Source: an uncultured delta proteobacterium
GTDB lineage: Bacteria; Myxococcota; UBA727; VGSZ01
NCBI GenBank assembly: GCA_963775425.1
Contig: CAVZJB010000005.1
Span: 320,001 to 384,000, forward strand
Reading direction: 5' to 3'
Length of the DNA: 64,000 nt
A program made the position numbers and the translations under genes. Under the pieces are notes generated by a model. That model was not told the origin of the DNA and ran no database searches. It saw only the letters and a program-made list of their open reading frames with translations. Numbering within the stretch: position 1 is the stretch's first letter; each line of letters begins with the position of its first letter. Positions 1-64,000 of this stretch are shown here, piece after piece.

Positions 1-1545
1 GGGCATCCGGTGGGACTCTTCGTCTTGTTCTTCACCGAGATGTGGGAGCGCTTCTCGTATTACGGCATGCGCGGGCTCCTGAAGCTCTACATGGTGAACT
101 TCCTGTTCATCGGCATCCGCCAGACGCTTCAGGGCGGCGGCTACGACGCCACCGGCAACCCCGACGACGTCATCGGCTGGAGCCTCCTGCGCAAGATCGG
201 CGAGGCCATCGGCTACCTCTCCAAGGTCGACATCACCGCGCCCGACGTCATCAAGGAGTGCATCAACCCCAAGGTCGCGCAGCTCGTCGCCGGCGACCAC
301 CCGATGGCCGCGGACATCGCGCACAAGATCGCGGAGCAGACCTGCTCGGTCTCGCCCAACGCGTCCTCGCTGTACGGCCTCTACACCGGCCTCGTGTACC
401 TGACGCCGCTCCTCGGCGGCCTCATCGCCGACAAGTACCTCGGCCAGAAGCGCTCCGTGTTCGTCGGCGGCATCATCATGGCCCTCGGCCAGTTCGTGCT
501 CTTCGGCGCGCAGAACATGTTCTTCATCGGGCTGTTCCTGCTCATCATCGGCAACGGCTTCTTCAAGCCCAACATCTCCACCCAGGTGGGCAACCTCTAC
601 CCGCCCGGCGACAGCCGCCGCGACGGCGCGTTCACCATCTTCTACATGGGCATCAACCTCGGCGCGTTCCTCTGCAACTTCGTGTGCGGCACGCTGGCGG
701 CGCTCTACGGTTGGCGCTACGGCTTCCTCGCCGCGGGCATCGGCATGTCCACGGGCCTCGTCGTGCAGGCCTTCGGTCAGCGCTTCCTCGCGCCGGACAC
801 GCTCCAGAAGCGCAACGCCGCGGCCGCCGCAGCCGCTGCGGAGAAGGAGAAGGGCGCGGAGGCCAAGGACAAGGACGAGCACCCGCCGTTCAGCAAGAAC
901 GAGTGGAGCCGCATCTGGGCCCTCATCATCCTGTGCGCGCTCAACATCGTCTTCTGGGCGGTCTACGAGCAGCAGGGCAACACGATGCAGACCTGGGCCG
1001 ACGAGCAGACCAACTGGCCCGTCATCTTCGGCTTCCAGGTGCCGGCCACGTGGTTCCAGTCGGCCAACCCGTTCTTCATCTTCGTGCTCGCGCCGTTCCT
1101 CGATCGCTTCTGGTCCTGGCAGAACAAGCGCGGCAAGGAGCCGTCGTCGGTGGCCAAGATGGCCATCGGCTGCATCATCCTCGGGCTGTCCTTCATCATC
1201 ATGATCGCCGGCACGCAGTTCGTCGGCGCGGGCGTCAAGGGCTCGTGGCTGTGGCCGGTCTCGTGCGTGCTCGCGCTGACCATCGGCGAGCTCTACCTGT
1301 CGCCCGTGGGCCTGTCGCTCGTGACCAAGGTGAGCCCCATCCGCATCGTCAGCATGATGATGGGCATGTGGTTCCTCTCGAGCTTCTTCGGCAACCTGCT
1401 CTCGGGGCAGATCGGCCGCCTCTACACCACGTGGTCGCACGAGGCGTTCTTCAGCCTGCTCTTGGTGCTCGGCGTCGCCGCCGGCATCGCCATCTGGCTG
1501 TTCAACAAGCCGCTCAAGAAAGCCATGGGCTCGCACGCGTCATAG
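1..1545 (+). CDS. POT/PTR family proton-dependent oligopeptide transporter (5'-truncated by the window edge)
   Basis: Frame is open from base 1 (GHPVGLF...). EMWERFSYYGMR (ExxERFxYY), GNGFFKPNIS and FYMGINLG motifs; many TM helices. Confidence 0.95.
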   Translation, partial: GHPVGLFVLFFTEMWERFSYYGMRGLLKLYMVNFLFIGIRQTLQGGGYDATGNPDDVIGWSLLRKIGEAIGYLSKVDITAPDVIKECINPKVAQLVAGDHPMAADIAHKIAEQTCSVSPNASSLYGLYTGLVYLTPLLGGLIADKYLGQKRSVFVGGIIMALGQFVLFGAQNMFFIGLFLLIIGNGFFKPNISTQVGNLYPPGDSRRDGAFTIFYMGINLGAFLCNFVCGTLAALYGWRYGFLAAGIGMSTGLVVQAFGQRFLAPDTLQKRNAAAAAAAAEKEKGAEAKDKDEHPPFSKNEWSRIWALIILCALNIVFWAVYEQQGNTMQTWADEQTNWPVIFGFQVPATWFQSANPFFIFVLAPFLDRFWSWQNKRGKEPSSVAKMAIGCIILGLSFIIMIAGTQFVGAGVKGSWLWPVSCVLALTIGELYLSPVGLSLVTKVSPIRIVSMMMGMWFLSSFFGNLLSGQIGRLYTTWSHEAFFSLLLVLGVAAGIAIWLFNKPLKKAMGSHAS

Positions 1546-1592
1546 CGGCGCGGGCACGAACGAGGCGACGAGACGCCAGGGAACGCGTTACC

Positions 1593-2492
1593 GTGGCCCG
1601 GGGGGTGGCGTTGGACAGCATCGACCTGGGAGCCGCGAGCATCGACGAGCGCTTGGCGCTGGTGGGCTTCGGCGCGGACGACGTCGCGCGCCTCGCCGCA
1701 TCGCGTCGGGTGCTCGAGGACAACGCCGAGATGCTCGCCGGCGTCTTCTTCGCGCACCTCGAGCCGCTCGACGAGGCGCGCGGCCTCTTCGCCGACCGCG
1801 GCGTCCTCGGCGAGGCCCGGCGGCTGAAGCGCGAGCACATCGCGGCCATGGCGTCAGGCGCCTACGGCACCGCCTACGCCGAAGAGCGCGCGCGGCTCGG
1901 CGCGCTCTACGGCCACACGGCTCTCCCCGCGCGCCTGTTCCTCGGCGCCTTCAGCCGGATGATCACGCGCGCGGCGCTGCTGTTGCCGGGGGACGCCGTG
2001 GCGTCGCTCTCGAGGCTCGCCGTCTTCGACGTCGGCATCATCGTGGACGTCCTCATCGCCGCGCGCGAGGAGATCATCCGGAGCCAGGCGGTGGCGCTGC
2101 GCGAGCTGTCGACGCCGGTGCTGCAGGTGCGGCCGGGGCTTCTGGTGGCTCCAGTCATCGGCGCCGTCGACAACAGCCGCGCGATGCAGCTCACCGAGAA
2201 CCTGCTCGCGGCCATCCGCTCCCGGCGGGCGCGCGCCGTGGTCATCGACGTCACCGGCGTCGCGGTCGTCGACACCCGGGTGGCCAATCACCTCTTGCAG
2301 ATGGTGTCGGCGGCGCGCTTGATGGGCGCGTCGGTCATCGTCACGGGCATCGCGCCGGTGGTCGCGCATTCGCTCATCGTGCTCGGCGTCGACGTGGACG
2401 GCCTGCACGCCGTCGGGGACCTCGAGGGCGGCATCGAGGCGGCGGAGGTCCTCCTGGCCGCGCCGGGGATGTGGCCGCCGGCGCGCGCGTGA
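1593..2492 (+). CDS. RsbR-like protoglobin-STAS sensor protein
   Basis: C-terminal part of the 42..2492 frame. N-terminal globin-like helical domain, then LRELSTPVLQV...IDVTGVAVVDTRVA...ARLMGASVIVTGI STAS signature. GTG start is approximate. Confidence 0.85.
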   Translation: MARGVALDSIDLGAASIDERLALVGFGADDVARLAASRRVLEDNAEMLAGVFFAHLEPLDEARGLFADRGVLGEARRLKREHIAAMASGAYGTAYAEERARLGALYGHTALPARLFLGAFSRMITRAALLLPGDAVASLSRLAVFDVGIIVDVLIAAREEIIRSQAVALRELSTPVLQVRPGLLVAPVIGAVDNSRAMQLTENLLAAIRSRRARAVVIDVTGVAVVDTRVANHLLQMVSAARLMGASVIVTGIAPVVAHSLIVLGVDVDGLHAVGDLEGGIEAAEVLLAAPGMWPPARA

Positions 2493-2535
2493 CGCCTCGG
2501 ACGCCGTGAGCGCGCACCGCCGCGCGCGGCTCGTG

Positions 2536-3150
2536 TCATGCGGCCACGGCGGCCCCGCGGCGGACGGTGGCCACGATCGGCAGCGTGTCGAGGCGGCTGG
2601 TCTCGAGCTCCACGACGGACATGCCGCTGTCTGCGATGAGCGCCGGCGCGTCGCGGTCGAGGTGGCAGCCGCCGGAGACCGCCCCCCACAAGGGGTTCAG
2701 GCGCCTCTGCCAGCGAAGCACGCGGGCGTCGTCCGAGGCGACGTGCTCGAGGAACAGGAGACGGCCGCCGGACGCGAGCACCCGGCGCGCCTCCTGAAGA
2801 GCGCGGTCGACGTCGCGGATGGAGCAGAGCGTGAACGTGCTGACGACGGTGTCGAACGACGCGTCTTCGAAGGGGAGGGCGTCGCCCGAGAGCACCGCGT
2901 GGCGCGCCTCTCGCCCGGCGGCGGCGAGGCGACGGAGCGCGAGGTCGCTCATGCCGGGGTTGTGGTCGACGACGACGAGCTCGTCGACGGTGGACGGGTA
3001 GTGGCGCGCGTTGAGGCCGGTGCCGAAGCCGAGCTCGAGCACGCGCCCGCGCGCGCCGGCGAGGGTGGCGGCGCGCAGCGCGTTGATCTCGTCGCCGCGC
3101 AGGCTGTAGTCCAGGGCGCGCGGCAGGATCGTTCGCTCGTACAAGCCCAT
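2536..3150 (-). CDS. Class I SAM-dependent methyltransferase
   Basis: VLELGFGTG motif I, LPFEDASFDTVVSTFTLCSI, RVLASGG; start re-called at MGLYERTILP. Confidence 0.9.
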   Translation of the reverse strand: MGLYERTILPRALDYSLRGDEINALRAATLAGARGRVLELGFGTGLNARHYPSTVDELVVVDHNPGMSDLALRRLAAAGREARHAVLSGDALPFEDASFDTVVSTFTLCSIRDVDRALQEARRVLASGGRLLFLEHVASDDARVLRWQRRLNPLWGAVSGGCHLDRDAPALIADSGMSVVELETSRLDTLPIVATVRRGAAVAA

Positions 3151-3256
3151 CGCGCATCGTAGGCACTCGCCGCGCGGCGCGCAGGCGTGCAAGAGCCCAC
3201 CGGCGAAGGGCGCCGCCCCGGATCCGCGACGAGGGCTGGCCCGATGGACGCTACGG

Positions 3257-3360
3257 CCACACGGCGGAGCGGAAAGGAGCTCCGAGCTCGGCGACGAAGA
3301 CGCGCGCCGAGTTGAGCGCCGGGGCGCCGAGCTCTCCGCTCCTTTCCGCTCCGGCGGTGG
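3257..3360. repeat. Long imperfect inverted repeat (intergenic stem-loop)
   Basis: CGGAGCGGAAAGGAGC (3265-3280) is the exact reverse complement of GCTCCTTTCCGCTCCG (3338-3353). GAGCTCGGCG (3284-3293) pairs with CGCCGAGCTC (3325-3334). Confidence 0.8.
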
Positions 3361-3502
3361 CGACGTTGTCTAGAGCCTTCGCGAAGCTCACCGCCTGAAG
3401 TCCGCGCCGACGTGCCTCGCCACGAACTCCGCGCGGCGAGCCACCTTGTGGGCGGCTTCGCCGAGTGCTGCTACGAGCCTTGTTTTTCGTCAGCCGTTCA
3501 GC

Positions 3503-4165
3503 TCATTGGCCGAGCGCGTTGATGTCGACGCTGTCGAGGATCTTCTTGTGCGCGCCGTCCCTCGCGACGGCGATCATGGCGCGGCCGAGGACCTCGCTCG
3601 TGGTCACGGCGTTGGGCGCCAACCGGCGCAGCAGCGGATAGAGCGGCGCGCCCACGGCGTAGACCACGCGGTACAGCGGCGTCGATGACACCACGCCTTT
3701 CACCGGCTGGATGTAGCCGGGCCGGAACATCGCCGCGCGCTCGAACATGGCGAGCAGATCGTTCTCGGTCTTGCCCTTCACCCGCGCCCACATCGAGCGG
3801 CCCTCCTCGGTGCTGTCGGTGCCGGCGCCGGAGACGTAGCAGAACATGATGTCCGGGTTCGACGCCTTCAGGGTGCGCGCGGCGGCGAGCGTGATGTCGT
3901 AGGTGACCCTGCGGTACGCGTCCTCCTTCATCCCTGCCGAGGAGACGCCAAGGCAGAAGAAGCACGCGTCGAGGTGGCCCATGCTGTCAGAGACGGCGCC
4001 GAAGTCGGTGAAGTCGCCGTGGACAATCTCTTCGAGCTTTTCGTGCGCGGCCCCGCTCGGCCGGCGCACGAGGCTCACGACGCGCTCGATGCCGGGGTCG
4101 GCCAGGCACTCGATGAGCACCCCGCGCCCCACCATCCCCGTGGCGCCGAAGAGGACGACGTTCAC
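3503..4165 (-). CDS. NAD(P)-binding Rossmann-fold epimerase/atypical SDR
   Basis: VVLFGATGMVG dinucleotide-binding motif, CFFCLGVSS, YVSGAGTD, WARVKGKTENDL, FRPGYI; GTG start at 4165. Confidence 0.9.
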   Translation of the reverse strand: MNVVLFGATGMVGRGVLIECLADPGIERVVSLVRRPSGAAHEKLEEIVHGDFTDFGAVSDSMGHLDACFFCLGVSSAGMKEDAYRRVTYDITLAAARTLKASNPDIMFCYVSGAGTDSTEEGRSMWARVKGKTENDLLAMFERAAMFRPGYIQPVKGVVSSTPLYRVVYAVGAPLYPLLRRLAPNAVTTSEVLGRAMIAVARDGAHKKILDSVDINALGQ

Positions 4166-4202
4166 GTCGCGCCCTTGGCCAGCTCCGCTGCGCCGCGCAC
4201 GC

Positions 4203-5459
4203 TCACTCCTTGGCGCGCGCGGCGATGAGGGCGTGGCGGGCGTCGGTCTCGCTGACGCGGACCTCGTCGACGCCGAGGCCGTCGAGGATGCGCAGGAGCA
4301 GCGACGCCGATGCCGGCAGCTTCTTGCCGTAGTCGAGCGCGCCCGCGGCGGTGTCGACGCCGAGCGCCTTCTGCGTGGTGGCATCCTTGCCGCTCTGCAC
4401 GAGGGGGATGCGCGCGTCGTACGGCAGGACGATGATCTCCTTGCGCAGCGCATCGATGTCGGCGCGGGTGATGACGTCCCTGTTGAAGTGCGCGCGCAGG
4501 AACTTGGAGACGCCGCCGGTGGCGACGAGCGTGCGCCCCGACAGGAGCGCGGCGTCCAGCGGCAGGGGCGCGTTGTGCGCGAGCCACTTGTCGACGGCGG
4601 CGAAGTCGGCGACGTGGCCCGCGCCGAGCGTCGGGGCGTCCTTGCCCGCGGCGGGCGCGAGCAGGGTGTCGAGGATGATGTTGCTGCCCACCTGCGTGGA
4701 GCCGCCGTCCTCCACGCCCTTCTCGGTGCCGACGGCGAGCTGGAAGCTGCCGCCGCCGAGGTCGAGGGTGGCGTAGCGCCCGGGGGCGCCGTTCATCATG
4801 ACGAGCGCGCCGCGGAAGCCCATGCCCGCCTCGTCGTCGCCGGCCAACACCTTGACGCGCGCGAGGCCGAGCTCCCGGATGGCGCGCACGAGGTCGTCGC
4901 CGTTGGTGGAGTTGCGCACGACGGCCGTGGTGATCATCGGGATGTCGGCGGCCTTGACGCCGAGCTTGGCGGCGTCGTCGATGAACTGCGCGAGCGCCTT
5001 GAGCGCGCGCTGCTGGTTGGCGTCGGGGATGGCCTCGCCGTTGTTGACGCCCTTGCCGAGCGCTGCGCCGATCTTCTCGTCGAGGACGGTGCGCATCTTG
5101 CCGTCTGCGCCGAGGCGCGCGACGAGCATCTTGGCGCTGGAGCTGCCGAGGTCGATGGCGGCGAACACCTGCTGGGCGCTCCGCTGTCCGAGGCGCAGCG
5201 CCGCGGTCTTGCCCGCGCGCTTGTCGACGGGGACCTCGGGGGCCGGCTGGAGCGCGATGCGCTGGCCGAGCTTCTCGAACGTGCGCCGGGCGATGTCCTT
5301 GGGCTTGAGGTGGACGAGCTTGGCCGTCGTGTCGCTCGCGCCGCCGGCCTTCGCCGTCTTCTGTTCGCCCGCGCCTTCCTTCCTGGCCCGCGCCGAGACC
5401 TTCTTGAGGCCGCCCTGAAGGGGGGCGCGTCGTCGGCGGGGGCGGATGGAGTCGGTCAC
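4203..5459 (-). CDS. Ppx/GppA-like ASKHA phosphatase with basic N-terminal extension and no HD domain
   Basis: AAIDLGSSSAK, TAVVRNSTN, GDDEA, LDLGGGSFQL; ~95-aa low-complexity N-terminus. Start overlaps the upstream stop (GTGA). Confidence 0.8.
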   Translation of the reverse strand: MTDSIRPRRRRAPLQGGLKKVSARARKEGAGEQKTAKAGGASDTTAKLVHLKPKDIARRTFEKLGQRIALQPAPEVPVDKRAGKTAALRLGQRSAQQVFAAIDLGSSSAKMLVARLGADGKMRTVLDEKIGAALGKGVNNGEAIPDANQQRALKALAQFIDDAAKLGVKAADIPMITTAVVRNSTNGDDLVRAIRELGLARVKVLAGDDEAGMGFRGALVMMNGAPGRYATLDLGGGSFQLAVGTEKGVEDGGSTQVGSNIILDTLLAPAAGKDAPTLGAGHVADFAAVDKWLAHNAPLPLDAALLSGRTLVATGGVSKFLRAHFNRDVITRADIDALRKEIIVLPYDARIPLVQSGKDATTQKALGVDTAAGALDYGKKLPASASLLLRILDGLGVDEVRVSETDARHALIAARAKE

Positions 5460-6214
5460 TCGAGCCTGTCTCCGCGAAGCGCGGCGAAGAAGCGTCGAGC
5501 TTTGCCCGGTGAGACGCGTCCGACAACCCCGGCCCGGGCGTAGAGATCCGCGAACGCGGCGGCCGCGTCGGCGGGGACGACGTCGTCGGGGACCTCCATC
5601 TCCACCTCGTGGTGCACCTGATCGCCCGGGAAGCGCGTGCGATCGAGCTCGAGGACGGCGCGAAACGTCGTGTTGCCGTGGGACAGCTCGACGGGGATGC
5701 GCGTGCGCTCGTTTTCGAACGCACCGAGGAGCTGCACCGGTCGGCCGCCGAGCGCCTTCCTGAGCGCGCCGACGAGGGCGCGCCGCGTCGACGACAGGGG
5801 CCCGCCGCGCTCGTCCTCGAGGAGCGCGATGGGGTCGGCGCCGGCGCGCACGGCGGCGTCGTCGTCGTCGCCGATCTCGACCTCCTCCTCGCGCACCGAG
5901 GTGAGGCTCCCCTGGCGCGTGCCGGGCCCCTTGGCCGTGACGAAGGTGCGGCCGGGGACGTCGCCGCCGCCGCCGCGAGCGTTGCGCGCGGACGCGGGCG
6001 TCTCACGGCGCACGCGCACGATGAGGCCCTGGGCGCCGAGGGCGCGATCGGGCGTGTCATAGAACGCGTTTCTCTGCAGGATCGTGGGCTCCGGTGTGCC
6101 GCCGCTGGCGGCGGCGATCTTCATCAGACCCGCGAGGTCGTCGACGCGCAGCTTGAGCTCGGTCTCGCGTCCGCTCCCCGCGGAGGTCGCGCCGCGCTTG
6201 CCGGCGTCACTCAC
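5456..6214 (-). CDS. CYTH (triphosphate tunnel metalloenzyme / class IV adenylate cyclase-like) protein
   Basis: ETELKLR (ExExK), YDTPD, VRVRR, TAKGP, EEEV, LELDRT, HEVEME, GKARR. Confidence 0.85.
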   Translation of the reverse strand: MSDAGKRGATSAGSGRETELKLRVDDLAGLMKIAAASGGTPEPTILQRNAFYDTPDRALGAQGLIVRVRRETPASARNARGGGGDVPGRTFVTAKGPGTRQGSLTSVREEEVEIGDDDDAAVRAGADPIALLEDERGGPLSSTRRALVGALRKALGGRPVQLLGAFENERTRIPVELSHGNTTFRAVLELDRTRFPGDQVHHEVEMEVPDDVVPADAAAAFADLYARAGVVGRVSPGKARRFFAALRGDRLE

Positions 6215-6845
6215 GACGCACCTCGCCCGGCACGATGACGAGCACGGCGCCCTCGCCGTCGCCGGCACCGTCGTCGTCCTCGAGCGCCCCGGCCCTGGCG
6301 AGCCCGGCCTCGATGAAGCCGCGCAGGTTGCCGAGGGCGAACTGCACGCGATCGCTCGGCGCCGCTCGGCCCGCGTCGACGACGACGCCCGGCGCCGGCG
6401 CCGCCGGCGCGCTCTTGTGTCCGGGCAGGAAGCCCTTGATGTAGCCGCCGCCTTGCCGGCGCACGCGGTCCGGCCGCTTGCCCCGCGGCAGCGACGACGA
6501 CTCCGCGCCGATCTCGCGCGCCGCCTTCCTCTGCGGCCCCGCGCCGGGCGTCAAGGCGCGCACGAGCGCACGCAGCGCTGCGGTGGTGCCGCGCACGCTG
6601 ACGTCCTCACCACCCGTGGTCTTCTGCCGCTTGAGCTTGTCGAGCGCGCTGAGCTCGGTCTTCTGCTTGCCTGCGAGGAGCGCGTCGAGCTCGGTGTCGC
6701 TGGCGACGACGACGACGTCGCCGGCGTCGGGCGCGAGCGCCAGGATGCCTTCGTAGCCCGCCGCCGCCGCGGCCGGCACGAGGGCGCCCGCGAAGAACGC
6801 GGCGTCGTAGCGGGGAACGTCGATGAGTGGGCGAAGCGTGGGCAT
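6207..6845 (-). CDS. Hypothetical protein
   Basis: ATG start, GC3-biased codons, overlaps the CYTH start by 8 bp; no recognised motif. Confidence 0.6.
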   Translation of the reverse strand: MPTLRPLIDVPRYDAAFFAGALVPAAAAAGYEGILALAPDAGDVVVVASDTELDALLAGKQKTELSALDKLKRQKTTGGEDVSVRGTTAALRALVRALTPGAGPQRKAAREIGAESSSLPRGKRPDRVRRQGGGYIKGFLPGHKSAPAAPAPGVVVDAGRAAPSDRVQFALGNLRGFIEAGLARAGALEDDDGAGDGEGAVLVIVPGEVRRE

Positions 6846-6915
6846 GGCGTGGCCGGATCCTCGCGTGCGCCGGCGTCGGCGACAAGGACCCGGCTCACGC
6901 GCCTGGGAGTCAGGC

Positions 6916-7866
6916 TCAGAAGTCCTGATACGGGTACGGCGAGGGCGACACGTGGTGGCGCTCGAGGTCTTCGCTCTCGTGCTCCGTGTCCCAGCGGACC
7001 TCGGGGTGGGCCTGCTGGTACTTCTCGGCGGACTGGATCGCCTTGTCGACGTCGAAGAAGCCCTCGCCGACGTGGATGCGGTACTGGCGCGCCTCGACGT
7101 AGCCGCCGACGCCGGCGCTGCCGGTGGGCCACGCCTCGAGCGTGACCTGGCCCTTGGTGCCGTCGGGGAGCTCGATGGGCAGGCGCGTGGCGAGCTCGAT
7201 CTTGTCGGGGTTGTTCCGCTGGATGCCGCTCTGGTCGATGGTCTTGCCGTCGGGGAGGCGGATGCGGACGTTGTACGTGTTGGTGGAGGCGAACTGCTTG
7301 CGCAGGGCGTCGTTGCCGTACGAGGCCAACCGCTGCAGCTCGTAGTCGTCGCTGTCGAGGCTGGCGCGTTGCATCTTGTCGAACGTGGCGCGCGGCAGGT
7401 CGACGCTCTTGCCGTCGAGCGTGATGGTCACGCTCTGCTTGGTCTTTTGGTAGTCGCTCTGGAGCTCGCGCGTGGCGGCGTCGCACGCGGTGCGCAGCGC
7501 CTGGAACTTCTTGACCTCGTCGTTGGTGCGCCAGCCGACGCGCGCGAATTCGTGCTCGGCCCAGCCGGTGACGCGATCGCTCATGCCGCCCTGGGCGTGG
7601 CCCGAGATGTTGATGCACAGCGTGCCGCGCAGCGGACCCTTGGGCGCCGACTTGATGTTCATCTCCTTGGGGAGGTTCGTGTGGTACGCGAACGCGAACG
7701 CGTCGAAGCTGACGCCTGCCTGCGGCAGGAACAGGATGGACGAGGCGCCGCCGCCGTTGGCGCGCCGCGCGAGGTCGGCGAGCGTGCGTCCCACGTTGAG
7801 GTTCTCCTGGAAGGGACCCGTGGGCTGCAAACGATTGACGCTTCCGCCGCGAACTTGACCGACCAT
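6916..7866 (-). CDS. Hypothetical protein (316 aa, no signal peptide)
   Basis: GGAGG RBS before ATG at 7866; normal globular composition with strong GC3 bias; no family recognised. Confidence 0.8.
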   Translation of the reverse strand: MVGQVRGGSVNRLQPTGPFQENLNVGRTLADLARRANGGGASSILFLPQAGVSFDAFAFAYHTNLPKEMNIKSAPKGPLRGTLCINISGHAQGGMSDRVTGWAEHEFARVGWRTNDEVKKFQALRTACDAATRELQSDYQKTKQSVTITLDGKSVDLPRATFDKMQRASLDSDDYELQRLASYGNDALRKQFASTNTYNVRIRLPDGKTIDQSGIQRNNPDKIELATRLPIELPDGTKGQVTLEAWPTGSAGVGGYVEARQYRIHVGEGFFDVDKAIQSAEKYQQAHPEVRWDTEHESEDLERHHVSPSPYPYQDF

Positions 7867-7933
7867 CTCTGCCTCCGAAGCGGGGGCGAGCCCCCACCCT
7901 ACGTGCCACGCGCTCAGCGAGCCCGCGTTCCTT

Positions 7934-8863
7934 CTATGTCGATGGGCCCAACTTTGTCTCGAGCGCCGTGCGCACCCCATCGAAGAAATTCGCCACCGCC
8001 TGACGCGCAGCGGGGTCCCGGGCGTTTGGGACGCCGAGCAGGTCCCGCCAGCGCGGCAGATCCGGCATCACGTGGACGTGGAGCTGGCGCACCGTGACGT
8101 CCTGCGGCGGGTTCACCCAGATGCCCGCCGGGGGGGTCTTGTGCGCGGCGTTGAGCGCGTCGGAGACGTGCGCCGAGAGCAGGGCGAGCTCGTCGAGGAG
8201 GGGCTTTTGCGCGTCGACGGGCAGCATGAGCGGCTGCTTGGGCACCACGAGGGCCTTCGGCGACGGCGCGAAGAGGTCGACCAGCACCATGGCCTGCGGC
8301 GACTCCCACAGCACCATCTCCCGCGCCCGCGCCTGCGGGTCCTTCTGCGCGATGGGGGTGAACGGATCGCGGCGCGTGTTGATGCGCGGGCGCTCCTCCG
8401 AGATCACCTTTTGCACGGTGCGCTCGGCGTTCTTCTGCATGTCCGCGTGGTACGTGAGCACGAGCTGGTGCAGCCGCGCCGCGTTTTGATCGAAGAAGTC
8501 GTCGACGACCTGCTCGCGCTCGTCGTCGTCGAGGGGCGAGCCCTTCTGCATCTCGGCGCGGTCGAGCGCGATCTCGACGTCGCCCCACATCTCCTGGCGC
8601 GCGGCGTCCTTGGCCGCGCTCTCGAGCAGCGCCTTGCGCCAGTCGCCGACGAGGTCGGGCACCTGGGTCTTCGTCGGACCCGCCGACGCGAGCGCCGAGG
8701 TCCGCAGGCGCGTGTCCGCCGCGGTGGTGACCACCTTGTCCTCGAGCGCGTCGACGGCGCCGCCGCGGCCCGCACCGCCGCCGCCGCCCACCGCCGTGGC
8801 GCTTCGTTGGGGGTCGACGTTGACGCGCCTGAAGTGCTGCTGTCTTCCGATGACCGGCATCAT
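7934..8863 (-). CDS. HIT-like nucleotide hydrolase/transferase domain protein with N-terminal extension
   Basis: C-terminal part of the 7934..11272 frame. DPFTPIA...VLWESPQAMVLVDLFAPSPKALVVPK...TVRQLHVHVMP (QxHxH variant of the HIT motif). Start overlaps the upstream stop (ATGA). Confidence 0.75.
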   Translation of the reverse strand: MMPVIGRQQHFRRVNVDPQRSATAVGGGGGAGRGGAVDALEDKVVTTAADTRLRTSALASAGPTKTQVPDLVGDWRKALLESAAKDAARQEMWGDVEIALDRAEMQKGSPLDDDEREQVVDDFFDQNAARLHQLVLTYHADMQKNAERTVQKVISEERPRINTRRDPFTPIAQKDPQARAREMVLWESPQAMVLVDLFAPSPKALVVPKQPLMLPVDAQKPLLDELALLSAHVSDALNAAHKTPPAGIWVNPPQDVTVRQLHVHVMPDLPRWRDLLGVPNARDPAARQAVANFFDGVRTALETKLGPST

Positions 8864-11451
8864 CCGTCTCCTGTGCGCGCGCCGCGCTGCAGGTCGCGGG
8901 CGCTCAAGACGCCCCCCTGCTGCCCGAGCACGTCGAGCTGCTCGCGGTAGGGATCCGTGCGCCGCTCCTCTTCCGCCTTCTCGATGACGCGGCTGGCGGC
9001 GCGCACGACCTCCGCCGGGTGCGACGGGAAGCTGGTCTCCTTGCCGAGCATGATGGCGTCGGCGCCGCGGTCGTAGATGGCGGCGTAGAGGCCCTCGACG
9101 TCGCCACGCGACGGCCGGGAAGGATCCTTCACCATGGACATGAGCACTTCCGTGGCCACCATGGTGGCCTTGCCGTAGAGCTTGCCGACGGCGTTGATGC
9201 GGCGCTCGGCGGCGGGGACGTTCTCGTAGCCGATCTCCACACCGAGGTCGCCGCGCGCGACCATGAGCGCGTCGGCGGCGAGCGCGATCTTCTCGAGGTT
9301 CTCGAGGCCTTCGGGGCGCTCGATCTTGGCGATGATGGGCACCACGTGCCCGATGCCCTTCTTCTCGAGGTCGCGCATCTTCTTGCGGAGGTACTCGATG
9401 TCCGCGGCCTCGCGCACGAACGACGACGCCACGATGTCGATCTCGGGCAACAGGTGCTCGAGGTTGTCGAGGTCGTCGTCGGTGATGGTGCGCACCGAGA
9501 GGTCGCTCTGGGGCAGGTTGATGCCCTTCTTGTCCCAGACCTTGCCGCCCATGACGACGTCGGCGGACACGGTCCCCGCGCCGGCGTCGATGGCCGTGAC
9601 CCGGAGCTCGACTGTGCCGTCGTTCATGAACACGGGATCGCCGACCTTCACGTCGTGGCAGAGCGAGGGGAAGCTCACCGGCAGGAGCGACGGGTTGCCG
9701 ATCACGTCCTTGGTGGTGAGCGTGACGTGCGCGCCCTCCGCGAGGATGATGTCGTTGAACTCGAGCTTCTTCGGGTTTTCGAACTTGCCGAGCCGGATCT
9801 TGGGCCCCTCGAGGTCGACCTGGATGGTGACGTTCTTGCCGAGCGCCGCGGCCGCCGCGCGGATGCGCTTCATGAGCGCCACCTGCTCCTCGGTGGTGCC
9901 GTGGGCGGTGTTGAAGCGGGCGATGTCCATCCCCGCGGCGATCATCTCGCGCAGCTGCGTCTCGGTGGCCTTGGGGTTGATGGTGGCGCAGATGCGCGCG
10001 CGGCGATCGGCCGCGGGGCGCGGGCCGAACACGAGCGCGGGGTCGAAGGGGCTGTCGCCAAAGGTGTGCTTCTCCCAGCGTGTGAGGAGCTTCTGCAGCG
10101 TCTTGCGCGCGCCCTCGTCGATGCTCACCGCGGGCAGCGTGGTGAGGTGGCGCAGCAGCGCGATGCCCTGTCCGTAGACGAGCGGGTTGCCCGCCTCCTC
10201 GGAGAGCGTGAGCACGCGACCGACGGTGTCGACGATGGCCGTCACCTCGGAGCCGCCGCCCGCCGACGGCTGATCGGAGAGGAGGGCGCCGTCCTCGATG
10301 GCCTTGGAGACCGTGACGCGCATGGCGGTGAGCGCGTCGGCGAAGGCGTACGCGCTGTAACCGGCCTCGGGCGCGCCCGCCTTCCCCGCCTTCCTGGCCG
10401 TCGCCGACGGCGGCGCCGCCATGGGATCCCAGCGGTAGGCCTCGGCGACGAGCGCGGCCTCGCGGCGCTGCAGCTCGGCGCCGTCGAGGCCGATGATGCG
10501 CGCGAGGATCTCCTGCGTGCGGGGGTTGCCCGCCTGGCCCTCGCGCCGGACGATGCGCTCGACGGGGACGCCGGCGGCGACGAGGTGACGCACCACGTGC
10601 TGTTGCGCCTCGAGCCCCGAGCGGAAGTGGCCGCTGAAGGTGCCGACGAGCACCTGCGTCACCTCGCCCTTCGCGTTCTTCTGCACAGACAAGGTCCCGG
10701 CGGTGAGCGCGTCGCCGCCGCGGGCGAGCAGCGTGTGGCCCGGCGTGGGCTTGCCCGGCTCGACGACGGCGGCGCGCGCGACGTCCTGCGCGTCGACGAC
10801 GTACTCGACGAGCTGCCCGGGCTCGAGCTCCTTCAGGAAGTCGGCGTCGAGGGCCTTGATCTGCGTGGGGTCGCCGCCCTCGGCGACGAACTTGCGCACG
10901 CGCTCGACGTAGTAGCGCTCCTGCGCGTCGGGCGTGTGGAAGCCCGGCTTCTTCTGCGTGTCGCGGAAGACGACCCACTGCCCCACCGGCTGCGGCGACG
11001 CCTCGTCCTGCATCTCGACGGCGCGGCGGAACACGGCGGTCTGCACGCCGGCGAGGTGCTTTTGCACCGCCAACGCCTGGAGCGCCGGGCCGCGTGCCGT
11101 ACAGGCGGAGAGCTTGTTGAGGAGCGTGCCGAGCCTCTGCTCGAGGACGAACAGCGTGCTCGCGAGCTGGTAAAGGGCCTCGGCGTCGAGGCCGTTGAAG
11201 TCGCGGTCCGCGAGGCGCTCGGCGTGGCCGGCGAGCTTCTCCACGATCTTCGGGTAGTTCTTGAGCGTCCACAGCCGGTCGAGGTCGGTGAGCTCCTGGC
11301 TCGAGATGACCGTGCCGGCGAACGTGTCGGCGCCGCCGGCCTTCCTCGTCTCGATCGTGCCGCCGGCGGCGATTGCCTCGCGTTGGGCGCGGACGCGCTC
11401 GGACGTCCGGCGGTGCGGACGGCGGGTCTTGGGCTCGTTTCGGACCGGCAT
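8860..11451 (-). CDS. Pyruvate-kinase-like protein with ~480-aa N-terminal extra region and no C-terminal allosteric domain
   Basis: ICATINP, ARFNTAHG, DLEGPKIR, IIAKIE, MVARGDLGVEI and GADAIMLGKETS occur at ~8960-10005; the protein ends soon after the barrel. Confidence 0.85.
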   Translation of the reverse strand: MPVRNEPKTRRPHRRTSERVRAQREAIAAGGTIETRKAGGADTFAGTVISSQELTDLDRLWTLKNYPKIVEKLAGHAERLADRDFNGLDAEALYQLASTLFVLEQRLGTLLNKLSACTARGPALQALAVQKHLAGVQTAVFRRAVEMQDEASPQPVGQWVVFRDTQKKPGFHTPDAQERYYVERVRKFVAEGGDPTQIKALDADFLKELEPGQLVEYVVDAQDVARAAVVEPGKPTPGHTLLARGGDALTAGTLSVQKNAKGEVTQVLVGTFSGHFRSGLEAQQHVVRHLVAAGVPVERIVRREGQAGNPRTQEILARIIGLDGAELQRREAALVAEAYRWDPMAAPPSATARKAGKAGAPEAGYSAYAFADALTAMRVTVSKAIEDGALLSDQPSAGGGSEVTAIVDTVGRVLTLSEEAGNPLVYGQGIALLRHLTTLPAVSIDEGARKTLQKLLTRWEKHTFGDSPFDPALVFGPRPAADRRARICATINPKATETQLREMIAAGMDIARFNTAHGTTEEQVALMKRIRAAAAALGKNVTIQVDLEGPKIRLGKFENPKKLEFNDIILAEGAHVTLTTKDVIGNPSLLPVSFPSLCHDVKVGDPVFMNDGTVELRVTAIDAGAGTVSADVVMGGKVWDKKGINLPQSDLSVRTITDDDLDNLEHLLPEIDIVASSFVREAADIEYLRKKMRDLEKKGIGHVVPIIAKIERPEGLENLEKIALAADALMVARGDLGVEIGYENVPAAERRINAVGKLYGKATMVATEVLMSMVKDPSRPSRGDVEGLYAAIYDRGADAIMLGKETSFPSHPAEVVRAASRVIEKAEEERRTDPYREQLDVLGQQGGVLSARDLQRGARTGDG

Positions 11452-11550
11452 GGGCTCAGGGTTCTACCCAAACCCCACGAAATTTGGCGCACTTGTTCGC
11501 CGGCTGCGCGGGCGCCGGCGACCTGTCCCGGCTCATGGCGCGCGGAGGCC

Positions 11551-12210
11551 TCACTCCGCGGTCGCGCGGAGCGTGAAGGGCCCGAAGTCGTCGCTGGTGA
11601 AGCCGTCGATCATGATGAACAGCGGACCCGCCGGAGGGCTCGGGACGACGAGATCGATGGTGTGGGTCGCGCTGGCCTGGCAGGCCACGGCCACTTCGGT
11701 ACAGCTCGTGAGCACCTTGGCGAACATGAAGTACGAGGCGACGTCGCTTTGGGCGGTCACATGCAGCGCCTGACCCGCCGGCATATCGATCTGATACACG
11801 AGGTCGGGCGCGGGGAACTCGCCGACACCGTCGCAATTTGTGGAGTCGCTGTTGTCGTCGGCGGCCCCGGTTGTGTCCCCGGCGACGGTGACCCCGAGGT
11901 CAAGGTGGATCGCATTGGAGCAGTCTTCGCCGGGGACGGGCCCGGCGCCCGCGTCCTCGGGGCCGTCGCCCAGACCGGCGTCGCCCAGACCGGCGTCGCC
12001 CAGACCGGCGTCGCCCGCGCCGGCGTCGCTCGGGCCGGCGTCGTCGAGGAGCGGGAAGTCGGGCGGGACGCAGGCGCCGTCGAAGCAGATGAAGCCGTGG
12101 TCGCAGCTGCTCTCGCAGGGGCGGCCGAAGTCCTCGGGCGGCAGCGCGCACGTCGCGGCGAGGAGCAACGCGCCCGCGAGCGCGGCGACAGCAGGGAGCG
12201 CGCGCGTCAC
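11551..12210 (-). CDS. Putative Cys-rich lipoprotein with DAG-repeat linker and C-terminal beta-rich (PPC-like) domain
   Basis: Signal-like N-terminus ending LAATC, CxxxCxxGxxCxxGxC module, GDAGL repeats; GTGA overlap with the upstream gene. Confidence 0.7.
   Translation of the reverse strand: MTRALPAVAALAGALLLAATCALPPEDFGRPCESSCDHGFICFDGACVPPDFPLLDDAGPSDAGAGDAGLGDAGLGDAGLGDGPEDAGAGPVPGEDCSNAIHLDLGVTVAGDTTGAADDNSDSTNCDGVGEFPAPDLVYQIDMPAGQALHVTAQSDVASYFMFAKVLTSCTEVAVACQASATHTIDLVVPSPPAGPLFIMIDGFTSDDFGPFTLRATAE
11964..12017. repeat. 15-bp coding tandem repeat (GDAGL)x3
   Basis: CGTCGCCCAGACCGG occurs three times in tandem, followed by a partial copy. Confidence 0.85.
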
Positions 12211-13586
12211 GGGATGCGCTCCTCGTCGGCGGGGCTCGACGGCGGCGCAGGCGGCTCCGGTGGGCTGTTCCACAAAAACCACCCCGCCGCGGCGGAGGCG
12301 GCGCCGGCGAGGAGGCCGAGCGCACCGCCGCCGACGAACCACACGCCGCTCGACTGCCAGCGCTGATCGGCGTCGGCGTCCTGCGCCTGCAGCGTGCGCG
12401 CCTCGGAGAGCGCGCCGTCGGGATCCTGCTGGGCGCGGCGCTCGGCGTCGCGGATGCGGGCGGTGAGCTGGATGTGGTCGGCGATGGGTCCGAGCCCCGA
12501 GATGGCCGCGACGGTGCTGCCGACGACGAGGATGCTGCCGGTGAACGTGAGCGCGCCGGCGAGCAGCTTGTCGCCGCCGTCGGCGCGGGTGCAGTCGGCG
12601 GAGCAGGTGTCGCCGTCGGCGGTGTTGCCGTCGTCGCAGGCCTCGCCCGCCGTCTGCACGCCGTTTCCGCACCGGGTGGTCTTGCAGTTGCCGTCGCAGC
12701 CGTCGCCGTTGTCGGTGTTTCCGTCGTCGCACTCCTCGCCCGCGGTGACGACACCGTTGCCGCAGCGGGTCGCCTTGCAGCCGCGGTCGCAGCCGTCGCC
12801 GTCGACGCTGTTTCCGTCGTCGCACTCCTCGCCCGGATCGATGGCGCCGTTTCCGCAGCGGCTGGTCTTGCAGTTCCTGTCGCAGCCGTCGCCGTTGTCG
12901 GGGTTTCCGTCGTCGCACTCCTCGCCCTCGTCGAGCGCGCCGTTGCCGCAGCCGGGGAGCGTGCAATTGCCGTCGCAGCCGTCGCCGCCGGTGGTGTTTC
13001 CGTCGTCGCACTGTTCGTCGCCGGCGACGATGCCGTTTCCGCACGCGGTCTTGGTGCAGTTGCCGTCGCAGCCGTCGCCGTCGAGGACGTTGCCGTCGTC
13101 GCATTGCTCGCCGGCGGTGACGCGGCCGTTGCCGCAGGCCGTGAGGGTGCAGTTGCCGTCGCAGCCGTCACCGTCCACGGTGTTGCCGTCGTCGCACTGC
13201 TCCCCGGGCTGCACGATCCAATTGCCGCACACCACGGGCGCCTCGGGGCAGGTCTTGCCCGGGCCGTCGCGCGCGATGACGGCGGTGAGCGTCTTGATGC
13301 GCTGCCTGACCACGCCGATCTTCTTGAACTTCGGATAGCTCGCGACCACCGAACGATAGAGGTCCAGGGCGAGGCGGTAGTCGCCGGCGGCGTACGCGAC
13401 CTCGGCGGCGCGGTAGAGGTGCTTGGCCTGCGGCGCGCGCTCGTGGAGCGCGAGGAACAGCGGGATGGCGTCGCAGTACCGCTTCTCCTCGGCCGCCTGG
13501 TACGTCTTCGCGACGAGGTCGGGCGGTCCGTCCGACGGTGGCGGCTTCGGCTGCGCGAGCGCGAGCGCGACGAGCAGGATCAGCAC
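12207..13586 (-). CDS. TPR-like + myxobacterial cysteine-rich repeat (DUF4215-type) membrane protein
   Basis: Signal peptide, helical TPR-like N-domain, seven ~31-aa CGNGxxxxGExCDDGNxxxGDGCxxxC repeats, two C-terminal hydrophobic segments. Confidence 0.9.
   Translation of the reverse strand: MLILLVALALAQPKPPPSDGPPDLVAKTYQAAEEKRYCDAIPLFLALHERAPQAKHLYRAAEVAYAAGDYRLALDLYRSVVASYPKFKKIGVVRQRIKTLTAVIARDGPGKTCPEAPVVCGNWIVQPGEQCDDGNTVDGDGCDGNCTLTACGNGRVTAGEQCDDGNVLDGDGCDGNCTKTACGNGIVAGDEQCDDGNTTGGDGCDGNCTLPGCGNGALDEGEECDDGNPDNGDGCDRNCKTSRCGNGAIDPGEECDDGNSVDGDGCDRGCKATRCGNGVVTAGEECDDGNTDNGDGCDGNCKTTRCGNGVQTAGEACDDGNTADGDTCSADCTRADGGDKLLAGALTFTGSILVVGSTVAAISGLGPIADHIQLTARIRDAERRAQQDPDGALSEARTLQAQDADADQRWQSSGVWFVGGGALGLLAGAASAAAGWFLWNSPPEPPAPPSSPADEERIP
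12586..13229 (-). repeat. Seven tandem ~93-bp myxobacterial Cys-rich repeat units
   Basis: Repeated CDDGN...GDGC...C units are visible in both DNA and protein. Confidence 0.9.
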
Positions 13587-13610
13587 GGGGCCAGTCTACG
13601 CCATCGGCCG

Positions 13611-15089
13611 TCAATCCCAGATGTCGGGCGGGTGCGGCGCCTCGTGGTGCTTCGGCGGCTCGTCGCTCCGCGGGTGACGCAGGCGCGGGTGGTGGCCCGC
13701 GTCGGAGGGCGCGGCGCCCGCGTCGCCGACGTCGTGCGCGGCGCTCGGCGCGGCGGCGCCGGCGTCGCGCCCGTCGGGGAGCGAGGCGGCGCCTGCGTCG
13801 ACGACGCCGGCTGCGCCCGCGTCGTGCGGGCCGGCGGGCGAGGCACCGGCGTCGCGGGCCGCGGTGGGCGCGGCCGGGCCGCTCGTGCCGTCGGGGTGAC
13901 GAAGCGCGAAGAGCGCGATGATGACGGCGGCGACGACGATGGCGACGGCGATGAGCGCGGCGGGCGCCACGAGCGATCGCGCGGGGGCGACGGTGATGGC
14001 CGCGGCGCTCGACGGCGCATCGGGGGCGGGAGCAGGCGGCGGGCGCGCCGAGATCTCGGTGGCCATCGACGCCTCGGTCTCGCCGGTGGGGGGCGAGGGC
14101 ATCATCGGCGACGGCGCGTGCGGTGTGCGCGGGCGCGCGGCGTCGTTGATGGTGGCCGCTGAAGCCTCGACCCAGGCCAGCGGCGTGACGTTCGGTCGCG
14201 GCATGCCGACGCCGCTGTCGAAGGGCGGGAGGGCGTCGATGAGCGCCTGCAATTCCTCGGCGCTCTCGGGGCGGTCTTCGGGCGACTTGGCGAGCAAGCG
14301 CTGCACGAGGCCGGCGACGGGCAGGGGGATGGCGTCGGGCAAGGACGGCACGGGATCGAGCGCGTGCGCCATCAACAGCGCGGTGGCCGTCCTGGCCCGA
14401 AAGGGCGGGTGGCCGGCGAGGCACTCGAACCACAACACCCCGAGCGCGTACAGGTCGCTGCGCGCGTCTGTGGTGACGCCGCGCAGGGCGACCTCGGGCG
14501 CGATGTAGCCCGGCGTGCCGACGACGCTGCCGCGCTGGGTGAGCTGCTCCTGATCGGCAGCGCCTTCGTCCTCGCGCACGAGCTTGGCGACGCCGAAGTC
14601 GAGGATCTTGACGAAGTCGGGGTTCCCCGTTGCCTCCATCAACAGCACGTTGTCCGGCTTGAGGTCGCGGTGGATGATGCCGAGCGCGTGCGCCGCCGCC
14701 AGCGCCGAGGCGATGTCGCGCACGACGGTGAGCGTCTTCTTCACCGGCATCGGGCCGCGCTGCTGCAGGCGCTGCCGCAGGTTCTGTCCGGGCACGAGCT
14801 CCATGGCGAAGTAGAGCGCGCCTCCGTCGGAGGACTCCATCTCGCCGAAGTCGAGCAGCGTGACGATGTGCGGGTGGTGCGCCTGCGACAACGTCATCGC
14901 CTCGCGGCGGAAGCGCTCGACGGTCTTTTCGTCCCCGCTGAGGTCGCGGCGCACGACCTTGAGCGCCACCTCGCGCCCGAGCGGCTCCTGCACGGCGACG
15001 TACACCGTGCCCATGCCGCCGGCGCCGAGCCGCCGAGCGACGCGATAGCGCCCCCCCACGAGCTTCCCGACGGCGACGTTGTCGGCCAC
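13611..15089 (-). CDS. Membrane-anchored Hanks-type Ser/Thr protein kinase
   Basis: LGAGGMGTVY, VALK, HRDLKPDN, DFG, GTPGYIAPE, SDLYALG; Pro-rich linker, TM helix, low-complexity tail ending in W; GTG start at 15089. Confidence 0.95.
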   Translation of the reverse strand: MADNVAVGKLVGGRYRVARRLGAGGMGTVYVAVQEPLGREVALKVVRRDLSGDEKTVERFRREAMTLSQAHHPHIVTLLDFGEMESSDGGALYFAMELVPGQNLRQRLQQRGPMPVKKTLTVVRDIASALAAAHALGIIHRDLKPDNVLLMEATGNPDFVKILDFGVAKLVREDEGAADQEQLTQRGSVVGTPGYIAPEVALRGVTTDARSDLYALGVLWFECLAGHPPFRARTATALLMAHALDPVPSLPDAIPLPVAGLVQRLLAKSPEDRPESAEELQALIDALPPFDSGVGMPRPNVTPLAWVEASAATINDAARPRTPHAPSPMMPSPPTGETEASMATEISARPPPAPAPDAPSSAAAITVAPARSLVAPAALIAVAIVVAAVIIALFALRHPDGTSGPAAPTAARDAGASPAGPHDAGAAGVVDAGAASLPDGRDAGAAAPSAAHDVGDAGAAPSDAGHHPRLRHPRSDEPPKHHEAPHPPDIWD

Positions 15090-15182
15090 GCTGCTTATCC
15101 TCTCCGCGCGCCCTCTCTCGCCTCGCTCGGCGGAGTGCGCGGCTCGCTCCGGTCGGCTAGGTCTAGCATGCCGTGCCCGACC

Positions 15183-15210
15183 GATCAGCGACGGGAGGGA
15201 GCGGCCGCGC
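15183..15210 (+). repeat. Copy of ~29-bp dispersed REP-like repeat
   Basis: GATCAGCGACGGGAGGGAGCGGCCGCGC; near-identical to the copies at 23017-23088 and 52880-52923. Confidence 0.7.
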
Positions 15211-17611
15211 GCCGTCGTCGTGCCGCAAGGAGGACGAGCGCCGCGAGGAGCAGCGCGCCGGCGCCGCTGGCGGCGAGGCCGGCGGCGAGCCCGCGCACCT
15301 CGTAGCGCAGCGTGACGGGGCCGCGGCGGACGTCGTCCACGACGACGGCGAGCTCGCGGCCCGCGGCGCGCACGACGGGCAGGGCGGCGCCGGCCTGCTC
15401 GGCGCGCCAGCCGGGCCACCACTGTCGCCGGACGACGACGACGGCGCCGCCGCTGCCGCCCATGGTCACCGTGCCCGCGGTGGGCGACGCGAAGCGCGCG
15501 ACGACGTCGCCGGCGCCCGCTCCGTCGGGCAGGGCGCGGTCGCCGAGCGCGTCGCCGGGGTCGTCGACGAGGGAGAGCGCCCCCGCGGCGCTGGTGGACG
15601 CCGCGATGTCGCGCAGGAGGACCTCGGTGTCCTCGACGAGGCGCGGGTGTCGCGCGACGGCGACGTCGGGGAGCGCGTCGGGCACGGCGAAGACGGGCGG
15701 CGCGGGCGCCGCGAGGGGCACGCGCGTGAGGCCGACGACGGGGGCGCGCGTGGCGATGTGCGTGCACCCGAGCGCGCGCGCCGGGCCGATGACGCCGTGC
15801 TCCTCGTCGAGGAGGTAGCGCGACATGCGCACGACGGTGGCCTGCGCCGACGGCATGTAATCGTCGGGCGTGGCGGGGCCGCCGCAGGCGCCGATGTTGG
15901 GCTTGCCGTCGATGACGTCGGCGAGCGTGTCGCCGGTGAGCTGGAGATCGCCGCCGGCGTCGTCGAGGTGGACGGCGCGGATGCCGTGCCCGATGCACAG
16001 CTCGGCGCCCGCGGGCAGCGCCTGCAGCGGGCGCGGGACGTCGAGCACGGGCCGCGAAAACGGCAGCGCGCCGGCGGCGGCGAGCGCTATCTCGGCCACG
16101 GCGATCACGGGGAGAAAGCGCGCGGTGCGCGGGCGAGAGAGCGCGAGGAGCGCGACGACGCTGAAGCCGAGCGAGCGGCCGAGCGCGGTGAGCGCGCCGG
16201 TGAACAGCGAGGGCAGGGCGTCGACGGGCGCGCGGGTGGCCGCGCGCGCAGCGGCGGCGTCGACGGCGCCGCGCTCGACGACGACGACGACGGCCGCGAC
16301 GGCGAGGAGCGCGGCGACGACCCCGAGGGCGGCGCGCATACGGCGGCGCACGCCGGGCGAGCGCGCGGCGGCGTCCACGACGAGGGCGACGGCGGCGGCC
16401 GCGCACAGCGACGTGAGCTCGAAGTACTTGGCGGGGTAGCGGAACAGCCGCAGCGGCGGGATCACCGCGAGCGCGACCGTGAGGAGCGGCGACGCGGTCG
16501 CGAGCGCCAGCGACACGGCGGCGACGACGACGAGGGGCCCGCTCCTGCGCGGCCAGCGGGCGGCGCGCACGAGCCCCGAAAAGCCGGCGCGTCCGTCGCG
16601 CGTCCGCCGGACCCACGGGACAGCGAGAGCGAGGAGCGCCGCGCACGCGATGGCGCCCAGGAAGGGGCTCGAGGTCCACGCGATGCGCGCGGCGCCGCCG
16701 TGCCACGCCGACACGAGCGTCGCGCCGTCGTCGAAGCGGTGATACGCGATGAGCGGCAAGACGACGCCGAGGGCCTCGGGCAGCTTCAGCGGCCACGCCG
16801 TCGTGCTCTCCACGCCATGCACGCGCGCCACCGCGCCGCCGAGGCCGGCGCTCGGCAGGAGCTGCGCGCACGCGAGGAGCGTCCCGGCGAGCGCGCTCGC
16901 GGCCAGGAGCAGGGCGCGCCCACGGCGCGACGGCGACGACGGCGACGGCGACGGCGACCGCGGTGGGCCCGGTGGGGCGTCGCGGCCGGATCGTCGCGGG
17001 CCGACGGCGGCGGCGACGCCCTCGGCGACGACGAGGCAGCCGGCGGCGAACGCCATCTGCAGGCTGCCGTCGAGCGCGAGCAGCCCGAGCCCGGCGGCGA
17101 CGGCGGCGACGTCGCGGCCGCGCGCTTCGTGCAAGCGCCGCAGGTTGCGCGCGCCGCCCCAGCACAACGGGAGGAGCGCGGCGTCGATGACGTACGGCCC
17201 GTGCAGCACGAGGTCCACGGTGGTGCCGAAGAGCGCTTGCGCGAGCCCGCCGGCGAGGCGCCCTCGCCACGACGCGCCGAAAGAGCCGGCGAAGTATGCG
17301 CCGCAGGCGGCGGCGAGCACGAGCCACGCCCATGAGAAGAACGACGCGGCTGCCTCGGGTGACAACACCGCGGTCGCCAGGTGAGCCGTCGGCGAAAACG
17401 CGAGGCCGAGCGGGTCCTGGAGCACCACGCCGTCGCCGCGCAGCGGATCGAGGATCAGGCGTCCGGCTTCGTGGGCGCACAACGTCGGCACCAGGTTGCG
17501 CGTGTGGTCGAGGCCCGAGAAGCGCGCGCCCGCGACGAGCGGCGCGCCCACTACGAGCGCCACGACGGCCGCCGCGCACGCGGCGGGGTGCCTGCGCACG
17601 AGCCCGGTCAC
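15185..17611 (-). CDS. YfhO-like multi-pass membrane glycosyltransferase (GT-C)
   Basis: Many TM helices, FRYPAKY, and C-terminal WWPGWRA...AVVV...VTLRY followed by a TM helix, typical of YfhO-family proteins; downstream of a GT2. Confidence 0.75.
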   Translation of the reverse strand: MTGLVRRHPAACAAAVVALVVGAPLVAGARFSGLDHTRNLVPTLCAHEAGRLILDPLRGDGVVLQDPLGLAFSPTAHLATAVLSPEAAASFFSWAWLVLAAACGAYFAGSFGASWRGRLAGGLAQALFGTTVDLVLHGPYVIDAALLPLCWGGARNLRRLHEARGRDVAAVAAGLGLLALDGSLQMAFAAGCLVVAEGVAAAVGPRRSGRDAPPGPPRSPSPSPSSPSRRGRALLLAASALAGTLLACAQLLPSAGLGGAVARVHGVESTTAWPLKLPEALGVVLPLIAYHRFDDGATLVSAWHGGAARIAWTSSPFLGAIACAALLALAVPWVRRTRDGRAGFSGLVRAARWPRRSGPLVVVAAVSLALATASPLLTVALAVIPPLRLFRYPAKYFELTSLCAAAAVALVVDAAARSPGVRRRMRAALGVVAALLAVAAVVVVVERGAVDAAAARAATRAPVDALPSLFTGALTALGRSLGFSVVALLALSRPRTARFLPVIAVAEIALAAAGALPFSRPVLDVPRPLQALPAGAELCIGHGIRAVHLDDAGGDLQLTGDTLADVIDGKPNIGACGGPATPDDYMPSAQATVVRMSRYLLDEEHGVIGPARALGCTHIATRAPVVGLTRVPLAAPAPPVFAVPDALPDVAVARHPRLVEDTEVLLRDIAASTSAAGALSLVDDPGDALGDRALPDGAGAGDVVARFASPTAGTVTMGGSGGAVVVVRRQWWPGWRAEQAGAALPVVRAAGRELAVVVDDVRRGPVTLRYEVRGLAAGLAASGAGALLLAALVLLAARRRRAAAPSRR

Positions 17612-18326
17612 GGCGCGCGCGCCACCAGCGCGAGGTTCTTGCCGGCGACCGCCGAAAACGGAAGCGCCCGCTCGAGCAGGCGCGTGAGCGGCACGCCGAC
17701 ACGGTCGTAGAGGCGGGCGGCGCCGGTGCCGACCTCGCGGCGGCGGAGCACGCGGCCCACCAGCAGCCACGGCAGCACGCCGAGCGCGTCCACGTACCGC
17801 ACGCCGTCGACGACGAAGCCCGCCCGCGTCACGACGTCGACGAGGGCGCGGCGCGTGTACCGTCGCACGTGGCCCACGGCTTCGTCGAGCGTTCCGAACA
17901 ACAGCGGCAGCGCCGGGACGAACAACAGCAACCGCCCGCCCGGGCGCAGCAGCGAGCGCGCGGTGTCGAGCAGCCCGCGGTCGTCGGGGACGTGCTCGAG
18001 GACGTTGATGGCCACGACGTCGTCGAACACGCGCGCGAACGCCTCCGGCGACGCCGCGCGCGCTTCGTCGAGCGTGCCGGCGACCGCGGTCGTGCGCGGC
18101 AACGCCCGCGCGCGCAGCGTGTCGACGAGGCCGCGGTCGGGCTCCACGAGCACCGCCTCGTCCACCGACGGGAGGTAGTGCCGCGCCATGTTGCCGGTTC
18201 CGGCGCCGACCTCGAGGACGCGACCGCGCGGCCCTCCGTCGAGCGCGTCGAGGATGAAGCGCGCGTACGCGCCGAGCTCCGCCATCATCTCGAGATCGCG
18301 CCCGGGATACCCCGTGCCCGCGTCCA

Positions 18327-18327
<1 letters not shown>
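17608..18327 (-). CDS. Class I SAM-dependent methyltransferase
   Basis: VLEVGAGTG, INVLEHVPDD, LRPGG, FGTLDEAVGHVRRY; overlaps both neighbours. Confidence 0.9.
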
Positions 18328-19079
<752 letters not shown>

Positions 19080-19147
19080 GCGCTCGGGATTCGAGCGGCG
19101 TGCGCGGGGGACGCGGCATGTCGGTCGCAGCCTACACCGCCGACCCG

Positions 19148-19756
19148 CTACGGCGCGCGCTCGCCGTCGTGCCCCTCACCGTCGAGGCGCTCGCCGTCGA
19201 GGCCCTCACCGTCGAGGCCCTCACCATCCACGCCGGGAGCGTGAGCGAGGTCGCCGTACGCCGCGGCGGACATGCTCGACAAGCGGCTCACGAAGGCCAT
19301 CAACGACCACAGCTCGTCGTCGTCGTCGGTGGCGGCGAAGGACGGCATGCCGGTCATGCGCAGCCCGTGCTTCGCGACCCAGAACCACTGGCGCAGCTCC
19401 GTGTCGTCGGGCGGATCCATGCGCGTGAATTGCGGCGGGCGCGGGTTCATCCCGCGCGCGAGCTCGTCGAGGCCGCGGCCGGGCCTGCCGTGGCACTGCT
19501 CGCACATCTCGCCGTACTCGCGCCCGCCCGCGGCCACGCGCCGCGGCTCGCTCAGGTCCGCGGGCGCGACGATGTCGCGCGAGGCCGCGGAGACCGCGCG
19601 ATCCCTCGTGGTCTGCAAGAACCACGAGACGAACGGCGCGTCCTCGGTGGTGGCCGCGACGTCCACGCCGCCGGACTCCGCGGCGACGATGGCAATGGCG
19701 GCCAACACGAGCAGCGTGGCGCACACGGTGACGATGGCGATCGCCGCGCTCTTCAT
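19148..19756 (-). CDS. Membrane-anchored c-type cytochrome
   Basis: N-terminal TM helix, CEQCHG heme motif, GMNPRPP, KHGLRMTGMPSF; GEGLD-repeat tail. Confidence 0.9.
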   Translation of the reverse strand: MKSAAIAIVTVCATLLVLAAIAIVAAESGGVDVAATTEDAPFVSWFLQTTRDRAVSAASRDIVAPADLSEPRRVAAGGREYGEMCEQCHGRPGRGLDELARGMNPRPPQFTRMDPPDDTELRQWFWVAKHGLRMTGMPSFAATDDDDELWSLMAFVSRLSSMSAAAYGDLAHAPGVDGEGLDGEGLDGERLDGEGHDGERAP

Positions 19757-19858
19757 GGTGGATGCCTCCACCACAGGCGTACGAGCGCGGGGCGTCGCTG
19801 ACAGATCGGCGACGCGCGGCAGGATCGCGCGCACGGTCGCGCGTCGTCGTCGCGCCGC

Positions 19859-20650
19859 TCAGTACGCCATGGCGACGGTCACCGCGTGCTTCGGCTCCGG
19901 CGCGGGGCTCGCCGGTGTGGCGAAGCCGGGGAAGCCCTGGCCGAGGTCGCCCGGCTTCTTGTCCACGGCGGTGAGGCCGTACACGACGGCCGGCAACACC
20001 AACGCGCCCGCCAGCGTGCCGCAACTGATGGCGAGGTTGGCGATGACGAAGGGGCCCGCCTGGGCGTAGTAGCGGTTGATCGACGTCTGGTCGGTGGGGT
20101 CGGGCGGGTTTATCCCGGAGGCGACGCTGACGAGGTTCACCGCGGTGCCCGCGGCGCTCCCGACGACGAGCACGCCCGTGGCCGTGAGCACCGGCCACAG
20201 AAGCGCCGCGCGCTGCTGGCCGAACATGTCGCCCGCCACGCCCTCGGAGACACCGACGAACGTGCCCACGATGACGTCGCTGACGACCCCGCCGATGTAC
20301 GTGCCCACCACGGGGACGAGCTCGAGCCCGAGCACCGGCACCACGGACACGCAGCAGCCGACGCAACACGCGCCCGTGCCGGCCGCCACCTGGACGGCGC
20401 CGGTGGTGAAGGGGTCGAGGCCGTGCTTCTCCTCGAGCGGCGCGGCCTTCGGGCGATGATCCGGCGGCGGCGTCGACGGCGGCGGCGTCACCGGCGGCGG
20501 CGGCGTCGCCGGCGCGAGCGGCACCACGGGCGGCGGCGCGTCCTCCGGCGCTGCCTCCGGGGGCGCCGCCTCCGCAGGGGGCGTCGTCGTTTCGGGCGGG
20601 GGAGGCGGCGCGGCCTGCGCGGCGAGGGCGAGGGCGAGGGCGAGCATCAT
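19859..20650 (-). CDS. Hypothetical membrane protein with Pro-rich N-terminus
   Basis: Signal peptide, Pro-rich linker, several hydrophobic helices; overlaps the upstream stop. Confidence 0.75.
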   Translation of the reverse strand: MMLALALALAAQAAPPPPPETTTPPAEAAPPEAAPEDAPPPVVPLAPATPPPPVTPPPSTPPPDHRPKAAPLEEKHGLDPFTTGAVQVAAGTGACCVGCCVSVVPVLGLELVPVVGTYIGGVVSDVIVGTFVGVSEGVAGDMFGQQRAALLWPVLTATGVLVVGSAAGTAVNLVSVASGINPPDPTDQTSINRYYAQAGPFVIANLAISCGTLAGALVLPAVVYGLTAVDKKPGDLGQGFPGFATPASPAPEPKHAVTVAMAY

Positions 20651-21123
20651 GGGAGGTATTTCCGCAGCTCGGCAGGCACCATGCCGTCCGGGGTCATCCG
20701 GCGGACCTGCTCCGCAGAGAGCGGGAACACCTCCACCTCGGTCTCGATACAGAGCTGCTCCTTGCGATTCATCATGCGCGACTGCACGACGCAGATGTCC
20801 CCGGTGTCACGGAAGACGGTCCCGTCGGCGCGGAAGTGCTCTCCCGCGTACAGCGGCTTGAGGAAGCGAATGCGGCTCTCGCGCGTGACACCCACGCGCT
20901 TCTTGAGCGCGGCGACGGTGGCGTGGGCGAGGTCGTCGGCGACGGCCTGGATGACGCCGGGCGGAACCACCTTGGCCCGGCCGCACAGGCCCTCACCGGC
21001 GTCGACGTGGCAGAAGACGCGGTTGCCGTCGAGCTCGAAGACCAGCTTCAAGCCCGACGGATCATGGACGCCCGTGAGGATTCTGCGTGCGCTCGTGTAC
21101 TCGGTGGAGATCGGTCTGCCCAT
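20647..21123 (-). CDS. PaaI-like hotdog-fold thioesterase
   Basis: GLKLVF...VVPPGVIQAVADD...VTRESRIRFLKP; size fits a hotdog fold. Confidence 0.75.
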   Translation of the reverse strand: MGRPISTEYTSARRILTGVHDPSGLKLVFELDGNRVFCHVDAGEGLCGRAKVVPPGVIQAVADDLAHATVAALKKRVGVTRESRIRFLKPLYAGEHFRADGTVFRDTGDICVVQSRMMNRKEQLCIETEVEVFPLSAEQVRRMTPDGMVPAELRKYLP

Positions 21124-21132
21124 CGCTCCCCG

Positions 21133-21954
21133 TCAGGGTGAGGCTCGATCTTCCTGCAACTGCGTGAAGTCGTCGAGGGCATTTTCGAGGCCTTCGCACC
21201 ACCCGCCGCTGATGGTGACGGTGGCGGCGCCGTCGTCGTTGTCGGGGTTGACGCCGCTCGAGGGATTGGCGCGGCTGAGGTCGACGTCGCCGACGATCTC
21301 GAGGGTCTCGTCCTCGGTGTACTGGTTGACGTCGACGGTGCCCTTGACGCCCGCGAAGCAGGTCTGGTGGTCCTTGATGGACGCGACGCCGTCGCGATCC
21401 TTCTTCTTCTCGGGCCAGTCGTTCACGCGGCAGATGGTGACGGCGCCGTCGAAGTCCTGCGTGCTGTCCGGGTTCTTGAAGTCGATGTCGGCGCCGCCTC
21501 CGTCGAGCTTCTTCTTCTCGAAGCCGGCGAGGCTGACGGCCGCGCTCCAGAAGTCGCTCGGCAGGTGCGCCTTGTCATAGTCGACGACGGCGTCGACAAA
21601 GTCTTCGTGGGCCTTCTTGATGTCGTCGGCGTTGTCGCCGGCGTCCTTGAGGTCCTTGGTCTCCTGCTTGAACGCCGCGTTGACGTTCTCCTGCTGCGCC
21701 GCGGCGGCGTTGCACCCGTCGAAGACGCTGGCGCCGGTGCCGGCCACGGTGAAGCGCGTGGCCGGGTTCCCGTCGTGGTCGAGGGCGTCCGCCTTCTGCT
21801 GGATGAAGAACGCGGAGAACAGCGAAGGCACCTGCTCGCCGTCGACGTCGCCGGCGACGGTGGAGCTGCAGCCGGCGAGGGCGGCGGTGGCGAGAGCGAC
21901 GGGGAGAGCGAAGCGCACGAGGACCTCCGAAAACGGGCGGATGCTCGCACGCAT
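21133..21954 (-). CDS. Hypothetical lipoprotein
   Basis: Lipobox LAGC after a hydrophobic stretch; start is 21954 (ATG) or 21918 (GTG). Confidence 0.75.
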   Translation of the reverse strand: MRASIRPFSEVLVRFALPVALATAALAGCSSTVAGDVDGEQVPSLFSAFFIQQKADALDHDGNPATRFTVAGTGASVFDGCNAAAAQQENVNAAFKQETKDLKDAGDNADDIKKAHEDFVDAVVDYDKAHLPSDFWSAAVSLAGFEKKKLDGGGADIDFKNPDSTQDFDGAVTICRVNDWPEKKKDRDGVASIKDHQTCFAGVKGTVDVNQYTEDETLEIVGDVDLSRANPSSGVNPDNDDGAATVTISGGWCEGLENALDDFTQLQEDRASP

Positions 21955-22049
21955 GACTTCCCTGTCAACGCGCGCGCTGTGGCCGATCTCACGTCGCCAG
22001 GGTGCCAAAGCGCCCGCTGCGCCGCTCCATCGAGGGCCGCGCGGCGAGG

Positions 22050-22874
22050 CTACTGGGTGAGCACGAAGGTCGGGCGCAGGCCGGTGTTGCCCGCGCTGTC
22101 CTCGGCCTCGCGCAACGAGAGGCCGCCGGTCTCCGTGCAGTAGAGCCAGCGATCGCCGTTGTCGACCTCGACCTTGCCGGTGGCGACGTCGGTGAACGTG
22201 CCCGACGACGCGTCGTCGAGGTTCACGTCGCTGCCGCTGCAGTCGCAGGCCGCGTTGCCGTTTGCGCTGCAGGTCCAAGTGCCGTTGATGACCGCCGTGA
22301 GCCCGGTTTGCACCAGGCCGCAGTCGGGGGTGACGGGGCAGGTCACGGTCATGTCCATGCTCCCGCCGACGTTGACGGCGTAGCCGAAGCTGTTGCCGGT
22401 GACGTCGAGCGTGCCGGTGGCCGTGAGCTGCTCGTTGGTGACGGTGGCGGTGCACACCGAGACGGCCACGGAGCCCGAGAGGCACACGTCCACCGCGGTC
22501 CAGTTGCCGGTGAGGTCGCCGCCGCAGGCGCTCGCATCGTCGAGCGCGGCGTTGCACACGGGCGGAGGCTCGCCTTCGCCCTCTCCTTCGCCCTCTCCTT
22601 CGCCTTCGCCTTCTCCTTCTCCCTCGCCTTCTCCCTCTCCCTCGCCTTCGCCTTCTCCCTCGCCTTCGCCTTCTCCCTCGCCTTCGCCTTCGCCTTCGCC
22701 CTCTCCTTCGCCTTCGCCTTCTCCTTCTCCCTCGCCTTCTCCCTCGCCTTCGCCTTCTCCCTCGCCTTCGCCTTCTCCCTCGCCTTCGCCTTCACCGCCG
22801 GGAGCGGGGGGGCAGGCGCTGAGGACGCCGAGGACGGACACGGTGGCGAGGGCGAGGAGAATGGGACGAAGCAT
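22050..22874 (-). CDS. Lipoprotein with (Gly-Glu)38 linker and Cys-rich C-terminal domain
   Basis: Lipobox LSAC, GE dipeptide tract, CGGDLTGNW Cys-rich domain. Confidence 0.85.
22569..22796 (-). repeat. 6-bp coding tandem repeat, 38 x GGN-GAR (Gly-Glu)
   Basis: 228 bp of (T/C)TC(G/T/A)CC units on the + strand, with synonymous variation only. Confidence 0.95.
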
Positions 22875-23016
22875 GCGAGCCTCCAGCCGCACACTTGCCA
22901 CGCAAACGACTGGCCCGCCACTTTCGCTGCGATGTCGGCGGGAAGACCACCTCGGCGCGTGTCGGCCGACCTCGCGCGTGGTGACGCCGAGCGTGGCAAC
23001 GAAGACGGCGCCCGCG

Positions 23017-23088
23017 GATCGGCGAGCCGAGGGAGCCGGCGCGCAGATCAGCGACCGGAGGAGCGGCCGGCGCTTGATCAGCCGACCG
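23017..23088 (+). repeat. ~2.5 tandem copies of the ~29-bp REP-like repeat
   Basis: GATC-initiated units at 23017, 23046 and 23076; the third supplies the ltaE stop codon. Confidence 0.7.
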
Positions 23089-24115
23089 CCGCGCGGGCGG
23101 CGGCCACGGCGCGCTCGACGCCGGCGTCATCGACGTCGAGGTGCAGGCACGCGCGGATGCGGTCCGGCCCCGCGACGGCCACGCGCACGCCGTCGGCGAG
23201 CATGCGCTCGACCAGCGCCGCCGGCGCGAGCGCCCGCGTGCGGAAGTAGACGAGGTTGGTCTCCACCGGCTCCACCTCGATGCCGCCGCCCACCGCGGCG
23301 AGGCCGTCGGCGAGCGCGTGGGCGCGGCGGTGGTCCTCTGCCAGCCGGTCGACGTTGTGGTCGAGCGCGTAGAGCATGGCGCCCGCGGCGACGCCGCCCT
23401 GGCGCAGGCAGCCGCCGAGCGCCTGCTTGAGCCGGCGCGCACGCGGCCACAGCTCGCCCTTTACGACGAGCACTGCGCCGAAGGGACAGCCGAGGCCCTT
23501 GCTGAAGCAGACCTGCACGGTGCTCGCGCCGCGCACCAGCCGGGCCGGCGGCTGACCCGTGGCGACGGCGGCGTTCATCAGGCGCGCGCCGTCGACGTGC
23601 ACGGCGATGCCGCGCTCGTTGCAGTGCGCCATCACGCCGTCGAGGACGCCGAGCGGCCACGCGCTGCCGCCGCCGCCGTTGCTCGTGTTCTCGACGACGA
23701 CGGCGCGCGTGCGCGGGTAGTGCGGGTCGTCCACGCGGGTGACGCGGGCGATGTCGTCGGCCCCGAAGATGCCGCGGGGCGTGTCGAGCGGACAGAGCTG
23801 CGCCCGCGCCGTCATCGACGTTCCGCCGCTCTCATGGTTGAGCACGTGTGCCGTGCGGTGACAGATGACCTCGTCGCCGGCGCCCGCGTGCAACGCCAGC
23901 GCGATCTGGTTGGCCATGGTGGCGGAGACGAGGAAGAGCGCGCGGTCCATCGCGAGGAGCGCCGCCATGCGCTCCTCGAGCGCGCGCACGGTGGGGTCCT
24001 CGCCCTTTTGCTCGTCGCCGAGCGCGGCCTCGACCATGGCGCGCTTCATGGCGGCGGTCGGGCGCGTGGCGGTGTCGCTGACGAGGTCGACGGCGATGGT
24101 GGAGGGGGAGGTCAT
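23078..24115 (-). CDS. ltaE: Low-specificity L-threonine aldolase (PLP)
   Basis: [42 protein letters not shown] (PLP Lys). Confidence 0.92.
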
Positions 24116-24249
24116 GTCCGCGTGTTAGCGCACCGCGCGTCGAGGAGGAACGCACATGAACGGACCGGCGGCCGCGACGACACGGGCGCGAATCCGGCGC
24201 GGCGGGTGCAGCCATGTCCTCGGGCCGAACAGGCCCGAAGGAGGACATC

Positions 24250-24591
24250 ATGAACAACGCGATCCTGCTCACCTGGAAGCGCCCGATTCCCGGCCGCGAG
24301 AAGATGGCGAACGAGCTCTACGCTTCCTGCCTCGCCTTCTTCGACAAACAGAAGGACGCCAAGGCCGTCAGCAACATCACCACCTGCATCGTCCCCGGGC
24401 ACGGAGACGGGCTCGGCGGCTTCTTCCTCGTCGAGGTGGAGCCGAACAAGACGCACGAGGTGATGGGGAGCAACGAGTTTCTCGACCTGTGCGTGCGCGC
24501 CGACTACCTGCTCGACAGCTTCGGGCTCACCACGTGCGCGGTCAACGAGGCAGTCGGAGACCTCATGCAGCGTTGGCAGAAGCTGTTGTGA
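24250..24591 (+). CDS. Small hypothetical protein
   Basis: GGAGG RBS before ATG at 24250; GC3-biased codons. Confidence 0.75.
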   Translation: MNNAILLTWKRPIPGREKMANELYASCLAFFDKQKDAKAVSNITTCIVPGHGDGLGGFFLVEVEPNKTHEVMGSNEFLDLCVRADYLLDSFGLTTCAVNEAVGDLMQRWQKLL

Positions 24592-24592
24592 C

Positions 24593-25768
24593 TCAGAGGA
24601 TGGGGGCGGGGCCTTCAGGGCGGCGCTTGTTCGGGCGCAGGACCCAGATGGCCTCCTCGCCAATGACGTCCTGAACGCCCTCGGTCTGGATCTCCGCCTG
24701 GGTGAAGGACGCCTGCGCGAACTCGAAGGTGCCGTCGGCGTTCTTGGCGGTGCACACGCGACAGTGGCCGCCGTCCGCGACGGCGCCTCCCTGGTGGTCG
24801 ACGATGAGCATGTCGCCGGGCTCGACCTTGGCGAGGAGCGCCTTGACGCGGCGCTCCTTCTCGTCGGGATCGGTGACGTTGTTCATGCCCATGAATTCCG
24901 CGCGCAGCTCGAAGCGCACGTGGTTGGCGTTGCCCCACTGCGCCGCGTGCGTGCCGCTCCACTTGTACAGCTGGTTGGCGTTGGGGTACTCGCCGTGTCC
25001 CTTGTTGCCGATGTACGGCGGCTCGAAGCCGGCGGCGGCGATGACGTTGCACGCGAAGAGGTTGCACTTCCACTTGCCCGTGAGGCCGCCGAGCCTCACG
25101 TTGGCGGGCAGCGCGTGGCGCGGATCGCAATTCACCCACGGATCGTCGACGCCGTAGGCGTTCGGGTGCTTGGTGACGAGGTTGACGGCGGCGTCGTGCA
25201 TGGCGCCGGGGCCCGGGACGTTGGGGTCGACGCCGCCGGCGAAGATGGGTGGCACGCGCGTGTCGCGCAGCGCGTTGTCGAGGGCCGTCGCCGTGGCGAG
25301 GTCGAGCGCGCCGGTCTGCGGCAAGCCCTTTTGCGCTTGAAAGGCCTTCACCGCGGCTTCGGTCTCGGAGCCCCAGCCGCCGTCGGCGCCGTATCTGGGG
25401 AGGCCGAGGCCAGCGTCGCCGGTGCGGCTCGCGAGCGCGAGCAGCGCCTTCTGCACGTTTTCGACGTCGCCGCGGCGGGAGCCCTTGTCGCGTGGGAAGA
25501 CCACGGTGCCGTTGAGCACGCCGGGTGACGCCGAGAGGTTCGCGATGGGCGCGCCGATGGACGCGCGGCTGCCGAGGTCGCGCAGCAGCGCGCGCAGCGC
25601 GTCGCCGGCGCCGCCCTCGAGGCAATCCACGAAGCGATGGGCGATGGTCTCGACGTCGGAGACCGACGCCGTCCCGCTCTGCACAGCGGCCTTGAGGCTC
25701 GAAAGCTCGGCGGTGGTGACGCGCGCGTCGCGCACGACGTTCTGGGCGATGGGGCTCAGGGAGGGCAT
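24593..25768 (-). CDS. Peptidoglycan-binding domain + papain-like (NlpC/P60/CHAP-like) putative amidase
   Basis: PG-binding motif DGGWGSETEAAVKAFQAQKGLPQTG; C-domain KCNLF...PGD...GHC (Cys-His dyad); no signal peptide. Confidence 0.75.
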   Translation of the reverse strand: MPSLSPIAQNVVRDARVTTAELSSLKAAVQSGTASVSDVETIAHRFVDCLEGGAGDALRALLRDLGSRASIGAPIANLSASPGVLNGTVVFPRDKGSRRGDVENVQKALLALASRTGDAGLGLPRYGADGGWGSETEAAVKAFQAQKGLPQTGALDLATATALDNALRDTRVPPIFAGGVDPNVPGPGAMHDAAVNLVTKHPNAYGVDDPWVNCDPRHALPANVRLGGLTGKWKCNLFACNVIAAAGFEPPYIGNKGHGEYPNANQLYKWSGTHAAQWGNANHVRFELRAEFMGMNNVTDPDEKERRVKALLAKVEPGDMLIVDHQGGAVADGGHCRVCTAKNADGTFEFAQASFTQAEIQTEGVQDVIGEEAIWVLRPNKRRPEGPAPIL

Positions 25769-25834
25769 CCGACGATGCTATGGCAGGCTCGGCCGAGGGT
25801 CACCCCATCGGCGTGACGGTGCTAACAGGGCTCC

Positions 25835-26560
25835 ATGCTGTGCGCCGCCGCCGTCCTCGTGCCGTTGCTCGCCGCCCAGGCCCCCGCGCCCGCCCCCACG
25901 GACAAGAGCGCCGTGGATAAAAGCGCCGCCGACAAAGCCGGCGAAACGGCGTTCCCCAAGGGGGAGGACGTCACGCTGCCCGGCCTCGTCGACGTCGGCG
26001 CCAAGCTGCCGGTGCACGTCGAGCTCAAGTACGGCACCTCCGACAACTTCATGAAGCGCGACGTCTACGGCGGGCTCAAGCGCTGCTTCCTCGTGCCCGA
26101 CGCGGCGGCGATGCTCGAGAAGGCGCACGCGCTCTTGAAGCAGCGATCGCCGACGACGACGTTCGTGATGTACGACTGCGCCCGGCCTAAGCGCGTGCAG
26201 GACATCATGTGGTCCGTGGTGGTCGGCACCAGGATGCAGGGCTACGTCGCCAACCCCACCAAGCCGCCGGGCTCCGTGCACAACCGCGGCTGCGCCGTGG
26301 ACCTCTCGCTGTGGGACACCGAGAAGAACGAGCCGCTCGACATGGGCACGCCGTTCGACTTCTTCGGCATCGCCGCGCAGCCGCGCCACGAGGTGGAGCT
26401 GTGGCGCGAAGGCAAGCTCACGTCGACGCAGTACGCCAATCGCCTGTTGCTGCGTGAGGTGATGTTGCGCGCGGGCTTTCGCATCCTCTCGCACGAGTGG
26501 TGGCACTTCGACTGCGCGTCGGGCTCACAGGCGCGCCGGAAGTACCCCGTGATTCCCTGA
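25835..26560 (+). CDS. ddpX: D-alanyl-D-alanine dipeptidase (M15D, VanX/DdpX family), exported
   Basis: YGTSDNF, YDCARP, SVHNRGCAVD (SxHxxGxAxD), DMGTPFD, EWWHFD; signal peptide. Confidence 0.9.
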   Translation: MLCAAAVLVPLLAAQAPAPAPTDKSAVDKSAADKAGETAFPKGEDVTLPGLVDVGAKLPVHVELKYGTSDNFMKRDVYGGLKRCFLVPDAAAMLEKAHALLKQRSPTTTFVMYDCARPKRVQDIMWSVVVGTRMQGYVANPTKPPGSVHNRGCAVDLSLWDTEKNEPLDMGTPFDFFGIAAQPRHEVELWREGKLTSTQYANRLLLREVMLRAGFRILSHEWWHFDCASGSQARRKYPVIP

Positions 26561-26679
26561 GCCCCCGGGATCGCGGGCTGCGCCCCGCGGCGCCGTGAAA
26601 ATCCGTCACCCCCGGCGCCCGAACGGCTGCGGCGCGCCGGGGCCGCCGGGTGGGCGCAGCGCTTGCTTGGCCCGCGCGC

Positions 26680-29037
26680 ATGCGTCTCCCTCGCGCGCGC
26701 ACGGACCTGCGGCACGCCGCGCGCGCGCTCGCGCTCGCGCTCCTCGGGGGCGCCGCGGGCTGCGCGTCGTGCGACCCCGCCGGGCTCGAGCGCATCACGC
26801 CGTCGCTCGACCTCTCGCCGGCGTCCGCCACCGTCGTGGTGTGGATCGGTTTCCCGGCGCACGTCGCGCTGGCGGCCACGAACACGAGCCGCGTCCCCGT
26901 CGACATCGGGGCGCCGGCGCTCGCGGGCGTGCCCGACGGCCTCTCCGTCGACGTTGACGCCCCGGAGGGGCTCGAGGGGGGCGCGGGCGCCGCCGTCGAC
27001 GTCGCTTTGGCGGCAGATCGCCCGCTCGCCGCCGACGTCATGCTCACGCTTCCCCCCGGCGCGCGCGACGTCGCGCCCGCCTCGGCCGTGCTGCACGTCG
27101 AGGCGCGTACGCCGCCGCCGTGCGCGCCGCGCGGTCCGTGCGAGGACGCGCGCTTCGACGCCGACGCCGGCGCCTGCGTCCGCGACGCCCACCCCGACGG
27201 CTCCGCGTGCGACGACGGCTCCGCGTGCACCGACGACGACCGCTGCTCCGCCGGCGCGTGCGTCGGCGCCGCGGTCGCCTGCGCCGACGGCGTCGGCTGC
27301 ACCGTGGACGCGTGCGACCCCGCGCGCGGCTGCGTGTTCACGCCCGTCGACGACCTCTGCGCCGACGACGATCCCTGCACCGCCAATCGCTGTGTGGCCT
27401 CGACGGGGTGCGCCCACGCCACCGCGCCCGACGGCACGCCCTGCGGCGCGTTTTCGTGCGCGACCTTCTCGGTGTGCGTCTCCGGCGGCTGCTTCACCGA
27501 GCCGACGCCCGACGGCTTCCCCTGCGAGGACGGCGATCTCTGCACCTCCGGCGACACCTGCGAGGGACATGCGTGCGTCGCGGGCGACCCGGTCGAGCCG
27601 GCGGCGAGCGCCCCCGCGGCGCTCGCGCGACCGAGCATCCACGTCGAGCCCGACCCGCGCTGGTTCCGCGACGGCCGCGCGGAGTTGCCGCCCGCGTTCG
27701 ACGTCGCGCTCGACTTCGGCGCCGTCCTCGATGTCGAACAGGCGCTCGCCGGCGTCACGCCCGTGCTCGCCGTGCTCTGGAAGAGCGCACCGTTTTCCTA
27801 TGGCGGCGCCCCCTGCGCGCCATGGGACATGTGGCAAAACGGCGTCGTCGACGACGCGCCGCCGTTTTGCGCCACCGCGGTCGTGGTCACCTTCGTCGGC
27901 GAAGACGAGCTCGCGGCGGGCGAGGCGGGCGGCGGCGGGGTCGCCTCGCCCGTCGACGTCGTCTACGGCACCGTCGACGGTACCTTTCGCGACGCGGACC
28001 ACGTCGTCGTCGCAGAGTCGACCTATACCCCGGGCCCCGCGTCGGCGCGCCTCGTCCGCGTCCTGCGCGCCTCGTTGGCCTGGGACACGCGGTCGCTCTC
28101 GCTCGACGGCGTCGAGCAAGACGACAGCGGGCCGCGCGCGTCGGTCGCGTTCAACGTCCACGCGGGGCTGCGCGTCGCCGCGGACGCCGACGACGTCTCC
28201 CTGCTCGGCTGGGACCTCCCCTACGTCGACGACAGCGCGCCACCGGCGGTCCCGGGGGGCAGCGCCGGCACCGCCGCGGTCCCGGTCTCGCCGTCGTGGA
28301 CGGCCACGCTCGACGCCGGCGCGCGGCTACCCCCGCCCGCGCCGGCCGAGCGGGGCGTGGTGACGTGGGACCCGCTGCTCACCGACGCGTGCGACCAGAC
28401 CTGGCCGCCCGCGGCGGAGGAGGTGTCGTTCTCCGACGTCGACGTCGCCCGCGCCGGCGGCCACACCTTCGCGGTGGTGCGCCACGGTCTGCTCGATCCG
28501 GACACCGACGGGTGCACCCCGGGCACGTCGCTGTCCCTCGTCGACGTCGACGCCGGCACCGTCACGCCCTGGGGCGGGGTGATTCGCGCCGCGTCGCTCA
28601 CGCGCGACGCCGGCGTCCTCGCCGTCGTCGACGAGGCGCTCACCGCTTGCGACGCGCTGTGGTGCTCGCCGTACGAGCTCGCGGTGCAGCCGGCGCCGTT
28701 CGATCAAGCCGACCCCGTCGTCACGCTCGTCACGTTCCCGCTGCAGGACGACGGCGCCGTGCCGGTCCGCGTCGCGGCCCTCGCCGGTCCGCCTGCGGGC
28801 GCCGTGGTCGAGAGCGCCGATCGCAGCGGCGGCATGACCCTGCACCTCGTCGACGCGATGGACACCGCCGCGCCGCTGTCGCTCACCACCGGCACGCTGC
28901 CGGCGTCGTCGGCGCCGTTGAGGGCGCTGCGCAGCCCGCTGTCGCCGCAGAGCGTGTACGCGGTGACGACCGCGGGCGCCGACGGCCTCGTGGTGCGCTT
29001 CGGCTGCCCGTTCCCGTCCGCGCCGGCGCCGCCGTAG
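26680..29037 (+). CDS. Secreted Cys-rich repeat protein (CDDGxxCTxD repeats), probable lipoprotein
   Basis: Signal with AAGC; repeats CDDGSACTDDDRC, CADGVGCTVDAC, CEDGDLCTSGDTC. Confidence 0.75.
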   Translation: MRLPRARTDLRHAARALALALLGGAAGCASCDPAGLERITPSLDLSPASATVVVWIGFPAHVALAATNTSRVPVDIGAPALAGVPDGLSVDVDAPEGLEGGAGAAVDVALAADRPLAADVMLTLPPGARDVAPASAVLHVEARTPPPCAPRGPCEDARFDADAGACVRDAHPDGSACDDGSACTDDDRCSAGACVGAAVACADGVGCTVDACDPARGCVFTPVDDLCADDDPCTANRCVASTGCAHATAPDGTPCGAFSCATFSVCVSGGCFTEPTPDGFPCEDGDLCTSGDTCEGHACVAGDPVEPAASAPAALARPSIHVEPDPRWFRDGRAELPPAFDVALDFGAVLDVEQALAGVTPVLAVLWKSAPFSYGGAPCAPWDMWQNGVVDDAPPFCATAVVVTFVGEDELAAGEAGGGGVASPVDVVYGTVDGTFRDADHVVVAESTYTPGPASARLVRVLRASLAWDTRSLSLDGVEQDDSGPRASVAFNVHAGLRVAADADDVSLLGWDLPYVDDSAPPAVPGGSAGTAAVPVSPSWTATLDAGARLPPPAPAERGVVTWDPLLTDACDQTWPPAAEEVSFSDVDVARAGGHTFAVVRHGLLDPDTDGCTPGTSLSLVDVDAGTVTPWGGVIRAASLTRDAGVLAVVDEALTACDALWCSPYELAVQPAPFDQADPVVTLVTFPLQDDGAVPVRVAALAGPPAGAVVESADRSGGMTLHLVDAMDTAAPLSLTTGTLPASSAPLRALRSPLSPQSVYAVTTAGADGLVVRFGCPFPSAPAPP

Positions 29038-29130
29038 GCGCCCGGCGCGGCCTCGGTCGGAGCGTCTCGGTCGCTTGACCTAGCCTGATCTCTCGACGGG
29101 CCGAAATCACGCAACCTCGATACTCGTCGC

Positions 29131-30234
29131 ATGACATCGCACGCGGTCGAGCGACTTCACAAAGACCTCCGGAAGCTGAAGCACGCAGAGCACACGCGGG
29201 ACCAGGAGGCGCGGAAGCTCCACAAGGACGAGCGCGCCGGGAAACACGAGCACAACGTCGCTGTTCACCAGCACGACGCCTTCGAGAAGAGCAAGAAGGC
29301 CCTCGGCAAGGAGCGCGACGTCCTCGGGAAGCTGCGCACGGCCGAGCAAAGGAAGCTCTCCACCATCGACACCCAGCGCACGCCGCTCCAGCAGCAGTAC
29401 GACGCCAGCGTCGATCCGCTGACGGGCCAGGGAGATCCCGCGCTGCAGCTCCAGCTCGACGCGCTCGATCAGCGCGAGGCCGGCGTGCACGCGCAGATGG
29501 ATCCGAAGATCGGCGCCGACCAAAACAAGGTGCAGTCGTTGCGTCAGGAGGTCGATCGCCATCGAATGGCGGCGCACACCGCCCGCGATGCGGTGAAGAA
29601 GGCGCGGGCGGCGGCCAAGAAGGACACGCACGTGCTCGAGCACGACAGGGCCGCGGTGAAGCGCGATCGCCAGCACGCGAAGAAGGACCTGCTGCCCGCC
29701 GAATACAAGATGGGCCTCAAGGGCACGAACCAAGCGCGCGAAGCGCTCGGGATGCACAAGGTCAACCACGTCATTCGTCCCCACGAAAAGCTCGACAAGG
29801 CCGTCAGCATCGCCAAGCACGCCGTCGAGCTCCAGGCGCGGACCCACAGCTACGACTACACGCAGGCGTACGGCGCGCGCACCAACAACGGCCGCGGCCC
29901 GACGACGCGGGGCGGCAACGGCCGCATCACCTTCGACTGCTCGGGCTTCGTCGGCTCCGTCTACAAGGCGGCGGGGCTGCCGTCGCCGTACACGGTCGGC
30001 TACACGGGCACGAGCTTCGACGTGGCCGCGTGCAAGAACATGCAGAAGGTCTCCGAGAAGCACGCCAAGCCGGGCGACGTCGTCGTGTTCCCCGACCACA
30101 TCGCGCTCTACATCGGCCACGGCAAATGCATCAGCATGGGGCAGGAGGGCGACCCGAAGACCGTCAGCGTCGCCGCCGAGGCCGCCTACAACAACCGCGG
30201 CATCGAGGGCTTCTATCACCCGAAGGGCGCGTAG
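29131..30234 (+). CDS. NlpC/P60 (C40) peptidoglycan endopeptidase with N-terminal coiled coil
   Basis: FDCSGFV, PGDVVVF, HIALYIG; long charged, His-rich helical N-terminus; no signal peptide. Confidence 0.9.
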   Translation: MTSHAVERLHKDLRKLKHAEHTRDQEARKLHKDERAGKHEHNVAVHQHDAFEKSKKALGKERDVLGKLRTAEQRKLSTIDTQRTPLQQQYDASVDPLTGQGDPALQLQLDALDQREAGVHAQMDPKIGADQNKVQSLRQEVDRHRMAAHTARDAVKKARAAAKKDTHVLEHDRAAVKRDRQHAKKDLLPAEYKMGLKGTNQAREALGMHKVNHVIRPHEKLDKAVSIAKHAVELQARTHSYDYTQAYGARTNNGRGPTTRGGNGRITFDCSGFVGSVYKAAGLPSPYTVGYTGTSFDVAACKNMQKVSEKHAKPGDVVVFPDHIALYIGHGKCISMGQEGDPKTVSVAAEAAYNNRGIEGFYHPKGA

Positions 30235-30258
30235 CCACGGGCCGCCGCGAGCGCGCGG

Positions 30259-30400
30259 TTACGGCACCACGGTCATCACGCCGAGCTGCGCAGCCGAGAA
30301 GTCGAGCCGCTCGCCTCCGTCACGCCCGCCTCGAAGATGCGACCGAAGATGAGCTCGCTCGCCGCGCCCGCCTGCACCGTGGTCGCCCCCGGGAACTGCG
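30259..30400 (-). pseudogene. Remnant of a myxobacterial extracellular domain gene (internal deletion/frameshift)
   Basis: One frame reads QFPGATTVQAGAASELIFGRIFEAGVT and another ends LDFSAAQLGVMTVVP*. No start or intact middle is present. Confidence 0.45.
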
Positions 30401-30520
30401 CGCGCACCCGTCGAGGCGCTCGCGCTCGTGGCGTCGTCAATCGCAAACCGGTGCGCAGTCGAGCGGGCGGGTGGCGCGCGGTGCGCTCGCGGCTCGGTCG
30501 ACGAGGCTCGCCGGCGCACT

Positions 30521-31747
30521 CTACTGCCGGCCGCGCCCGCTCTCGATGAGCGCGGCGGCGCGCTCCGCTCCCTGCGACGCGGCCAGCGCCGCGCCGAGCT
30601 CTCGCGCACGCGCGCGCATGTCGTCGTCGGCGAAGACGCGGGTGAGGGCACCCGCCAGCGCAGCCGCGGAGAAGCGCACGCGCAGCGGTTGCGGGGCGAC
30701 GCCGATCGCGTGGACGCGCGCAGCCCAGTGGTGTTGGTCGAACATGTGCGGCACCACGATCTGAGGCACGGCCGCGCGCGCCGCCTGCGCCGTCGTGCCG
30801 GCGCCGCCGTGGTGGACCACGGCCGCACATCGGGGAAAGAGGCGCCGGTGGTCGAGCGCGCCCTCGACGACGAACGTCGCCGCCGAGCGCACGCCCGCGC
30901 CGATGCCGCCCCACCCGGCGCCGATGACCGCGCGACACCCCACGCGCGCGAGCGCCTCCTGAACGACGCGCGACGTGTGCGCCGGGTCGCGCGCCGGCAT
31001 GGAGCCGAAGCTGATGAACACCGGCGGCGCGCCCGCGTCGAGGAACGCCTCCAGCTCGTCGGACAGCGGCGGGCCGTCGTCGAAGTACCAGAAACCCGTG
31101 GCGTGCACCGCGTAGCGGCTCCAGTCGCGCGGCACCGGCGCCACGCGCTCGTCGAAGGCGCACAGCATGGTGCCCTTCTTCAGCGCGCTTTCGCCGACGA
31201 GGGAGGTGACGGTGTCGAGGCCGTGCCTCGCGCGCTCTTCGTTGACAATCCGCAGGAGCGCGAGGTTGGCGGCGGCCACATAGACGCGCCACCCGAGCGG
31301 CCACAGGAGGCGGGGCATGCGCGGGTGGCCGAACATGGGCGGCCACACCTCGCTGCTCGGCAGCACTTGCGGGAAGTAGGCGGCGCCGAAGTACGGCAGG
31401 CCGTTGCGCTCGGCGACGGTCTGACCGGCGGCGAGGAGCGCGGTGCCCACGAGGACGTCGGCGCCCGCGCAAGCCTCCTCGAGGAACGCGAACTGTCGCC
31501 GCACTTCGACGCGCGCGAGCTTGAGGAAGGTGACGGGGTTGGCGATGCCGGCGCCCTCGTCCCGCATCATCGCCTGCGGATCGCCGCCGCCCTCGCAGTA
31601 GCGGGCGCCGGTGGCCTCCGCGAGGGCGCGGAAGTTGGGCGACACGCAGAGCGTGACCTCGTGCCCGCGGCGCAGCAGCGCGGCGGCGAGCCCCAGCATG
31701 GGTTGGACGTCGCCACGGGTGCCGACGGGGGCGAGGACGACGCGCAC
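30521..31747 (-). CDS. GT1/GT28-type glycosyltransferase (GtfA / sterol-glucosyltransferase-like)
   Basis: GTRGDVQP, FISFGSM, HHGGAGTT, PHMFDQHHWA. Confidence 0.92.
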   Translation of the reverse strand: MRVVLAPVGTRGDVQPMLGLAAALLRRGHEVTLCVSPNFRALAEATGARYCEGGGDPQAMMRDEGAGIANPVTFLKLARVEVRRQFAFLEEACAGADVLVGTALLAAGQTVAERNGLPYFGAAYFPQVLPSSEVWPPMFGHPRMPRLLWPLGWRVYVAAANLALLRIVNEERARHGLDTVTSLVGESALKKGTMLCAFDERVAPVPRDWSRYAVHATGFWYFDDGPPLSDELEAFLDAGAPPVFISFGSMPARDPAHTSRVVQEALARVGCRAVIGAGWGGIGAGVRSAATFVVEGALDHRRLFPRCAAVVHHGGAGTTAQAARAAVPQIVVPHMFDQHHWAARVHAIGVAPQPLRVRFSAAALAGALTRVFADDDMRARARELGAALAASQGAERAAALIESGRGRQ

Positions 31748-32082
31748 GTGAAGAGCATGGCACGAAGGCGCGCCGCGGCGGGTGGTGCGCCTTGGCGCAA
31801 GGCGCCGGACATCGACTCCGCGCAGGAGGGAAGCGGCAGGCGTGCCGGCACGTGCGCCAGGCCCGTCGCCGGTGCGCTGACACCGAGACGTCGAAGCGGA
31901 AGATGGAGCGGTGTCGCTGTGGCGACTTCGCAGCGGTGTGGAGGGCTCTCGTGCGCACCGGCACTGACCCTATTCCGCTATGCGGATCACTTCTCTAGGG
32001 TAGGCCTGTCGGACGAACGCCGGCGCCACGGACGGCGGCGAACGATGGAGGGCGCTTCTTGTTCACCAGACGACGAAGGCGC

Positions 32083-33018
32083 GTGCCCATCCTCCGCGGC
32101 GTCGCGTACCACATCGATGAGATCGCGCCGATCGACCGCATCCCCGAGCTCGCGGAGGACGCGGAGCTGCTGGCCGCCTTCAAGGAGAGCGGACACAAGA
32201 CCTACGGGCACTCCAACCAGAGCCTCGCCGCACAAGCGGTGAGCTCCACCCGGAAGACGCTGGCCGCGGCCAACCTGTCCGTCGGCGACGTCGAGGCGAT
32301 CGTTCTCGGCACCTCGGAGATCCCGGAGCCCAACCGCTATCCGGAGATGCTCAGCACCGAAGTGTTGACGGCGCTCGAGCTCTCCGACGTTCCCGTAATC
32401 GGCGTGACGCTGGCCGGCTGCGCCAACTACAGCAGCGGGCTGCGCGTGGCGCGGGACATGGCCTCGGCCGAGGGCCTGCGACACGTCCTCGTCATCGAGA
32501 CCAACCAGGTGCGCGGAGGGATGAAGCGCGCCGTCGTCGACAACGGCGACGCCGTCTCGATCTTCGCCGACGGCGCGGCGACCTGCGCCGTGAGCGTCGA
32601 GGACGATGCCTCCTTCCGCGGCCGGTCTTCGGACTTCGAGCTGGTCGCCATGGCGCAGACCATCAAGCCGCTCGACTGGGCGAGCGCGGAGGAGAACGTC
32701 ATCGCGGCGAACAACTTCATGGGGTTCCGCCGCGTCATCGACGAGGCCATGGAGCGCGCCGGCGCGACGCGCGCCGACTTCGTCCAGAGCTTCTTCTCCA
32801 ACATCGCCATCGGGCTCGTGAACGCCAACGCAGAGGTGCTGGGCCTGCCGCCCGTGTACACCGCCAACAACAGCCGCACCGCGCACGTCTGGAGCTGCGA
32901 CAACCTGATCAACCTCACGGACTACTGCGCCGCCGAGCAGGTGCCGGCGGGCGCCCTGTTCCTGCTTTTGTCCAACGCCGAGTCGTACTTCTCGGCGATC
33001 GTGTGCCGCAAGCGATGA
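32083..33018 (+). CDS. KAS III (FabH)-like acyltransferase with non-canonical triad
   Basis: Thiolase fold: LAGCANY (catalytic Cys), IFADGAA, FFSN at the FabH His position, TAHVWSCD at the FabH GN position; GTG start at 32083. Confidence 0.8.
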   Translation: MPILRGVAYHIDEIAPIDRIPELAEDAELLAAFKESGHKTYGHSNQSLAAQAVSSTRKTLAAANLSVGDVEAIVLGTSEIPEPNRYPEMLSTEVLTALELSDVPVIGVTLAGCANYSSGLRVARDMASAEGLRHVLVIETNQVRGGMKRAVVDNGDAVSIFADGAATCAVSVEDDASFRGRSSDFELVAMAQTIKPLDWASAEENVIAANNFMGFRRVIDEAMERAGATRADFVQSFFSNIAIGLVNANAEVLGLPPVYTANNSRTAHVWSCDNLINLTDYCAAEQVPAGALFLLLSNAESYFSAIVCRKR

Positions 33019-36000
33019 ATGCCCACGCAGACCTGAGGCCCGGCTTCCAGCGGTTGCTGGACCACATCGCGTCGCGCGTCGTCCCCGGGGTTTCGCTGGA
33101 GGCGGCGCTGCACGACATCCTCGCGCTCGGCGGCCGCCAGGAGCTCGCGTTCGGTATGAAGTCGCTGACGCCGCTGCAGCGCGCGGTGGTCGATGAGCTC
33201 GGTGGGCGGACGTCGACGCTCGTCGACGCCGACGCCGCCACCGCCGGCGGAGCCCGCTGGTACCTCGGCCAGTGGAGCTACGGCCGCATCTGGCTCGCCC
33301 CCGAGCGGCCGGCCGATCCCGAGTGCCGCCTGCTGGCTGCGCTCTCTCTGCCCGCGGCGACGCACGACGCCGTCGTCGCGCGCGCCGTCAGCATCCAGCA
33401 GTCGTGGCAGACGTGCGACCCCGAGATGGACGCGTTCTTCGACAACCTCGACGCCGAAGGACTGCAGCGCGTGCTCCACGAAGTGCACGAGACCGTCGAT
33501 CACACCGATCCGATGCTGCTCTATGTCGGCGACGACACCCTCACCAATTTCGGCAAGCTCAACAACCTGCAGGAGCGCGGCGCCGACCTGCCGCGCTGCT
33601 TCCACCGCCGCGCGCGGGAGATGGCGCGCGACCGCTGGACGACGGCGGAGCGGATCTACGTCTTCTGCGTCTACTGGCTGCGCAGGGCCGGCTGCCGCGG
33701 CGAAGAATTCTGCGGCCGCCAGCTCAACCCCACGCTGCTGCGCGAATACTTCGCGGAGCGGTTGGCGGGCTACCGCGCGCTCGCGCCGGAGCTCTGCGAG
33801 GAAGAAGCCTCATCCATCGCCGACCAGGCGCGGCTGCTCGCGCGCTGCAAGGCCGGGAGCGCACAGCAGCTCTTGACGTATCGCTGGATCAACGGGCTCA
33901 CGTTCTACAAGGAGGAGCGCGTGTGCTCGCGCTCGAGCGCGCGCTTCGGCGTCGACACGCTGCCGCCGGCGCTGCGCGTGTACATCGCGGACGCGTGCGG
34001 CGTCGACACCGGGCAGCACGAGTCGCTCGCCTCGCTGTTCGACGCGTGCGTGGCGCAGATGGCGCGCCGCGGGTTCGCCAGCGACGACGACAAGCTGAAC
34101 GCGTTCGAAGGGCTGCTGAAGGCGATTGTCGACTGCGCCATCGACGCCACCGGCAGCGACATCGGCATGAGCCGTGGCACGCGCGACGTCGCGCGCATGC
34201 AGCGCGCGTTCGGCGAGCAGCGTTATGCGGAGATCTGCGGGTGGCAGAGCCCCGACTACTTCTGCGCGGTCTTCCCGAGCGCCGCCCTGCGAGAGCAGCT
34301 CGCGGGCAACCCCGAGCTGCTGGTGAAGATCCTGTACGCGTGCTCGGCGCGCATGCAGTTCAACCACTGGCACTACATCCCGGGCCACTGCCCGCCCGAG
34401 GGCGTGCCGGCCGACCGGCACTACTACTACCCGCCCGGCGTGGCGGACCTCGCCGAGTGGAGCGACCAACATCACACGGGCCACGTGTTGGCGCAGGTGC
34501 GCTACAGCATCCGCTCGCCGGCGCCGCTGTCGTTTGGCGGAAAGCTCTACCCGGGCATGGTCGACCTGCGCCTCTTTCGCCAGAGCAGCGCGCCGTACAC
34601 GCCCGAAGAGCTCATGACGGCGCTGACGTACACGGACTACGTGCGCGCGCTGCAACAGTCGCTGTCGGATCACCTCGCGCGCGGCGGCGACCCTCTCGTG
34701 GTCGCCGCGTTCGGCAAGGATTGGTACCGCGACTATTACGGTGGCCGGCGCGCGCCCGGCGCCGCTGTGGAAGCCGCCTCCGCTGCGACCGGAGCGCCTG
34801 CGCCTGCGCCTTTCGCGATGGCGTCGGCGCGCGCGGCGCCGAGCACCGCGCTGTTCCGCATCCTGTGCCGGCACGCCGCCGAGGACGCCGGGCATGCCGC
34901 GCTGATCGAAGCGCGCCAGCCCGAGCCGGACGTCACGATCAGCTCCCGCAGGCTCCTCGCTCACGCGCAGGCGCTGCGCGACGCCATGCTCGGCGGCGGC
35001 CTCGCGCCCGGCGCCGCCGTCGCGGTCTTGTCCGAGCGCGCCGTGCATCAGACGGTGGCGATCGTCGCCGGCATCGCCAACGGGCTGATCGTCAACCCGC
35101 TCAACCCCGCGCTCTCGCCGCAGGTGCTGCGGGGGCAGATGGAGCACGCGCAACCCGCTTGGCTGATCGTCGACAGCGGCGTCGCGCCGCCGGCGGGTCT
35201 GCCGGGCACCGTGCGGTGCATCGCCTGGGACGACGTGTTTGCGAACGTCGCCCAACACGAAGCGCTGCCTGTCCCGACCGTCGACGACGGCGCCCCTCGC
35301 GAGGACGCGGGCGGCCTCTTGATCTACACGTCCGGCACCACGGGCGCCTCGAAGGGCGTGCTCTTGAGTTGGTCGAACATCGAAGCCAACGTGCGCTACG
35401 CCGTCGACGCGCTCGGCTTCGAGCCCGGGCAGGTGACGGGCAGCCTGCTCCCGCGCTTTCACACGTTCACGCTCATCAGCGACCTCTTCCCGGCGCTGCT
35501 GCTCGGCGGCACCGGGGTGCTGGCAGACACCTTCGATCTGTCCAACGTGAAGTGGACGGTGGACGCCTTTGTTCGCCACGGCGTGCGTTCGTACAGCGCC
35601 GTGCCCGTCATCTTCGACGCGCTGTGTGCCTTGAACGCCTGGGCCTCCGCGCCGGCGCTGCGCATGGCGATCGCCGGCGCTGCGCCGCTCAAGGAGAACA
35701 CGCGGCTCACGTATAAGAAGGCGTTCGGCCACCCGATCATCCCCTGCTACGGCCTGAGCGAGACGACGTGCTTCGCCGCCATCTCACCGCCGGACGCCAT
35801 CCGACCCGGCGCCGTCGGTCGCGCCGCCGGCATCGAGATCCGCGTCGTCGACGAAGAGGGCGCTCCGCTCGGCAGCGGCGTCACCGGTGAGCTCGAGATG
35901 CGCGGCGCTTCGGTGATCAACAGCGGCTATTTCCACGACACCGACGGCCAGTTCGCGCGCGCGTTCACCGCCGACGGCTGGTTCAAGACGGGCGACGTCG

Positions 36001-36374
36001 GACGCATCGACGACGACGACTATGTGTACGTAACCGGCCGCAAGAAGAACATGGTCATTCGCGGCGGCGAGAAGGTCTATCTCGAAGACGTTGACCGTTG
36101 CCTCGCCGAATTCCTGGGCGTCCTCGACTGCGCCAGCATCGTGCTGTGCCAGCCGAACGAGCCCGACCTGGCGTTGACGTTCATCGTCACCTCCGGTTCT
36201 CCACTGCCGCTTGACGAGGTCACCGCGCACGTGCGCGCCGCGCTTTCGGCGCATCACGTCCCCGACCGCATCTACTTCGTCGAGCGCATCCCGCGCACGG
36301 CGACCGGCAAGGCCTCGCATCCGGAGCTGCTCGCGCTGTCCAAGGCGCTGCGCTCCTCCCAGGAGGGCGCGTGA
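33015..36374 (+). CDS. Fusion protein: BtrL/NeoM-like phosphoribosyltransferase domain + adenylate-forming (AMP-binding) ligase
   Basis: C-half: YTSGTTGASKG, YGLSET, FKTGDVG, GRKKNMVIRGGEK, PRTATGK (secure). N-half: LLYVGDDTLTNFGKLNNL, RGEEFCG, YRWINGLTFYKEER, SDIGMS, RMQFNHWHYIPG, RHYYYPP, SDQHHTGH, VRYSIRSP (BtrL-like, recalled from memory). ATGA overlap with the upstream gene. Confidence 0.75.
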   Translation: MNAHADLRPGFQRLLDHIASRVVPGVSLEAALHDILALGGRQELAFGMKSLTPLQRAVVDELGGRTSTLVDADAATAGGARWYLGQWSYGRIWLAPERPADPECRLLAALSLPAATHDAVVARAVSIQQSWQTCDPEMDAFFDNLDAEGLQRVLHEVHETVDHTDPMLLYVGDDTLTNFGKLNNLQERGADLPRCFHRRAREMARDRWTTAERIYVFCVYWLRRAGCRGEEFCGRQLNPTLLREYFAERLAGYRALAPELCEEEASSIADQARLLARCKAGSAQQLLTYRWINGLTFYKEERVCSRSSARFGVDTLPPALRVYIADACGVDTGQHESLASLFDACVAQMARRGFASDDDKLNAFEGLLKAIVDCAIDATGSDIGMSRGTRDVARMQRAFGEQRYAEICGWQSPDYFCAVFPSAALREQLAGNPELLVKILYACSARMQFNHWHYIPGHCPPEGVPADRHYYYPPGVADLAEWSDQHHTGHVLAQVRYSIRSPAPLSFGGKLYPGMVDLRLFRQSSAPYTPEELMTALTYTDYVRALQQSLSDHLARGGDPLVVAAFGKDWYRDYYGGRRAPGAAVEAASAATGAPAPAPFAMASARAAPSTALFRILCRHAAEDAGHAALIEARQPEPDVTISSRRLLAHAQALRDAMLGGGLAPGAAVAVLSERAVHQTVAIVAGIANGLIVNPLNPALSPQVLRGQMEHAQPAWLIVDSGVAPPAGLPGTVRCIAWDDVFANVAQHEALPVPTVDDGAPREDAGGLLIYTSGTTGASKGVLLSWSNIEANVRYAVDALGFEPGQVTGSLLPRFHTFTLISDLFPALLLGGTGVLADTFDLSNVKWTVDAFVRHGVRSYSAVPVIFDALCALNAWASAPALRMAIAGAAPLKENTRLTYKKAFGHPIIPCYGLSETTCFAAISPPDAIRPGAVGRAAGIEIRVVDEEGAPLGSGVTGELEMRGASVINSGYFHDTDGQFARAFTADGWFKTGDVGRIDDDDYVYVTGRKKNMVIRGGEKVYLEDVDRCLAEFLGVLDCASIVLCQPNEPDLALTFIVTSGSPLPLDEVTAHVRAALSAHHVPDRIYFVERIPRTATGKASHPELLALSKALRSSQEGA

Positions 36375-37312
36375 TCATCGATAGCCACGCGCACGCGGCG
36401 CTGGAGGAGGTGCTGCCCACGCGCTTCTTCGACGGGTGGGTCGACAACCTCGAGCGCTTGTTGCCGTCCGATGCGTCGCCGGCGCAGCGCGCGGCGCTCA
36501 GCGCGATGTTTCGCGCCGCAAACCAGGACCCGGGCTGCGACCGGCTGGTGGCCGAGATGGATCGCGCCGGCATCGCCAAGACGGTGCTGTTGATCGTCGA
36601 CTTCGGGTACGCGTATCCCGATCAGCTCGACGCGCTCGAGAGCATCTACGAGCTGCATCGTCAGCTCATGCAGCGCCACGCGGGCCGCTTCATCGTCTTC
36701 GCGGGCATCGATCCGCGCCGCGGTCAGGCGGGCGTCGACCTGCTGGAGCGCGGCCTGCGGGATTGGGGCTTTCGCGGGATGAAGATCTATCCCCCGTGTG
36801 GCTACTCGCCGGACGCGCGCGAGCTCGATCCCTTCTACGAGGTCTGCACGCACTACAGCGTCCCGGTGCTGTCCCACATCGGGCCGACGTCGCCCACGTT
36901 GTCGTTCAAGCACACGCGGCCCGAGCACATCGAGGACGCGGCGTTCCGCTTCCCCGGCGTGAACTTCATCCTCGGCCACGCCGGCGTCACGTGGCGCGCG
37001 GAGGCCAGAATGCTCGCGGCCTTCAGGCCGAACGTCTACCTCGACCTCTCGGGCTTCCAGCCGCACTGGAAGCGCGGGGAGCTCGACGGGATCCTGGCCG
37101 AGCACAAGCGTGACGGCGTGCTGCGCAAGCTCTTGTTCGGCACGGACTGGCCCATCCACTTCCTGCACGGCGATCAGCAGCAGTGCGTGGAGGCGTTCCG
37201 CGACTGCGCGCGGCGCGGGGTCATCACCGAGGAAGAGCTGGGCTGGCTCTTCTACCGGAACGCGCAGAGGCTGTTCGGGGACGCCGCCGGCGGCGAGGAA
37301 GCCGCGAGGTAG
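36371..37312 (+). CDS. Amidohydrolase family 2 metalloenzyme
   Basis: IDSHAH, GMKIYP, PVLSHIG, ILGHAG, NVYLDLS, LFGTDWP; GTGA overlap with the upstream gene. Confidence 0.92.
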   Translation: MIIDSHAHAALEEVLPTRFFDGWVDNLERLLPSDASPAQRAALSAMFRAANQDPGCDRLVAEMDRAGIAKTVLLIVDFGYAYPDQLDALESIYELHRQLMQRHAGRFIVFAGIDPRRGQAGVDLLERGLRDWGFRGMKIYPPCGYSPDARELDPFYEVCTHYSVPVLSHIGPTSPTLSFKHTRPEHIEDAAFRFPGVNFILGHAGVTWRAEARMLAAFRPNVYLDLSGFQPHWKRGELDGILAEHKRDGVLRKLLFGTDWPIHFLHGDQQQCVEAFRDCARRGVITEEELGWLFYRNAQRLFGDAAGGEEAAR

Positions 37313-37359
37313 GGTGCGCGCCGCGCGCTGGGCTACCATTGGCTGGAAAGGGAACTCTC

Positions 37360-37584
37360 ATGTCAACCCGGCAGGCCGTGCTCGATGTGCTCGCCAAACA
37401 TGCGCAGTGCGACGCCGCCACGCTCTCACCCGAGGACGTCCTGGCCGACGTCGGCGTCAATTCTCTCAAGTTCATCATGGTGCTCCTGGAGATCGAGCAG
37501 GTGACGGGGAAGAAGGTCATGGACATCAACAAGATCGGCAAGCTGAAGACGGTGGGCGACGTCCTTGCGCTGACCGAGTCGTAG
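37360..37584 (+). CDS. Acyl carrier protein
   Basis: 74 aa; LADVGVNSL phosphopantetheine Ser motif, LLEIEQ, TVGDV; purine-rich RBS. Confidence 0.9.
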   Translation: MSTRQAVLDVLAKHAQCDAATLSPEDVLADVGVNSLKFIMVLLEIEQVTGKKVMDINKIGKLKTVGDVLALTES

Positions 37585-37593
37585 GGAACCCCG

Positions 37594-38019
37594 ATGCACG
37601 ACATCCGCCTCGCCCGACAAGACGACGAGATCGCCGCGACGTTCGCCGTGATGCACCAACTGCGCACGCATCTCGTCGAGAGCGACTACGTCGCGCTGGT
37701 GCGTAAGCTCCAGGCACAAGGGTACTTGTTGGCCTACGTGGACGACGGCGAGCGCGTGGTGGCCGCCGCCGGTTTCAAGCTCGGCGCCTCGCTCGCCTGG
37801 GGCGACTACGTCTATATCGACGACCTCGTCACCGACACCCGCGCGCGCTCGGCCGGGCACGGTGCGCGGCTGATGGCATGGGTCGCCGATTACGGCCGCC
37901 AACGCGGCTGCACCGAGCTCCACCTGGACTCCGGGGTGCAACGCTTCGCCGCGCACCGCTTCTATCTGCGCGAGCGCATGGACATCACCTGCCATCACTT
38001 CTGTCTACGCATCGCGTAG
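37594..38019 (+). CDS. GNAT family N-acetyltransferase
   Basis: YIDDLVTDTRARSAGHG (acetyl-CoA-binding motif A), HLDSGVQRFAAHRFY. Confidence 0.92.
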   Translation: MHDIRLARQDDEIAATFAVMHQLRTHLVESDYVALVRKLQAQGYLLAYVDDGERVVAAAGFKLGASLAWGDYVYIDDLVTDTRARSAGHGARLMAWVADYGRQRGCTELHLDSGVQRFAAHRFYLRERMDITCHHFCLRIA

Positions 38020-38037
38020 GAAATGAGACTTCGCGGG

Positions 38038-38679
38038 TCAGCGCACCGGACCGGCGGGCACCGCGAGCGGGGCGCCAGACGCGGCCACGGCGCGCGCGAC
38101 GTCGGGCGGCAGCGCTCGCCGGCGGGGCGCCGGGGGCGCGTCGAGCAGCGCGCGGGCGAGCTCGGCGGCGGCCTCGAGGGCGCCGATGGGCACGCGATCG
38201 CTGGCGGCGACGTCGACGAGGAGGCGGCCGTCGGCGAGCTGGACGGCGAGCGCGCCGTGCGCGTCGAAGAGCGCGTCGACGGCGGCGCGCACGCGGGTCC
38301 GCGCACCGCTGCCGGCGGGAGCGTCGCCGCGCTCGCCGTCGGGGTGGCCCGGGCGCGCGAGGTCGAGGGGGAGCGCTTCGGGGCCGCGCGCGAGCGCGGC
38401 GCGGTAGATGAGGAGGCGGGGGGAGCGGTCGGCGCGCTCGATCCGTCCGCGGATCTCCCAGGTCGGCACCTCGTCGCCGCCGAGGCAGAGGCGGCCGCGC
38501 ACGAGCTCGAGCCGGGCCACGCCGTCGTCGAAGCGGGCGCACGGGTGCGCGAAGGGAAGGCCCGCCGTCGACGACCGCAGGCGCGGATCTCCGGCGAACG
38601 GCCTGCGCGCTGACCGGCCCGCGAGCGCCGCGAACACGGCGACGATGGTTCCGAAGATGATCGTGGCGGCGAGCCCCAT
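38038..38679 (-). CDS. Hypothetical membrane-anchored protein
   Basis: ATG start with N-terminal TM helix; fills the gap between convergent genes. Confidence 0.55.
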   Translation of the reverse strand: MGLAATIIFGTIVAVFAALAGRSARRPFAGDPRLRSSTAGLPFAHPCARFDDGVARLELVRGRLCLGGDEVPTWEIRGRIERADRSPRLLIYRAALARGPEALPLDLARPGHPDGERGDAPAGSGARTRVRAAVDALFDAHGALAVQLADGRLLVDVAASDRVPIGALEAAAELARALLDAPPAPRRRALPPDVARAVAASGAPLAVPAGPVR

Positions 38680-38790
38680 GCCGCCGATCCTAGCGTCCCG
38701 CCACGTCGCCGACGCGCCCGACGCGCGCGGACGACGCCGGCGCTCGCGCGCGTAGACATCTCGTCTCCGCGGGGAACGCCGCTGCGCCGC

Positions 38791-39747
38791 TCAACGCAGC
38801 GCGAGGACGCTCCGGGCGACGCCTTCGGCGTCGAGGCCGTGCTTTTTGTAGAGCGCCTTGGGGTCGCCGGACTCGCCGAAGACGTCCTGCACGCCGAGGC
38901 GCAGCAGGCGCGCCGGCGTCCGCGACGTCAACGACTCGGCCACCGCCCCGCCGAGGCCGCCGAGCACGTTGTGGTCCTCCACCGTCACCAGGCCGAGCTT
39001 GCACTCCCGGGCCGCCTTCTCGATGGCGTCGTCGTCCACGGGCTTGATGGTCGACGCGTTCAAGACGCGGGCCGACACGCCCTGCTTGGCGAGCAGCGCC
39101 GCCGCATCGACGGCGCCGCCGACGCAGCCTCCGGTCGCGAGGATGGCGACGTCGGTGCCCTCGAGGAGCGTGGGGAACCTTCCCGGCACGAAGCGGTAGC
39201 CCTCGGGGTGCACCCGCGGCACGTCCTGCCGCGTGAGCCGCAGGTACGCCGGGCGCGGATCCGTCGCGAGGTGGTCCACCATCTGCGCGGTCTCGACGTC
39301 GTCGGCCGGCTGCAACACCAACATGGTGGGCAGCGAGCGCATCAGCGCCAGGTCCTCGAGGCCTTGCTGCGAGTAGCCGTCGGGGCCGATGCCGACGCCG
39401 GCGTGCGTGCCGACGATGCGCACGCGCGCCTGCGAGTACGCCACGCTCATCTTGATCTGGTCGAAGCGCCCCGTGATGAAGCAGGCGAACGAGCAGCAAA
39501 ACGGCGTGTAGCCCGAGAGCGCGAGCCCGGACGCGGTGCCGAGCATGTTCGCCTCCTGGATGCCCATCTCGAAGAAGCGATCGGGGTGGGCCTTGGCGAA
39601 CACCACGGACATCGTGGACTTGCTGAGGTCGGCGTCGAGCACCACGACCTTGTCGTCGCGATCGCCGAGCGCCTTGAGGGCTTCGCCGAACGCCTTGCGC
39701 GTGGCCATGGGCTTGACGACGTCGACGGCTGCGGTGGGGTGGTTCAT
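38791..39747 (-). CDS. Transketolase, C-terminal subunit (pyrimidine-binding and C domains)
   Basis: ATRKAFG, LDADLSKST, EMGIQEANM, GIGPDGYS, YLRL, EDHNVLGGLG, FGESG. Confidence 0.95.
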   Translation of the reverse strand: MNHPTAAVDVVKPMATRKAFGEALKALGDRDDKVVVLDADLSKSTMSVVFAKAHPDRFFEMGIQEANMLGTASGLALSGYTPFCCSFACFITGRFDQIKMSVAYSQARVRIVGTHAGVGIGPDGYSQQGLEDLALMRSLPTMLVLQPADDVETAQMVDHLATDPRPAYLRLTRQDVPRVHPEGYRFVPGRFPTLLEGTDVAILATGGCVGGAVDAAALLAKQGVSARVLNASTIKPVDDDAIEKAARECKLGLVTVEDHNVLGGLGGAVAESLTSRTPARLLRLGVQDVFGESGDPKALYKKHGLDAEGVARSVLALR

Positions 39748-40592
39748 GCGAGCTCCTTCATGGCGCGCTCGTACTCGTCTTTGTTCGGCGCCTTGCCGTG
39801 CCAGCCGACGGTGTCCTTCTCGAAGAAGCTCACGCCCTTGCCCTTGATGGTGTGGGAGAGCACCACCGTAGGCCTGGCGGTCTCCGCGCGCGCGGCCGCG
39901 CACGCCGAGCGAATCTCGTCGACGGAGTGGCCGTCGATGGTCAGCACGTTCCAGCCGAACGCGCGCCACTTTTCGGCCAGCGGCTCGAGGGGCATGACGT
40001 CGGAGACCAGGCCGTCGATCTGTCCGTTGTTCCAGTCCACGAACACCGTGAGGTTGGTGGCGCCGAGCTTGGGCGCCGACAGCGCCGCCTCCCACACCTG
40101 CCCCTCCTGCAGCTCGCCGTCTCCGGTGACGACGTAGCAGCGCCAGGCCGGGCCCTTGTCGCCGCCGGTCGACGCGGCGCCGCCGAGCTTGCCGGCGAGC
40201 GCGATGCCCTGCGCCACGCTCAGGCCCTGCCCGAGGGAGCCTGTGGACGCCTCGATGCCGGGGAGGAGCGCGTTGGCGGGGTGTCCCTGCAGGGGCGAGC
40301 CCAGCTCCCGCAGCGTGCTCAGATCGGACAGCGGGAAGTAGCCGCGCTCGGCCATCACCGCGTACAGCGCGGGGACGCCGTGGCCCTTGGAGAGCACGAA
40401 GCGATCGCGCTCGGGCCACGAGGGGTTCTTCGCATCGAAGCGCATCTCGCCCGAATAGAGGGTGAGGATGATCTCGAGGGCGGAGAAGCTCCCGCCGGGG
40501 TGGCCGCTGCCGGCCTTGGTGATGGCCTCGAGGATGTGGCGCCGGAGCTTCTTGGCGGTCTCCCGGAGCTCGTCCACGCTGATTTGCTGCAT
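39744..40592 (-). CDS. Transketolase, N-terminal TPP-binding subunit
   Basis: SGHPGG, RDRFVLSKGH, LQGHP, TGSLGQG, GDGELQEG, TIKGKG, WHG. Confidence 0.95.
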   Translation of the reverse strand: MQQISVDELRETAKKLRRHILEAITKAGSGHPGGSFSALEIILTLYSGEMRFDAKNPSWPERDRFVLSKGHGVPALYAVMAERGYFPLSDLSTLRELGSPLQGHPANALLPGIEASTGSLGQGLSVAQGIALAGKLGGAASTGGDKGPAWRCYVVTGDGELQEGQVWEAALSAPKLGATNLTVFVDWNNGQIDGLVSDVMPLEPLAEKWRAFGWNVLTIDGHSVDEIRSACAAARAETARPTVVLSHTIKGKGVSFFEKDTVGWHGKAPNKDEYERAMKELA

Positions 40593-40647
40593 GCCCCCGC
40601 TTATGTTCCCGGTGCGTCGACGACAAGAGGTGGCGTAGCTTCCGCCC

Positions 40648-42624
40648 ATGGAAAACGGTTCGCCCGAGGCATCGCTCCTCGCGAAGAGCCCCGCGCCCGC
40701 GGCGCGCGGCGTGTTCCGCTTCATCGATCGGCTGCTGCCGGCGGTGGTGCGGACCACGGCCGACGAGCTGCGGCGCGGTCGCATCTTCCTGGCCATCTGG
40801 GGGCTGTTGTCCCTGGCGGCGTGGTTCTTCGCGTGGGCCATCCTCAACGACGGGGCCACGTCCGGCGTCCCCGCAAACGCCGTCGTCCTCATCATCGGCG
40901 GCGCGCTCGCCACGATCATCCTCCCCATGGCGCACTGGCTCGAGAGCGTCCGCCGCGCAGGCGCCGTGCTCACCGTGGAGTTCGTCGCCGTCGTGCTCTT
41001 CCTCGGCTGGACGGGCAGCGGTCCCGGCGACGCCTCGCAGTGGTTCCTGATGCTCGCGCCCCTCGTCGGCGCGTTTCTGGTCGGCACGCGCGCGGGCCTC
41101 GTGGCCGCCGGCGTGTCCATCGTGGGCACGTTCGGCCTCTACGTCGCCAAGGACGTGCTCCAACTGCCGTTCGGCGTGCGCGACGCCACCGCCGACTGGT
41201 TCGACGCCATGGGAGGCGCGTTCGTCATCGGCATCGCCGCCGTCATCGCCTTCGCGTGGGAGGCGGCGCAGCGTGACAGCTTGACCCGCGTCGCCGAGGC
41301 CCTGCAGGAGCTGCGCGGCAAGAACAGCGAGCTCGAGGCGTTGGCGCAGCGGTTCGCCGAGGCGCGGGATCGTGCCGTCGAGGAGAACCAGCGCAAGGGC
41401 GTGTTCCTCGAGAGCATGCGCACCTTCTCGGAGCAGCAAGGCCACGCGCTCGAGCGCACGCGCCTGGCCACCGCGCAGCTCGCCGACACCATTCGCGCCA
41501 TCTCGACGTCGGTGGAGACGCTGGCGGCGTCGAGCCAGGCCTCGGACACCACCGTCTCCGACATGGCGGAGAGCGCGTCGCGGGTGTCGCAGACGGCGCA
41601 GTCGCTGGTGGCCGGCGTCGAAGAGGCGGACCGGGCGCTCGCGGGGCTGACGGCGGCGGTGGCGTCGGTGCAGGCGCAGTACGACGACCTGCGGCGCGGC
41701 GCCGAGAGCACGGCGGCGGCCATGCTCGAGATGGAGCGGTCGGTGTCGCTCGTGGAGCAGCGCGCGGTGCGTACGGTGGAGCTGTCAGACGCCATGATCC
41801 GCGACGCCGAGCGTGGGCGCGAGGCGGTGCGGCGCACCATCGCCGGCGTCGACGACATCCGGGCGAACGCGCGCCTCGCGGGCGAGGTGATCCGCACGCT
41901 CGACGGCCGCGTCGCCGCCATCAGCGCCATCAACAGCGTCATCGACGAGGTGGCGGTGGAGACCAACGTGCTTGCGCTCAACGCGTCCATCATCGCGGCG
42001 CAGGCGGGGGAGCGCGGACAGGGCTTCGCCGTCGTCGCGGACCAGATGCGCTCGCTCGCGGCGCGCACCGCGCTGTCCACGCGCGAGATCTCCCTGGTCA
42101 TCCGCGCGGTGCAGTCGGAGGCAAAAAACGCCGTCGACGCCATCCAGAAGGGTGAGCGCGCCGTCGACCAGGGCGTCACGTTGTCCGAAGACGCCGCCGG
42201 CGCCCTCGAGCAGATCGTGTCCTCGGCGCGCCAGGCCACCGAAGAGGTCCGCGGCATCGAGCAGGCGACGATGGAGCAGGCCAAGCGCGCCCGCGACGTC
42301 GGGGGGGCGATGGGGGAGGTCACGCGCCTCGTCTCCGACGCCAGCGCGGCCACCTCCGAGCACGGGCGCTCGGCGCGCCTCATCGAGGCCACCATGCAGC
42401 GCCTGCGCGCGGCCGCGCCCGACCTCGAGCAGCGCAGCCGCCAGCAGGCCGACGGCGCACGCCTCGCGCGCGCGGCGCTCGCAAAGATCTCGGAGATGGC
42501 CAGGCGCCTGTCCACGGTGCAGAGCGACCAGACCCGCTCGAGCGCGCAGACACTGCGCGCCGTCGAGGAGATCCAGCGCGCGCAGCGCGGCCAGGACGAG
42601 GCCATGCGCCAGCTCTCGGAGTAG
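40648..42624 (+). CDS. Methyl-accepting chemotaxis protein with multi-TM N-terminal sensor
   Basis: About 5-6 TM helices, then ETNVLALNASIIAAQAGERGQGFAVVADQMRSLA signalling hairpin. Confidence 0.93.
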   Translation: MENGSPEASLLAKSPAPAARGVFRFIDRLLPAVVRTTADELRRGRIFLAIWGLLSLAAWFFAWAILNDGATSGVPANAVVLIIGGALATIILPMAHWLESVRRAGAVLTVEFVAVVLFLGWTGSGPGDASQWFLMLAPLVGAFLVGTRAGLVAAGVSIVGTFGLYVAKDVLQLPFGVRDATADWFDAMGGAFVIGIAAVIAFAWEAAQRDSLTRVAEALQELRGKNSELEALAQRFAEARDRAVEENQRKGVFLESMRTFSEQQGHALERTRLATAQLADTIRAISTSVETLAASSQASDTTVSDMAESASRVSQTAQSLVAGVEEADRALAGLTAAVASVQAQYDDLRRGAESTAAAMLEMERSVSLVEQRAVRTVELSDAMIRDAERGREAVRRTIAGVDDIRANARLAGEVIRTLDGRVAAISAINSVIDEVAVETNVLALNASIIAAQAGERGQGFAVVADQMRSLAARTALSTREISLVIRAVQSEAKNAVDAIQKGERAVDQGVTLSEDAAGALEQIVSSARQATEEVRGIEQATMEQAKRARDVGGAMGEVTRLVSDASAATSEHGRSARLIEATMQRLRAAAPDLEQRSRQQADGARLARAALAKISEMARRLSTVQSDQTRSSAQTLRAVEEIQRAQRGQDEAMRQLSE

Positions 42625-42664
42625 TCCGCCACGGGCGCTTCGCGGCCGGCCTGGTATCCTTCCC

Positions 42665-43268
42665 GTGGTGCGCGCGCTCATCGTCGCCGCCGGGGCCGTC
42701 GTCGCCTGTGCAGGGTGCCCACCCACCGGACCGATCTCCGACGGCGGCCACTATCAGCTCGTCGGCAGCGGCCTCGTCACCTCCGACGGCGCGCTGCCCG
42801 CGGCGTGGGACCACGAGCCCGTCCTCGTCGGGACGCGCGCCTGTCCGGCGCCGGCATGCCTCGACGACGCGTGCGCGCCGCCGTCGACCGACGCCGAGGG
42901 CTTCAGCGCCGGCTGCGTCAGCGCCGCCGCCTCGGGCGCGCTCGTCGACGACGACGGCTGCCTCTCGTTCGCCTCCGCGGGCGAAGGGAGCTGGTCGCTC
43001 GTCCCCACGAGCACCTGCGCCGTGCCCGCTCGCAGCCGAGCAGCCGGGCTCGGGGGGCGGTCTGCCGTCGACGCTGTCCGCCGCCGACGCCTCCTTCGTC
43101 CCGAACGCGCCGTGTCCGCCGCGCGCGTCGGCGCCGCCACCGGCGCAGGCCGCTCCCGCCGGCGGAGGGTGCTCGTGCGGCGCCGGCGACGCCGCCCCCA
43201 CCGCGGCGCTCTTCGGGCTCGCCGGCGTCCTCGCCGCGTGTCGCCGTCGCTGGCGCCGGCGCGCGTGA
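42665..43268 (+). pseudogene. Frameshifted/internally deleted lipoprotein with MYXO-CTERM-type tail
   Basis: Lipoprotein signal (VVACAGC) and Cys-rich region lie in one frame. The GGCSC...LFGLAGVLAACRRRWRRR tail lies in another frame; junction near 43020-43030. Confidence 0.6.
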
Positions 43269-43299
43269 CCCTTCCCGGGCGCGCAGCTACATTCGCCGC

Positions 43300-43890
43300 G
43301 TGACGTTCTTCAAGACCACGCGCCGGCGTGTGATCGCGTTCGGAGCCGCGGGGGCGGCTGCGCTCGCGGCGGGCGAGGCGTTGCGTTGGTTCGCGTTCGG
43401 CTACGACCTCCACGGCGACGACCCTCCTGTGGCGCTGTCGAGTAAGGAGCTCGTCGTCGTGCGGGCCATCGTCGAAGCCCTCTGCCCGCCCGACGGTGAC
43501 TTCCCGTCGGGCGTCGCGCTGCGCGTGCCGTACAGCATCGACGAAGAGGTCTATTCGCAGACGCCGGAGCTGCGGAGCGACATGAAGGCGGCCATCGAGG
43601 TCATCGAGCACGCGCCCCCGCTCGTCGGTGTCCCGCACCGCCTGAGCGCGCTCCCGCCCGACAAGCGCGCGGAGGTCTTTCAGCGGCTCTTGCAGAAGGG
43701 GCCCGACGTCATCGTGCAGGCGGGGGTGGCGCTCAAGGAGATGACGTCTCTGTACGCCTACGGCTCCGAGGCGACGTGGTCCGCCATCGGCTACGACGGC
43801 CCCTGGGTGAAGACCGTGGTGCCGCCGCCGTCGCACGCGCGCTACGCCGCGGCCGCGGCCGCCGCCGCCGCCAAGGGGAGGAGGGCGTGA
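43300..43890 (+). CDS. Tat-exported gluconate-2-dehydrogenase subunit-3-like partner of the GMC oxidoreductase
   Basis: TRRRVIAFG twin-arginine signal; C-terminal WSAIGYDGP; overlaps the GMC start. Confidence 0.8.
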   Translation: MTFFKTTRRRVIAFGAAGAAALAAGEALRWFAFGYDLHGDDPPVALSSKELVVVRAIVEALCPPDGDFPSGVALRVPYSIDEEVYSQTPELRSDMKAAIEVIEHAPPLVGVPHRLSALPPDKRAEVFQRLLQKGPDVIVQAGVALKEMTSLYAYGSEATWSAIGYDGPWVKTVVPPPSHARYAAAAAAAAAKGRRA

Positions 43891-45470
43891 GCCTCTCCGA
43901 CGAGCTCGCCGTCACCCAGGGCAAGGACGTCACCGCTGATCGCACGGAGACCGCTGACGTCTGCGTCATCGGCTCCGGCTGCGGCGGCGCGTCGCTGGCC
44001 AACCGGCTGGCCGCGCAGGGCAAGAGCGTGGTCGTCGTCGAGCGCGGGGGCTTCTACTCGGCCAAGGACTTCGATCAGCGCGAGGTCCACATGCTCGCCA
44101 AGATCGACGGCGCCCGCGGCCTCGACACCTCCGACGACGGCGGCGCCTCCTTCACCTACGGCAACAACGTCGGCGGCGCGTCGGTGCACTACTGGGCCGA
44201 CAGCTATCGCACCCCGCCGGACCGTTTGAAGCTGTGGGCGGAGCGCTTCGGCATCGAGGGTCACGACGAGGAGACGCTGCGGCCGTCCTTCGACGAGATC
44301 GAGCGCGACCTCAACGTGCACGAGGCGGACGACGCCCACGTGAACACCATGAACCGGCTCGTCCACGACGCCGCCACCGCGCTCGGCTGGGCGGTGGAGC
44401 GCGTGCCCCAGGCGCGCCGCGGCTGCCCGGGATCCGGGCACTGCATGCAGGGCTGCGCGTACGACGCCAAGCAGTCGCAGCTCGTCACGTACATCCCCGC
44501 GGCGCTCTCCCGCGGGGCCAAGCTGTTCTCCGACGCCCGCGCCGTGGAGCTCGTGAGCGACGCGCCCGGCGTGCAGGGCACGGTGCGCGCGCTGCGTTGC
44601 CGCATCGTCGACCGCGCGAGCGGCCGCGACGCCGGGCCGACGCTCACGGTGAAGGCCAAGGCGTTCGTCGTCGCCGCCGGCGGCTACGGCACGCCGGAAT
44701 TCCTCTTGCGCCAGAGGGGCCTCAAGGACCGCCTGCCGCACCTGGGCGAGCACTTCTTCTGCAACCCCTGCGCGCAGGTGCACGGGGTGTTCCCTGAGGA
44801 GATCGTGCAGTGGCGCAACATCCCCGCGGCGTGGGGCGTCACGCACTTCCGCCTCGCGAGGGAGCAGGCCGGCGCGTACGTCGAGGGCGGCTACCTCTTG
44901 ATGGCGAACCAGCTCCACCCGGCAGTGCTGAGCGCGTGCCTGCTCGTCGACGGCAAGCGCCAGCGCGAGATCATGCTCCGCTACCGGAACCTCGGCGGCG
45001 CCATCGCGTGGATCGACGACGCCGAGGAGGGGCGCGTGTGGATCGACGGCGCTGCGGACACCGGGCGGCGTCGCGTGCACGTGCCCCTCGGCGGCGGCAA
45101 CGGACTGCGCCTGAAGGACGCGTGGAGCAAGGGCGCGCGCATGCTGTTTGAGGCCGGGGCCACCGAGGTCTTCTTCGGCGACGTGAACGACACGCGCATG
45201 CGCGACGTCGCCGCCGTCGGCGCCGCCGTGGCGTCTTTGGACATCCGCCCGTCGCGAAACGTCTTCGCCACCCCGCACCCTGGCGGGGGCGCCCGCATGG
45301 GCAGGGACGCATCGACGAGCGTGGTGGGCTTCGACCACCGCGTCCACGGCACCGACAACCTCTATGTCTCGGACCCGAGCGTCTTCCCGACGCCGCCGAG
45401 CGTGGACCCGAGCCTCTCCATCATGGCCTTCAGCTTCGTCGCCGCCGCCGCCGTGGCCGCGCGCGTCTGA
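43887..45470 (+). CDS. GMC family FAD oxidoreductase
   Basis: VIGSGCGG, VERG, VGGAS, CPGSGHCMQGC, HPGGGARMG, NLYVSDPSVFPT. Confidence 0.93.
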   Translation: MSLSDELAVTQGKDVTADRTETADVCVIGSGCGGASLANRLAAQGKSVVVVERGGFYSAKDFDQREVHMLAKIDGARGLDTSDDGGASFTYGNNVGGASVHYWADSYRTPPDRLKLWAERFGIEGHDEETLRPSFDEIERDLNVHEADDAHVNTMNRLVHDAATALGWAVERVPQARRGCPGSGHCMQGCAYDAKQSQLVTYIPAALSRGAKLFSDARAVELVSDAPGVQGTVRALRCRIVDRASGRDAGPTLTVKAKAFVVAAGGYGTPEFLLRQRGLKDRLPHLGEHFFCNPCAQVHGVFPEEIVQWRNIPAAWGVTHFRLAREQAGAYVEGGYLLMANQLHPAVLSACLLVDGKRQREIMLRYRNLGGAIAWIDDAEEGRVWIDGAADTGRRRVHVPLGGGNGLRLKDAWSKGARMLFEAGATEVFFGDVNDTRMRDVAAVGAAVASLDIRPSRNVFATPHPGGGARMGRDASTSVVGFDHRVHGTDNLYVSDPSVFPTPPSVDPSLSIMAFSFVAAAAVAARV

Positions 45471-45472
45471 CG

Positions 45473-46891
45473 TCAGCGGACGTAGATGGCGCCGCCGTAG
45501 ATCCAGACGTAGTCGGTGCCGTCGGCGATCTTGTCGTCGAGGAGGGTCGTGGCGTCCGCGCGCATGTCCTGGCGCAGGTGCAGCGGGAGGATGCGCACCT
45601 CGGCCCGCCAGGCGCCGGGCAGGTCGGCGACGACCTCGAGGTGGTCGCCGGTGCTCTTGCCCACTTCGACCCATCCAGAAGCGTCGTTGGTGGCGCGAAG
45701 CACGCGAAGGGTGATCACCGGCGCCTCGCGGGAGGGATCGAGGTCCTTCACCTTGGGCTTCTCGACGACGATGCGCGCGCCGACGGGCGCGGTGTCTCCC
45801 ATTTCGATGGTCGTGGAACCGTCGACGGCATAGGAGTCGAAGCCCACCGGGTACCCCATCATCTCGAACGCGCCGTAGTTGCGCCCGGCGAGGAGCGCCT
45901 CCTTCAGCGAGCGGTCATCCCAGGTGCCGTCGGCGGCCGTGCGGATGCGCAGGTGGTTCGAGAACGCGATCATCATGCGCCGGTAGCTGTCGGCCCGCTC
46001 GCCGTCCTCCATGATGGTCGTGAACGTGTTGCGATGGCAGTCGGTGCCCATGGTGGTGACGACGTGCTTTCCGCCTGCGAGCACGTTGCCCCAGCGCGTG
46101 AGGTAGCGCGGGTCCTCGGACCAGATGGACATGATGAGCAGGTCCGGGACCGGGATGGTCTTGTCGCCGTCGTTCCAGCGCAAAAGCAGGTCGAGCGCCT
46201 GGCCCGCGCCGAGGATGGTGTTGGCGTGCAGGTTGTACATCTCGAAGCCGTCGTTGGGCATGGCGGCGAGCTCGTCGACGGAGAAGTCCTCGGGGTGCGC
46301 GAGCAGCACGACGGCGCCGTGGTCGTGCAGCGTCTGCACCGCCTCTTCGGTGCGCTGGCCGTAGAGATCGCCGCGCTGGTCCGGCGGGGCGGCGTGGCCC
46401 TCGAGGCCGACGGGCATCATCCCGCCCTCGTTGCCCGCCATGATCATCGCGGTGTGGCCGTCGTCGCAGGTGATGACGTTGGCGCTGTCGATGCCGTCGT
46501 GGCTGATGAGGACGTCGCCGCGGTCCTCCCGGTACAGCAGCGCCTCGGGGAACTCGGTGGTGTCGAAGGACTCGCGGTGGTCGGTGAGGAAGGCGAAGTC
46601 GTGCTGCGACTGGCACAGCCCGCGGCGGAAGTCGTCGAAGCACACGGGATCGCGCGTGCCGTCGTCGAGGACGGGCTTGCCGTCGCAGGCGTCGTGCGAA
46701 TAGACCGAGTGCGAGTGCACGAGGCCGCGCACGTCGGCGAAGCCGCGCACGGTCGCCGTCTCCGACGGGTACACCACGCTGGGCTTCCAGACCGGGCCGG
46801 TCTTCTTGGCGGCTTCGGGGGTGCAGGCGAGGGCGCCGAGGGCCGCGAGGGCGGCGACGAGGGCGCGGGCGGAGGACGGGGACAAAGCCAT
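45473..46891 (-). CDS. PHP-like metallohydrolase lipoprotein
   Basis: Lipobox ALAC; HSHSVYSHD, LTDH, AHP and GTDCH metal-ligand motifs. Confidence 0.75.
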   Translation of the reverse strand: MALSPSSARALVAALAALGALACTPEAAKKTGPVWKPSVVYPSETATVRGFADVRGLVHSHSVYSHDACDGKPVLDDGTRDPVCFDDFRRGLCQSQHDFAFLTDHRESFDTTEFPEALLYREDRGDVLISHDGIDSANVITCDDGHTAMIMAGNEGGMMPVGLEGHAAPPDQRGDLYGQRTEEAVQTLHDHGAVVLLAHPEDFSVDELAAMPNDGFEMYNLHANTILGAGQALDLLLRWNDGDKTIPVPDLLIMSIWSEDPRYLTRWGNVLAGGKHVVTTMGTDCHRNTFTTIMEDGERADSYRRMMIAFSNHLRIRTAADGTWDDRSLKEALLAGRNYGAFEMMGYPVGFDSYAVDGSTTIEMGDTAPVGARIVVEKPKVKDLDPSREAPVITLRVLRATNDASGWVEVGKSTGDHLEVVADLPGAWRAEVRILPLHLRQDMRADATTLLDDKIADGTDYVWIYGGAIYVR

Positions 46892-46954
46892 GCGGGCCCA
46901 TAGCGCGCCCGCTCCCTGCGGGAAACGTCCCCAACCCCGACGGGCACGGGGCCG

Positions 46955-47647
46955 TCAGCGCGGCCGGCCGCGCACCTCGTCGAGGATGGCCTGAAAGCCG
47001 CCTCGGGACTGCACCTTCAAGCGCGGCACCGCCGACAGCACGCCCGGCGCGAGCGCGTATTGCTCGCAGACGATGCTCAGCCGCGCGCGCGAGGCGCGCA
47101 CCGTCTCCACCTCGTGGCCGAGCCGGCCGGCGAACAGGACGAAGCGCCCGCCGCGCGGCACGATCGCCTCGACGGCGTCGCCCGGCGGGCCGCGGCCGGC
47201 GCCGTCGTCGAACAGGAGCAGCCGGCCGCCCTCGAGGTCTTCGGGGACGTCGAGGTAGAGGACGGCGACCGCCTCGGGGACGACGGAGCCGTTCGGGGGC
47301 CCGAGGGTGGCGTCGACGTGGCGGCCGACGCCGGCGCCGGCGGGAACCGACAGGACGTTCAGGTACAGCGCGTTCGGCACCGGAGGCCCGCCGAGGAGCG
47401 GCCGGCGCTGCACCTCGCGCGCGGGGTGGGCGTCGAGGGCGAGCGCGAGGAAGGGCGCGACGAACGGGAAGCGCGCCTCGACGTCGGCGCGCGCGCTCCG
47501 GTGGAACGTCACGGCGAAGCCGCGCGTCGCGAGGAACGTGCCGCCGAGGGGGCTGTCGCTCATGAGCTTCGACGACAACACGCCGTCGCGCAGGGCCTCG
47601 AGGGCCCCGCCGGAGACGGCGTCGTCGACGATCACGACCGCGGGCAC
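46955..47647 (-). CDS. 2OG-Fe(II) oxygenase
   Basis: HVD (HxD), VLYL, GGRL, HEV, RLS; start is approximate. Confidence 0.8.
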   Translation of the reverse strand: MPAVVIVDDAVSGGALEALRDGVLSSKLMSDSPLGGTFLATRGFAVTFHRSARADVEARFPFVAPFLALALDAHPAREVQRRPLLGGPPVPNALYLNVLSVPAGAGVGRHVDATLGPPNGSVVPEAVAVLYLDVPEDLEGGRLLLFDDGAGRGPPGDAVEAIVPRGGRFVLFAGRLGHEVETVRASRARLSIVCEQYALAPGVLSAVPRLKVQSRGGFQAILDEVRGRPR

Positions 47648-47691
47648 GCGCGAATGTTCCGGGATCCGCCCGCGTTCGGCAAACTGTCCAC

Positions 47692-48534
47692 ATGCGCCCT
47701 CGTCCTCCGGCCCCCTCCAGGTGGGGCGCGCCCCCATGGCGCGCGCGGCCGAGGCCCCGCTCGAGCGACGCCTCGCGGCCGCGTCGCGCGCTGTTCGCGC
47801 TCGCGGCGATCGCCGTCGCCTTCGCCGCCGCCGGCGCCGGGGCGGCGCACGCGGAGCCGGAGCGGGTGGCCGCGGCGCGCGCGCGCAAGATGACGGCGGT
47901 GCGCGCGATGTTCGACGCGGCGCACCTCGCGTACCCGCCGAAGGAGCTGTTCCTGCGCGCGTTCAAGAAAGAGGGCGTCGTCGAGCTGTGGGGCGGCGAC
48001 GGCAAGGATCCGCTGGTCCTCGTGAAGAGCTACGCCGTGTGCGCCTCGTCGGGGGAGCTCGGGCCCAAGCACAAGCAGGGCGACCTCCAGGTCCCCGAGG
48101 GCTTCTACGCCATCGACGCGGTCAACCCCTGGTCGAGCTTCCACCTGTCGCTCCACGTCGACTACCCGAACGCCGCCGACCGCGCGCGCGGCCGTCGAGA
48201 GGACACCCGACACCTCGGCGGCGCCATCATGGTCCACGGCGACTGCGTCACCATCGGCTGCATTCCGCTCGAGGACGACCCCATCGAGGAGGTCTACCTC
48301 GCCGTCAGCGACTTTCGCTTCGCCCACGCGCGGCCGCGCAAGGTCCCCATCCACATCTTCCCCGAGCGCCTCGACGACCCCGCCCTCGCCGCGCTCCTCG
48401 CGAGCGACGCCGACGACGACACCAAGCGGGTGTGGGAAGAGCTCGCCGCCGGCTACCGCGCCTTCGAGGACACCCGGCGGGTCCCGCGCGTCACCGTCGA
48501 CAAGGCCGGGCGCTACGTGGTGCACCCGCGCTGA
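47692..48534 (+). CDS. L,D-transpeptidase family protein (YafK/DpaA-like)
   Basis: LRAFKKE, GPKHKQGDLQVPEGFY, DYPN, IMVHGDCVTIGC; start is uncertain. Confidence 0.88.
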   Translation: MRPRPPAPSRWGAPPWRARPRPRSSDASRPRRALFALAAIAVAFAAAGAGAAHAEPERVAAARARKMTAVRAMFDAAHLAYPPKELFLRAFKKEGVVELWGGDGKDPLVLVKSYAVCASSGELGPKHKQGDLQVPEGFYAIDAVNPWSSFHLSLHVDYPNAADRARGRREDTRHLGGAIMVHGDCVTIGCIPLEDDPIEEVYLAVSDFRFAHARPRKVPIHIFPERLDDPALAALLASDADDDTKRVWEELAAGYRAFEDTRRVPRVTVDKAGRYVVHPR

Positions 48535-48589
48535 TCTCCCGCGCGCAGTCTCTCGCACCCGCGGCCGAGGCCGCGGGCACGAGCCGAGC

Positions 48590-49366
48590 TCAAAGCTTCG
48601 TGAAGTCGGGCTTGCGCTTCTCGAAGAACGCCGCGAACGCCTCCGCCGCCTCCGGCGACCCGAGCCGCGAGGCGAACATCACCGCCTCGTCGTAGAGCAC
48701 CTTCTTCACCTGCTCCTTCACCGGCGCGCGCAGCAGGCGCTTGCTCTCGCGCAAGGCCGCCGCCGGCAGCGCCGCGAGCCGCTCGGCCTTGGCGCGCGCG
48801 AACGACGCGAGCTCCCCCGCGGGGACCACGCGCGTGACGATGCCGGCGTCGCAGGCGGTGGCGGCGTCGACGGGCTCACCGAGGAGCAGGATCTCGTTGG
48901 CCTTGGCGAAGCCCGCCATGCGCGGCAGCAGGAACGACGAGCCGCCCTCGGGGACGAGGCCGAGCGGCACGAACGGCGCCGTGAGCTTGGCCGTGTCCGC
49001 AGCGTACGCGAGGTCGCAGTGCAGGAGCATGGTCACCCCGATGCCGACGGCGGCGCCGTTGACGGCCGCCACCATGGGCTTTTCGAAGTCGACGATGCCG
49101 AGGAGGAAGCGGAACACCGCGCTGTCCTCGCCCGTGGGCGGGTTCTGCATGAAGTCGAAGAGGTCGTTGCCCGCGGTGAAGGCGCTCCCGTTGGCCTGGA
49201 ACAGCAGGACGCGCACGGCGTCGTCCTTGCCGGCGTCGTCGAGGGCGGCGACGAGGTCCTCGTACATCTGCACGGTGAACGCGTTCTTCTTCTCGGGACG
49301 GTTGAAGGTGACGGTGCAGATGCCGCCGGCCTTCTCGACGAGCACGTGTCGTTCGCTGTCAGCCAT
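48590..49366 (-). CDS. Enoyl-CoA hydratase/isomerase
   Basis: NRPEKKNA, FTAGNDL, AVNGAAVGIG, GLVPEGGSS, EKRKPDF. Confidence 0.95.
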   Translation of the reverse strand: MADSERHVLVEKAGGICTVTFNRPEKKNAFTVQMYEDLVAALDDAGKDDAVRVLLFQANGSAFTAGNDLFDFMQNPPTGEDSAVFRFLLGIVDFEKPMVAAVNGAAVGIGVTMLLHCDLAYAADTAKLTAPFVPLGLVPEGGSSFLLPRMAGFAKANEILLLGEPVDAATACDAGIVTRVVPAGELASFARAKAERLAALPAAALRESKRLLRAPVKEQVKKVLYDEAVMFASRLGSPEAAEAFAAFFEKRKPDFTKL

Positions 49367-50357
49367 GCGGCTCCTCCATGGGGCCCGCCGCCGACGGGCG
49401 CGTTCCCTGTTTGCTCGCCGCCAGCGGCGCGCGGGCCATCAGCTCCGCGGTGAGCGTGTTCACGACGTGGGACGCGCACGCGAGCCCGAACGCGCCCGTG
49501 ACGAACACCGCGGTGCCGTCGATGAGCGTCTTTTCGTCGCAGGCGTGGCTGTTGGCGCGGATGTCGGCGACGAGCTCGTCGCCCTTGGGGCACACGCACG
49601 AGAAGCCCTCGCCGTGGTCGTACGTGAGCTCTTTGGGCCACGCGCGCTTCTCGTCCGACGACACCGCGGTGATGCCCATGGGGCCCTCGCCGGGGAGCCC
49701 GTGCTTGGTGCGGAGGATCTTGCGCATCTCCCGGGCCATGGGGTCGACGATGGTGTCGGCGAGGTCCGCGATGCGCACGCGGGTGGGGTCGAGCTTGCCG
49801 GCGGCGCCCATCGACGACACCACGGGGATGCCGCGGTCGCGGCAGGTGGCGAGCAGGTGGGCCTTGGCGGTGAGGTTGTCGATGCAGTCGACGACGAAGG
49901 ACCAGCGGCCGTCGCCGTTGCCCCAGTGCGCCGGCGCGGTGAGCACGTCGTCGGCGCGCTGGTGGTTGTAGAAGGCGCGCTTGGCCTCCACGCGCGCCTG
50001 CGGGTTGATGAGCCGCAGGCGGTCGCGCAGCACCCAGGCCTTGGGCTTGCCGATGTTGCCCTGGAGCGCCTGGAGCTGGCGGTTGGCGTTGGTGACGCAG
50101 ACGTCGTCGAAGTCGACGAGCATGACGTGGCCCACCGCCGAGCGCGCCAGCGCCTCCGCGGCAAAGCTGCCGACACCGCCGAGGCCGACGACGACGACCT
50201 TGTGGGACATGAGCTGCGCGACGGCGCCGTCGCCGTAGAGGCGGCCGAGCCGGTCGAAGCGCCGGTGGAGCTTGTACGTGGTCTCCTCGGTGGTGTTGTC
50301 GAGCACCGAGGGGCGCACGGCGGGGCCGTGATCGCAGTCGTGTCGTTGGCTGACCAT
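49359..50357 (-). CDS. tcdA: tRNA threonylcarbamoyladenosine dehydratase (ThiF family)
   Basis: VVGLGGVGS, LARS, DFDDVCVTNANRQ, DCID, SSMGAAGKLDPT, DPMA, VTGAFG. Confidence 0.9.
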   Translation of the reverse strand: MVSQRHDCDHGPAVRPSVLDNTTEETTYKLHRRFDRLGRLYGDGAVAQLMSHKVVVVGLGGVGSFAAEALARSAVGHVMLVDFDDVCVTNANRQLQALQGNIGKPKAWVLRDRLRLINPQARVEAKRAFYNHQRADDVLTAPAHWGNGDGRWSFVVDCIDNLTAKAHLLATCRDRGIPVVSSMGAAGKLDPTRVRIADLADTIVDPMAREMRKILRTKHGLPGEGPMGITAVSSDEKRAWPKELTYDHGEGFSCVCPKGDELVADIRANSHACDEKTLIDGTAVFVTGAFGLACASHVVNTLTAELMARAPLAASKQGTRPSAAGPMEEPHG

Positions 50358-50448
50358 CCCGCCGGTCTAGCGGCTCGGAAAGGCCCCGTCAGCACCCGCG
50401 CCGGCCCTCCTGGCCCGGCGACGCCGCGGGCGATCTACCATCGCCGGC

Positions 50449-51000
50449 ATGCATGCCCTCGTCGTCCTCGCGCTCCTCGCCTCCGCACCCGACGCAAGCG
50501 CCGATCGCTGTCCGCGGCCCGACGTCTCGAAGCCGCGCCCCTGGGGCGCGCGGAGCGCGCACGGCGTCACGGCCATCACCATCCGCAGGAGCGCGTGCTT
50601 CGGTACGTGCCCCGTGTACACGTACACGGTGCACGCGGGCGGCGCCGCCGAGTACGAGGGCAAGGCGCACGTCGACCACGTCGGCAGACGCACGGGGACG
50701 GCGCCGGTCACCCTCTTCAACGAGCTCGCCCGCTTCGCCGTCGACAGCGGCTTCATGTGCTTCAACGACGAGTACGCCGTGCCCGTCACCGACTTGCCGA
50801 GCGTGTTCGTCACGGTGACGCGAGACGGGGTGACCAAGACCGTGCGCAACTACGGCGGCGCCGGGCCGTCGGCGCTGTGGGCGTTGGCCGCGCTCGCCGA
50901 CGAGATGCTGCGCCAGACCCGCTTTGACGACGCGGGCGCGGCGCCGTCGCCGGCCTCGCCCCCGCCGCCGAAACTGCGCGTGCCGGCGACCCCCCGATAG
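50449..51000 (+). CDS. Exported hypothetical protein (DUF6438-like)
   Basis: Signal peptide; RSACFGTCPVY and TDLPS motifs. Confidence 0.7.
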   Translation: MHALVVLALLASAPDASADRCPRPDVSKPRPWGARSAHGVTAITIRRSACFGTCPVYTYTVHAGGAAEYEGKAHVDHVGRRTGTAPVTLFNELARFAVDSGFMCFNDEYAVPVTDLPSVFVTVTRDGVTKTVRNYGGAGPSALWALAALADEMLRQTRFDDAGAAPSPASPPPPKLRVPATPR

Positions 51001-51010
51001 GGGCCGACGG

Positions 51011-52852
51011 TCACAGGCGCGCGGGGGCGGCGGCGGGCGCGGCGCTCTCGACGCCGGCTTCGGCCTTGAGGTCCTCCTCGACGGCCTTGAAGCCCTTCTT
51101 CTTCACGCGCACCTTGTACTTGCCGGCGTCGACGTTCTTGAAGCGGTACTGCCCGGACCTGGTGGACTGGACCTCCTGAACGACGTTGCCATCGTCGTCG
51201 ACGAGCTCGATGTCCGCGAACTGCGACGCGCCGCCCTCGGGGAGCTGCACGGAGCCGGTGACCTCGCCGTACTTCGAGCGGGCCACCTCGGCGCTCTCGT
51301 GGGAGAACACGACCTCCTTTTGGTCGCGCACGGCGCCCTTGTCGTCGAGGAGCGCCACCTGGGCGGTGTAGCGCCCGCTCTTGGCGCCCTCGAGCTGCCA
51401 CGACATCGCGCCGTTCTTCGACGCGAGCTCGGCGGTCTTCACGACCTTCTTCTTGTCGTCGAGCACGGTCACCCGCACCTTGGCCTTCATGGCGTCGGGC
51501 GCGAGGTCGCGGAAGCCGACCACGGTGGCACCGTCTTCGAAGTGGGTGCCCACCTCGTCGAGCCAGGCGTCGCCCGCGTAGACCTGCAGCCTCCGCGTGG
51601 TGGTCTGTCCGCCCGCTGTCTCGGCGACGACGTCGACGGTGTGCACGCCGCTGCGGAGCTTCTTGGCGTCGAGCTTGGTGGTCATCTCGGCGCCGCAGGC
51701 GGTGGTGAGCGGGACGTCGTCGACGACCACGGTGAGCTTCTTGACGCCGCCGCCGGCGTTGTCGGCGGCCTTGATGCCGAGCGTGGGATTGCCGTCGACG
51801 TGCGCGCCGTCCTCGAGGCCGGCGACGTCGATGGAGACGCGGTCCATGGAGACGAGGCCGAGCACGGCCCACATGGCCTCGGCCTTGCCGCTGCCGGAGG
51901 CGCCCCAGCTCCCGTCCTTGCCCTGGCGCTCGATGAGCCACGCGGTGCCGCGCCGCACGACGCGGTCGCCGTCGGACTTCCCGGCGAGCCGCAGCGCGTA
52001 GAGGGTCTGTCCGGTCATGAAGGGGTTGCTCGCCGGGGAGCCGTCGAAGCCGAAGCCGCCGTCGGCGTTCTCGCGCTTGGCGACGCTGCGCACGAGCTCG
52101 CCGACGAGCTTGTCGCCGCCGCCGGCGCCGGCGGACACGAGCCCGATGACGGCGTAGTTGGCGTCGTAGAGCGCCGGCAGGGGGCCGTCGCTCATGCGCG
52201 CGGCCTGGGTGCGCACCCAGCGTTCGGCCTTGCGAATGGGGACGAGCCAGCGGTTGTCGGCGGTGCGCTCGAACACCTGACGCCAGGTGACGATGGCCTG
52301 CACCGTCGCCTGCATCTTGCCGTTGGCGACGGGGAAGTTGGTGTAGTCGCCGTTCACCGAGCCGTCGGCCTGCTGAAACGGGAGCAGGCCCTCGGAGGTC
52401 TTTTCGAGCTCCTGGCGCAGCCGGGGCCCGATGCGCTCGTCGTAGTGGGCGAAGGCGGTGCCGCCGAAGCCCTTGGCCGGCTGAGAGAGCGAGCCGCCCT
52501 CGTAGGAGAAGCCGTTGGCCTGATGCACGCCGCCCCTGAGGTCGAGCATGCCCTTGACGATGGCGTCGAGGTCGGCGTCTTTGACGCGGAACTGGTGCGC
52601 GCGCCCGACGGTCATGGCCTCGAGCGTGACGCCCTGCACGTGGCAGCCGTAGCACTGATGATCCGCCTGCCAGGCCTGGGCGGCGCCGGCGAGGTAGTCG
52701 AGCCCCCGCTGGGCGGCCGCGCGGGCCTTGGGATCGCCCGTGAGCGTCGCCGCGGCGCGCTTGGCCGGCCGGGGGTCGGCGCACGCGGGCGCGGTGGGGG
52801 TGGTGGAGGCGAGGAGGGCGGTGAGGAGGAGCGGGGTCATGCGCGCCTTCAA
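51011..52852 (-). CDS. Exported squalene-hopene-cyclase-like (alpha/alpha toroid) protein with CxxCH, Ig-like and carboxypeptidase-regulatory-like domains
   Basis: Signal peptide; CYGCH; QW-type repeats QQADGS, ENADGGF, QGKDGSW; TGQTLYAL; C-terminal GQYRFKNVDAGKYKVRV. Confidence 0.7.
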   Translation of the reverse strand: MKARMTPLLLTALLASTTPTAPACADPRPAKRAAATLTGDPKARAAAQRGLDYLAGAAQAWQADHQCYGCHVQGVTLEAMTVGRAHQFRVKDADLDAIVKGMLDLRGGVHQANGFSYEGGSLSQPAKGFGGTAFAHYDERIGPRLRQELEKTSEGLLPFQQADGSVNGDYTNFPVANGKMQATVQAIVTWRQVFERTADNRWLVPIRKAERWVRTQAARMSDGPLPALYDANYAVIGLVSAGAGGGDKLVGELVRSVAKRENADGGFGFDGSPASNPFMTGQTLYALRLAGKSDGDRVVRRGTAWLIERQGKDGSWGASGSGKAEAMWAVLGLVSMDRVSIDVAGLEDGAHVDGNPTLGIKAADNAGGGVKKLTVVVDDVPLTTACGAEMTTKLDAKKLRSGVHTVDVVAETAGGQTTTRRLQVYAGDAWLDEVGTHFEDGATVVGFRDLAPDAMKAKVRVTVLDDKKKVVKTAELASKNGAMSWQLEGAKSGRYTAQVALLDDKGAVRDQKEVVFSHESAEVARSKYGEVTGSVQLPEGGASQFADIELVDDDGNVVQEVQSTRSGQYRFKNVDAGKYKVRVKKKGFKAVEEDLKAEAGVESAAPAAAPARL

Positions 52853-52879
52853 CGGCCGGGCGCGGCGTTCGATCTGCCC

Positions 52880-52933
52880 GATCGGCGACCGGAGGGAGCG
52901 GCCGCGCTGATCGGCGACCGGAGCGCCGATCAG
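52880..52933 (+). repeat. Tandem copies of the ~29-bp REP-like repeat
   Basis: GATCGGCGACCGGAGGGAGCGGCCGCGCT followed by GATCGGCGACCGGAG; the next GATCA supplies the TatD stop. Confidence 0.75.
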
Positions 52934-53706
52934 GACGGGCCGACGCCGTAGAGCGAGCGCGCCGCAGCGCTCGAGCGGTCGACGACGTCGGCGACGGCCT
53001 CGCCCCGCAGGCGCGCCACCTCGGCGGCGACGGCGGCGAGCGTGGCGAGGGGCACGTCGGGCGCGTCGGTCTCGAGGAGGCAGTCGGCTCCCGCGGCCGA
53101 AGCCGCCACGGCCCGCACCCGGGTGCGGCGCGGGTCGAGCACGGCGGCGCCGACGCTGACGAGGCCCCCGATCTTGCGCGCGGCCTCGGCGACCTCGAGG
53201 CTGCCGGAGAAGCCGTGCCAGACGAAGCGCACGCCGGCGCCGTCGAGCGCCGCGAGCACCCGTTGCGGCGCGCGCACGCCGTGGACGATGAGCGGAAGCC
53301 CGCGTGCGCGCGCGACGTCGATCTGCGCGCGAAAGGCGCGCTCTTGCACGTCGAGGGGCGGCAGGCCCCGCCGCGCATCAAGGCCGCACTCGCCGACGGC
53401 GACCACGCTCCCGGCGCGGGGCCCACGATCGGCTCCATCGAGCAGGCGCGCGAGGGCCGCGAGCTGCTTTTCGAGCCGCGCCTCGTCGACGCGCTCGGGG
53501 TGGATGCCGAACGCGCGGTGAACGCGCGGGCGGCCCGATTGGACCCGCTCGTCGTCGTGTGTCGCTGGCCCGCGCGTCCCGTTGCGAAGAGGATCGGTGC
53601 CGGCGCTGACGACGTCGGTGACGCCTGCGGTGGCGGCATCGGCGAGCGCGCGCGCCGCCTCCTCAGGCGACGCGTACAGCTCGAGGTGACAGAGCGCGTC
53701 GATCAA
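52930..53706 (-). CDS. tatD: TatD family metal-dependent hydrolase/DNase
   Basis: IDALCHL, GIHP, VGECGLD, LIVH, WHGFSG, LETDAP. Confidence 0.85.
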   Translation of the reverse strand: MIDALCHLELYASPEEAARALADAATAGVTDVVSAGTDPLRNGTRGPATHDDERVQSGRPRVHRAFGIHPERVDEARLEKQLAALARLLDGADRGPRAGSVVAVGECGLDARRGLPPLDVQERAFRAQIDVARARGLPLIVHGVRAPQRVLAALDGAGVRFVWHGFSGSLEVAEAARKIGGLVSVGAAVLDPRRTRVRAVAASAAGADCLLETDAPDVPLATLAAVAAEVARLRGEAVADVVDRSSAAARSLYGVGPS

Positions 53707-53761
53707 GCCGGCGCGCGCGACAGGGGCGCGCCCGACGACGATCGCCCGGCGCGTCCCCGGG

Positions 53762-56110
53762 TCATCGGCGGCGACGGCGCAGCAGGGCGAAGAGCGCGAG
53801 CCCGCCGAGGGCGAAGACCGCGTCGTTCGTCGTCGTCGCGCCGCAGTGGCAGCCGGCGGCGGCCGCGGCCGGAGTCGCGGCGCCGGGCGTGCACTCGAAG
53901 CTGATGTCGTACGGCGCGCCGCCGCCCGACGGCGCGACGTGCACGAGGACGTCGCCCTCGCTAAGGCCCGTGGCGCTCACGTCGGTGCTCGCGTCCGACA
54001 GCGCGCTGCCGTCCGCGCCGAGGATCTCCGCCGACGCCGCGTCGGTGCGCAGCGTGACGTGGAGCGTGTCGTTCTTGCGCACGCCGACGACGTAGAAGTC
54101 GTCGTCGAGCGCCACGAGGTCGTCGCGCTCCTGGCCGCAGAAGCTGCGGGTGGCGTTGTCCGGCGCGTTGTTCGGCTCGAGCGAGTCGTCGGTGCCGGGC
54201 GTCGGCGGCGTCTCGCCGTTTCCGCACGTCACCGCGAGGCGGTACGAGACGCTCGTCGCGCCCGACGTCGTCACCTGCGCGAGGACGTTCGGGCCCGGCG
54301 ACGTCACCGTCAGCTCGCCGTCGCCGAGCGCGTCGTCGCTGGAGTCGAGCACCGTGGTGCCGTCCGACGAGAACAGCGACAGCGACAGCGCGGAGCCGGC
54401 GGCGGCCGCGAGGCCCACCTGCACGTCGGTGCCCGCCGGCGCCTCCACCGTGTACCAGTCCTCGTCGCCGGGCGTGGCCACGATGTCGATGGCGGTGCCG
54501 CAGCGCGTGCCGAAGGCGCTCGCGGCGTCGTTGTTCGGCTCGGCGGCGTCGTTGTCGCCGGTGGGCGGATCCGTCGGCGGCGCCGGATCGGTGGTGAGCG
54601 TGATGCTGCGCTCGGGCGTGAGCGAGGTGTTGCCGGCGAGGTCGGTGGCGCGCACCTGGAACGCGCGCGCGCCGACGCCGACGTTCAAGTGCCAGGTGTA
54701 CGTGTTGCCCGTGACCTCGCAGGAGACGTTCGGGTCGCTGAGCGGGCAGCCGAAGGTGTCACCGGAGAACGTCCACAGGAGCTCCACCGCGGCGAGGCCG
54801 TTGTCGTCGGTGGCCTGCGCGCTCACCTCGATGGTGGAGTTGGCGAGGAGCTCGGCGCCGTCGGCGGGCGAGATCATGCTCACCACCGGCGGCGTGTTGT
54901 CGTTGGTGGGCGGCGTGGTGCTCGGGTTGCCGTCGGGGGTGAGGTGGATGGTGCGCTCGGCCGTGGTGGTGGTGTTGTTGCCGCCGTCCTTCACGCGCAC
55001 CGAGAAGGTGCGGTCACCTTCGCCGACGTTCAGCGTCCACGTCGACGTGTTGCCGTTGCGCGTGCACGACACGCCCGCCTGCGACGTGGGGCAGGGGAAG
55101 ATCTCGCCGTTGAAGTTCCAGATCAGGTCGGTGGCGGTGACGGTGCCGTTGTCGGAGGCGCTCGCGGTCACCGTGATCGTCGTGTCGCCCTGAAGCGTCG
55201 CGTCGCTCGCTGGCGCCGTGATCGACGCCGTGGGCGCCGTGACGTCGCTCGGATCGGGCGGCGTCACCGGGCCGGACGGGCCGAGCTTGTCGAGGAGCGT
55301 CTGCACGGAGTCCTGCGACGGCCGCCCGCAGTTGCACTGGCGCGCCTGGAACTCGCCGCACTGGACGGTCTGATCCTGGAAGGTCTTGTTGCCGCAGCCC
55401 GACAGGTACGTCATCGGATCCTGGCAGAGCAGCTCGTGGTCGAGCGAGAACGCGTGCGAGATCTCCTGCGCCGCCACCTCGCAGTTCAGCTCGGCGCTGT
55501 TCCCGAGGACGTCGGAGAAGATGTAGACGACGGCGCGCGGGATGATGTTGCACTGGAAGTTGTCGATGGGGGCGACGCCGCCCACGCCGTTCGGCAGGCC
55601 CACCTGGCCCGGCGTCCCGCCGAAGTGCGCCTCGACGTACTCACCGGCGGCGGGCTCCTGATCGGTGACGGTGACGTTGAACGCGGCGAACTGTTGCTGC
55701 ACGCAGGCCACCGTGGCGTTCCACGTGGCGTCGTTCCCCTGGAAGCCGCCCACCGTCGCCTGGCCGTTGCCGACGACGCTCGAGATGTTCTGCGCCGAGT
55801 TGTCGGCGCCGCCGGAGTACGTGATCTGCCGGCGCTCGAGGTAGACGGGCAGCGGCGCGCCGCCCTTGGTGAACAGCGCCTGCCAACCGGAGAGGCGGTC
55901 GCGCTCCTCGAGCGATTGGACGCCGCCGGAGACCTTCGCCTGCTCGAGCGGCACCTGAAGCATGATCGGCTTCGGCGCGACGTAGGGCTTGTGGCCCGGC
56001 TGAAGCGGCTGGCGCTCCGGTGCGGGCGCCGCCGCGTCCAGGTTCACGGCGGGGCCACAGGCCCCCGCACACGCGGCGAGGAGAAACACGGCGAGTTGCT
56101 TCGCGATCAT
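53762..56110 (-). CDS. Secreted zinc-metallopeptidase-like protein with Ig-like/PPC domains and MYXO-CTERM tail
   Basis: Lipoprotein-like signal; QEISHAFSLDH...DPMTY; two Big-like repeats; two EPNN PPC-like modules; GCHC...LFALLRRRR tail. Confidence 0.8.
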   Translation of the reverse strand: MIAKQLAVFLLAACAGACGPAVNLDAAAPAPERQPLQPGHKPYVAPKPIMLQVPLEQAKVSGGVQSLEERDRLSGWQALFTKGGAPLPVYLERRQITYSGGADNSAQNISSVVGNGQATVGGFQGNDATWNATVACVQQQFAAFNVTVTDQEPAAGEYVEAHFGGTPGQVGLPNGVGGVAPIDNFQCNIIPRAVVYIFSDVLGNSAELNCEVAAQEISHAFSLDHELLCQDPMTYLSGCGNKTFQDQTVQCGEFQARQCNCGRPSQDSVQTLLDKLGPSGPVTPPDPSDVTAPTASITAPASDATLQGDTTITVTASASDNGTVTATDLIWNFNGEIFPCPTSQAGVSCTRNGNTSTWTLNVGEGDRTFSVRVKDGGNNTTTTAERTIHLTPDGNPSTTPPTNDNTPPVVSMISPADGAELLANSTIEVSAQATDDNGLAAVELLWTFSGDTFGCPLSDPNVSCEVTGNTYTWHLNVGVGARAFQVRATDLAGNTSLTPERSITLTTDPAPPTDPPTGDNDAAEPNNDAASAFGTRCGTAIDIVATPGDEDWYTVEAPAGTDVQVGLAAAAGSALSLSLFSSDGTTVLDSSDDALGDGELTVTSPGPNVLAQVTTSGATSVSYRLAVTCGNGETPPTPGTDDSLEPNNAPDNATRSFCGQERDDLVALDDDFYVVGVRKNDTLHVTLRTDAASAEILGADGSALSDASTDVSATGLSEGDVLVHVAPSGGGAPYDISFECTPGAATPAAAAAGCHCGATTTNDAVFALGGLALFALLRRRRR

Positions 56111-56224
56111 CAGTCCTCCACATTCCCCACGCGCATCGTCCGAAGTTTGGAGCCCGATGCGCATCGGGCAGGGTGAGGGTGCGTGTGTGCGTCGTCACCC
56201 CCCGCGGCACATGTGTGACCATGT

Positions 56225-57052
56225 ATGCATCGGGCCTTTGACGACGACGTCGGGCCTGATACCGATGACGTCGTGAAGGCGGTCGGCTGGGTCTTCGTGA
56301 ACACGCTCCAGGCGCTCTGGCTCGGCGCGTTCTCGCTCTTCTGCTTCTTCGTGGTGATGACCACGTACGCCATCACGTGGAACCCCGAGACGGCCATGTC
56401 CACGGCGCGGGTGTTCTACGGGCCCATCAACGTCGCCTTCGGCTTGTCCACGCTGGTGGTCGAGGGCGACGAGAACTTCCCGCGCGACCGCCCCTACATC
56501 CTGATGATGAACCACCAGTCCATGGCCGACATCATGGTTGCCTGGATGATCGCGCCCACGCCGGTGCGGTTCATCGCCAAGCACGTGCTGAGCTACGTCC
56601 CCGTCGTCGGCTGGGTCATGTGGATCTTCGGCATGGTCTCCATCGACCGCGGCGACGCCCACGCCGCCGCCAAGGCGTTGAAGAAGGCGGCCCGCGTGCT
56701 CGCCGGCGGCCGCACGCTGTGCGCGTTCCCGGAAGGCACGCGCACGCGCGACGGCAAGATCGGGCCCTTCAAGAAGGGCGTGTTCCTGCTGGCCATGAAG
56801 GCCAAGGTGCCCATCATCCCCGTCGCCGCGGAGGGCCTCGGTGTGTTCGCTCCGCGCACCGGCTGGCACCCGCGCCCGGTGACGATCCGCGTGAAGGTCG
56901 GCGCGCCCATCCCCACCGTCGACGAGACCGACCGCGCCGCCCTCATCAAGAAGGTGCGCGACGTGATGATCGACATGAACGTCTCCGCCGGCGGGCCGGG
57001 CGGCGACAAGGACCACGCCATCGCCGAGGCCAAGGCGCAGGCCGCCGCGTGA
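56225..57052 (+). CDS. plsC: 1-acyl-sn-glycerol-3-phosphate acyltransferase
   Basis: NHQSMAD (HX4D), FIAK, IDR, FPEGTR, FKKG, PIIPV. Confidence 0.92.
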   Translation: MHRAFDDDVGPDTDDVVKAVGWVFVNTLQALWLGAFSLFCFFVVMTTYAITWNPETAMSTARVFYGPINVAFGLSTLVVEGDENFPRDRPYILMMNHQSMADIMVAWMIAPTPVRFIAKHVLSYVPVVGWVMWIFGMVSIDRGDAHAAAKALKKAARVLAGGRTLCAFPEGTRTRDGKIGPFKKGVFLLAMKAKVPIIPVAAEGLGVFAPRTGWHPRPVTIRVKVGAPIPTVDETDRAALIKKVRDVMIDMNVSAGGPGGDKDHAIAEAKAQAAA

Positions 57053-57104
57053 CGGGCTCCTGTTTCGGATGACCGGCCGCTCATGGGCATGGTAATCCCT
57101 GCTC

Positions 57105-57506
57105 ATGCGCGTCCTCGTGGTCGACGACGACAAGGACTTTCGTCACCTCGCTCAGCGCGCCCTCGAGGCGCGCGGCCACGAGGTCGAGACGCTGCCTTCG
57201 GCGTTCGGCCTGGTGAACCGCGTCGCCGGCGTCACCGGACCGTCACCGCAGATGGTGGTGCTCGACTGCGAGATGCCGGGGCTGTCGGGGTTCTCCGCCG
57301 TCGAGCTGCTCGCCAAGGATCGTCGCACGGCGCAGGTGCCGATCCTGCTCGTCAGCGCCGGTGACGGCGAGCAGCACAAGACCGCCAAGGCGGCGCACCC
57401 GCGCGCGTCGTTCTACAAGAAGGACGGCCGGATGAAGGTGTTCGTCGAGCAGCTCGAGCTGCACGCGCGGCAGATCGCCAGCGCCGACGCGCCCGCCAAG
57501 CCGTAG
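57105..57506 (+). CDS. Single-domain response regulator (REC)
   Basis: VLVVDDD, VLDCEMPG (phospho-Asp), PILLVSA, K. Confidence 0.9.
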   Translation: MRVLVVDDDKDFRHLAQRALEARGHEVETLPSAFGLVNRVAGVTGPSPQMVVLDCEMPGLSGFSAVELLAKDRRTAQVPILLVSAGDGEQHKTAKAAHPRASFYKKDGRMKVFVEQLELHARQIASADAPAKP

Positions 57507-57510
57507 CGGG

Positions 57511-58011
57511 CTACAGGGCCGCCAACACCTTCGGCGGCATCAACCACACGAGCTGGCCCCGGGTGCGCGGGAGGTCCTCGACGAGGAGCATCGCCGCGCC
57601 CGCCTTCTTCATCGATGTCACCGGTGCGCGCTCACCCGTGAGCGCGACCGCGATGACCTTGTCGACGTTGGGGGCGTGGCCGGCGCAGAGGATCTCTTCG
57701 TCGCTGGCGTGGAACGCGAACAACGCGTGGAAGATGGCGTAGGGCGCGGCCTCGGGCAGGAGCGCCTCGGTGATGGTGATCTTGCTGTCGGGGACGCCCA
57801 GGGCCTCGGCGGCCAGGGCGGCGGTCTCCTTGGCGCGCAGGTAGGGGCTCGTGAGGATGCGCGTGGGCGCGCAGCCCACGGCCTTGAGGCCCTTGCAAGC
57901 CTTGCGCGTCCTCTTCTTGCCCTCTTCGGTGAGCGCGCGCTCCGCGTCCACCGGGCAGTTGGGGTCGGCCCGATCGTGGGCGATGCCGTGGCGAAGGACG
58001 ATGACCTTCAC
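57511..58011 (-). CDS. sixA: Phosphohistidine phosphatase SixA
   Basis: LRHG, RALT, TSPYLRAKETA, GHAP; GTG start overlaps the ppk1 stop. Confidence 0.88.
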   Translation of the reverse strand: MKVIVLRHGIAHDRADPNCPVDAERALTEEGKKRTRKACKGLKAVGCAPTRILTSPYLRAKETAALAAEALGVPDSKITITEALLPEAAPYAIFHALFAFHASDEEILCAGHAPNVDKVIAVALTGERAPVTSMKKAGAAMLLVEDLPRTRGQLVWLMPPKVLAAL

Positions 58012-60185
58012 GTGAGCGTCGGCCGCGGGTTCAACGTGATGCGCCCGGTCTCCCCGCGCCAGGCCGCGGGTGTCTTGGGCTCGGCCGCGACGTGGGCGAT
58101 GTGCAGGAGCGCCGCCTGCGCGCGGATGGGGTTTTGGCCGTTGGCGTCGGCCCGCACCCAGGAGCCGTCGGGCATGAGGCGGCGCGAACGCTGGTTGTCG
58201 GCGAGGTAGGTGCCGATGACCTCGTCGAGGACGCGCTGCTTGATGGCCGGGTCCTCCACCGGGAAGAAGGCCTCGATGCGGCGAACGAAGTTGCGCGTCA
58301 TCCAGTCCGCGGAGGACAGGTACACCTCGGTGTTGCTGCCGGCGCCGAACACGAAGACACGGCTGTGCTCGAGGAAGCGGTCCACCACGCTGGTGACGCG
58401 GATGCGCTCGGAGACGCCGGGCACTCCCGGGCGCAACGAGCACATGCCGCGCACGATGAGGTCGATCTCCACGCCGGCGGTGGACGCCTCGTAGAGCGCC
58501 TTGACGACGACGGGGTCCACGAGCGCGTTCATCTTGGCGATGATGCGCGCTGGCTCACCCTTCTTGGCGCGCTCCGCCTCGCGGCCGATGAGGAAGAGGA
58601 CGCGGTCCTGCAGCGTGAGCGGCGCCACCGCCAACCGCTTCCACTTGGGCGCGTCGGAGAGGCCGGTGAGCATGTTGAAGAGGGCGCTGACGTCGTCGGC
58701 AATCTCGGGGCGTGCGGTGAACAGCGAGAGGTCGGTGTAGCTGCGCGCCGTCTGCGGGTTGTAGTTGCCGGTGCCGAGGTGGATGTAGCGGCGAATGGCG
58801 TTGCCCTCGCGGCGCACCACCAGGCACACCTTGGCGTGGGTCTTCAAGCCGATGAGGCCGTAGACGACGTGGACGCCGCTGTCTTCGAGGCGGCGCGCCC
58901 AGGCGATGTTGTTGGCTTCGTCGAAGCGCGCCTTGATCTCGACGAGCACCGCCACCTGCTTGCCGTTCTCCGCGGCACGGGAGAGCGCGCGCACGAAGGG
59001 CGAGTTCCACGAGGTGCGGTAGAGCGTCTGCTTGATGGCGAGGACGTTGGGGTCGTCGGCGGCCTCCTCGACGAAGCGCACCACCGGGTCGAACGACTCG
59101 TAGGGGTGGTGGAGCAGGACGTCCTTTTCGCGGATGACGTTGAAGACCGGGTTCTCGACGTCGCGAAACGCCAACGGCACCGCCGGCATCAGCGGCTCCA
59201 CGAACAGCTCGGGCCGCGCGTCGCCCTCGGCGAGCGCCATGAAGTCCTGGAGCTGCAGCGGGCCCGGCACGCGGTAGACCTCGTAGCTCTCGACGTTGAG
59301 CGCGCGCGAGAGCGTGCGCTCGAGCTCGTCGGACGCGCTCGCGGACAGCTCGATGCGCACCGCGGTGCCGCGGTCGCGGCGGCGCAGCTCTTCCTGGACG
59401 GCGGAGATGAGATCCTCGCTCTCCTCCTCGTCGATGGTGATGTCCCAGTTGCGCGTGACGCGAAAGAACGCGGGCTCGACGACGGTGAAGCCCGGGAACA
59501 GCTCCGCCGCCTGCAGCGCGATGAGCTCCTCGAGCGGCAGGTACGCGTTGCCCTCGCGCGACGGCAGCTTCACCAGGCGCGGGAGCACCGTGGGCATCTG
59601 CACCACGGCCACCGAGATCTCGGTGCCGATGTCGGTGGGCGGCTGCGTGGCCTGCTTGCGGCTGCGGCGCTGCTTGGCTTCCTTGCGGCGGAGGAACAGC
59701 GCCACGTTCAGCGACTTGTTGCGCAGGTGGGGAAACGGGTGCCCCGGGTCCACCGCCAGCGGTGTGAGCGCGGGGAAGACGGTGCTGGCGAAGTATTCGC
59801 GCGCGTGCGTGAGCTGCTCGGGGGAGAGGTCCGGGCCCGAGAGCACGCGGCCGCCGGCCTTCTCCGCCGCGTCCTTCATGATCTCGCGGTACACGCGGTA
59901 CTGCTCGGCGACGAGCGACTGCGCCTGCTCCGCGATGCGGAAGAGCTGCTCCTGCGGGAGCTTGCCGTCGTTGCTCTTCTCGAGGAGGCCGCCCTGCAAC
60001 TGTTGTTTCACGCCCGCAACGCGAACCATGAAGAATTCGTCGAGGTTGGAGGCGATGATGGTGAGGAACTTGAGTCGCTCGTAGACCGGCAGCGACTTGT
60101 CCTCGGCCTCCTCCAGCACGCGGCGCTGAAAGGCGAGCATGGACAGCTCGCGGTTGATGAACAGTGACGGGTCCTCGAACGCCAT
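58008..60185 (-). CDS. ppk1: Polyphosphate kinase 1
   Basis: NRELS, SNLDEFFMVRVAG, HPFP, HHPYESF, KQTLYRT, ARFDE, KTHAK, GTGNYN, RFLEHSR, SADWM. Confidence 0.98.
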   Translation of the reverse strand: MAFEDPSLFINRELSMLAFQRRVLEEAEDKSLPVYERLKFLTIIASNLDEFFMVRVAGVKQQLQGGLLEKSNDGKLPQEQLFRIAEQAQSLVAEQYRVYREIMKDAAEKAGGRVLSGPDLSPEQLTHAREYFASTVFPALTPLAVDPGHPFPHLRNKSLNVALFLRRKEAKQRRSRKQATQPPTDIGTEISVAVVQMPTVLPRLVKLPSREGNAYLPLEELIALQAAELFPGFTVVEPAFFRVTRNWDITIDEEESEDLISAVQEELRRRDRGTAVRIELSASASDELERTLSRALNVESYEVYRVPGPLQLQDFMALAEGDARPELFVEPLMPAVPLAFRDVENPVFNVIREKDVLLHHPYESFDPVVRFVEEAADDPNVLAIKQTLYRTSWNSPFVRALSRAAENGKQVAVLVEIKARFDEANNIAWARRLEDSGVHVVYGLIGLKTHAKVCLVVRREGNAIRRYIHLGTGNYNPQTARSYTDLSLFTARPEIADDVSALFNMLTGLSDAPKWKRLAVAPLTLQDRVLFLIGREAERAKKGEPARIIAKMNALVDPVVVKALYEASTAGVEIDLIVRGMCSLRPGVPGVSERIRVTSVVDRFLEHSRVFVFGAGSNTEVYLSSADWMTRNFVRRIEAFFPVEDPAIKQRVLDEVIGTYLADNQRSRRLMPDGSWVRADANGQNPIRAQAALLHIAHVAAEPKTPAAWRGETGRITLNPRPTLT

Positions 60186-60251
60186 GCGGGGTCTTCTAGA
60201 GTTATCTCGCCGCGCCCTGGCTGACAAAGCCTTCGAGCGCTAAGAGGCCGC

Positions 60252-61799
60252 GTGGGACGAAGAATTCACGCCCTCGGCGAACGCCTCGGCGCCGATCACA
60301 CGTTGCGAAGCGGCGAGGTCATCGGCGCAATTGACGTGGGAACCAACGCGGTTCGCCTCAAGCTCGCGCGCGTCCTCGACGACGGCACCTTCGAGCAGCT
60401 CCACCAGGAGCGGGACCCGGTGCGACCGGGGGAGGGCGTGTGGGAGACGGGGGAGATGAGCTCCGACGTCGTCGATCGCCTCGTGGGAGCGCTCCACGAA
60501 TACGCCGCCATCTGCCGGCGCTGGCGTGTGGGCCACCTGCGCGCCGTGGCCACCAGCGCGCTGCGCGAGGCCAAGAATCGCGACGAGGTCATCGAGCGGC
60601 TGCGCAAGGAGGCGGGCATCGAGCTCGAGGTGGTCTCGGGGCGCGAGGAGGCGCGGCTCATCTGCCTCGGCGTCTTGCGCGGCATGCCGGCCACCAGCCG
60701 CTCTCTCCTCGTCGACATCGGCGGCGGCTCTACGGAGGTTGCGCGCGCCGCCGGCGAAGAGCCGATGGAGCTGTGGTCCATCGCGCTCGGCGCGGTGCGG
60801 CTCACGGAGATGTTCGACGCCGACAAGGCCGTGAGCCGTGAGCAGCTCACAGCCATCCGTCGCTATGCGCAGCGGGCGGTGGCGGAGGCGTTGCCGTCGC
60901 GCATGCCCAGGGCGCCGAAGCACGCGGTGGGGTCGTCGGGGACCATCCGCGCCGTTTGCAGCTTCGCGCAGAAGCCGGGCACGGCCCACGCCACGCGCGA
61001 CGGCCTGTCGCGCGCAGTGGAGGAGCTCGTGACGCTCGGCCCGGTGGGGCGACGCAAGCGCTTCGACGCGCAGCGCGCGGGAATCCTCGTGGCCGGCGCC
61101 GTCATCCTCGAGAGCGTCGCGCACCACCTGCGCCTCGACAGCGTCACCGCCGTCGACGGCGGCCTCAAGGAAGGTCTCCTCGTCGACCTCGTGCGCCGCT
61201 CCAACCAGCGGCGCGAGGATCCCCTGCTGAGCGAGGCGGTGGTCGCCGCCGGGCGGCGCTTCAGCTTCGACGAGGGGCACGCGGTGCACACGCGTGACGT
61301 CGCCCTCGCGCTCTACGACCAGCTCGACGCGCTTCATCAGTTGCCCGCCGACGCGCGCCTCATCCTCGAAGTGGCGGCCGTGCTGCACGACGTGGGCAAC
61401 GTGGTGAGCCGCTCGCGCCACCACAAGCACTCGCTGTACCTCATCGGCAACATGGACCTCCCGGGCCTGTCCAACCACGAGCGCGACCTCGCCGCGCTGG
61501 TGGCGCGCTTTCACCGGCGCTCGCCGCCGCGCCGCGAGCACCCCACGCTGCAGCACTTGAACGAGGTGGAGCTGCGCCTGGTGCGCAAGCTGGTCGCGTT
61601 GTTGCGCATCGCCGACGCCACCGATCGCAGCCGGCAACAAGCCGTCGAGTCCGTTGACGTCGTCGTGCGCCCGCGGCGCGTCGTCGTGCGGCTGCACCCG
61701 AGGAGCAAGAAGGCCGTCGAGGCGTGGGACCTCGAGAGCGACGCCGCACTCTTCCGCGCCGTCTTCGGCCGGCGCCTGGAGATCGAGGTCGTGCGGTGA
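60252..61799 (+). CDS. ppx: Exopolyphosphatase / pppGpp phosphohydrolase with HD domain
   Basis: AIDVGTN, ATSALRE, GREEARL, DIGGGSTE, GLKEG, LHDVG, HHKH. Confidence 0.95.
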   Translation: MGRRIHALGERLGADHTLRSGEVIGAIDVGTNAVRLKLARVLDDGTFEQLHQERDPVRPGEGVWETGEMSSDVVDRLVGALHEYAAICRRWRVGHLRAVATSALREAKNRDEVIERLRKEAGIELEVVSGREEARLICLGVLRGMPATSRSLLVDIGGGSTEVARAAGEEPMELWSIALGAVRLTEMFDADKAVSREQLTAIRRYAQRAVAEALPSRMPRAPKHAVGSSGTIRAVCSFAQKPGTAHATRDGLSRAVEELVTLGPVGRRKRFDAQRAGILVAGAVILESVAHHLRLDSVTAVDGGLKEGLLVDLVRRSNQRREDPLLSEAVVAAGRRFSFDEGHAVHTRDVALALYDQLDALHQLPADARLILEVAAVLHDVGNVVSRSRHHKHSLYLIGNMDLPGLSNHERDLAALVARFHRRSPPRREHPTLQHLNEVELRLVRKLVALLRIADATDRSRQQAVESVDVVVRPRRVVVRLHPRSKKAVEAWDLESDAALFRAVFGRRLEIEVVR

Positions 61800-63178
61800 G
61801 CCAGGGCGGGGGCCTCGGGCGCTTTGTCGAGGACGTCGTCTTGCTTCACCACAAGGCGCGCGCGGCGCTGCGCGTGGACACCGTCCACGATTTGCGCGTG
61901 GCCATCCGCCGCTGCCGCTCGCTCGCCCAGGGCCTGCGCGAGGTCGACGACGACGACGGCGCCGCGCGCTGGAAGGCGTTGAGCGACGCCGGCCGCCCGC
62001 TGTTCCAGGGCCTCGGCGAGCTGCGTGACAACCACGTGATGAAGGAGCACGTGAGCGCCCTGCTCGCGGGCGATCCCGCGCAGCCGCTGGTGATCGCCGC
62101 GGTCGACGCCCGCATCCGCGCCACCAAGGAGAGCGCGCGGGCCGCGGTGCGCGCCTTCGATCCCGCCGCGTGGCGCGCCGCCGCCAAGGAGCTCCCGGCG
62201 CGCGCCGAGGCGCTGCTCCTCGAGCGCGCGCTGTTCGATCACCTGTCGCTGCGCCGCCTCTACGAAGCCAAGGAGCTCCACCAGCAGGCGATGCGCTCGC
62301 GCAGCTCCACCGCGCTGCACGCGCTGCGCATCGGCACCAAGAAGCTCCGCTACAGCATCGAGAACTTCCTCCCCGACGCTCACATCGCCGTCGGCAAGGT
62401 GCTGAAGAAGCTGCAGGATGTCCTCGGCGACATCCACGACCTCGATGTGCTCGTGAGCACCCTCGGCTCGGAGCACGTGCGCCTGCACTCCGACGACAGG
62501 AGCCGCGTCTCGAGCCTCGTGCGCGCCCGGCGCGACGGCCTCGTCCTCGCCTACCGCGCGCAGACCCTCGGCGAGGGCGGCGCCTGGGTGCGCGTGCGCG
62601 CGGCCCTCGCGGACGGGCCCGCGGTCGCGCTCGCCCACGAGGCGCTCATGCTCAAGAAGGCGTCCGCGCGCGGTGTGCCGCAGAGCGCCGCGCGCGCGCT
62701 CGAACGCAGCGTCCACGTGCTCGTGCACGCGTTCCGGCGCGACCTCCGGGCGCTGCGCGATCCGCGCTTGCCGTCCCTGTTGCGGTGGGCGTGCGCCTGC
62801 GCCGGCGTCGACGGCGGCGGCAAGAAGGCGGCCCGGTTCGTCTCCCGCCTCCCGGCCGCCGTCGGCTTCGTCGAGCGCGATCGCGCGCTCCTCCTCGTCG
62901 TCGCCGCCGGCGGCTTCGGCCGCGCCCCTGCGCTCGCTGATCCACGCGTGCAGGCGCTCCCCGCGCGCGATCGCCCGCTCGCCGTCTCCGCCGGCGCGCT
63001 CCTTCACCTGGCGGTCTGCCTCGCGGCCTCCGCGCCCTTCGTGGTGAGGCGCACCCGCGACGTAGCGGTCGTGCACACGGCGACCTCGCTCACCGACCCG
63101 CGCGCGTTCGCCGAGCGCAGAGCGCCCCTCGAGGCGTTGGCGGGCGTGCCTTTGTGGTGGAAGAGCGGCCCGTCGTAG
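61796..63178 (+). CDS. CHAD domain polyphosphate-binding protein with degenerate HD-like C-terminus
   Basis: VHDLRVAIRR, LGELRD, LHALRIGTKKLRY, LQDVLGDIHDLDV; GTGA overlap with ppx. Confidence 0.88.
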   Translation: MSQGGGLGRFVEDVVLLHHKARAALRVDTVHDLRVAIRRCRSLAQGLREVDDDDGAARWKALSDAGRPLFQGLGELRDNHVMKEHVSALLAGDPAQPLVIAAVDARIRATKESARAAVRAFDPAAWRAAAKELPARAEALLLERALFDHLSLRRLYEAKELHQQAMRSRSSTALHALRIGTKKLRYSIENFLPDAHIAVGKVLKKLQDVLGDIHDLDVLVSTLGSEHVRLHSDDRSRVSSLVRARRDGLVLAYRAQTLGEGGAWVRVRAALADGPAVALAHEALMLKKASARGVPQSAARALERSVHVLVHAFRRDLRALRDPRLPSLLRWACACAGVDGGGKKAARFVSRLPAAVGFVERDRALLLVVAAGGFGRAPALADPRVQALPARDRPLAVSAGALLHLAVCLAASAPFVVRRTRDVAVVHTATSLTDPRAFAERRAPLEALAGVPLWWKSGPS

Positions 63179-63200
63179 GTACGTTCCCCAAGAGGGCCTT

Positions 63201-64000
63201 ATGAACACGATGAAGGCCGTTCGATTCTACGAGTATGGTGCGCCGGAGGTGCTGACGCTCGAATACGACGTCCCCGTCCCCGTGCCCGGTGACGACGACG
63301 TGCTCGTGCGCGTCCACGCCGCCGCGGTGAACCCGCTCGACTGCAAGGTCCGTCAGGGGCGCTTGCACGCGATGATTCAACACAAGCTCCCGCTCATCCC
63401 CGGCTGGGACTTCTCCGGCGTCGTCGAGGGCACCGGGGCGGAGGTGTTCGGCAAGGCCGACGTCGCGCGCGACGGCGCGTACGCCGAGCTCATCGCCGTA
63501 CGCAGAGCGGAGGTCGCGGAGAAACCCCCGACGATCGATCACGTCCACGCGGCCGCGGTGCCCACGGCGGCGTTGACCGCGTGGCAGTCGCTGTTCGGCG
63601 AAGACGGTCACCCGTCGCTCGGGCTGCGCCGTGGCCAGACGCTGCTCATCCAGGGCGGCGCTGGCGGCGTCGGCAGCTTCGCGGTGCAGCTCGCGCACAT
63701 GGTGGGCGCAAGGGTGGTGGTCACCGCGCGGAAGGACAACGAGCGCTACCTGCGCGACCTCGGCGCTGACGAGACCATCGACTACGAAAACGAGCTGTTC
63801 GAGGATCGCATCAAGTACGTCGACGCCGTGCTCGACCTCGTCGGCGGCGACATCCAGGACCGATCCTGGGGCGTGTTGCGGCCGGGCGGCTCCCTGGCGT
63901 CGACGGTGCATCCGCCGAGCGAACAGATGGCCAAGCGCTACGACGTGCGTCCGGTAACGGTCGGCGCGCATATGACCAAGGAGCACCTCGAGGAGATCTC
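63201..64000 (+). CDS. NADP-dependent quinone oxidoreductase (zinc-independent MDR), 3'-truncated by the window edge
   Basis: MKAVRFYEYGAPEVL, VRVHAAAVNPLD, PGWDFSG, LTAWQ, LIQGGAGGVG. Absent from the ORF track because no stop falls within the window. Confidence 0.93.
   Translation, partial: MNTMKAVRFYEYGAPEVLTLEYDVPVPVPGDDDVLVRVHAAAVNPLDCKVRQGRLHAMIQHKLPLIPGWDFSGVVEGTGAEVFGKADVARDGAYAELIAVRRAEVAEKPPTIDHVHAAAVPTAALTAWQSLFGEDGHPSLGLRRGQTLLIQGGAGGVGSFAVQLAHMVGARVVVTARKDNERYLRDLGADETIDYENELFEDRIKYVDAVLDLVGGDIQDRSWGVLRPGGSLASTVHPPSEQMAKRYDVRPVTVGAHMTKEHLEEI

Follow-up and report, generated by a model that had tools for sequence, protein, structure and literature searches.

The window, a stretch of DNA of 64,000 nucleotides, contains five co-oriented genes on the + strand, and the question that this locus raises is what their products make together and, in particular, what is contributed by the N-terminal half of the largest of them, a fusion protein of 1119 residues. 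The first gene encodes a KAS III-like acyltransferase of 311 residues with Pfam and NCBIfam matches (32083-33018), for which an alternative TTG start is present at 32059. It is followed by the fusion gene (33015-36374), which comprises the N-terminal domain (33015-34745, residues 1 to about 577), an Ala/Pro-rich linker with poorly conserved and gapped columns in an alignment of 17 sequences (34746-34868) and an ANL domain (34869-36374), and by genes encoding an Amidohydro_2 metal-dependent hydrolase (36371-37312), an acyl carrier protein (ACP) of 74 residues (37360-37584) and a small GNAT N-acyltransferase of 141 residues (37594-38019). This layout had been described in an initial annotation and is borne out, as are the translational overlaps between the first three genes (ATGA at 33015-33018 and GTGA at 36371-36374). 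The same annotation had assigned to the fusion a phosphoribosyltransferase (PRT)-like domain that would add phosphoribose from PRPP, leading to an acylated and ribosylated metabolite. Our analysis leads to a different answer: we consider it probable that the locus is a compact cryptic cassette for an N-N-bonded metabolite, to which a heme domain, the ANL domain, the ACP, the GNAT, the amidohydrolase and the KAS III-like enzyme would each contribute a step.

The N-terminal domain and nine of its relatives did not match any Pfam or NCBIfam family at E ≤ 1, and searches of the PDB with the domain by sequence and by profile gave no match. A profile-free search identified 231 representative homologues, which are mostly standalone proteins of 560-650 residues (about 580), and a relative was encoded at 201 of 218 pattern matches in species genomes. 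In a pairwise comparison, the domain shares 27% identity over 581 residues (E 1e-50) with a protein from Salinispora pacifica, which resides in a kin/lom-type cassette next to genes for an amidase, a Gln-synthetase-like protein, an adenylosuccinate-lyase-like protein and a GNAT. Eight residues that are invariant or at least 90% conserved among 74 sequences (C417, R446, M447, N450, H453, H490, R500 and R519) correspond, at a constant offset of 51, to C468, R497, M498, N501, H504, H541, R551 and R570 in the active site of KinJ. In the available part of the study from which the latter residues were taken, H541 is the axial His and three Arg and the Asn are proposed as substrate binders (bioRxiv 10.1101/2025.05.27.656397). 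Homology thus places the first ~577 residues of the fusion in the KinJ/FzmP/NegJ family of heme-dependent hydrazine synthases, and the domain is predicted to bind heme b. Of the PRT-like/adenylation fusion proposed initially, the adenylation half stands (AMP-binding E 2.4e-56) and the PRT-like half does not. All that speaks for the latter is that residues ~166-180 (LLYVGDDTLTN) locally resemble a PRPP-binding motif, and this stretch is not conserved among the 74 family sequences. With no PRT family match at E ≤ 1, no PDB match by sequence or profile, and the placement of the domain in a characterized heme enzyme family, phosphoribosylation has a negligible probability; no finding points to ribose or phosphoribose chemistry, which we have rejected.

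The structural model of the domain (pLDDT 94.8, falling at the domain end) contains a GAF-like C-terminal half, whose residues ~302-560 were matched by VIA-align to 3cit (Z 9.9, rmsd 2.8, 135 residues aligned), PixJ (4fof, Z 9.6, rmsd 4.0, 152 aligned) and DosS (4ynr, Z 9.2, rmsd 3.2, 125 aligned). Foldseek returned weak GAF and phytochrome matches with none at E ≤ 0.001, and there is no PRT among the structural matches listed, which barely cover residues 1 to ~300. [quoted passage not shown] According to the available passages on the family, KinJ and FzmP bind heme b and catalyze the ferredoxin-dependent conversion of Asp and nitrite to hydrazinosuccinate, FsnU2 likewise takes L-Asp, and NegJ converts Gly to hydrazinoacetate (bioRxiv 10.1101/2025.05.27.656397; PMC12408219); its members were recognized as heme b enzymes only in 2025, and those studied use Asp and Gly only. 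A ferredoxin gene is absent from the cassette and from nine related loci that were scanned, as is described for the clusters of FzmP and NegJ in the available text (bioRxiv 10.1101/2025.05.27.656397), and three ferredoxin-like ORFs are found elsewhere in the same genome, which encodes ferredoxins of the 7Fe type. This genome, which is 94.6% complete, revealed no DUF3470-type ferredoxin and no narG, which counts against hydrazine synthesis by the domain, and no true Lys N-monooxygenase, which counts in its favor. The lack of a ferredoxin or nitrite-forming gene in the cassette and a fold resemblance that is confined to GAF sensor domains, including the heme-binding DosS, would also suit a regulatory role, in which the domain senses redox state, NO or nitrite and thereby controls an ordinary acyl-ACP ligase, and the product is N-acylated and devoid of an N-N bond. 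We regard such a sensor as exceedingly improbable in view of the full-length homology to proven enzymes, the invariance of every published catalytic residue, among them the three Arg and the Asn with a proposed role in substrate binding, and the alternation of the domain with a hydrazine-forming pathway.

The ANL domain accounts for the C-terminal half of the fusion only, where it matches AMP-binding (PF00501, E 2.4e-56) and AMP-binding_C (PF13193, E 5.3e-06). In the 17-sequence alignment, its motifs T772-S-G-T-T-G, G1008-R-x-K and G1098-K1099 are invariant, and the catalytic Lys is retained. Among proteins of known structure, its closest relatives are synthetases of malonyl-CoA and oxalyl-CoA (E 1e-45 to 1e-37), enzymes that activate small diacids, and we predict from these features an acyl-ACP ligase acting on a small polar acid. 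Its functional coupling to the heme domain is supported by three observations: an ANL domain is present in 21 of 21 long homologues of the N-terminal domain, a split form of the pair is found in one locus (L008), and a distant standalone KinJ homologue (G203) still adjoins an ANL and a GNAT gene. Certain ANL-type enzymes, such as Tri17 and CreM, reportedly activate nitrite, and a domain acting in this manner would form a second N-N bond to yield an N-N-N or N-nitroso group, with no acid loaded on the ACP. Such a role would draw on the ability of the KinJ-family heme domain to bind nitrite, as stated in the accessible portion of its description (bioRxiv 10.1101/2025.05.27.656397), and on the ATP-dependent nitrite-using enzymes that available passages on triacsin biosynthesis mention. 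It is nevertheless very improbable, as a conserved ACP gene follows two genes further on, the A-domain has retained its thioester-forming C-terminal domain and Lys, and its closest relatives of known structure are acid-CoA ligases.

The ACP (PP-binding, E 6.5e-06) carries its Ser in a GVNSL motif, and its gene occupies the same position in the related loci L001-L004, L008 and L010. The amidohydrolase matches PF04909 over residues 3-303 (E 2.8e-35), and its metal-ligand pattern of HxH, His, His and Asp (H6, H8, H169, H203 and D259) is invariant in 10 sequences. No other gene of the cassette is as well conserved: its identity to the copies of Noviherbaspirillum is 73-76%, compared to 58-71% for the GNAT, which in the other phyla drops to 46-59%. 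The closest matches of known structure are an uncharacterized protein and LigW, and characterized Amidohydro_2 proteins include decarboxylases, hydratases and lactonases but are not generally known as amidases. The GNAT matches PF00583 (Acetyltransf_1, E 7.9e-13) and PF13508 only in Pfam.

In the KAS III-like protein, the match to ACP_syn_III in Pfam (23.3 bits) falls just below the cut-off of 24 bits, and that to fabH in NCBIfam has an E value of 1.5e-11. Its AlphaFold model (pLDDT 92.0) is closest in Foldseek to NatS (7vyu, E 1e-21, TM 0.82), followed among the top matches by ChlB3 (7eqi), DpsC and CerJ, with FabH ranking behind. Cys113 aligns with the catalytic Cys of FabH, the position of the FabH His is occupied by Ser in the window protein and varies between Ser, His and Asn in relatives, and that of the FabH Asn is an invariant His268, with a nearly invariant Asp273. 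The Cys-His-Asn triad of a condensing KAS III is thus not present in an alignment to FabH of 19% identity, in which register errors are possible. The His-x4-Asp arrangement presumably matches the triad of DpsC and CerJ, and homology shows the enzyme to be an acyltransferase of the DpsC/CerJ/NatS type. The logic of an adenylation enzyme, an ACP and a KAS III-like acyltransferase acting together, which the initial annotation had recognized, finds support in these relationships.

The five-gene arrangement is far beyond chance. All five genes are found in the same order in 4 of 12 related loci, and the N-terminal domain, A-domain, amidohydrolase and GNAT occur together in five more, so the co-conservation in other genomes that had been suggested as a check is confirmed. 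With the amidohydrolase as reference, 169 related loci were found. In a set of 80 loci that hold this amidohydrolase, 16 contain a KinJ-like gene and eight contain hydrazinoacetate genes, scored by the presence of two or more of Lys N-monooxygenase, MetRS-like, cupin and DAO; both occur together in none, and in 56 neither N-N module is present within 10 kb. Of 27 loci with a window-type GNAT, 21 belong to the KinJ-like or the hydrazinoacetate-gene class. In the tree, the cassette-linked KinJ-like domains fall into a single clade with an SH-aLRT support of 98, in which they account for 13 of 14 rows; it spans Proteobacteria, Acidobacteriota, Myxococcota and Bacillota and is set apart from the Asp-using kin-type clade. 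Among the 78 loci that the tree comprises, amidase and Gln-synthetase-like genes, as in the fzm/kin/lom hydrazine cassette, neighbor the KinJ-family homologue in 43, and adenylosuccinate-lyase-like and GNAT genes are near such homologues in 40 and 36 of 80 loci, respectively. Synteny and phylogeny support the proposed acquisition of the cassette. Its original basis, an excess of A/T-ending codons, is not confirmed, the GC3 values of the cassette pieces being 0.946, 0.926, 0.898, 0.933, 0.893 and 0.873, against 0.936 ± 0.026 (range 0.871-0.967) in 18 other genes of the window; the total G+C of the cassette is lower (0.61-0.70), with the drop stemming from codon positions 1 and 2.

In the cassette for an N-N-bonded metabolite that we favor, the heme domain would, by analogy to its relatives and with a ferredoxin encoded elsewhere, reduce nitrite onto the amine of an amino acid. 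This substrate would most likely be glycine, giving hydrazinoacetic acid, for the single reason that the cassette alternates with hydrazinoacetate genes. The GNAT would acylate the free hydrazine nitrogen with an acetyl or succinyl protecting group, and the fused adenylase would activate the carboxylate and load the ACP, the fusion serving to channel a reactive intermediate. The amidohydrolase would then deacylate the tethered unit or otherwise hydrolyze or cyclize it, taking over the part that the C45 peptidase plays in azaserine biosynthesis, although such simple replacement is weakened by an Aquimarina locus that contains both proteins. Finally, Cys113 of the KAS III-like enzyme would accept the unit and pass it to another carrier or nucleophile in the manner of AzsD and Tri13; neither a further carrier protein nor any other acceptor is visible. 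Since the cassette contains no oxidase gene, the unit is probably not oxidized beyond the hydrazine (hydrazide) level, and the most likely product is an ACP-tethered (acyl)hydrazino acid, probably derived from glycine, which the KAS III-like enzyme would transfer. The order of acylation before loading is proposed by analogy and not by orthology; the A-domain shares only 26% identity over 160 residues with the ANL protein next to the G203 KinJ homologue.

More tentatively, the five genes could constitute a self-sufficient pathway, in which the KinJ-adenylase fusion hands the hydrazino acid directly to the carrier protein and the Amidohydro_2 enzyme carries out new N-N chemistry, for instance by forming a hydrazide or closing the ring of an N-N heterocycle. 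If true, this would define a new class of small hydrazine-type compounds in soil Proteobacteria, Acidobacteriota and this organism. Alternatively, the same cassette might start from Asp or another amino acid, with the amidohydrolase acting as decarboxylase or cyclase instead of deacylase; a hydrazino-propionyl unit and an N-N heterocycle are examples of what could result. L-Asp is the substrate of KinJ, FzmP and FsnU2 in the available passages (bioRxiv 10.1101/2025.05.27.656397; PMC12408219), the decarboxylase LigW is among the closest amidohydrolase relatives of known structure, and ANL, ACP, KAS III-like enzyme and amidohydrolase also make up the benzoxazole set, whose NatS is the top match of the KAS model. 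We still consider this chemistry unlikely, as the cassette alternates with glycine-specific hydrazinoacetate machinery and not with Asp-type genes, and its KinJ clade is separate from the Asp-using one.

Three kinds of known systems come closest to the cassette. Benzoxazole cassettes, such as those of nataxazole (NatL2/NatAM/NatS), caboxamycin and A33853, reportedly combine an ANL enzyme, an ACP, a KAS III-like amide synthase and an amidohydrolase, which is said to close the ring. The window contains the same four enzyme classes, but it lacks genes for an aryl acid (3-hydroxyanthranilate) and instead has a heme hydrazine synthase, and NatAM is not among the PDB sequence matches of its amidohydrolase. 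The second kind is formed by the hydrazinoacetate-processing enzymes that accessible parts of the literature describe for triacsin (Tri31/29/30/22/13/14), azaserine (AzsS/P/Q/T/F/D), N-nitroglycine and Dob (PMC10445470, PMC13274452, PMC13061610), where a GNAT, an AMP-ligase, a carrier protein and a transacylase of the KAS III family, classes that the window encodes as well, process a hydrazino acid in the roles proposed here; the gene set, which the initial annotation did not know from any characterized pathway, is thus not without precedent. The window-type cassette also shares the genomic coupling to a hydrazino-acid source (16/80 and 8/80 loci, both in 0/80), including a location beside Lys-hydroxylase/MetRS-cupin/DAO genes, as in hydrazinoacetate pathways, in the latter eight. 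In the window, however, the hydrazino acid would come from the heme enzyme and nitrite, the GNAT and ANL proteins belong to other subfamilies, there is no NRPS/PKS acceptor, and Amidohydro_2 takes the place of an acyl-CoA-dehydrogenase-like oxidase and a C45 peptidase, with no PF02770 or PF03417 gene in the cassette. The Pfam set of the Tri31/Tri29/Tri30/Tri22 type includes, in the available text, an Acetyltransf_3-type succinyltransferase, an ACAD-like oxidase and a C45 peptidase (PMC13061610), and the cassette is not assigned to it, its GNAT being a small Acetyltransf_1 protein and not of the Acetyltransf_3 type of Dob and Tri31.

With the third kind, represented by KinJ/KinI, FzmP, Lom29, FsnU2/FsnV and NegJ, the window protein shares full-length homology, the axial His together with seven more residues of the active site, and the GAF-like C-terminal fold. 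It differs in its separate clade and in the fusion of the heme domain to an adenylating domain, and an amidase, a Gln-synthetase-like protein and a lyase are all missing as partners. Neither 'fusion' nor 'fused' appears as a word in the available text of bioRxiv 10.1101/2025.05.27.656397, nor do the available passages of PMC12408219 mention a protein fusion. [quoted passage not shown] The natural fusion indicates to which enzyme the heme domain delivers its product, and a small and portable set of five genes is suited for heterologous expression, which could reveal both a novel metabolite of the hydrazine type and what an uncharacterized clade of Amidohydro_2 proteins does. That the heme/nitrite and the lysine-hydroxylase/MetRS-cupin routes are interchangeable was raised as a possibility by the discoverers of the KinJ family in the accessible part of their work; our comparison provides evidence for both routes as interchangeable feeders of one downstream module.

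The window, whose G+C content is about 72%, contains an operon of five genes on the + strand at positions 32083-38019, all of which we found as described in the initial annotation. It starts with a KAS III-like protein (32083-33018), followed by a fusion protein of 1119 amino acids (33015-36374) with an AMP-binding/ANL domain from residue ~619 on (E 2.4e-56), an Amidohydro_2 protein (36371-37312, E 2.8e-35), an ACP of 74 residues (37360-37584) and a GNAT of 141 residues (37594-38019). The overlaps between the first three genes were equally confirmed, with ATGA at 33015 and GTGA at 36371. Directly 5' of the operon, the intergenic region at 31830-32000 harbors a repeat of ~130 nt next to a second one of ~50 nt, with at least 13 more copies distributed over 12 contigs of this genome (80-97% identity, some as inverted pairs), which did not match any entry in a scan of Rfam and resembles a MITE- or REP-like element. 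A divergent GT1 gene (30521-31747) was considered as a member of the cluster and discarded, as it found no match in any of 12 related loci that were identified with the fusion protein as query.

The N-terminal part of the fusion (residues 1 to ~577) is hereafter termed N-domain. Neither this domain nor nine of its relatives matched any Pfam or NCBIfam family at E ≤ 1, and searches of the PDB returned nothing below an E-value of 0.079 (best match by sequence 0.63, by profile 0.079). Conversely, a search of 1.84 billion representatives detected 231 homologs at E ≤ 0.001, and the 150 matches listed are for the most part standalone proteins with 560-650 residues, only four being longer than 1000 residues. 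All 21 long homologs found in a collection of 5.8 billion proteins carry an AMP-binding domain.

The identity of the N-domain was revealed by the genomic context of its homologs. Relatives in species genomes accounted for 201 of 218 pattern matches, of which 80 loci were kept and analyzed by clustering of neighboring genes, followed by a Pfam scan of one locus from Salinispora pacifica. In actinomycetes, the homologs adjoin genes coding for an amidase, glutamine-synthetase-like and adenylosuccinate-lyase-like proteins, a GNAT and a DUF3050 protein, to which the Salinispora locus adds three aromatic hydroxylases and an O-methyltransferase. This neighborhood is the 'hydrazino cassette' known from fosfazinomycin, kinamycin and lomaiviticin, and its amidase and glutamine-synthetase-like components occur together in 43 of the 78 loci used for the tree. 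Two studies from 2025 show that the hypothetical protein of the hydrazino cassette, named KinJ, FzmP, Lom29 or FsnU2, is an enzyme with heme b, which together with a ferredoxin reduces nitrite onto L-aspartate to form hydrazinosuccinate, whereas its homolog NegJ converts glycine to hydrazinoacetate (bioRxiv 10.1101/2025.05.27.656397; PMC12408219).

The N-domain of the window aligns end-to-end with the Salinispora pacifica homolog (581 residues, 27% identity, E 1e-50). The active-site residues of KinJ, listed in the preprint as C468, R497, M498, N501, H504, the axial H541, R551 and R570 (bioRxiv 10.1101/2025.05.27.656397), correspond at a constant offset of 51 to C417, R446, M447, N450, H453, H490, R500 and R519, each of which is invariant or reaches at least 90% conservation across 74 sequences. 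An AlphaFold model calculated from the same number of sequences is of very high confidence (pLDDT 94.8, pTM 0.93) and did not yield a Foldseek match at E ≤ 0.001. In VIA-align, residues ~302-560 were matched to GAF domains (3cit: Z 9.9, rmsd 2.8, 135 aligned residues; PixJ, 4fof: Z 9.6; DosS, 4ynr: Z 9.2) with values barely above the stated background of Z 7-8, in agreement with the GAF-like similarity to DosT and PixJ that the preprint describes for the KinJ-type protein (bioRxiv 10.1101/2025.05.27.656397). In view of this homology and the retained KinJ residues, we reject the previous label of the N-domain as phosphoribosyltransferase-like, whose sole basis was a local stretch resembling a motif, which the family does not conserve. 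At the level of sequence, we regard the family assignment of the N-domain as established, as are those of the other cassette genes.

Members of the family also appear in other surroundings. At locus L019 (4328-10943; from G203, a genome of 11.9 Mb), a standalone KinJ homolog precedes an ANL protein (AMP-binding_C_3), an Acetyltransf_3 GNAT, an alpha/beta hydrolase, a JmjC/cupin_8 oxygenase and a TauE exporter, defining a KinJ-linked cassette of another type. Homologs from Staphylococcus (L032, L035, L037) and Bacillus glycinifermentans (L031) form a clade of their own in the tree.

The remaining enzymes provide hints on the chemistry of the cassette. Among solved structures, the A-domain, the adenylating C-terminal part of the fusion, is most closely related to malonyl-CoA and oxalyl-CoA synthetases (E 1e-45 to 1e-37), which would fit a small polar acid as substrate. 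The amidohydrolase retains H6, H8, H169, H203 and D259. The KAS III-like protein represents a rare subfamily, with 36 proteins found at E ≤ 1e-5, and its model (pLDDT 92.0) is closest to NatS, ChlB3, DpsC and CerJ (TM 0.78-0.84), with FabH ranking behind (0.74-0.77). It has kept Cys113, whereas the position of the FabH histidine is variable (S/H/N), and an invariant His268 occupies the position of the FabH asparagine, followed by Asp273, which we take to be the His-x4-Asp pattern of acyltransferase-type members. Its structural neighbors, the variable histidine position and this pattern make a transacylase more likely than a condensing enzyme.

The predicted co-occurrence of the cassette genes elsewhere was borne out in four of the 12 loci, all from Noviherbaspirillum, which contain all five genes in the same order, with the amidohydrolase being 73-76% and the GNAT 58-71% identical to the window. 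Five loci, from Polyangiaceae and 'Deltaproteobacteria' MAGs, Angelobacter and one proteobacterial MAG, combine the N-domain with two A-domain matches, the amidohydrolase and the GNAT and lack the KAS III-like gene; two from Bacteroidota contain the A-domain, amidohydrolase and GNAT without N-domain, with an ACP match in one of them (L010), and the last shows a weak A-domain match and nothing else. When using the amidohydrolase as query, 169 of 179 matches were relatives, of which 80 loci were kept. A KinJ-like gene is present in 16 of them and at least two genes of the alternative N-N route to hydrazinoacetate (Lys N-monooxygenase, MetRS-like protein, cupin and DAO) in eight, while none contains both. 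In 56 of the 80, neither route is found within 10 kb, and many of these harbor more distant amidohydrolase copies (41-44% identity) in other contexts with ANL and KAS III-like genes. The window-type GNAT occurs in 27 loci, 21 of which belong to either N-N class. In a tree of 79 N-domains, the cassette-linked ones make up 13 of the 14 rows of a single clade (SH-aLRT 98), which is set apart from the kin-type clade. Where an N-N route is present, the cassette alternates between the two.

The second route is illustrated by L010 from Aquimarina sediminis (5353-16948), where an operon-like row contains Lys N-monooxygenase, MetRS-like, cupin and DAO oxidase genes directly upstream of the cassette (adenylase, Amidohydro_2, ACP and GNAT), which is followed by a C45 peptidase and a thioester-reductase/hydrolase. 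The four upstream genes are those that form hydrazinoacetate in the s56-p1, triacsin and azaserine pathways, and the row of this marine Bacteroidota appears to encode a hydrazinoacetate pathway that is both complete and cryptic. The window's own genome contains no genuine Lys N-monooxygenase but only two partial matches of ~22 bits. In Pseudomonas mediterranea (L178, 8052-17507), an amidohydrolase copy of 42% identity is surrounded by GNAT, methyltransferase, hexapeptide transferase, KAS III-like, PhyH dioxygenase and ANL genes and an MFS pump, with N-N genes being absent. Similar combinations of amidohydrolase, ANL and KAS III-like genes are found in 18 of the 47 loci with more distant amidohydrolases, among them loci from Streptomyces, Nonomuraea and Lysobacter, with the ANL gene located mostly just upstream of the amidohydrolase and, in Pseudomonas loci, downstream.

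The proposed acquisition of the block is upheld by synteny and phylogeny, but not by the codon usage from which it had been deduced. An excess of A/T-ending codons is not apparent, and the signal was dropped since GC3 values of the cassette pieces (0.873-0.946) fall within the range of 18 other window genes (0.936 ± 0.026, range 0.871-0.967). Instead, acquisition is supported by a segment that is absent from the syntenic site of three genomes of the same family (G084, G069 and G026), where stretches matching the M15 peptidase and chemotaxis-receptor genes are separated by 0.44-0.72 kb, compared to ~14 kb in the window, and by the N-domain, which clusters with the copies from Noviherbaspirillum (SH-aLRT 100, 53-56% identity), whereas the one of G026 is only 35% identical and part of a two-A-domain architecture. 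The extra segment also carries a large repeat protein, an NlpC/P60 gene, the GT1 gene and a split transketolase. The repeat protein (795 residues, Dictyostelium-type) and the NlpC/P60 hydrolase are part of a cell-wall gene group at 24593-30234, together with a PG_binding_1 protein and the M15 (VanX-like) D-Ala-D-Ala dipeptidase. The transketolase (38791-40600, - strand) has its N-terminal TPP-binding domain in one frame (ORF end at 39744) and its pyrimidine-binding and C-terminal domains in another (38791 to ~39708), which looks like the normal two-subunit form and not a frameshift. Further upstream, the bin 16001-18000 (within 15167-18000) is of odd composition (G+C 0.775, AT skew +0.385), and the G+C content of 95% at first codon positions of the ORF at 15167-17335 points to a protein of low complexity or with repeats.

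Both the enzyme family and the broader concept have been published. The KinJ preprint mentions gene clusters that contain homologs of Tri31/Tri29 and states that KinJ 'may be interchangeable' with the AzaEFG route (bioRxiv 10.1101/2025.05.27.656397). Word searches of the available literature text found no adenylase fusion of a KinJ-type protein, no set of Amidohydro_2, small GNAT and KAS III-like proteins, no mutually exclusive pairing of this set with the two N-N routes and no product of the cassette, although the preprint's supplementary network tables may contain cassettes of this type.

A framework for the function of the cassette is offered by the azaserine, triacsin and Dob pathways, where a GNAT succinylates hydrazinoacetate and an AMP-ligase loads it onto a carrier protein. 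The unit is then desuccinylated by a C45 peptidase and oxidized by an acyl-CoA-dehydrogenase-like enzyme, two events on whose order the studies disagree, before a KAS III-family enzyme moves it to another carrier (PMC10445470, PMC13274452, PMC13061610). Several features count against an equivalent pathway. A scan of the window and nine loci for Fe-S motifs of ferredoxins returned out-of-frame artefacts only, leaving the cassette without ferredoxin, and neither a DUF3470-type ferredoxin nor narG was found in the window's genome. Moreover, the GNAT and ANL proteins fall into subfamilies distinct from the Tri31/Tri29-type, as judged by the published Pfam list (PMC13061610) and the G203 locus, and L010 holds both an amidohydrolase and a C45 peptidase. 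Three ferredoxin-like ORFs are located elsewhere in the genome (C2:108049-108729, C5:783453-783938 and C16:839395-839736). A complex prediction that paired the N-domain with the 7Fe-type ferredoxin from contig C2 scored 0.28, with the mark at 0.32, and counts neither for nor against an interaction. The window cassette would follow the azaserine, triacsin and Dob systems in its logic, with two substitutions. In the first, the fused heme/nitrite enzyme would supply the hydrazino acid, presumably from glycine, which may then be acylated and loaded in the same order as in these pathways. In the second, the Amidohydro_2 enzyme would take the place of the C45 peptidase and the acyl-CoA-dehydrogenase-like oxidase, before the KAS III-like enzyme would move the unit to a putative acceptor.
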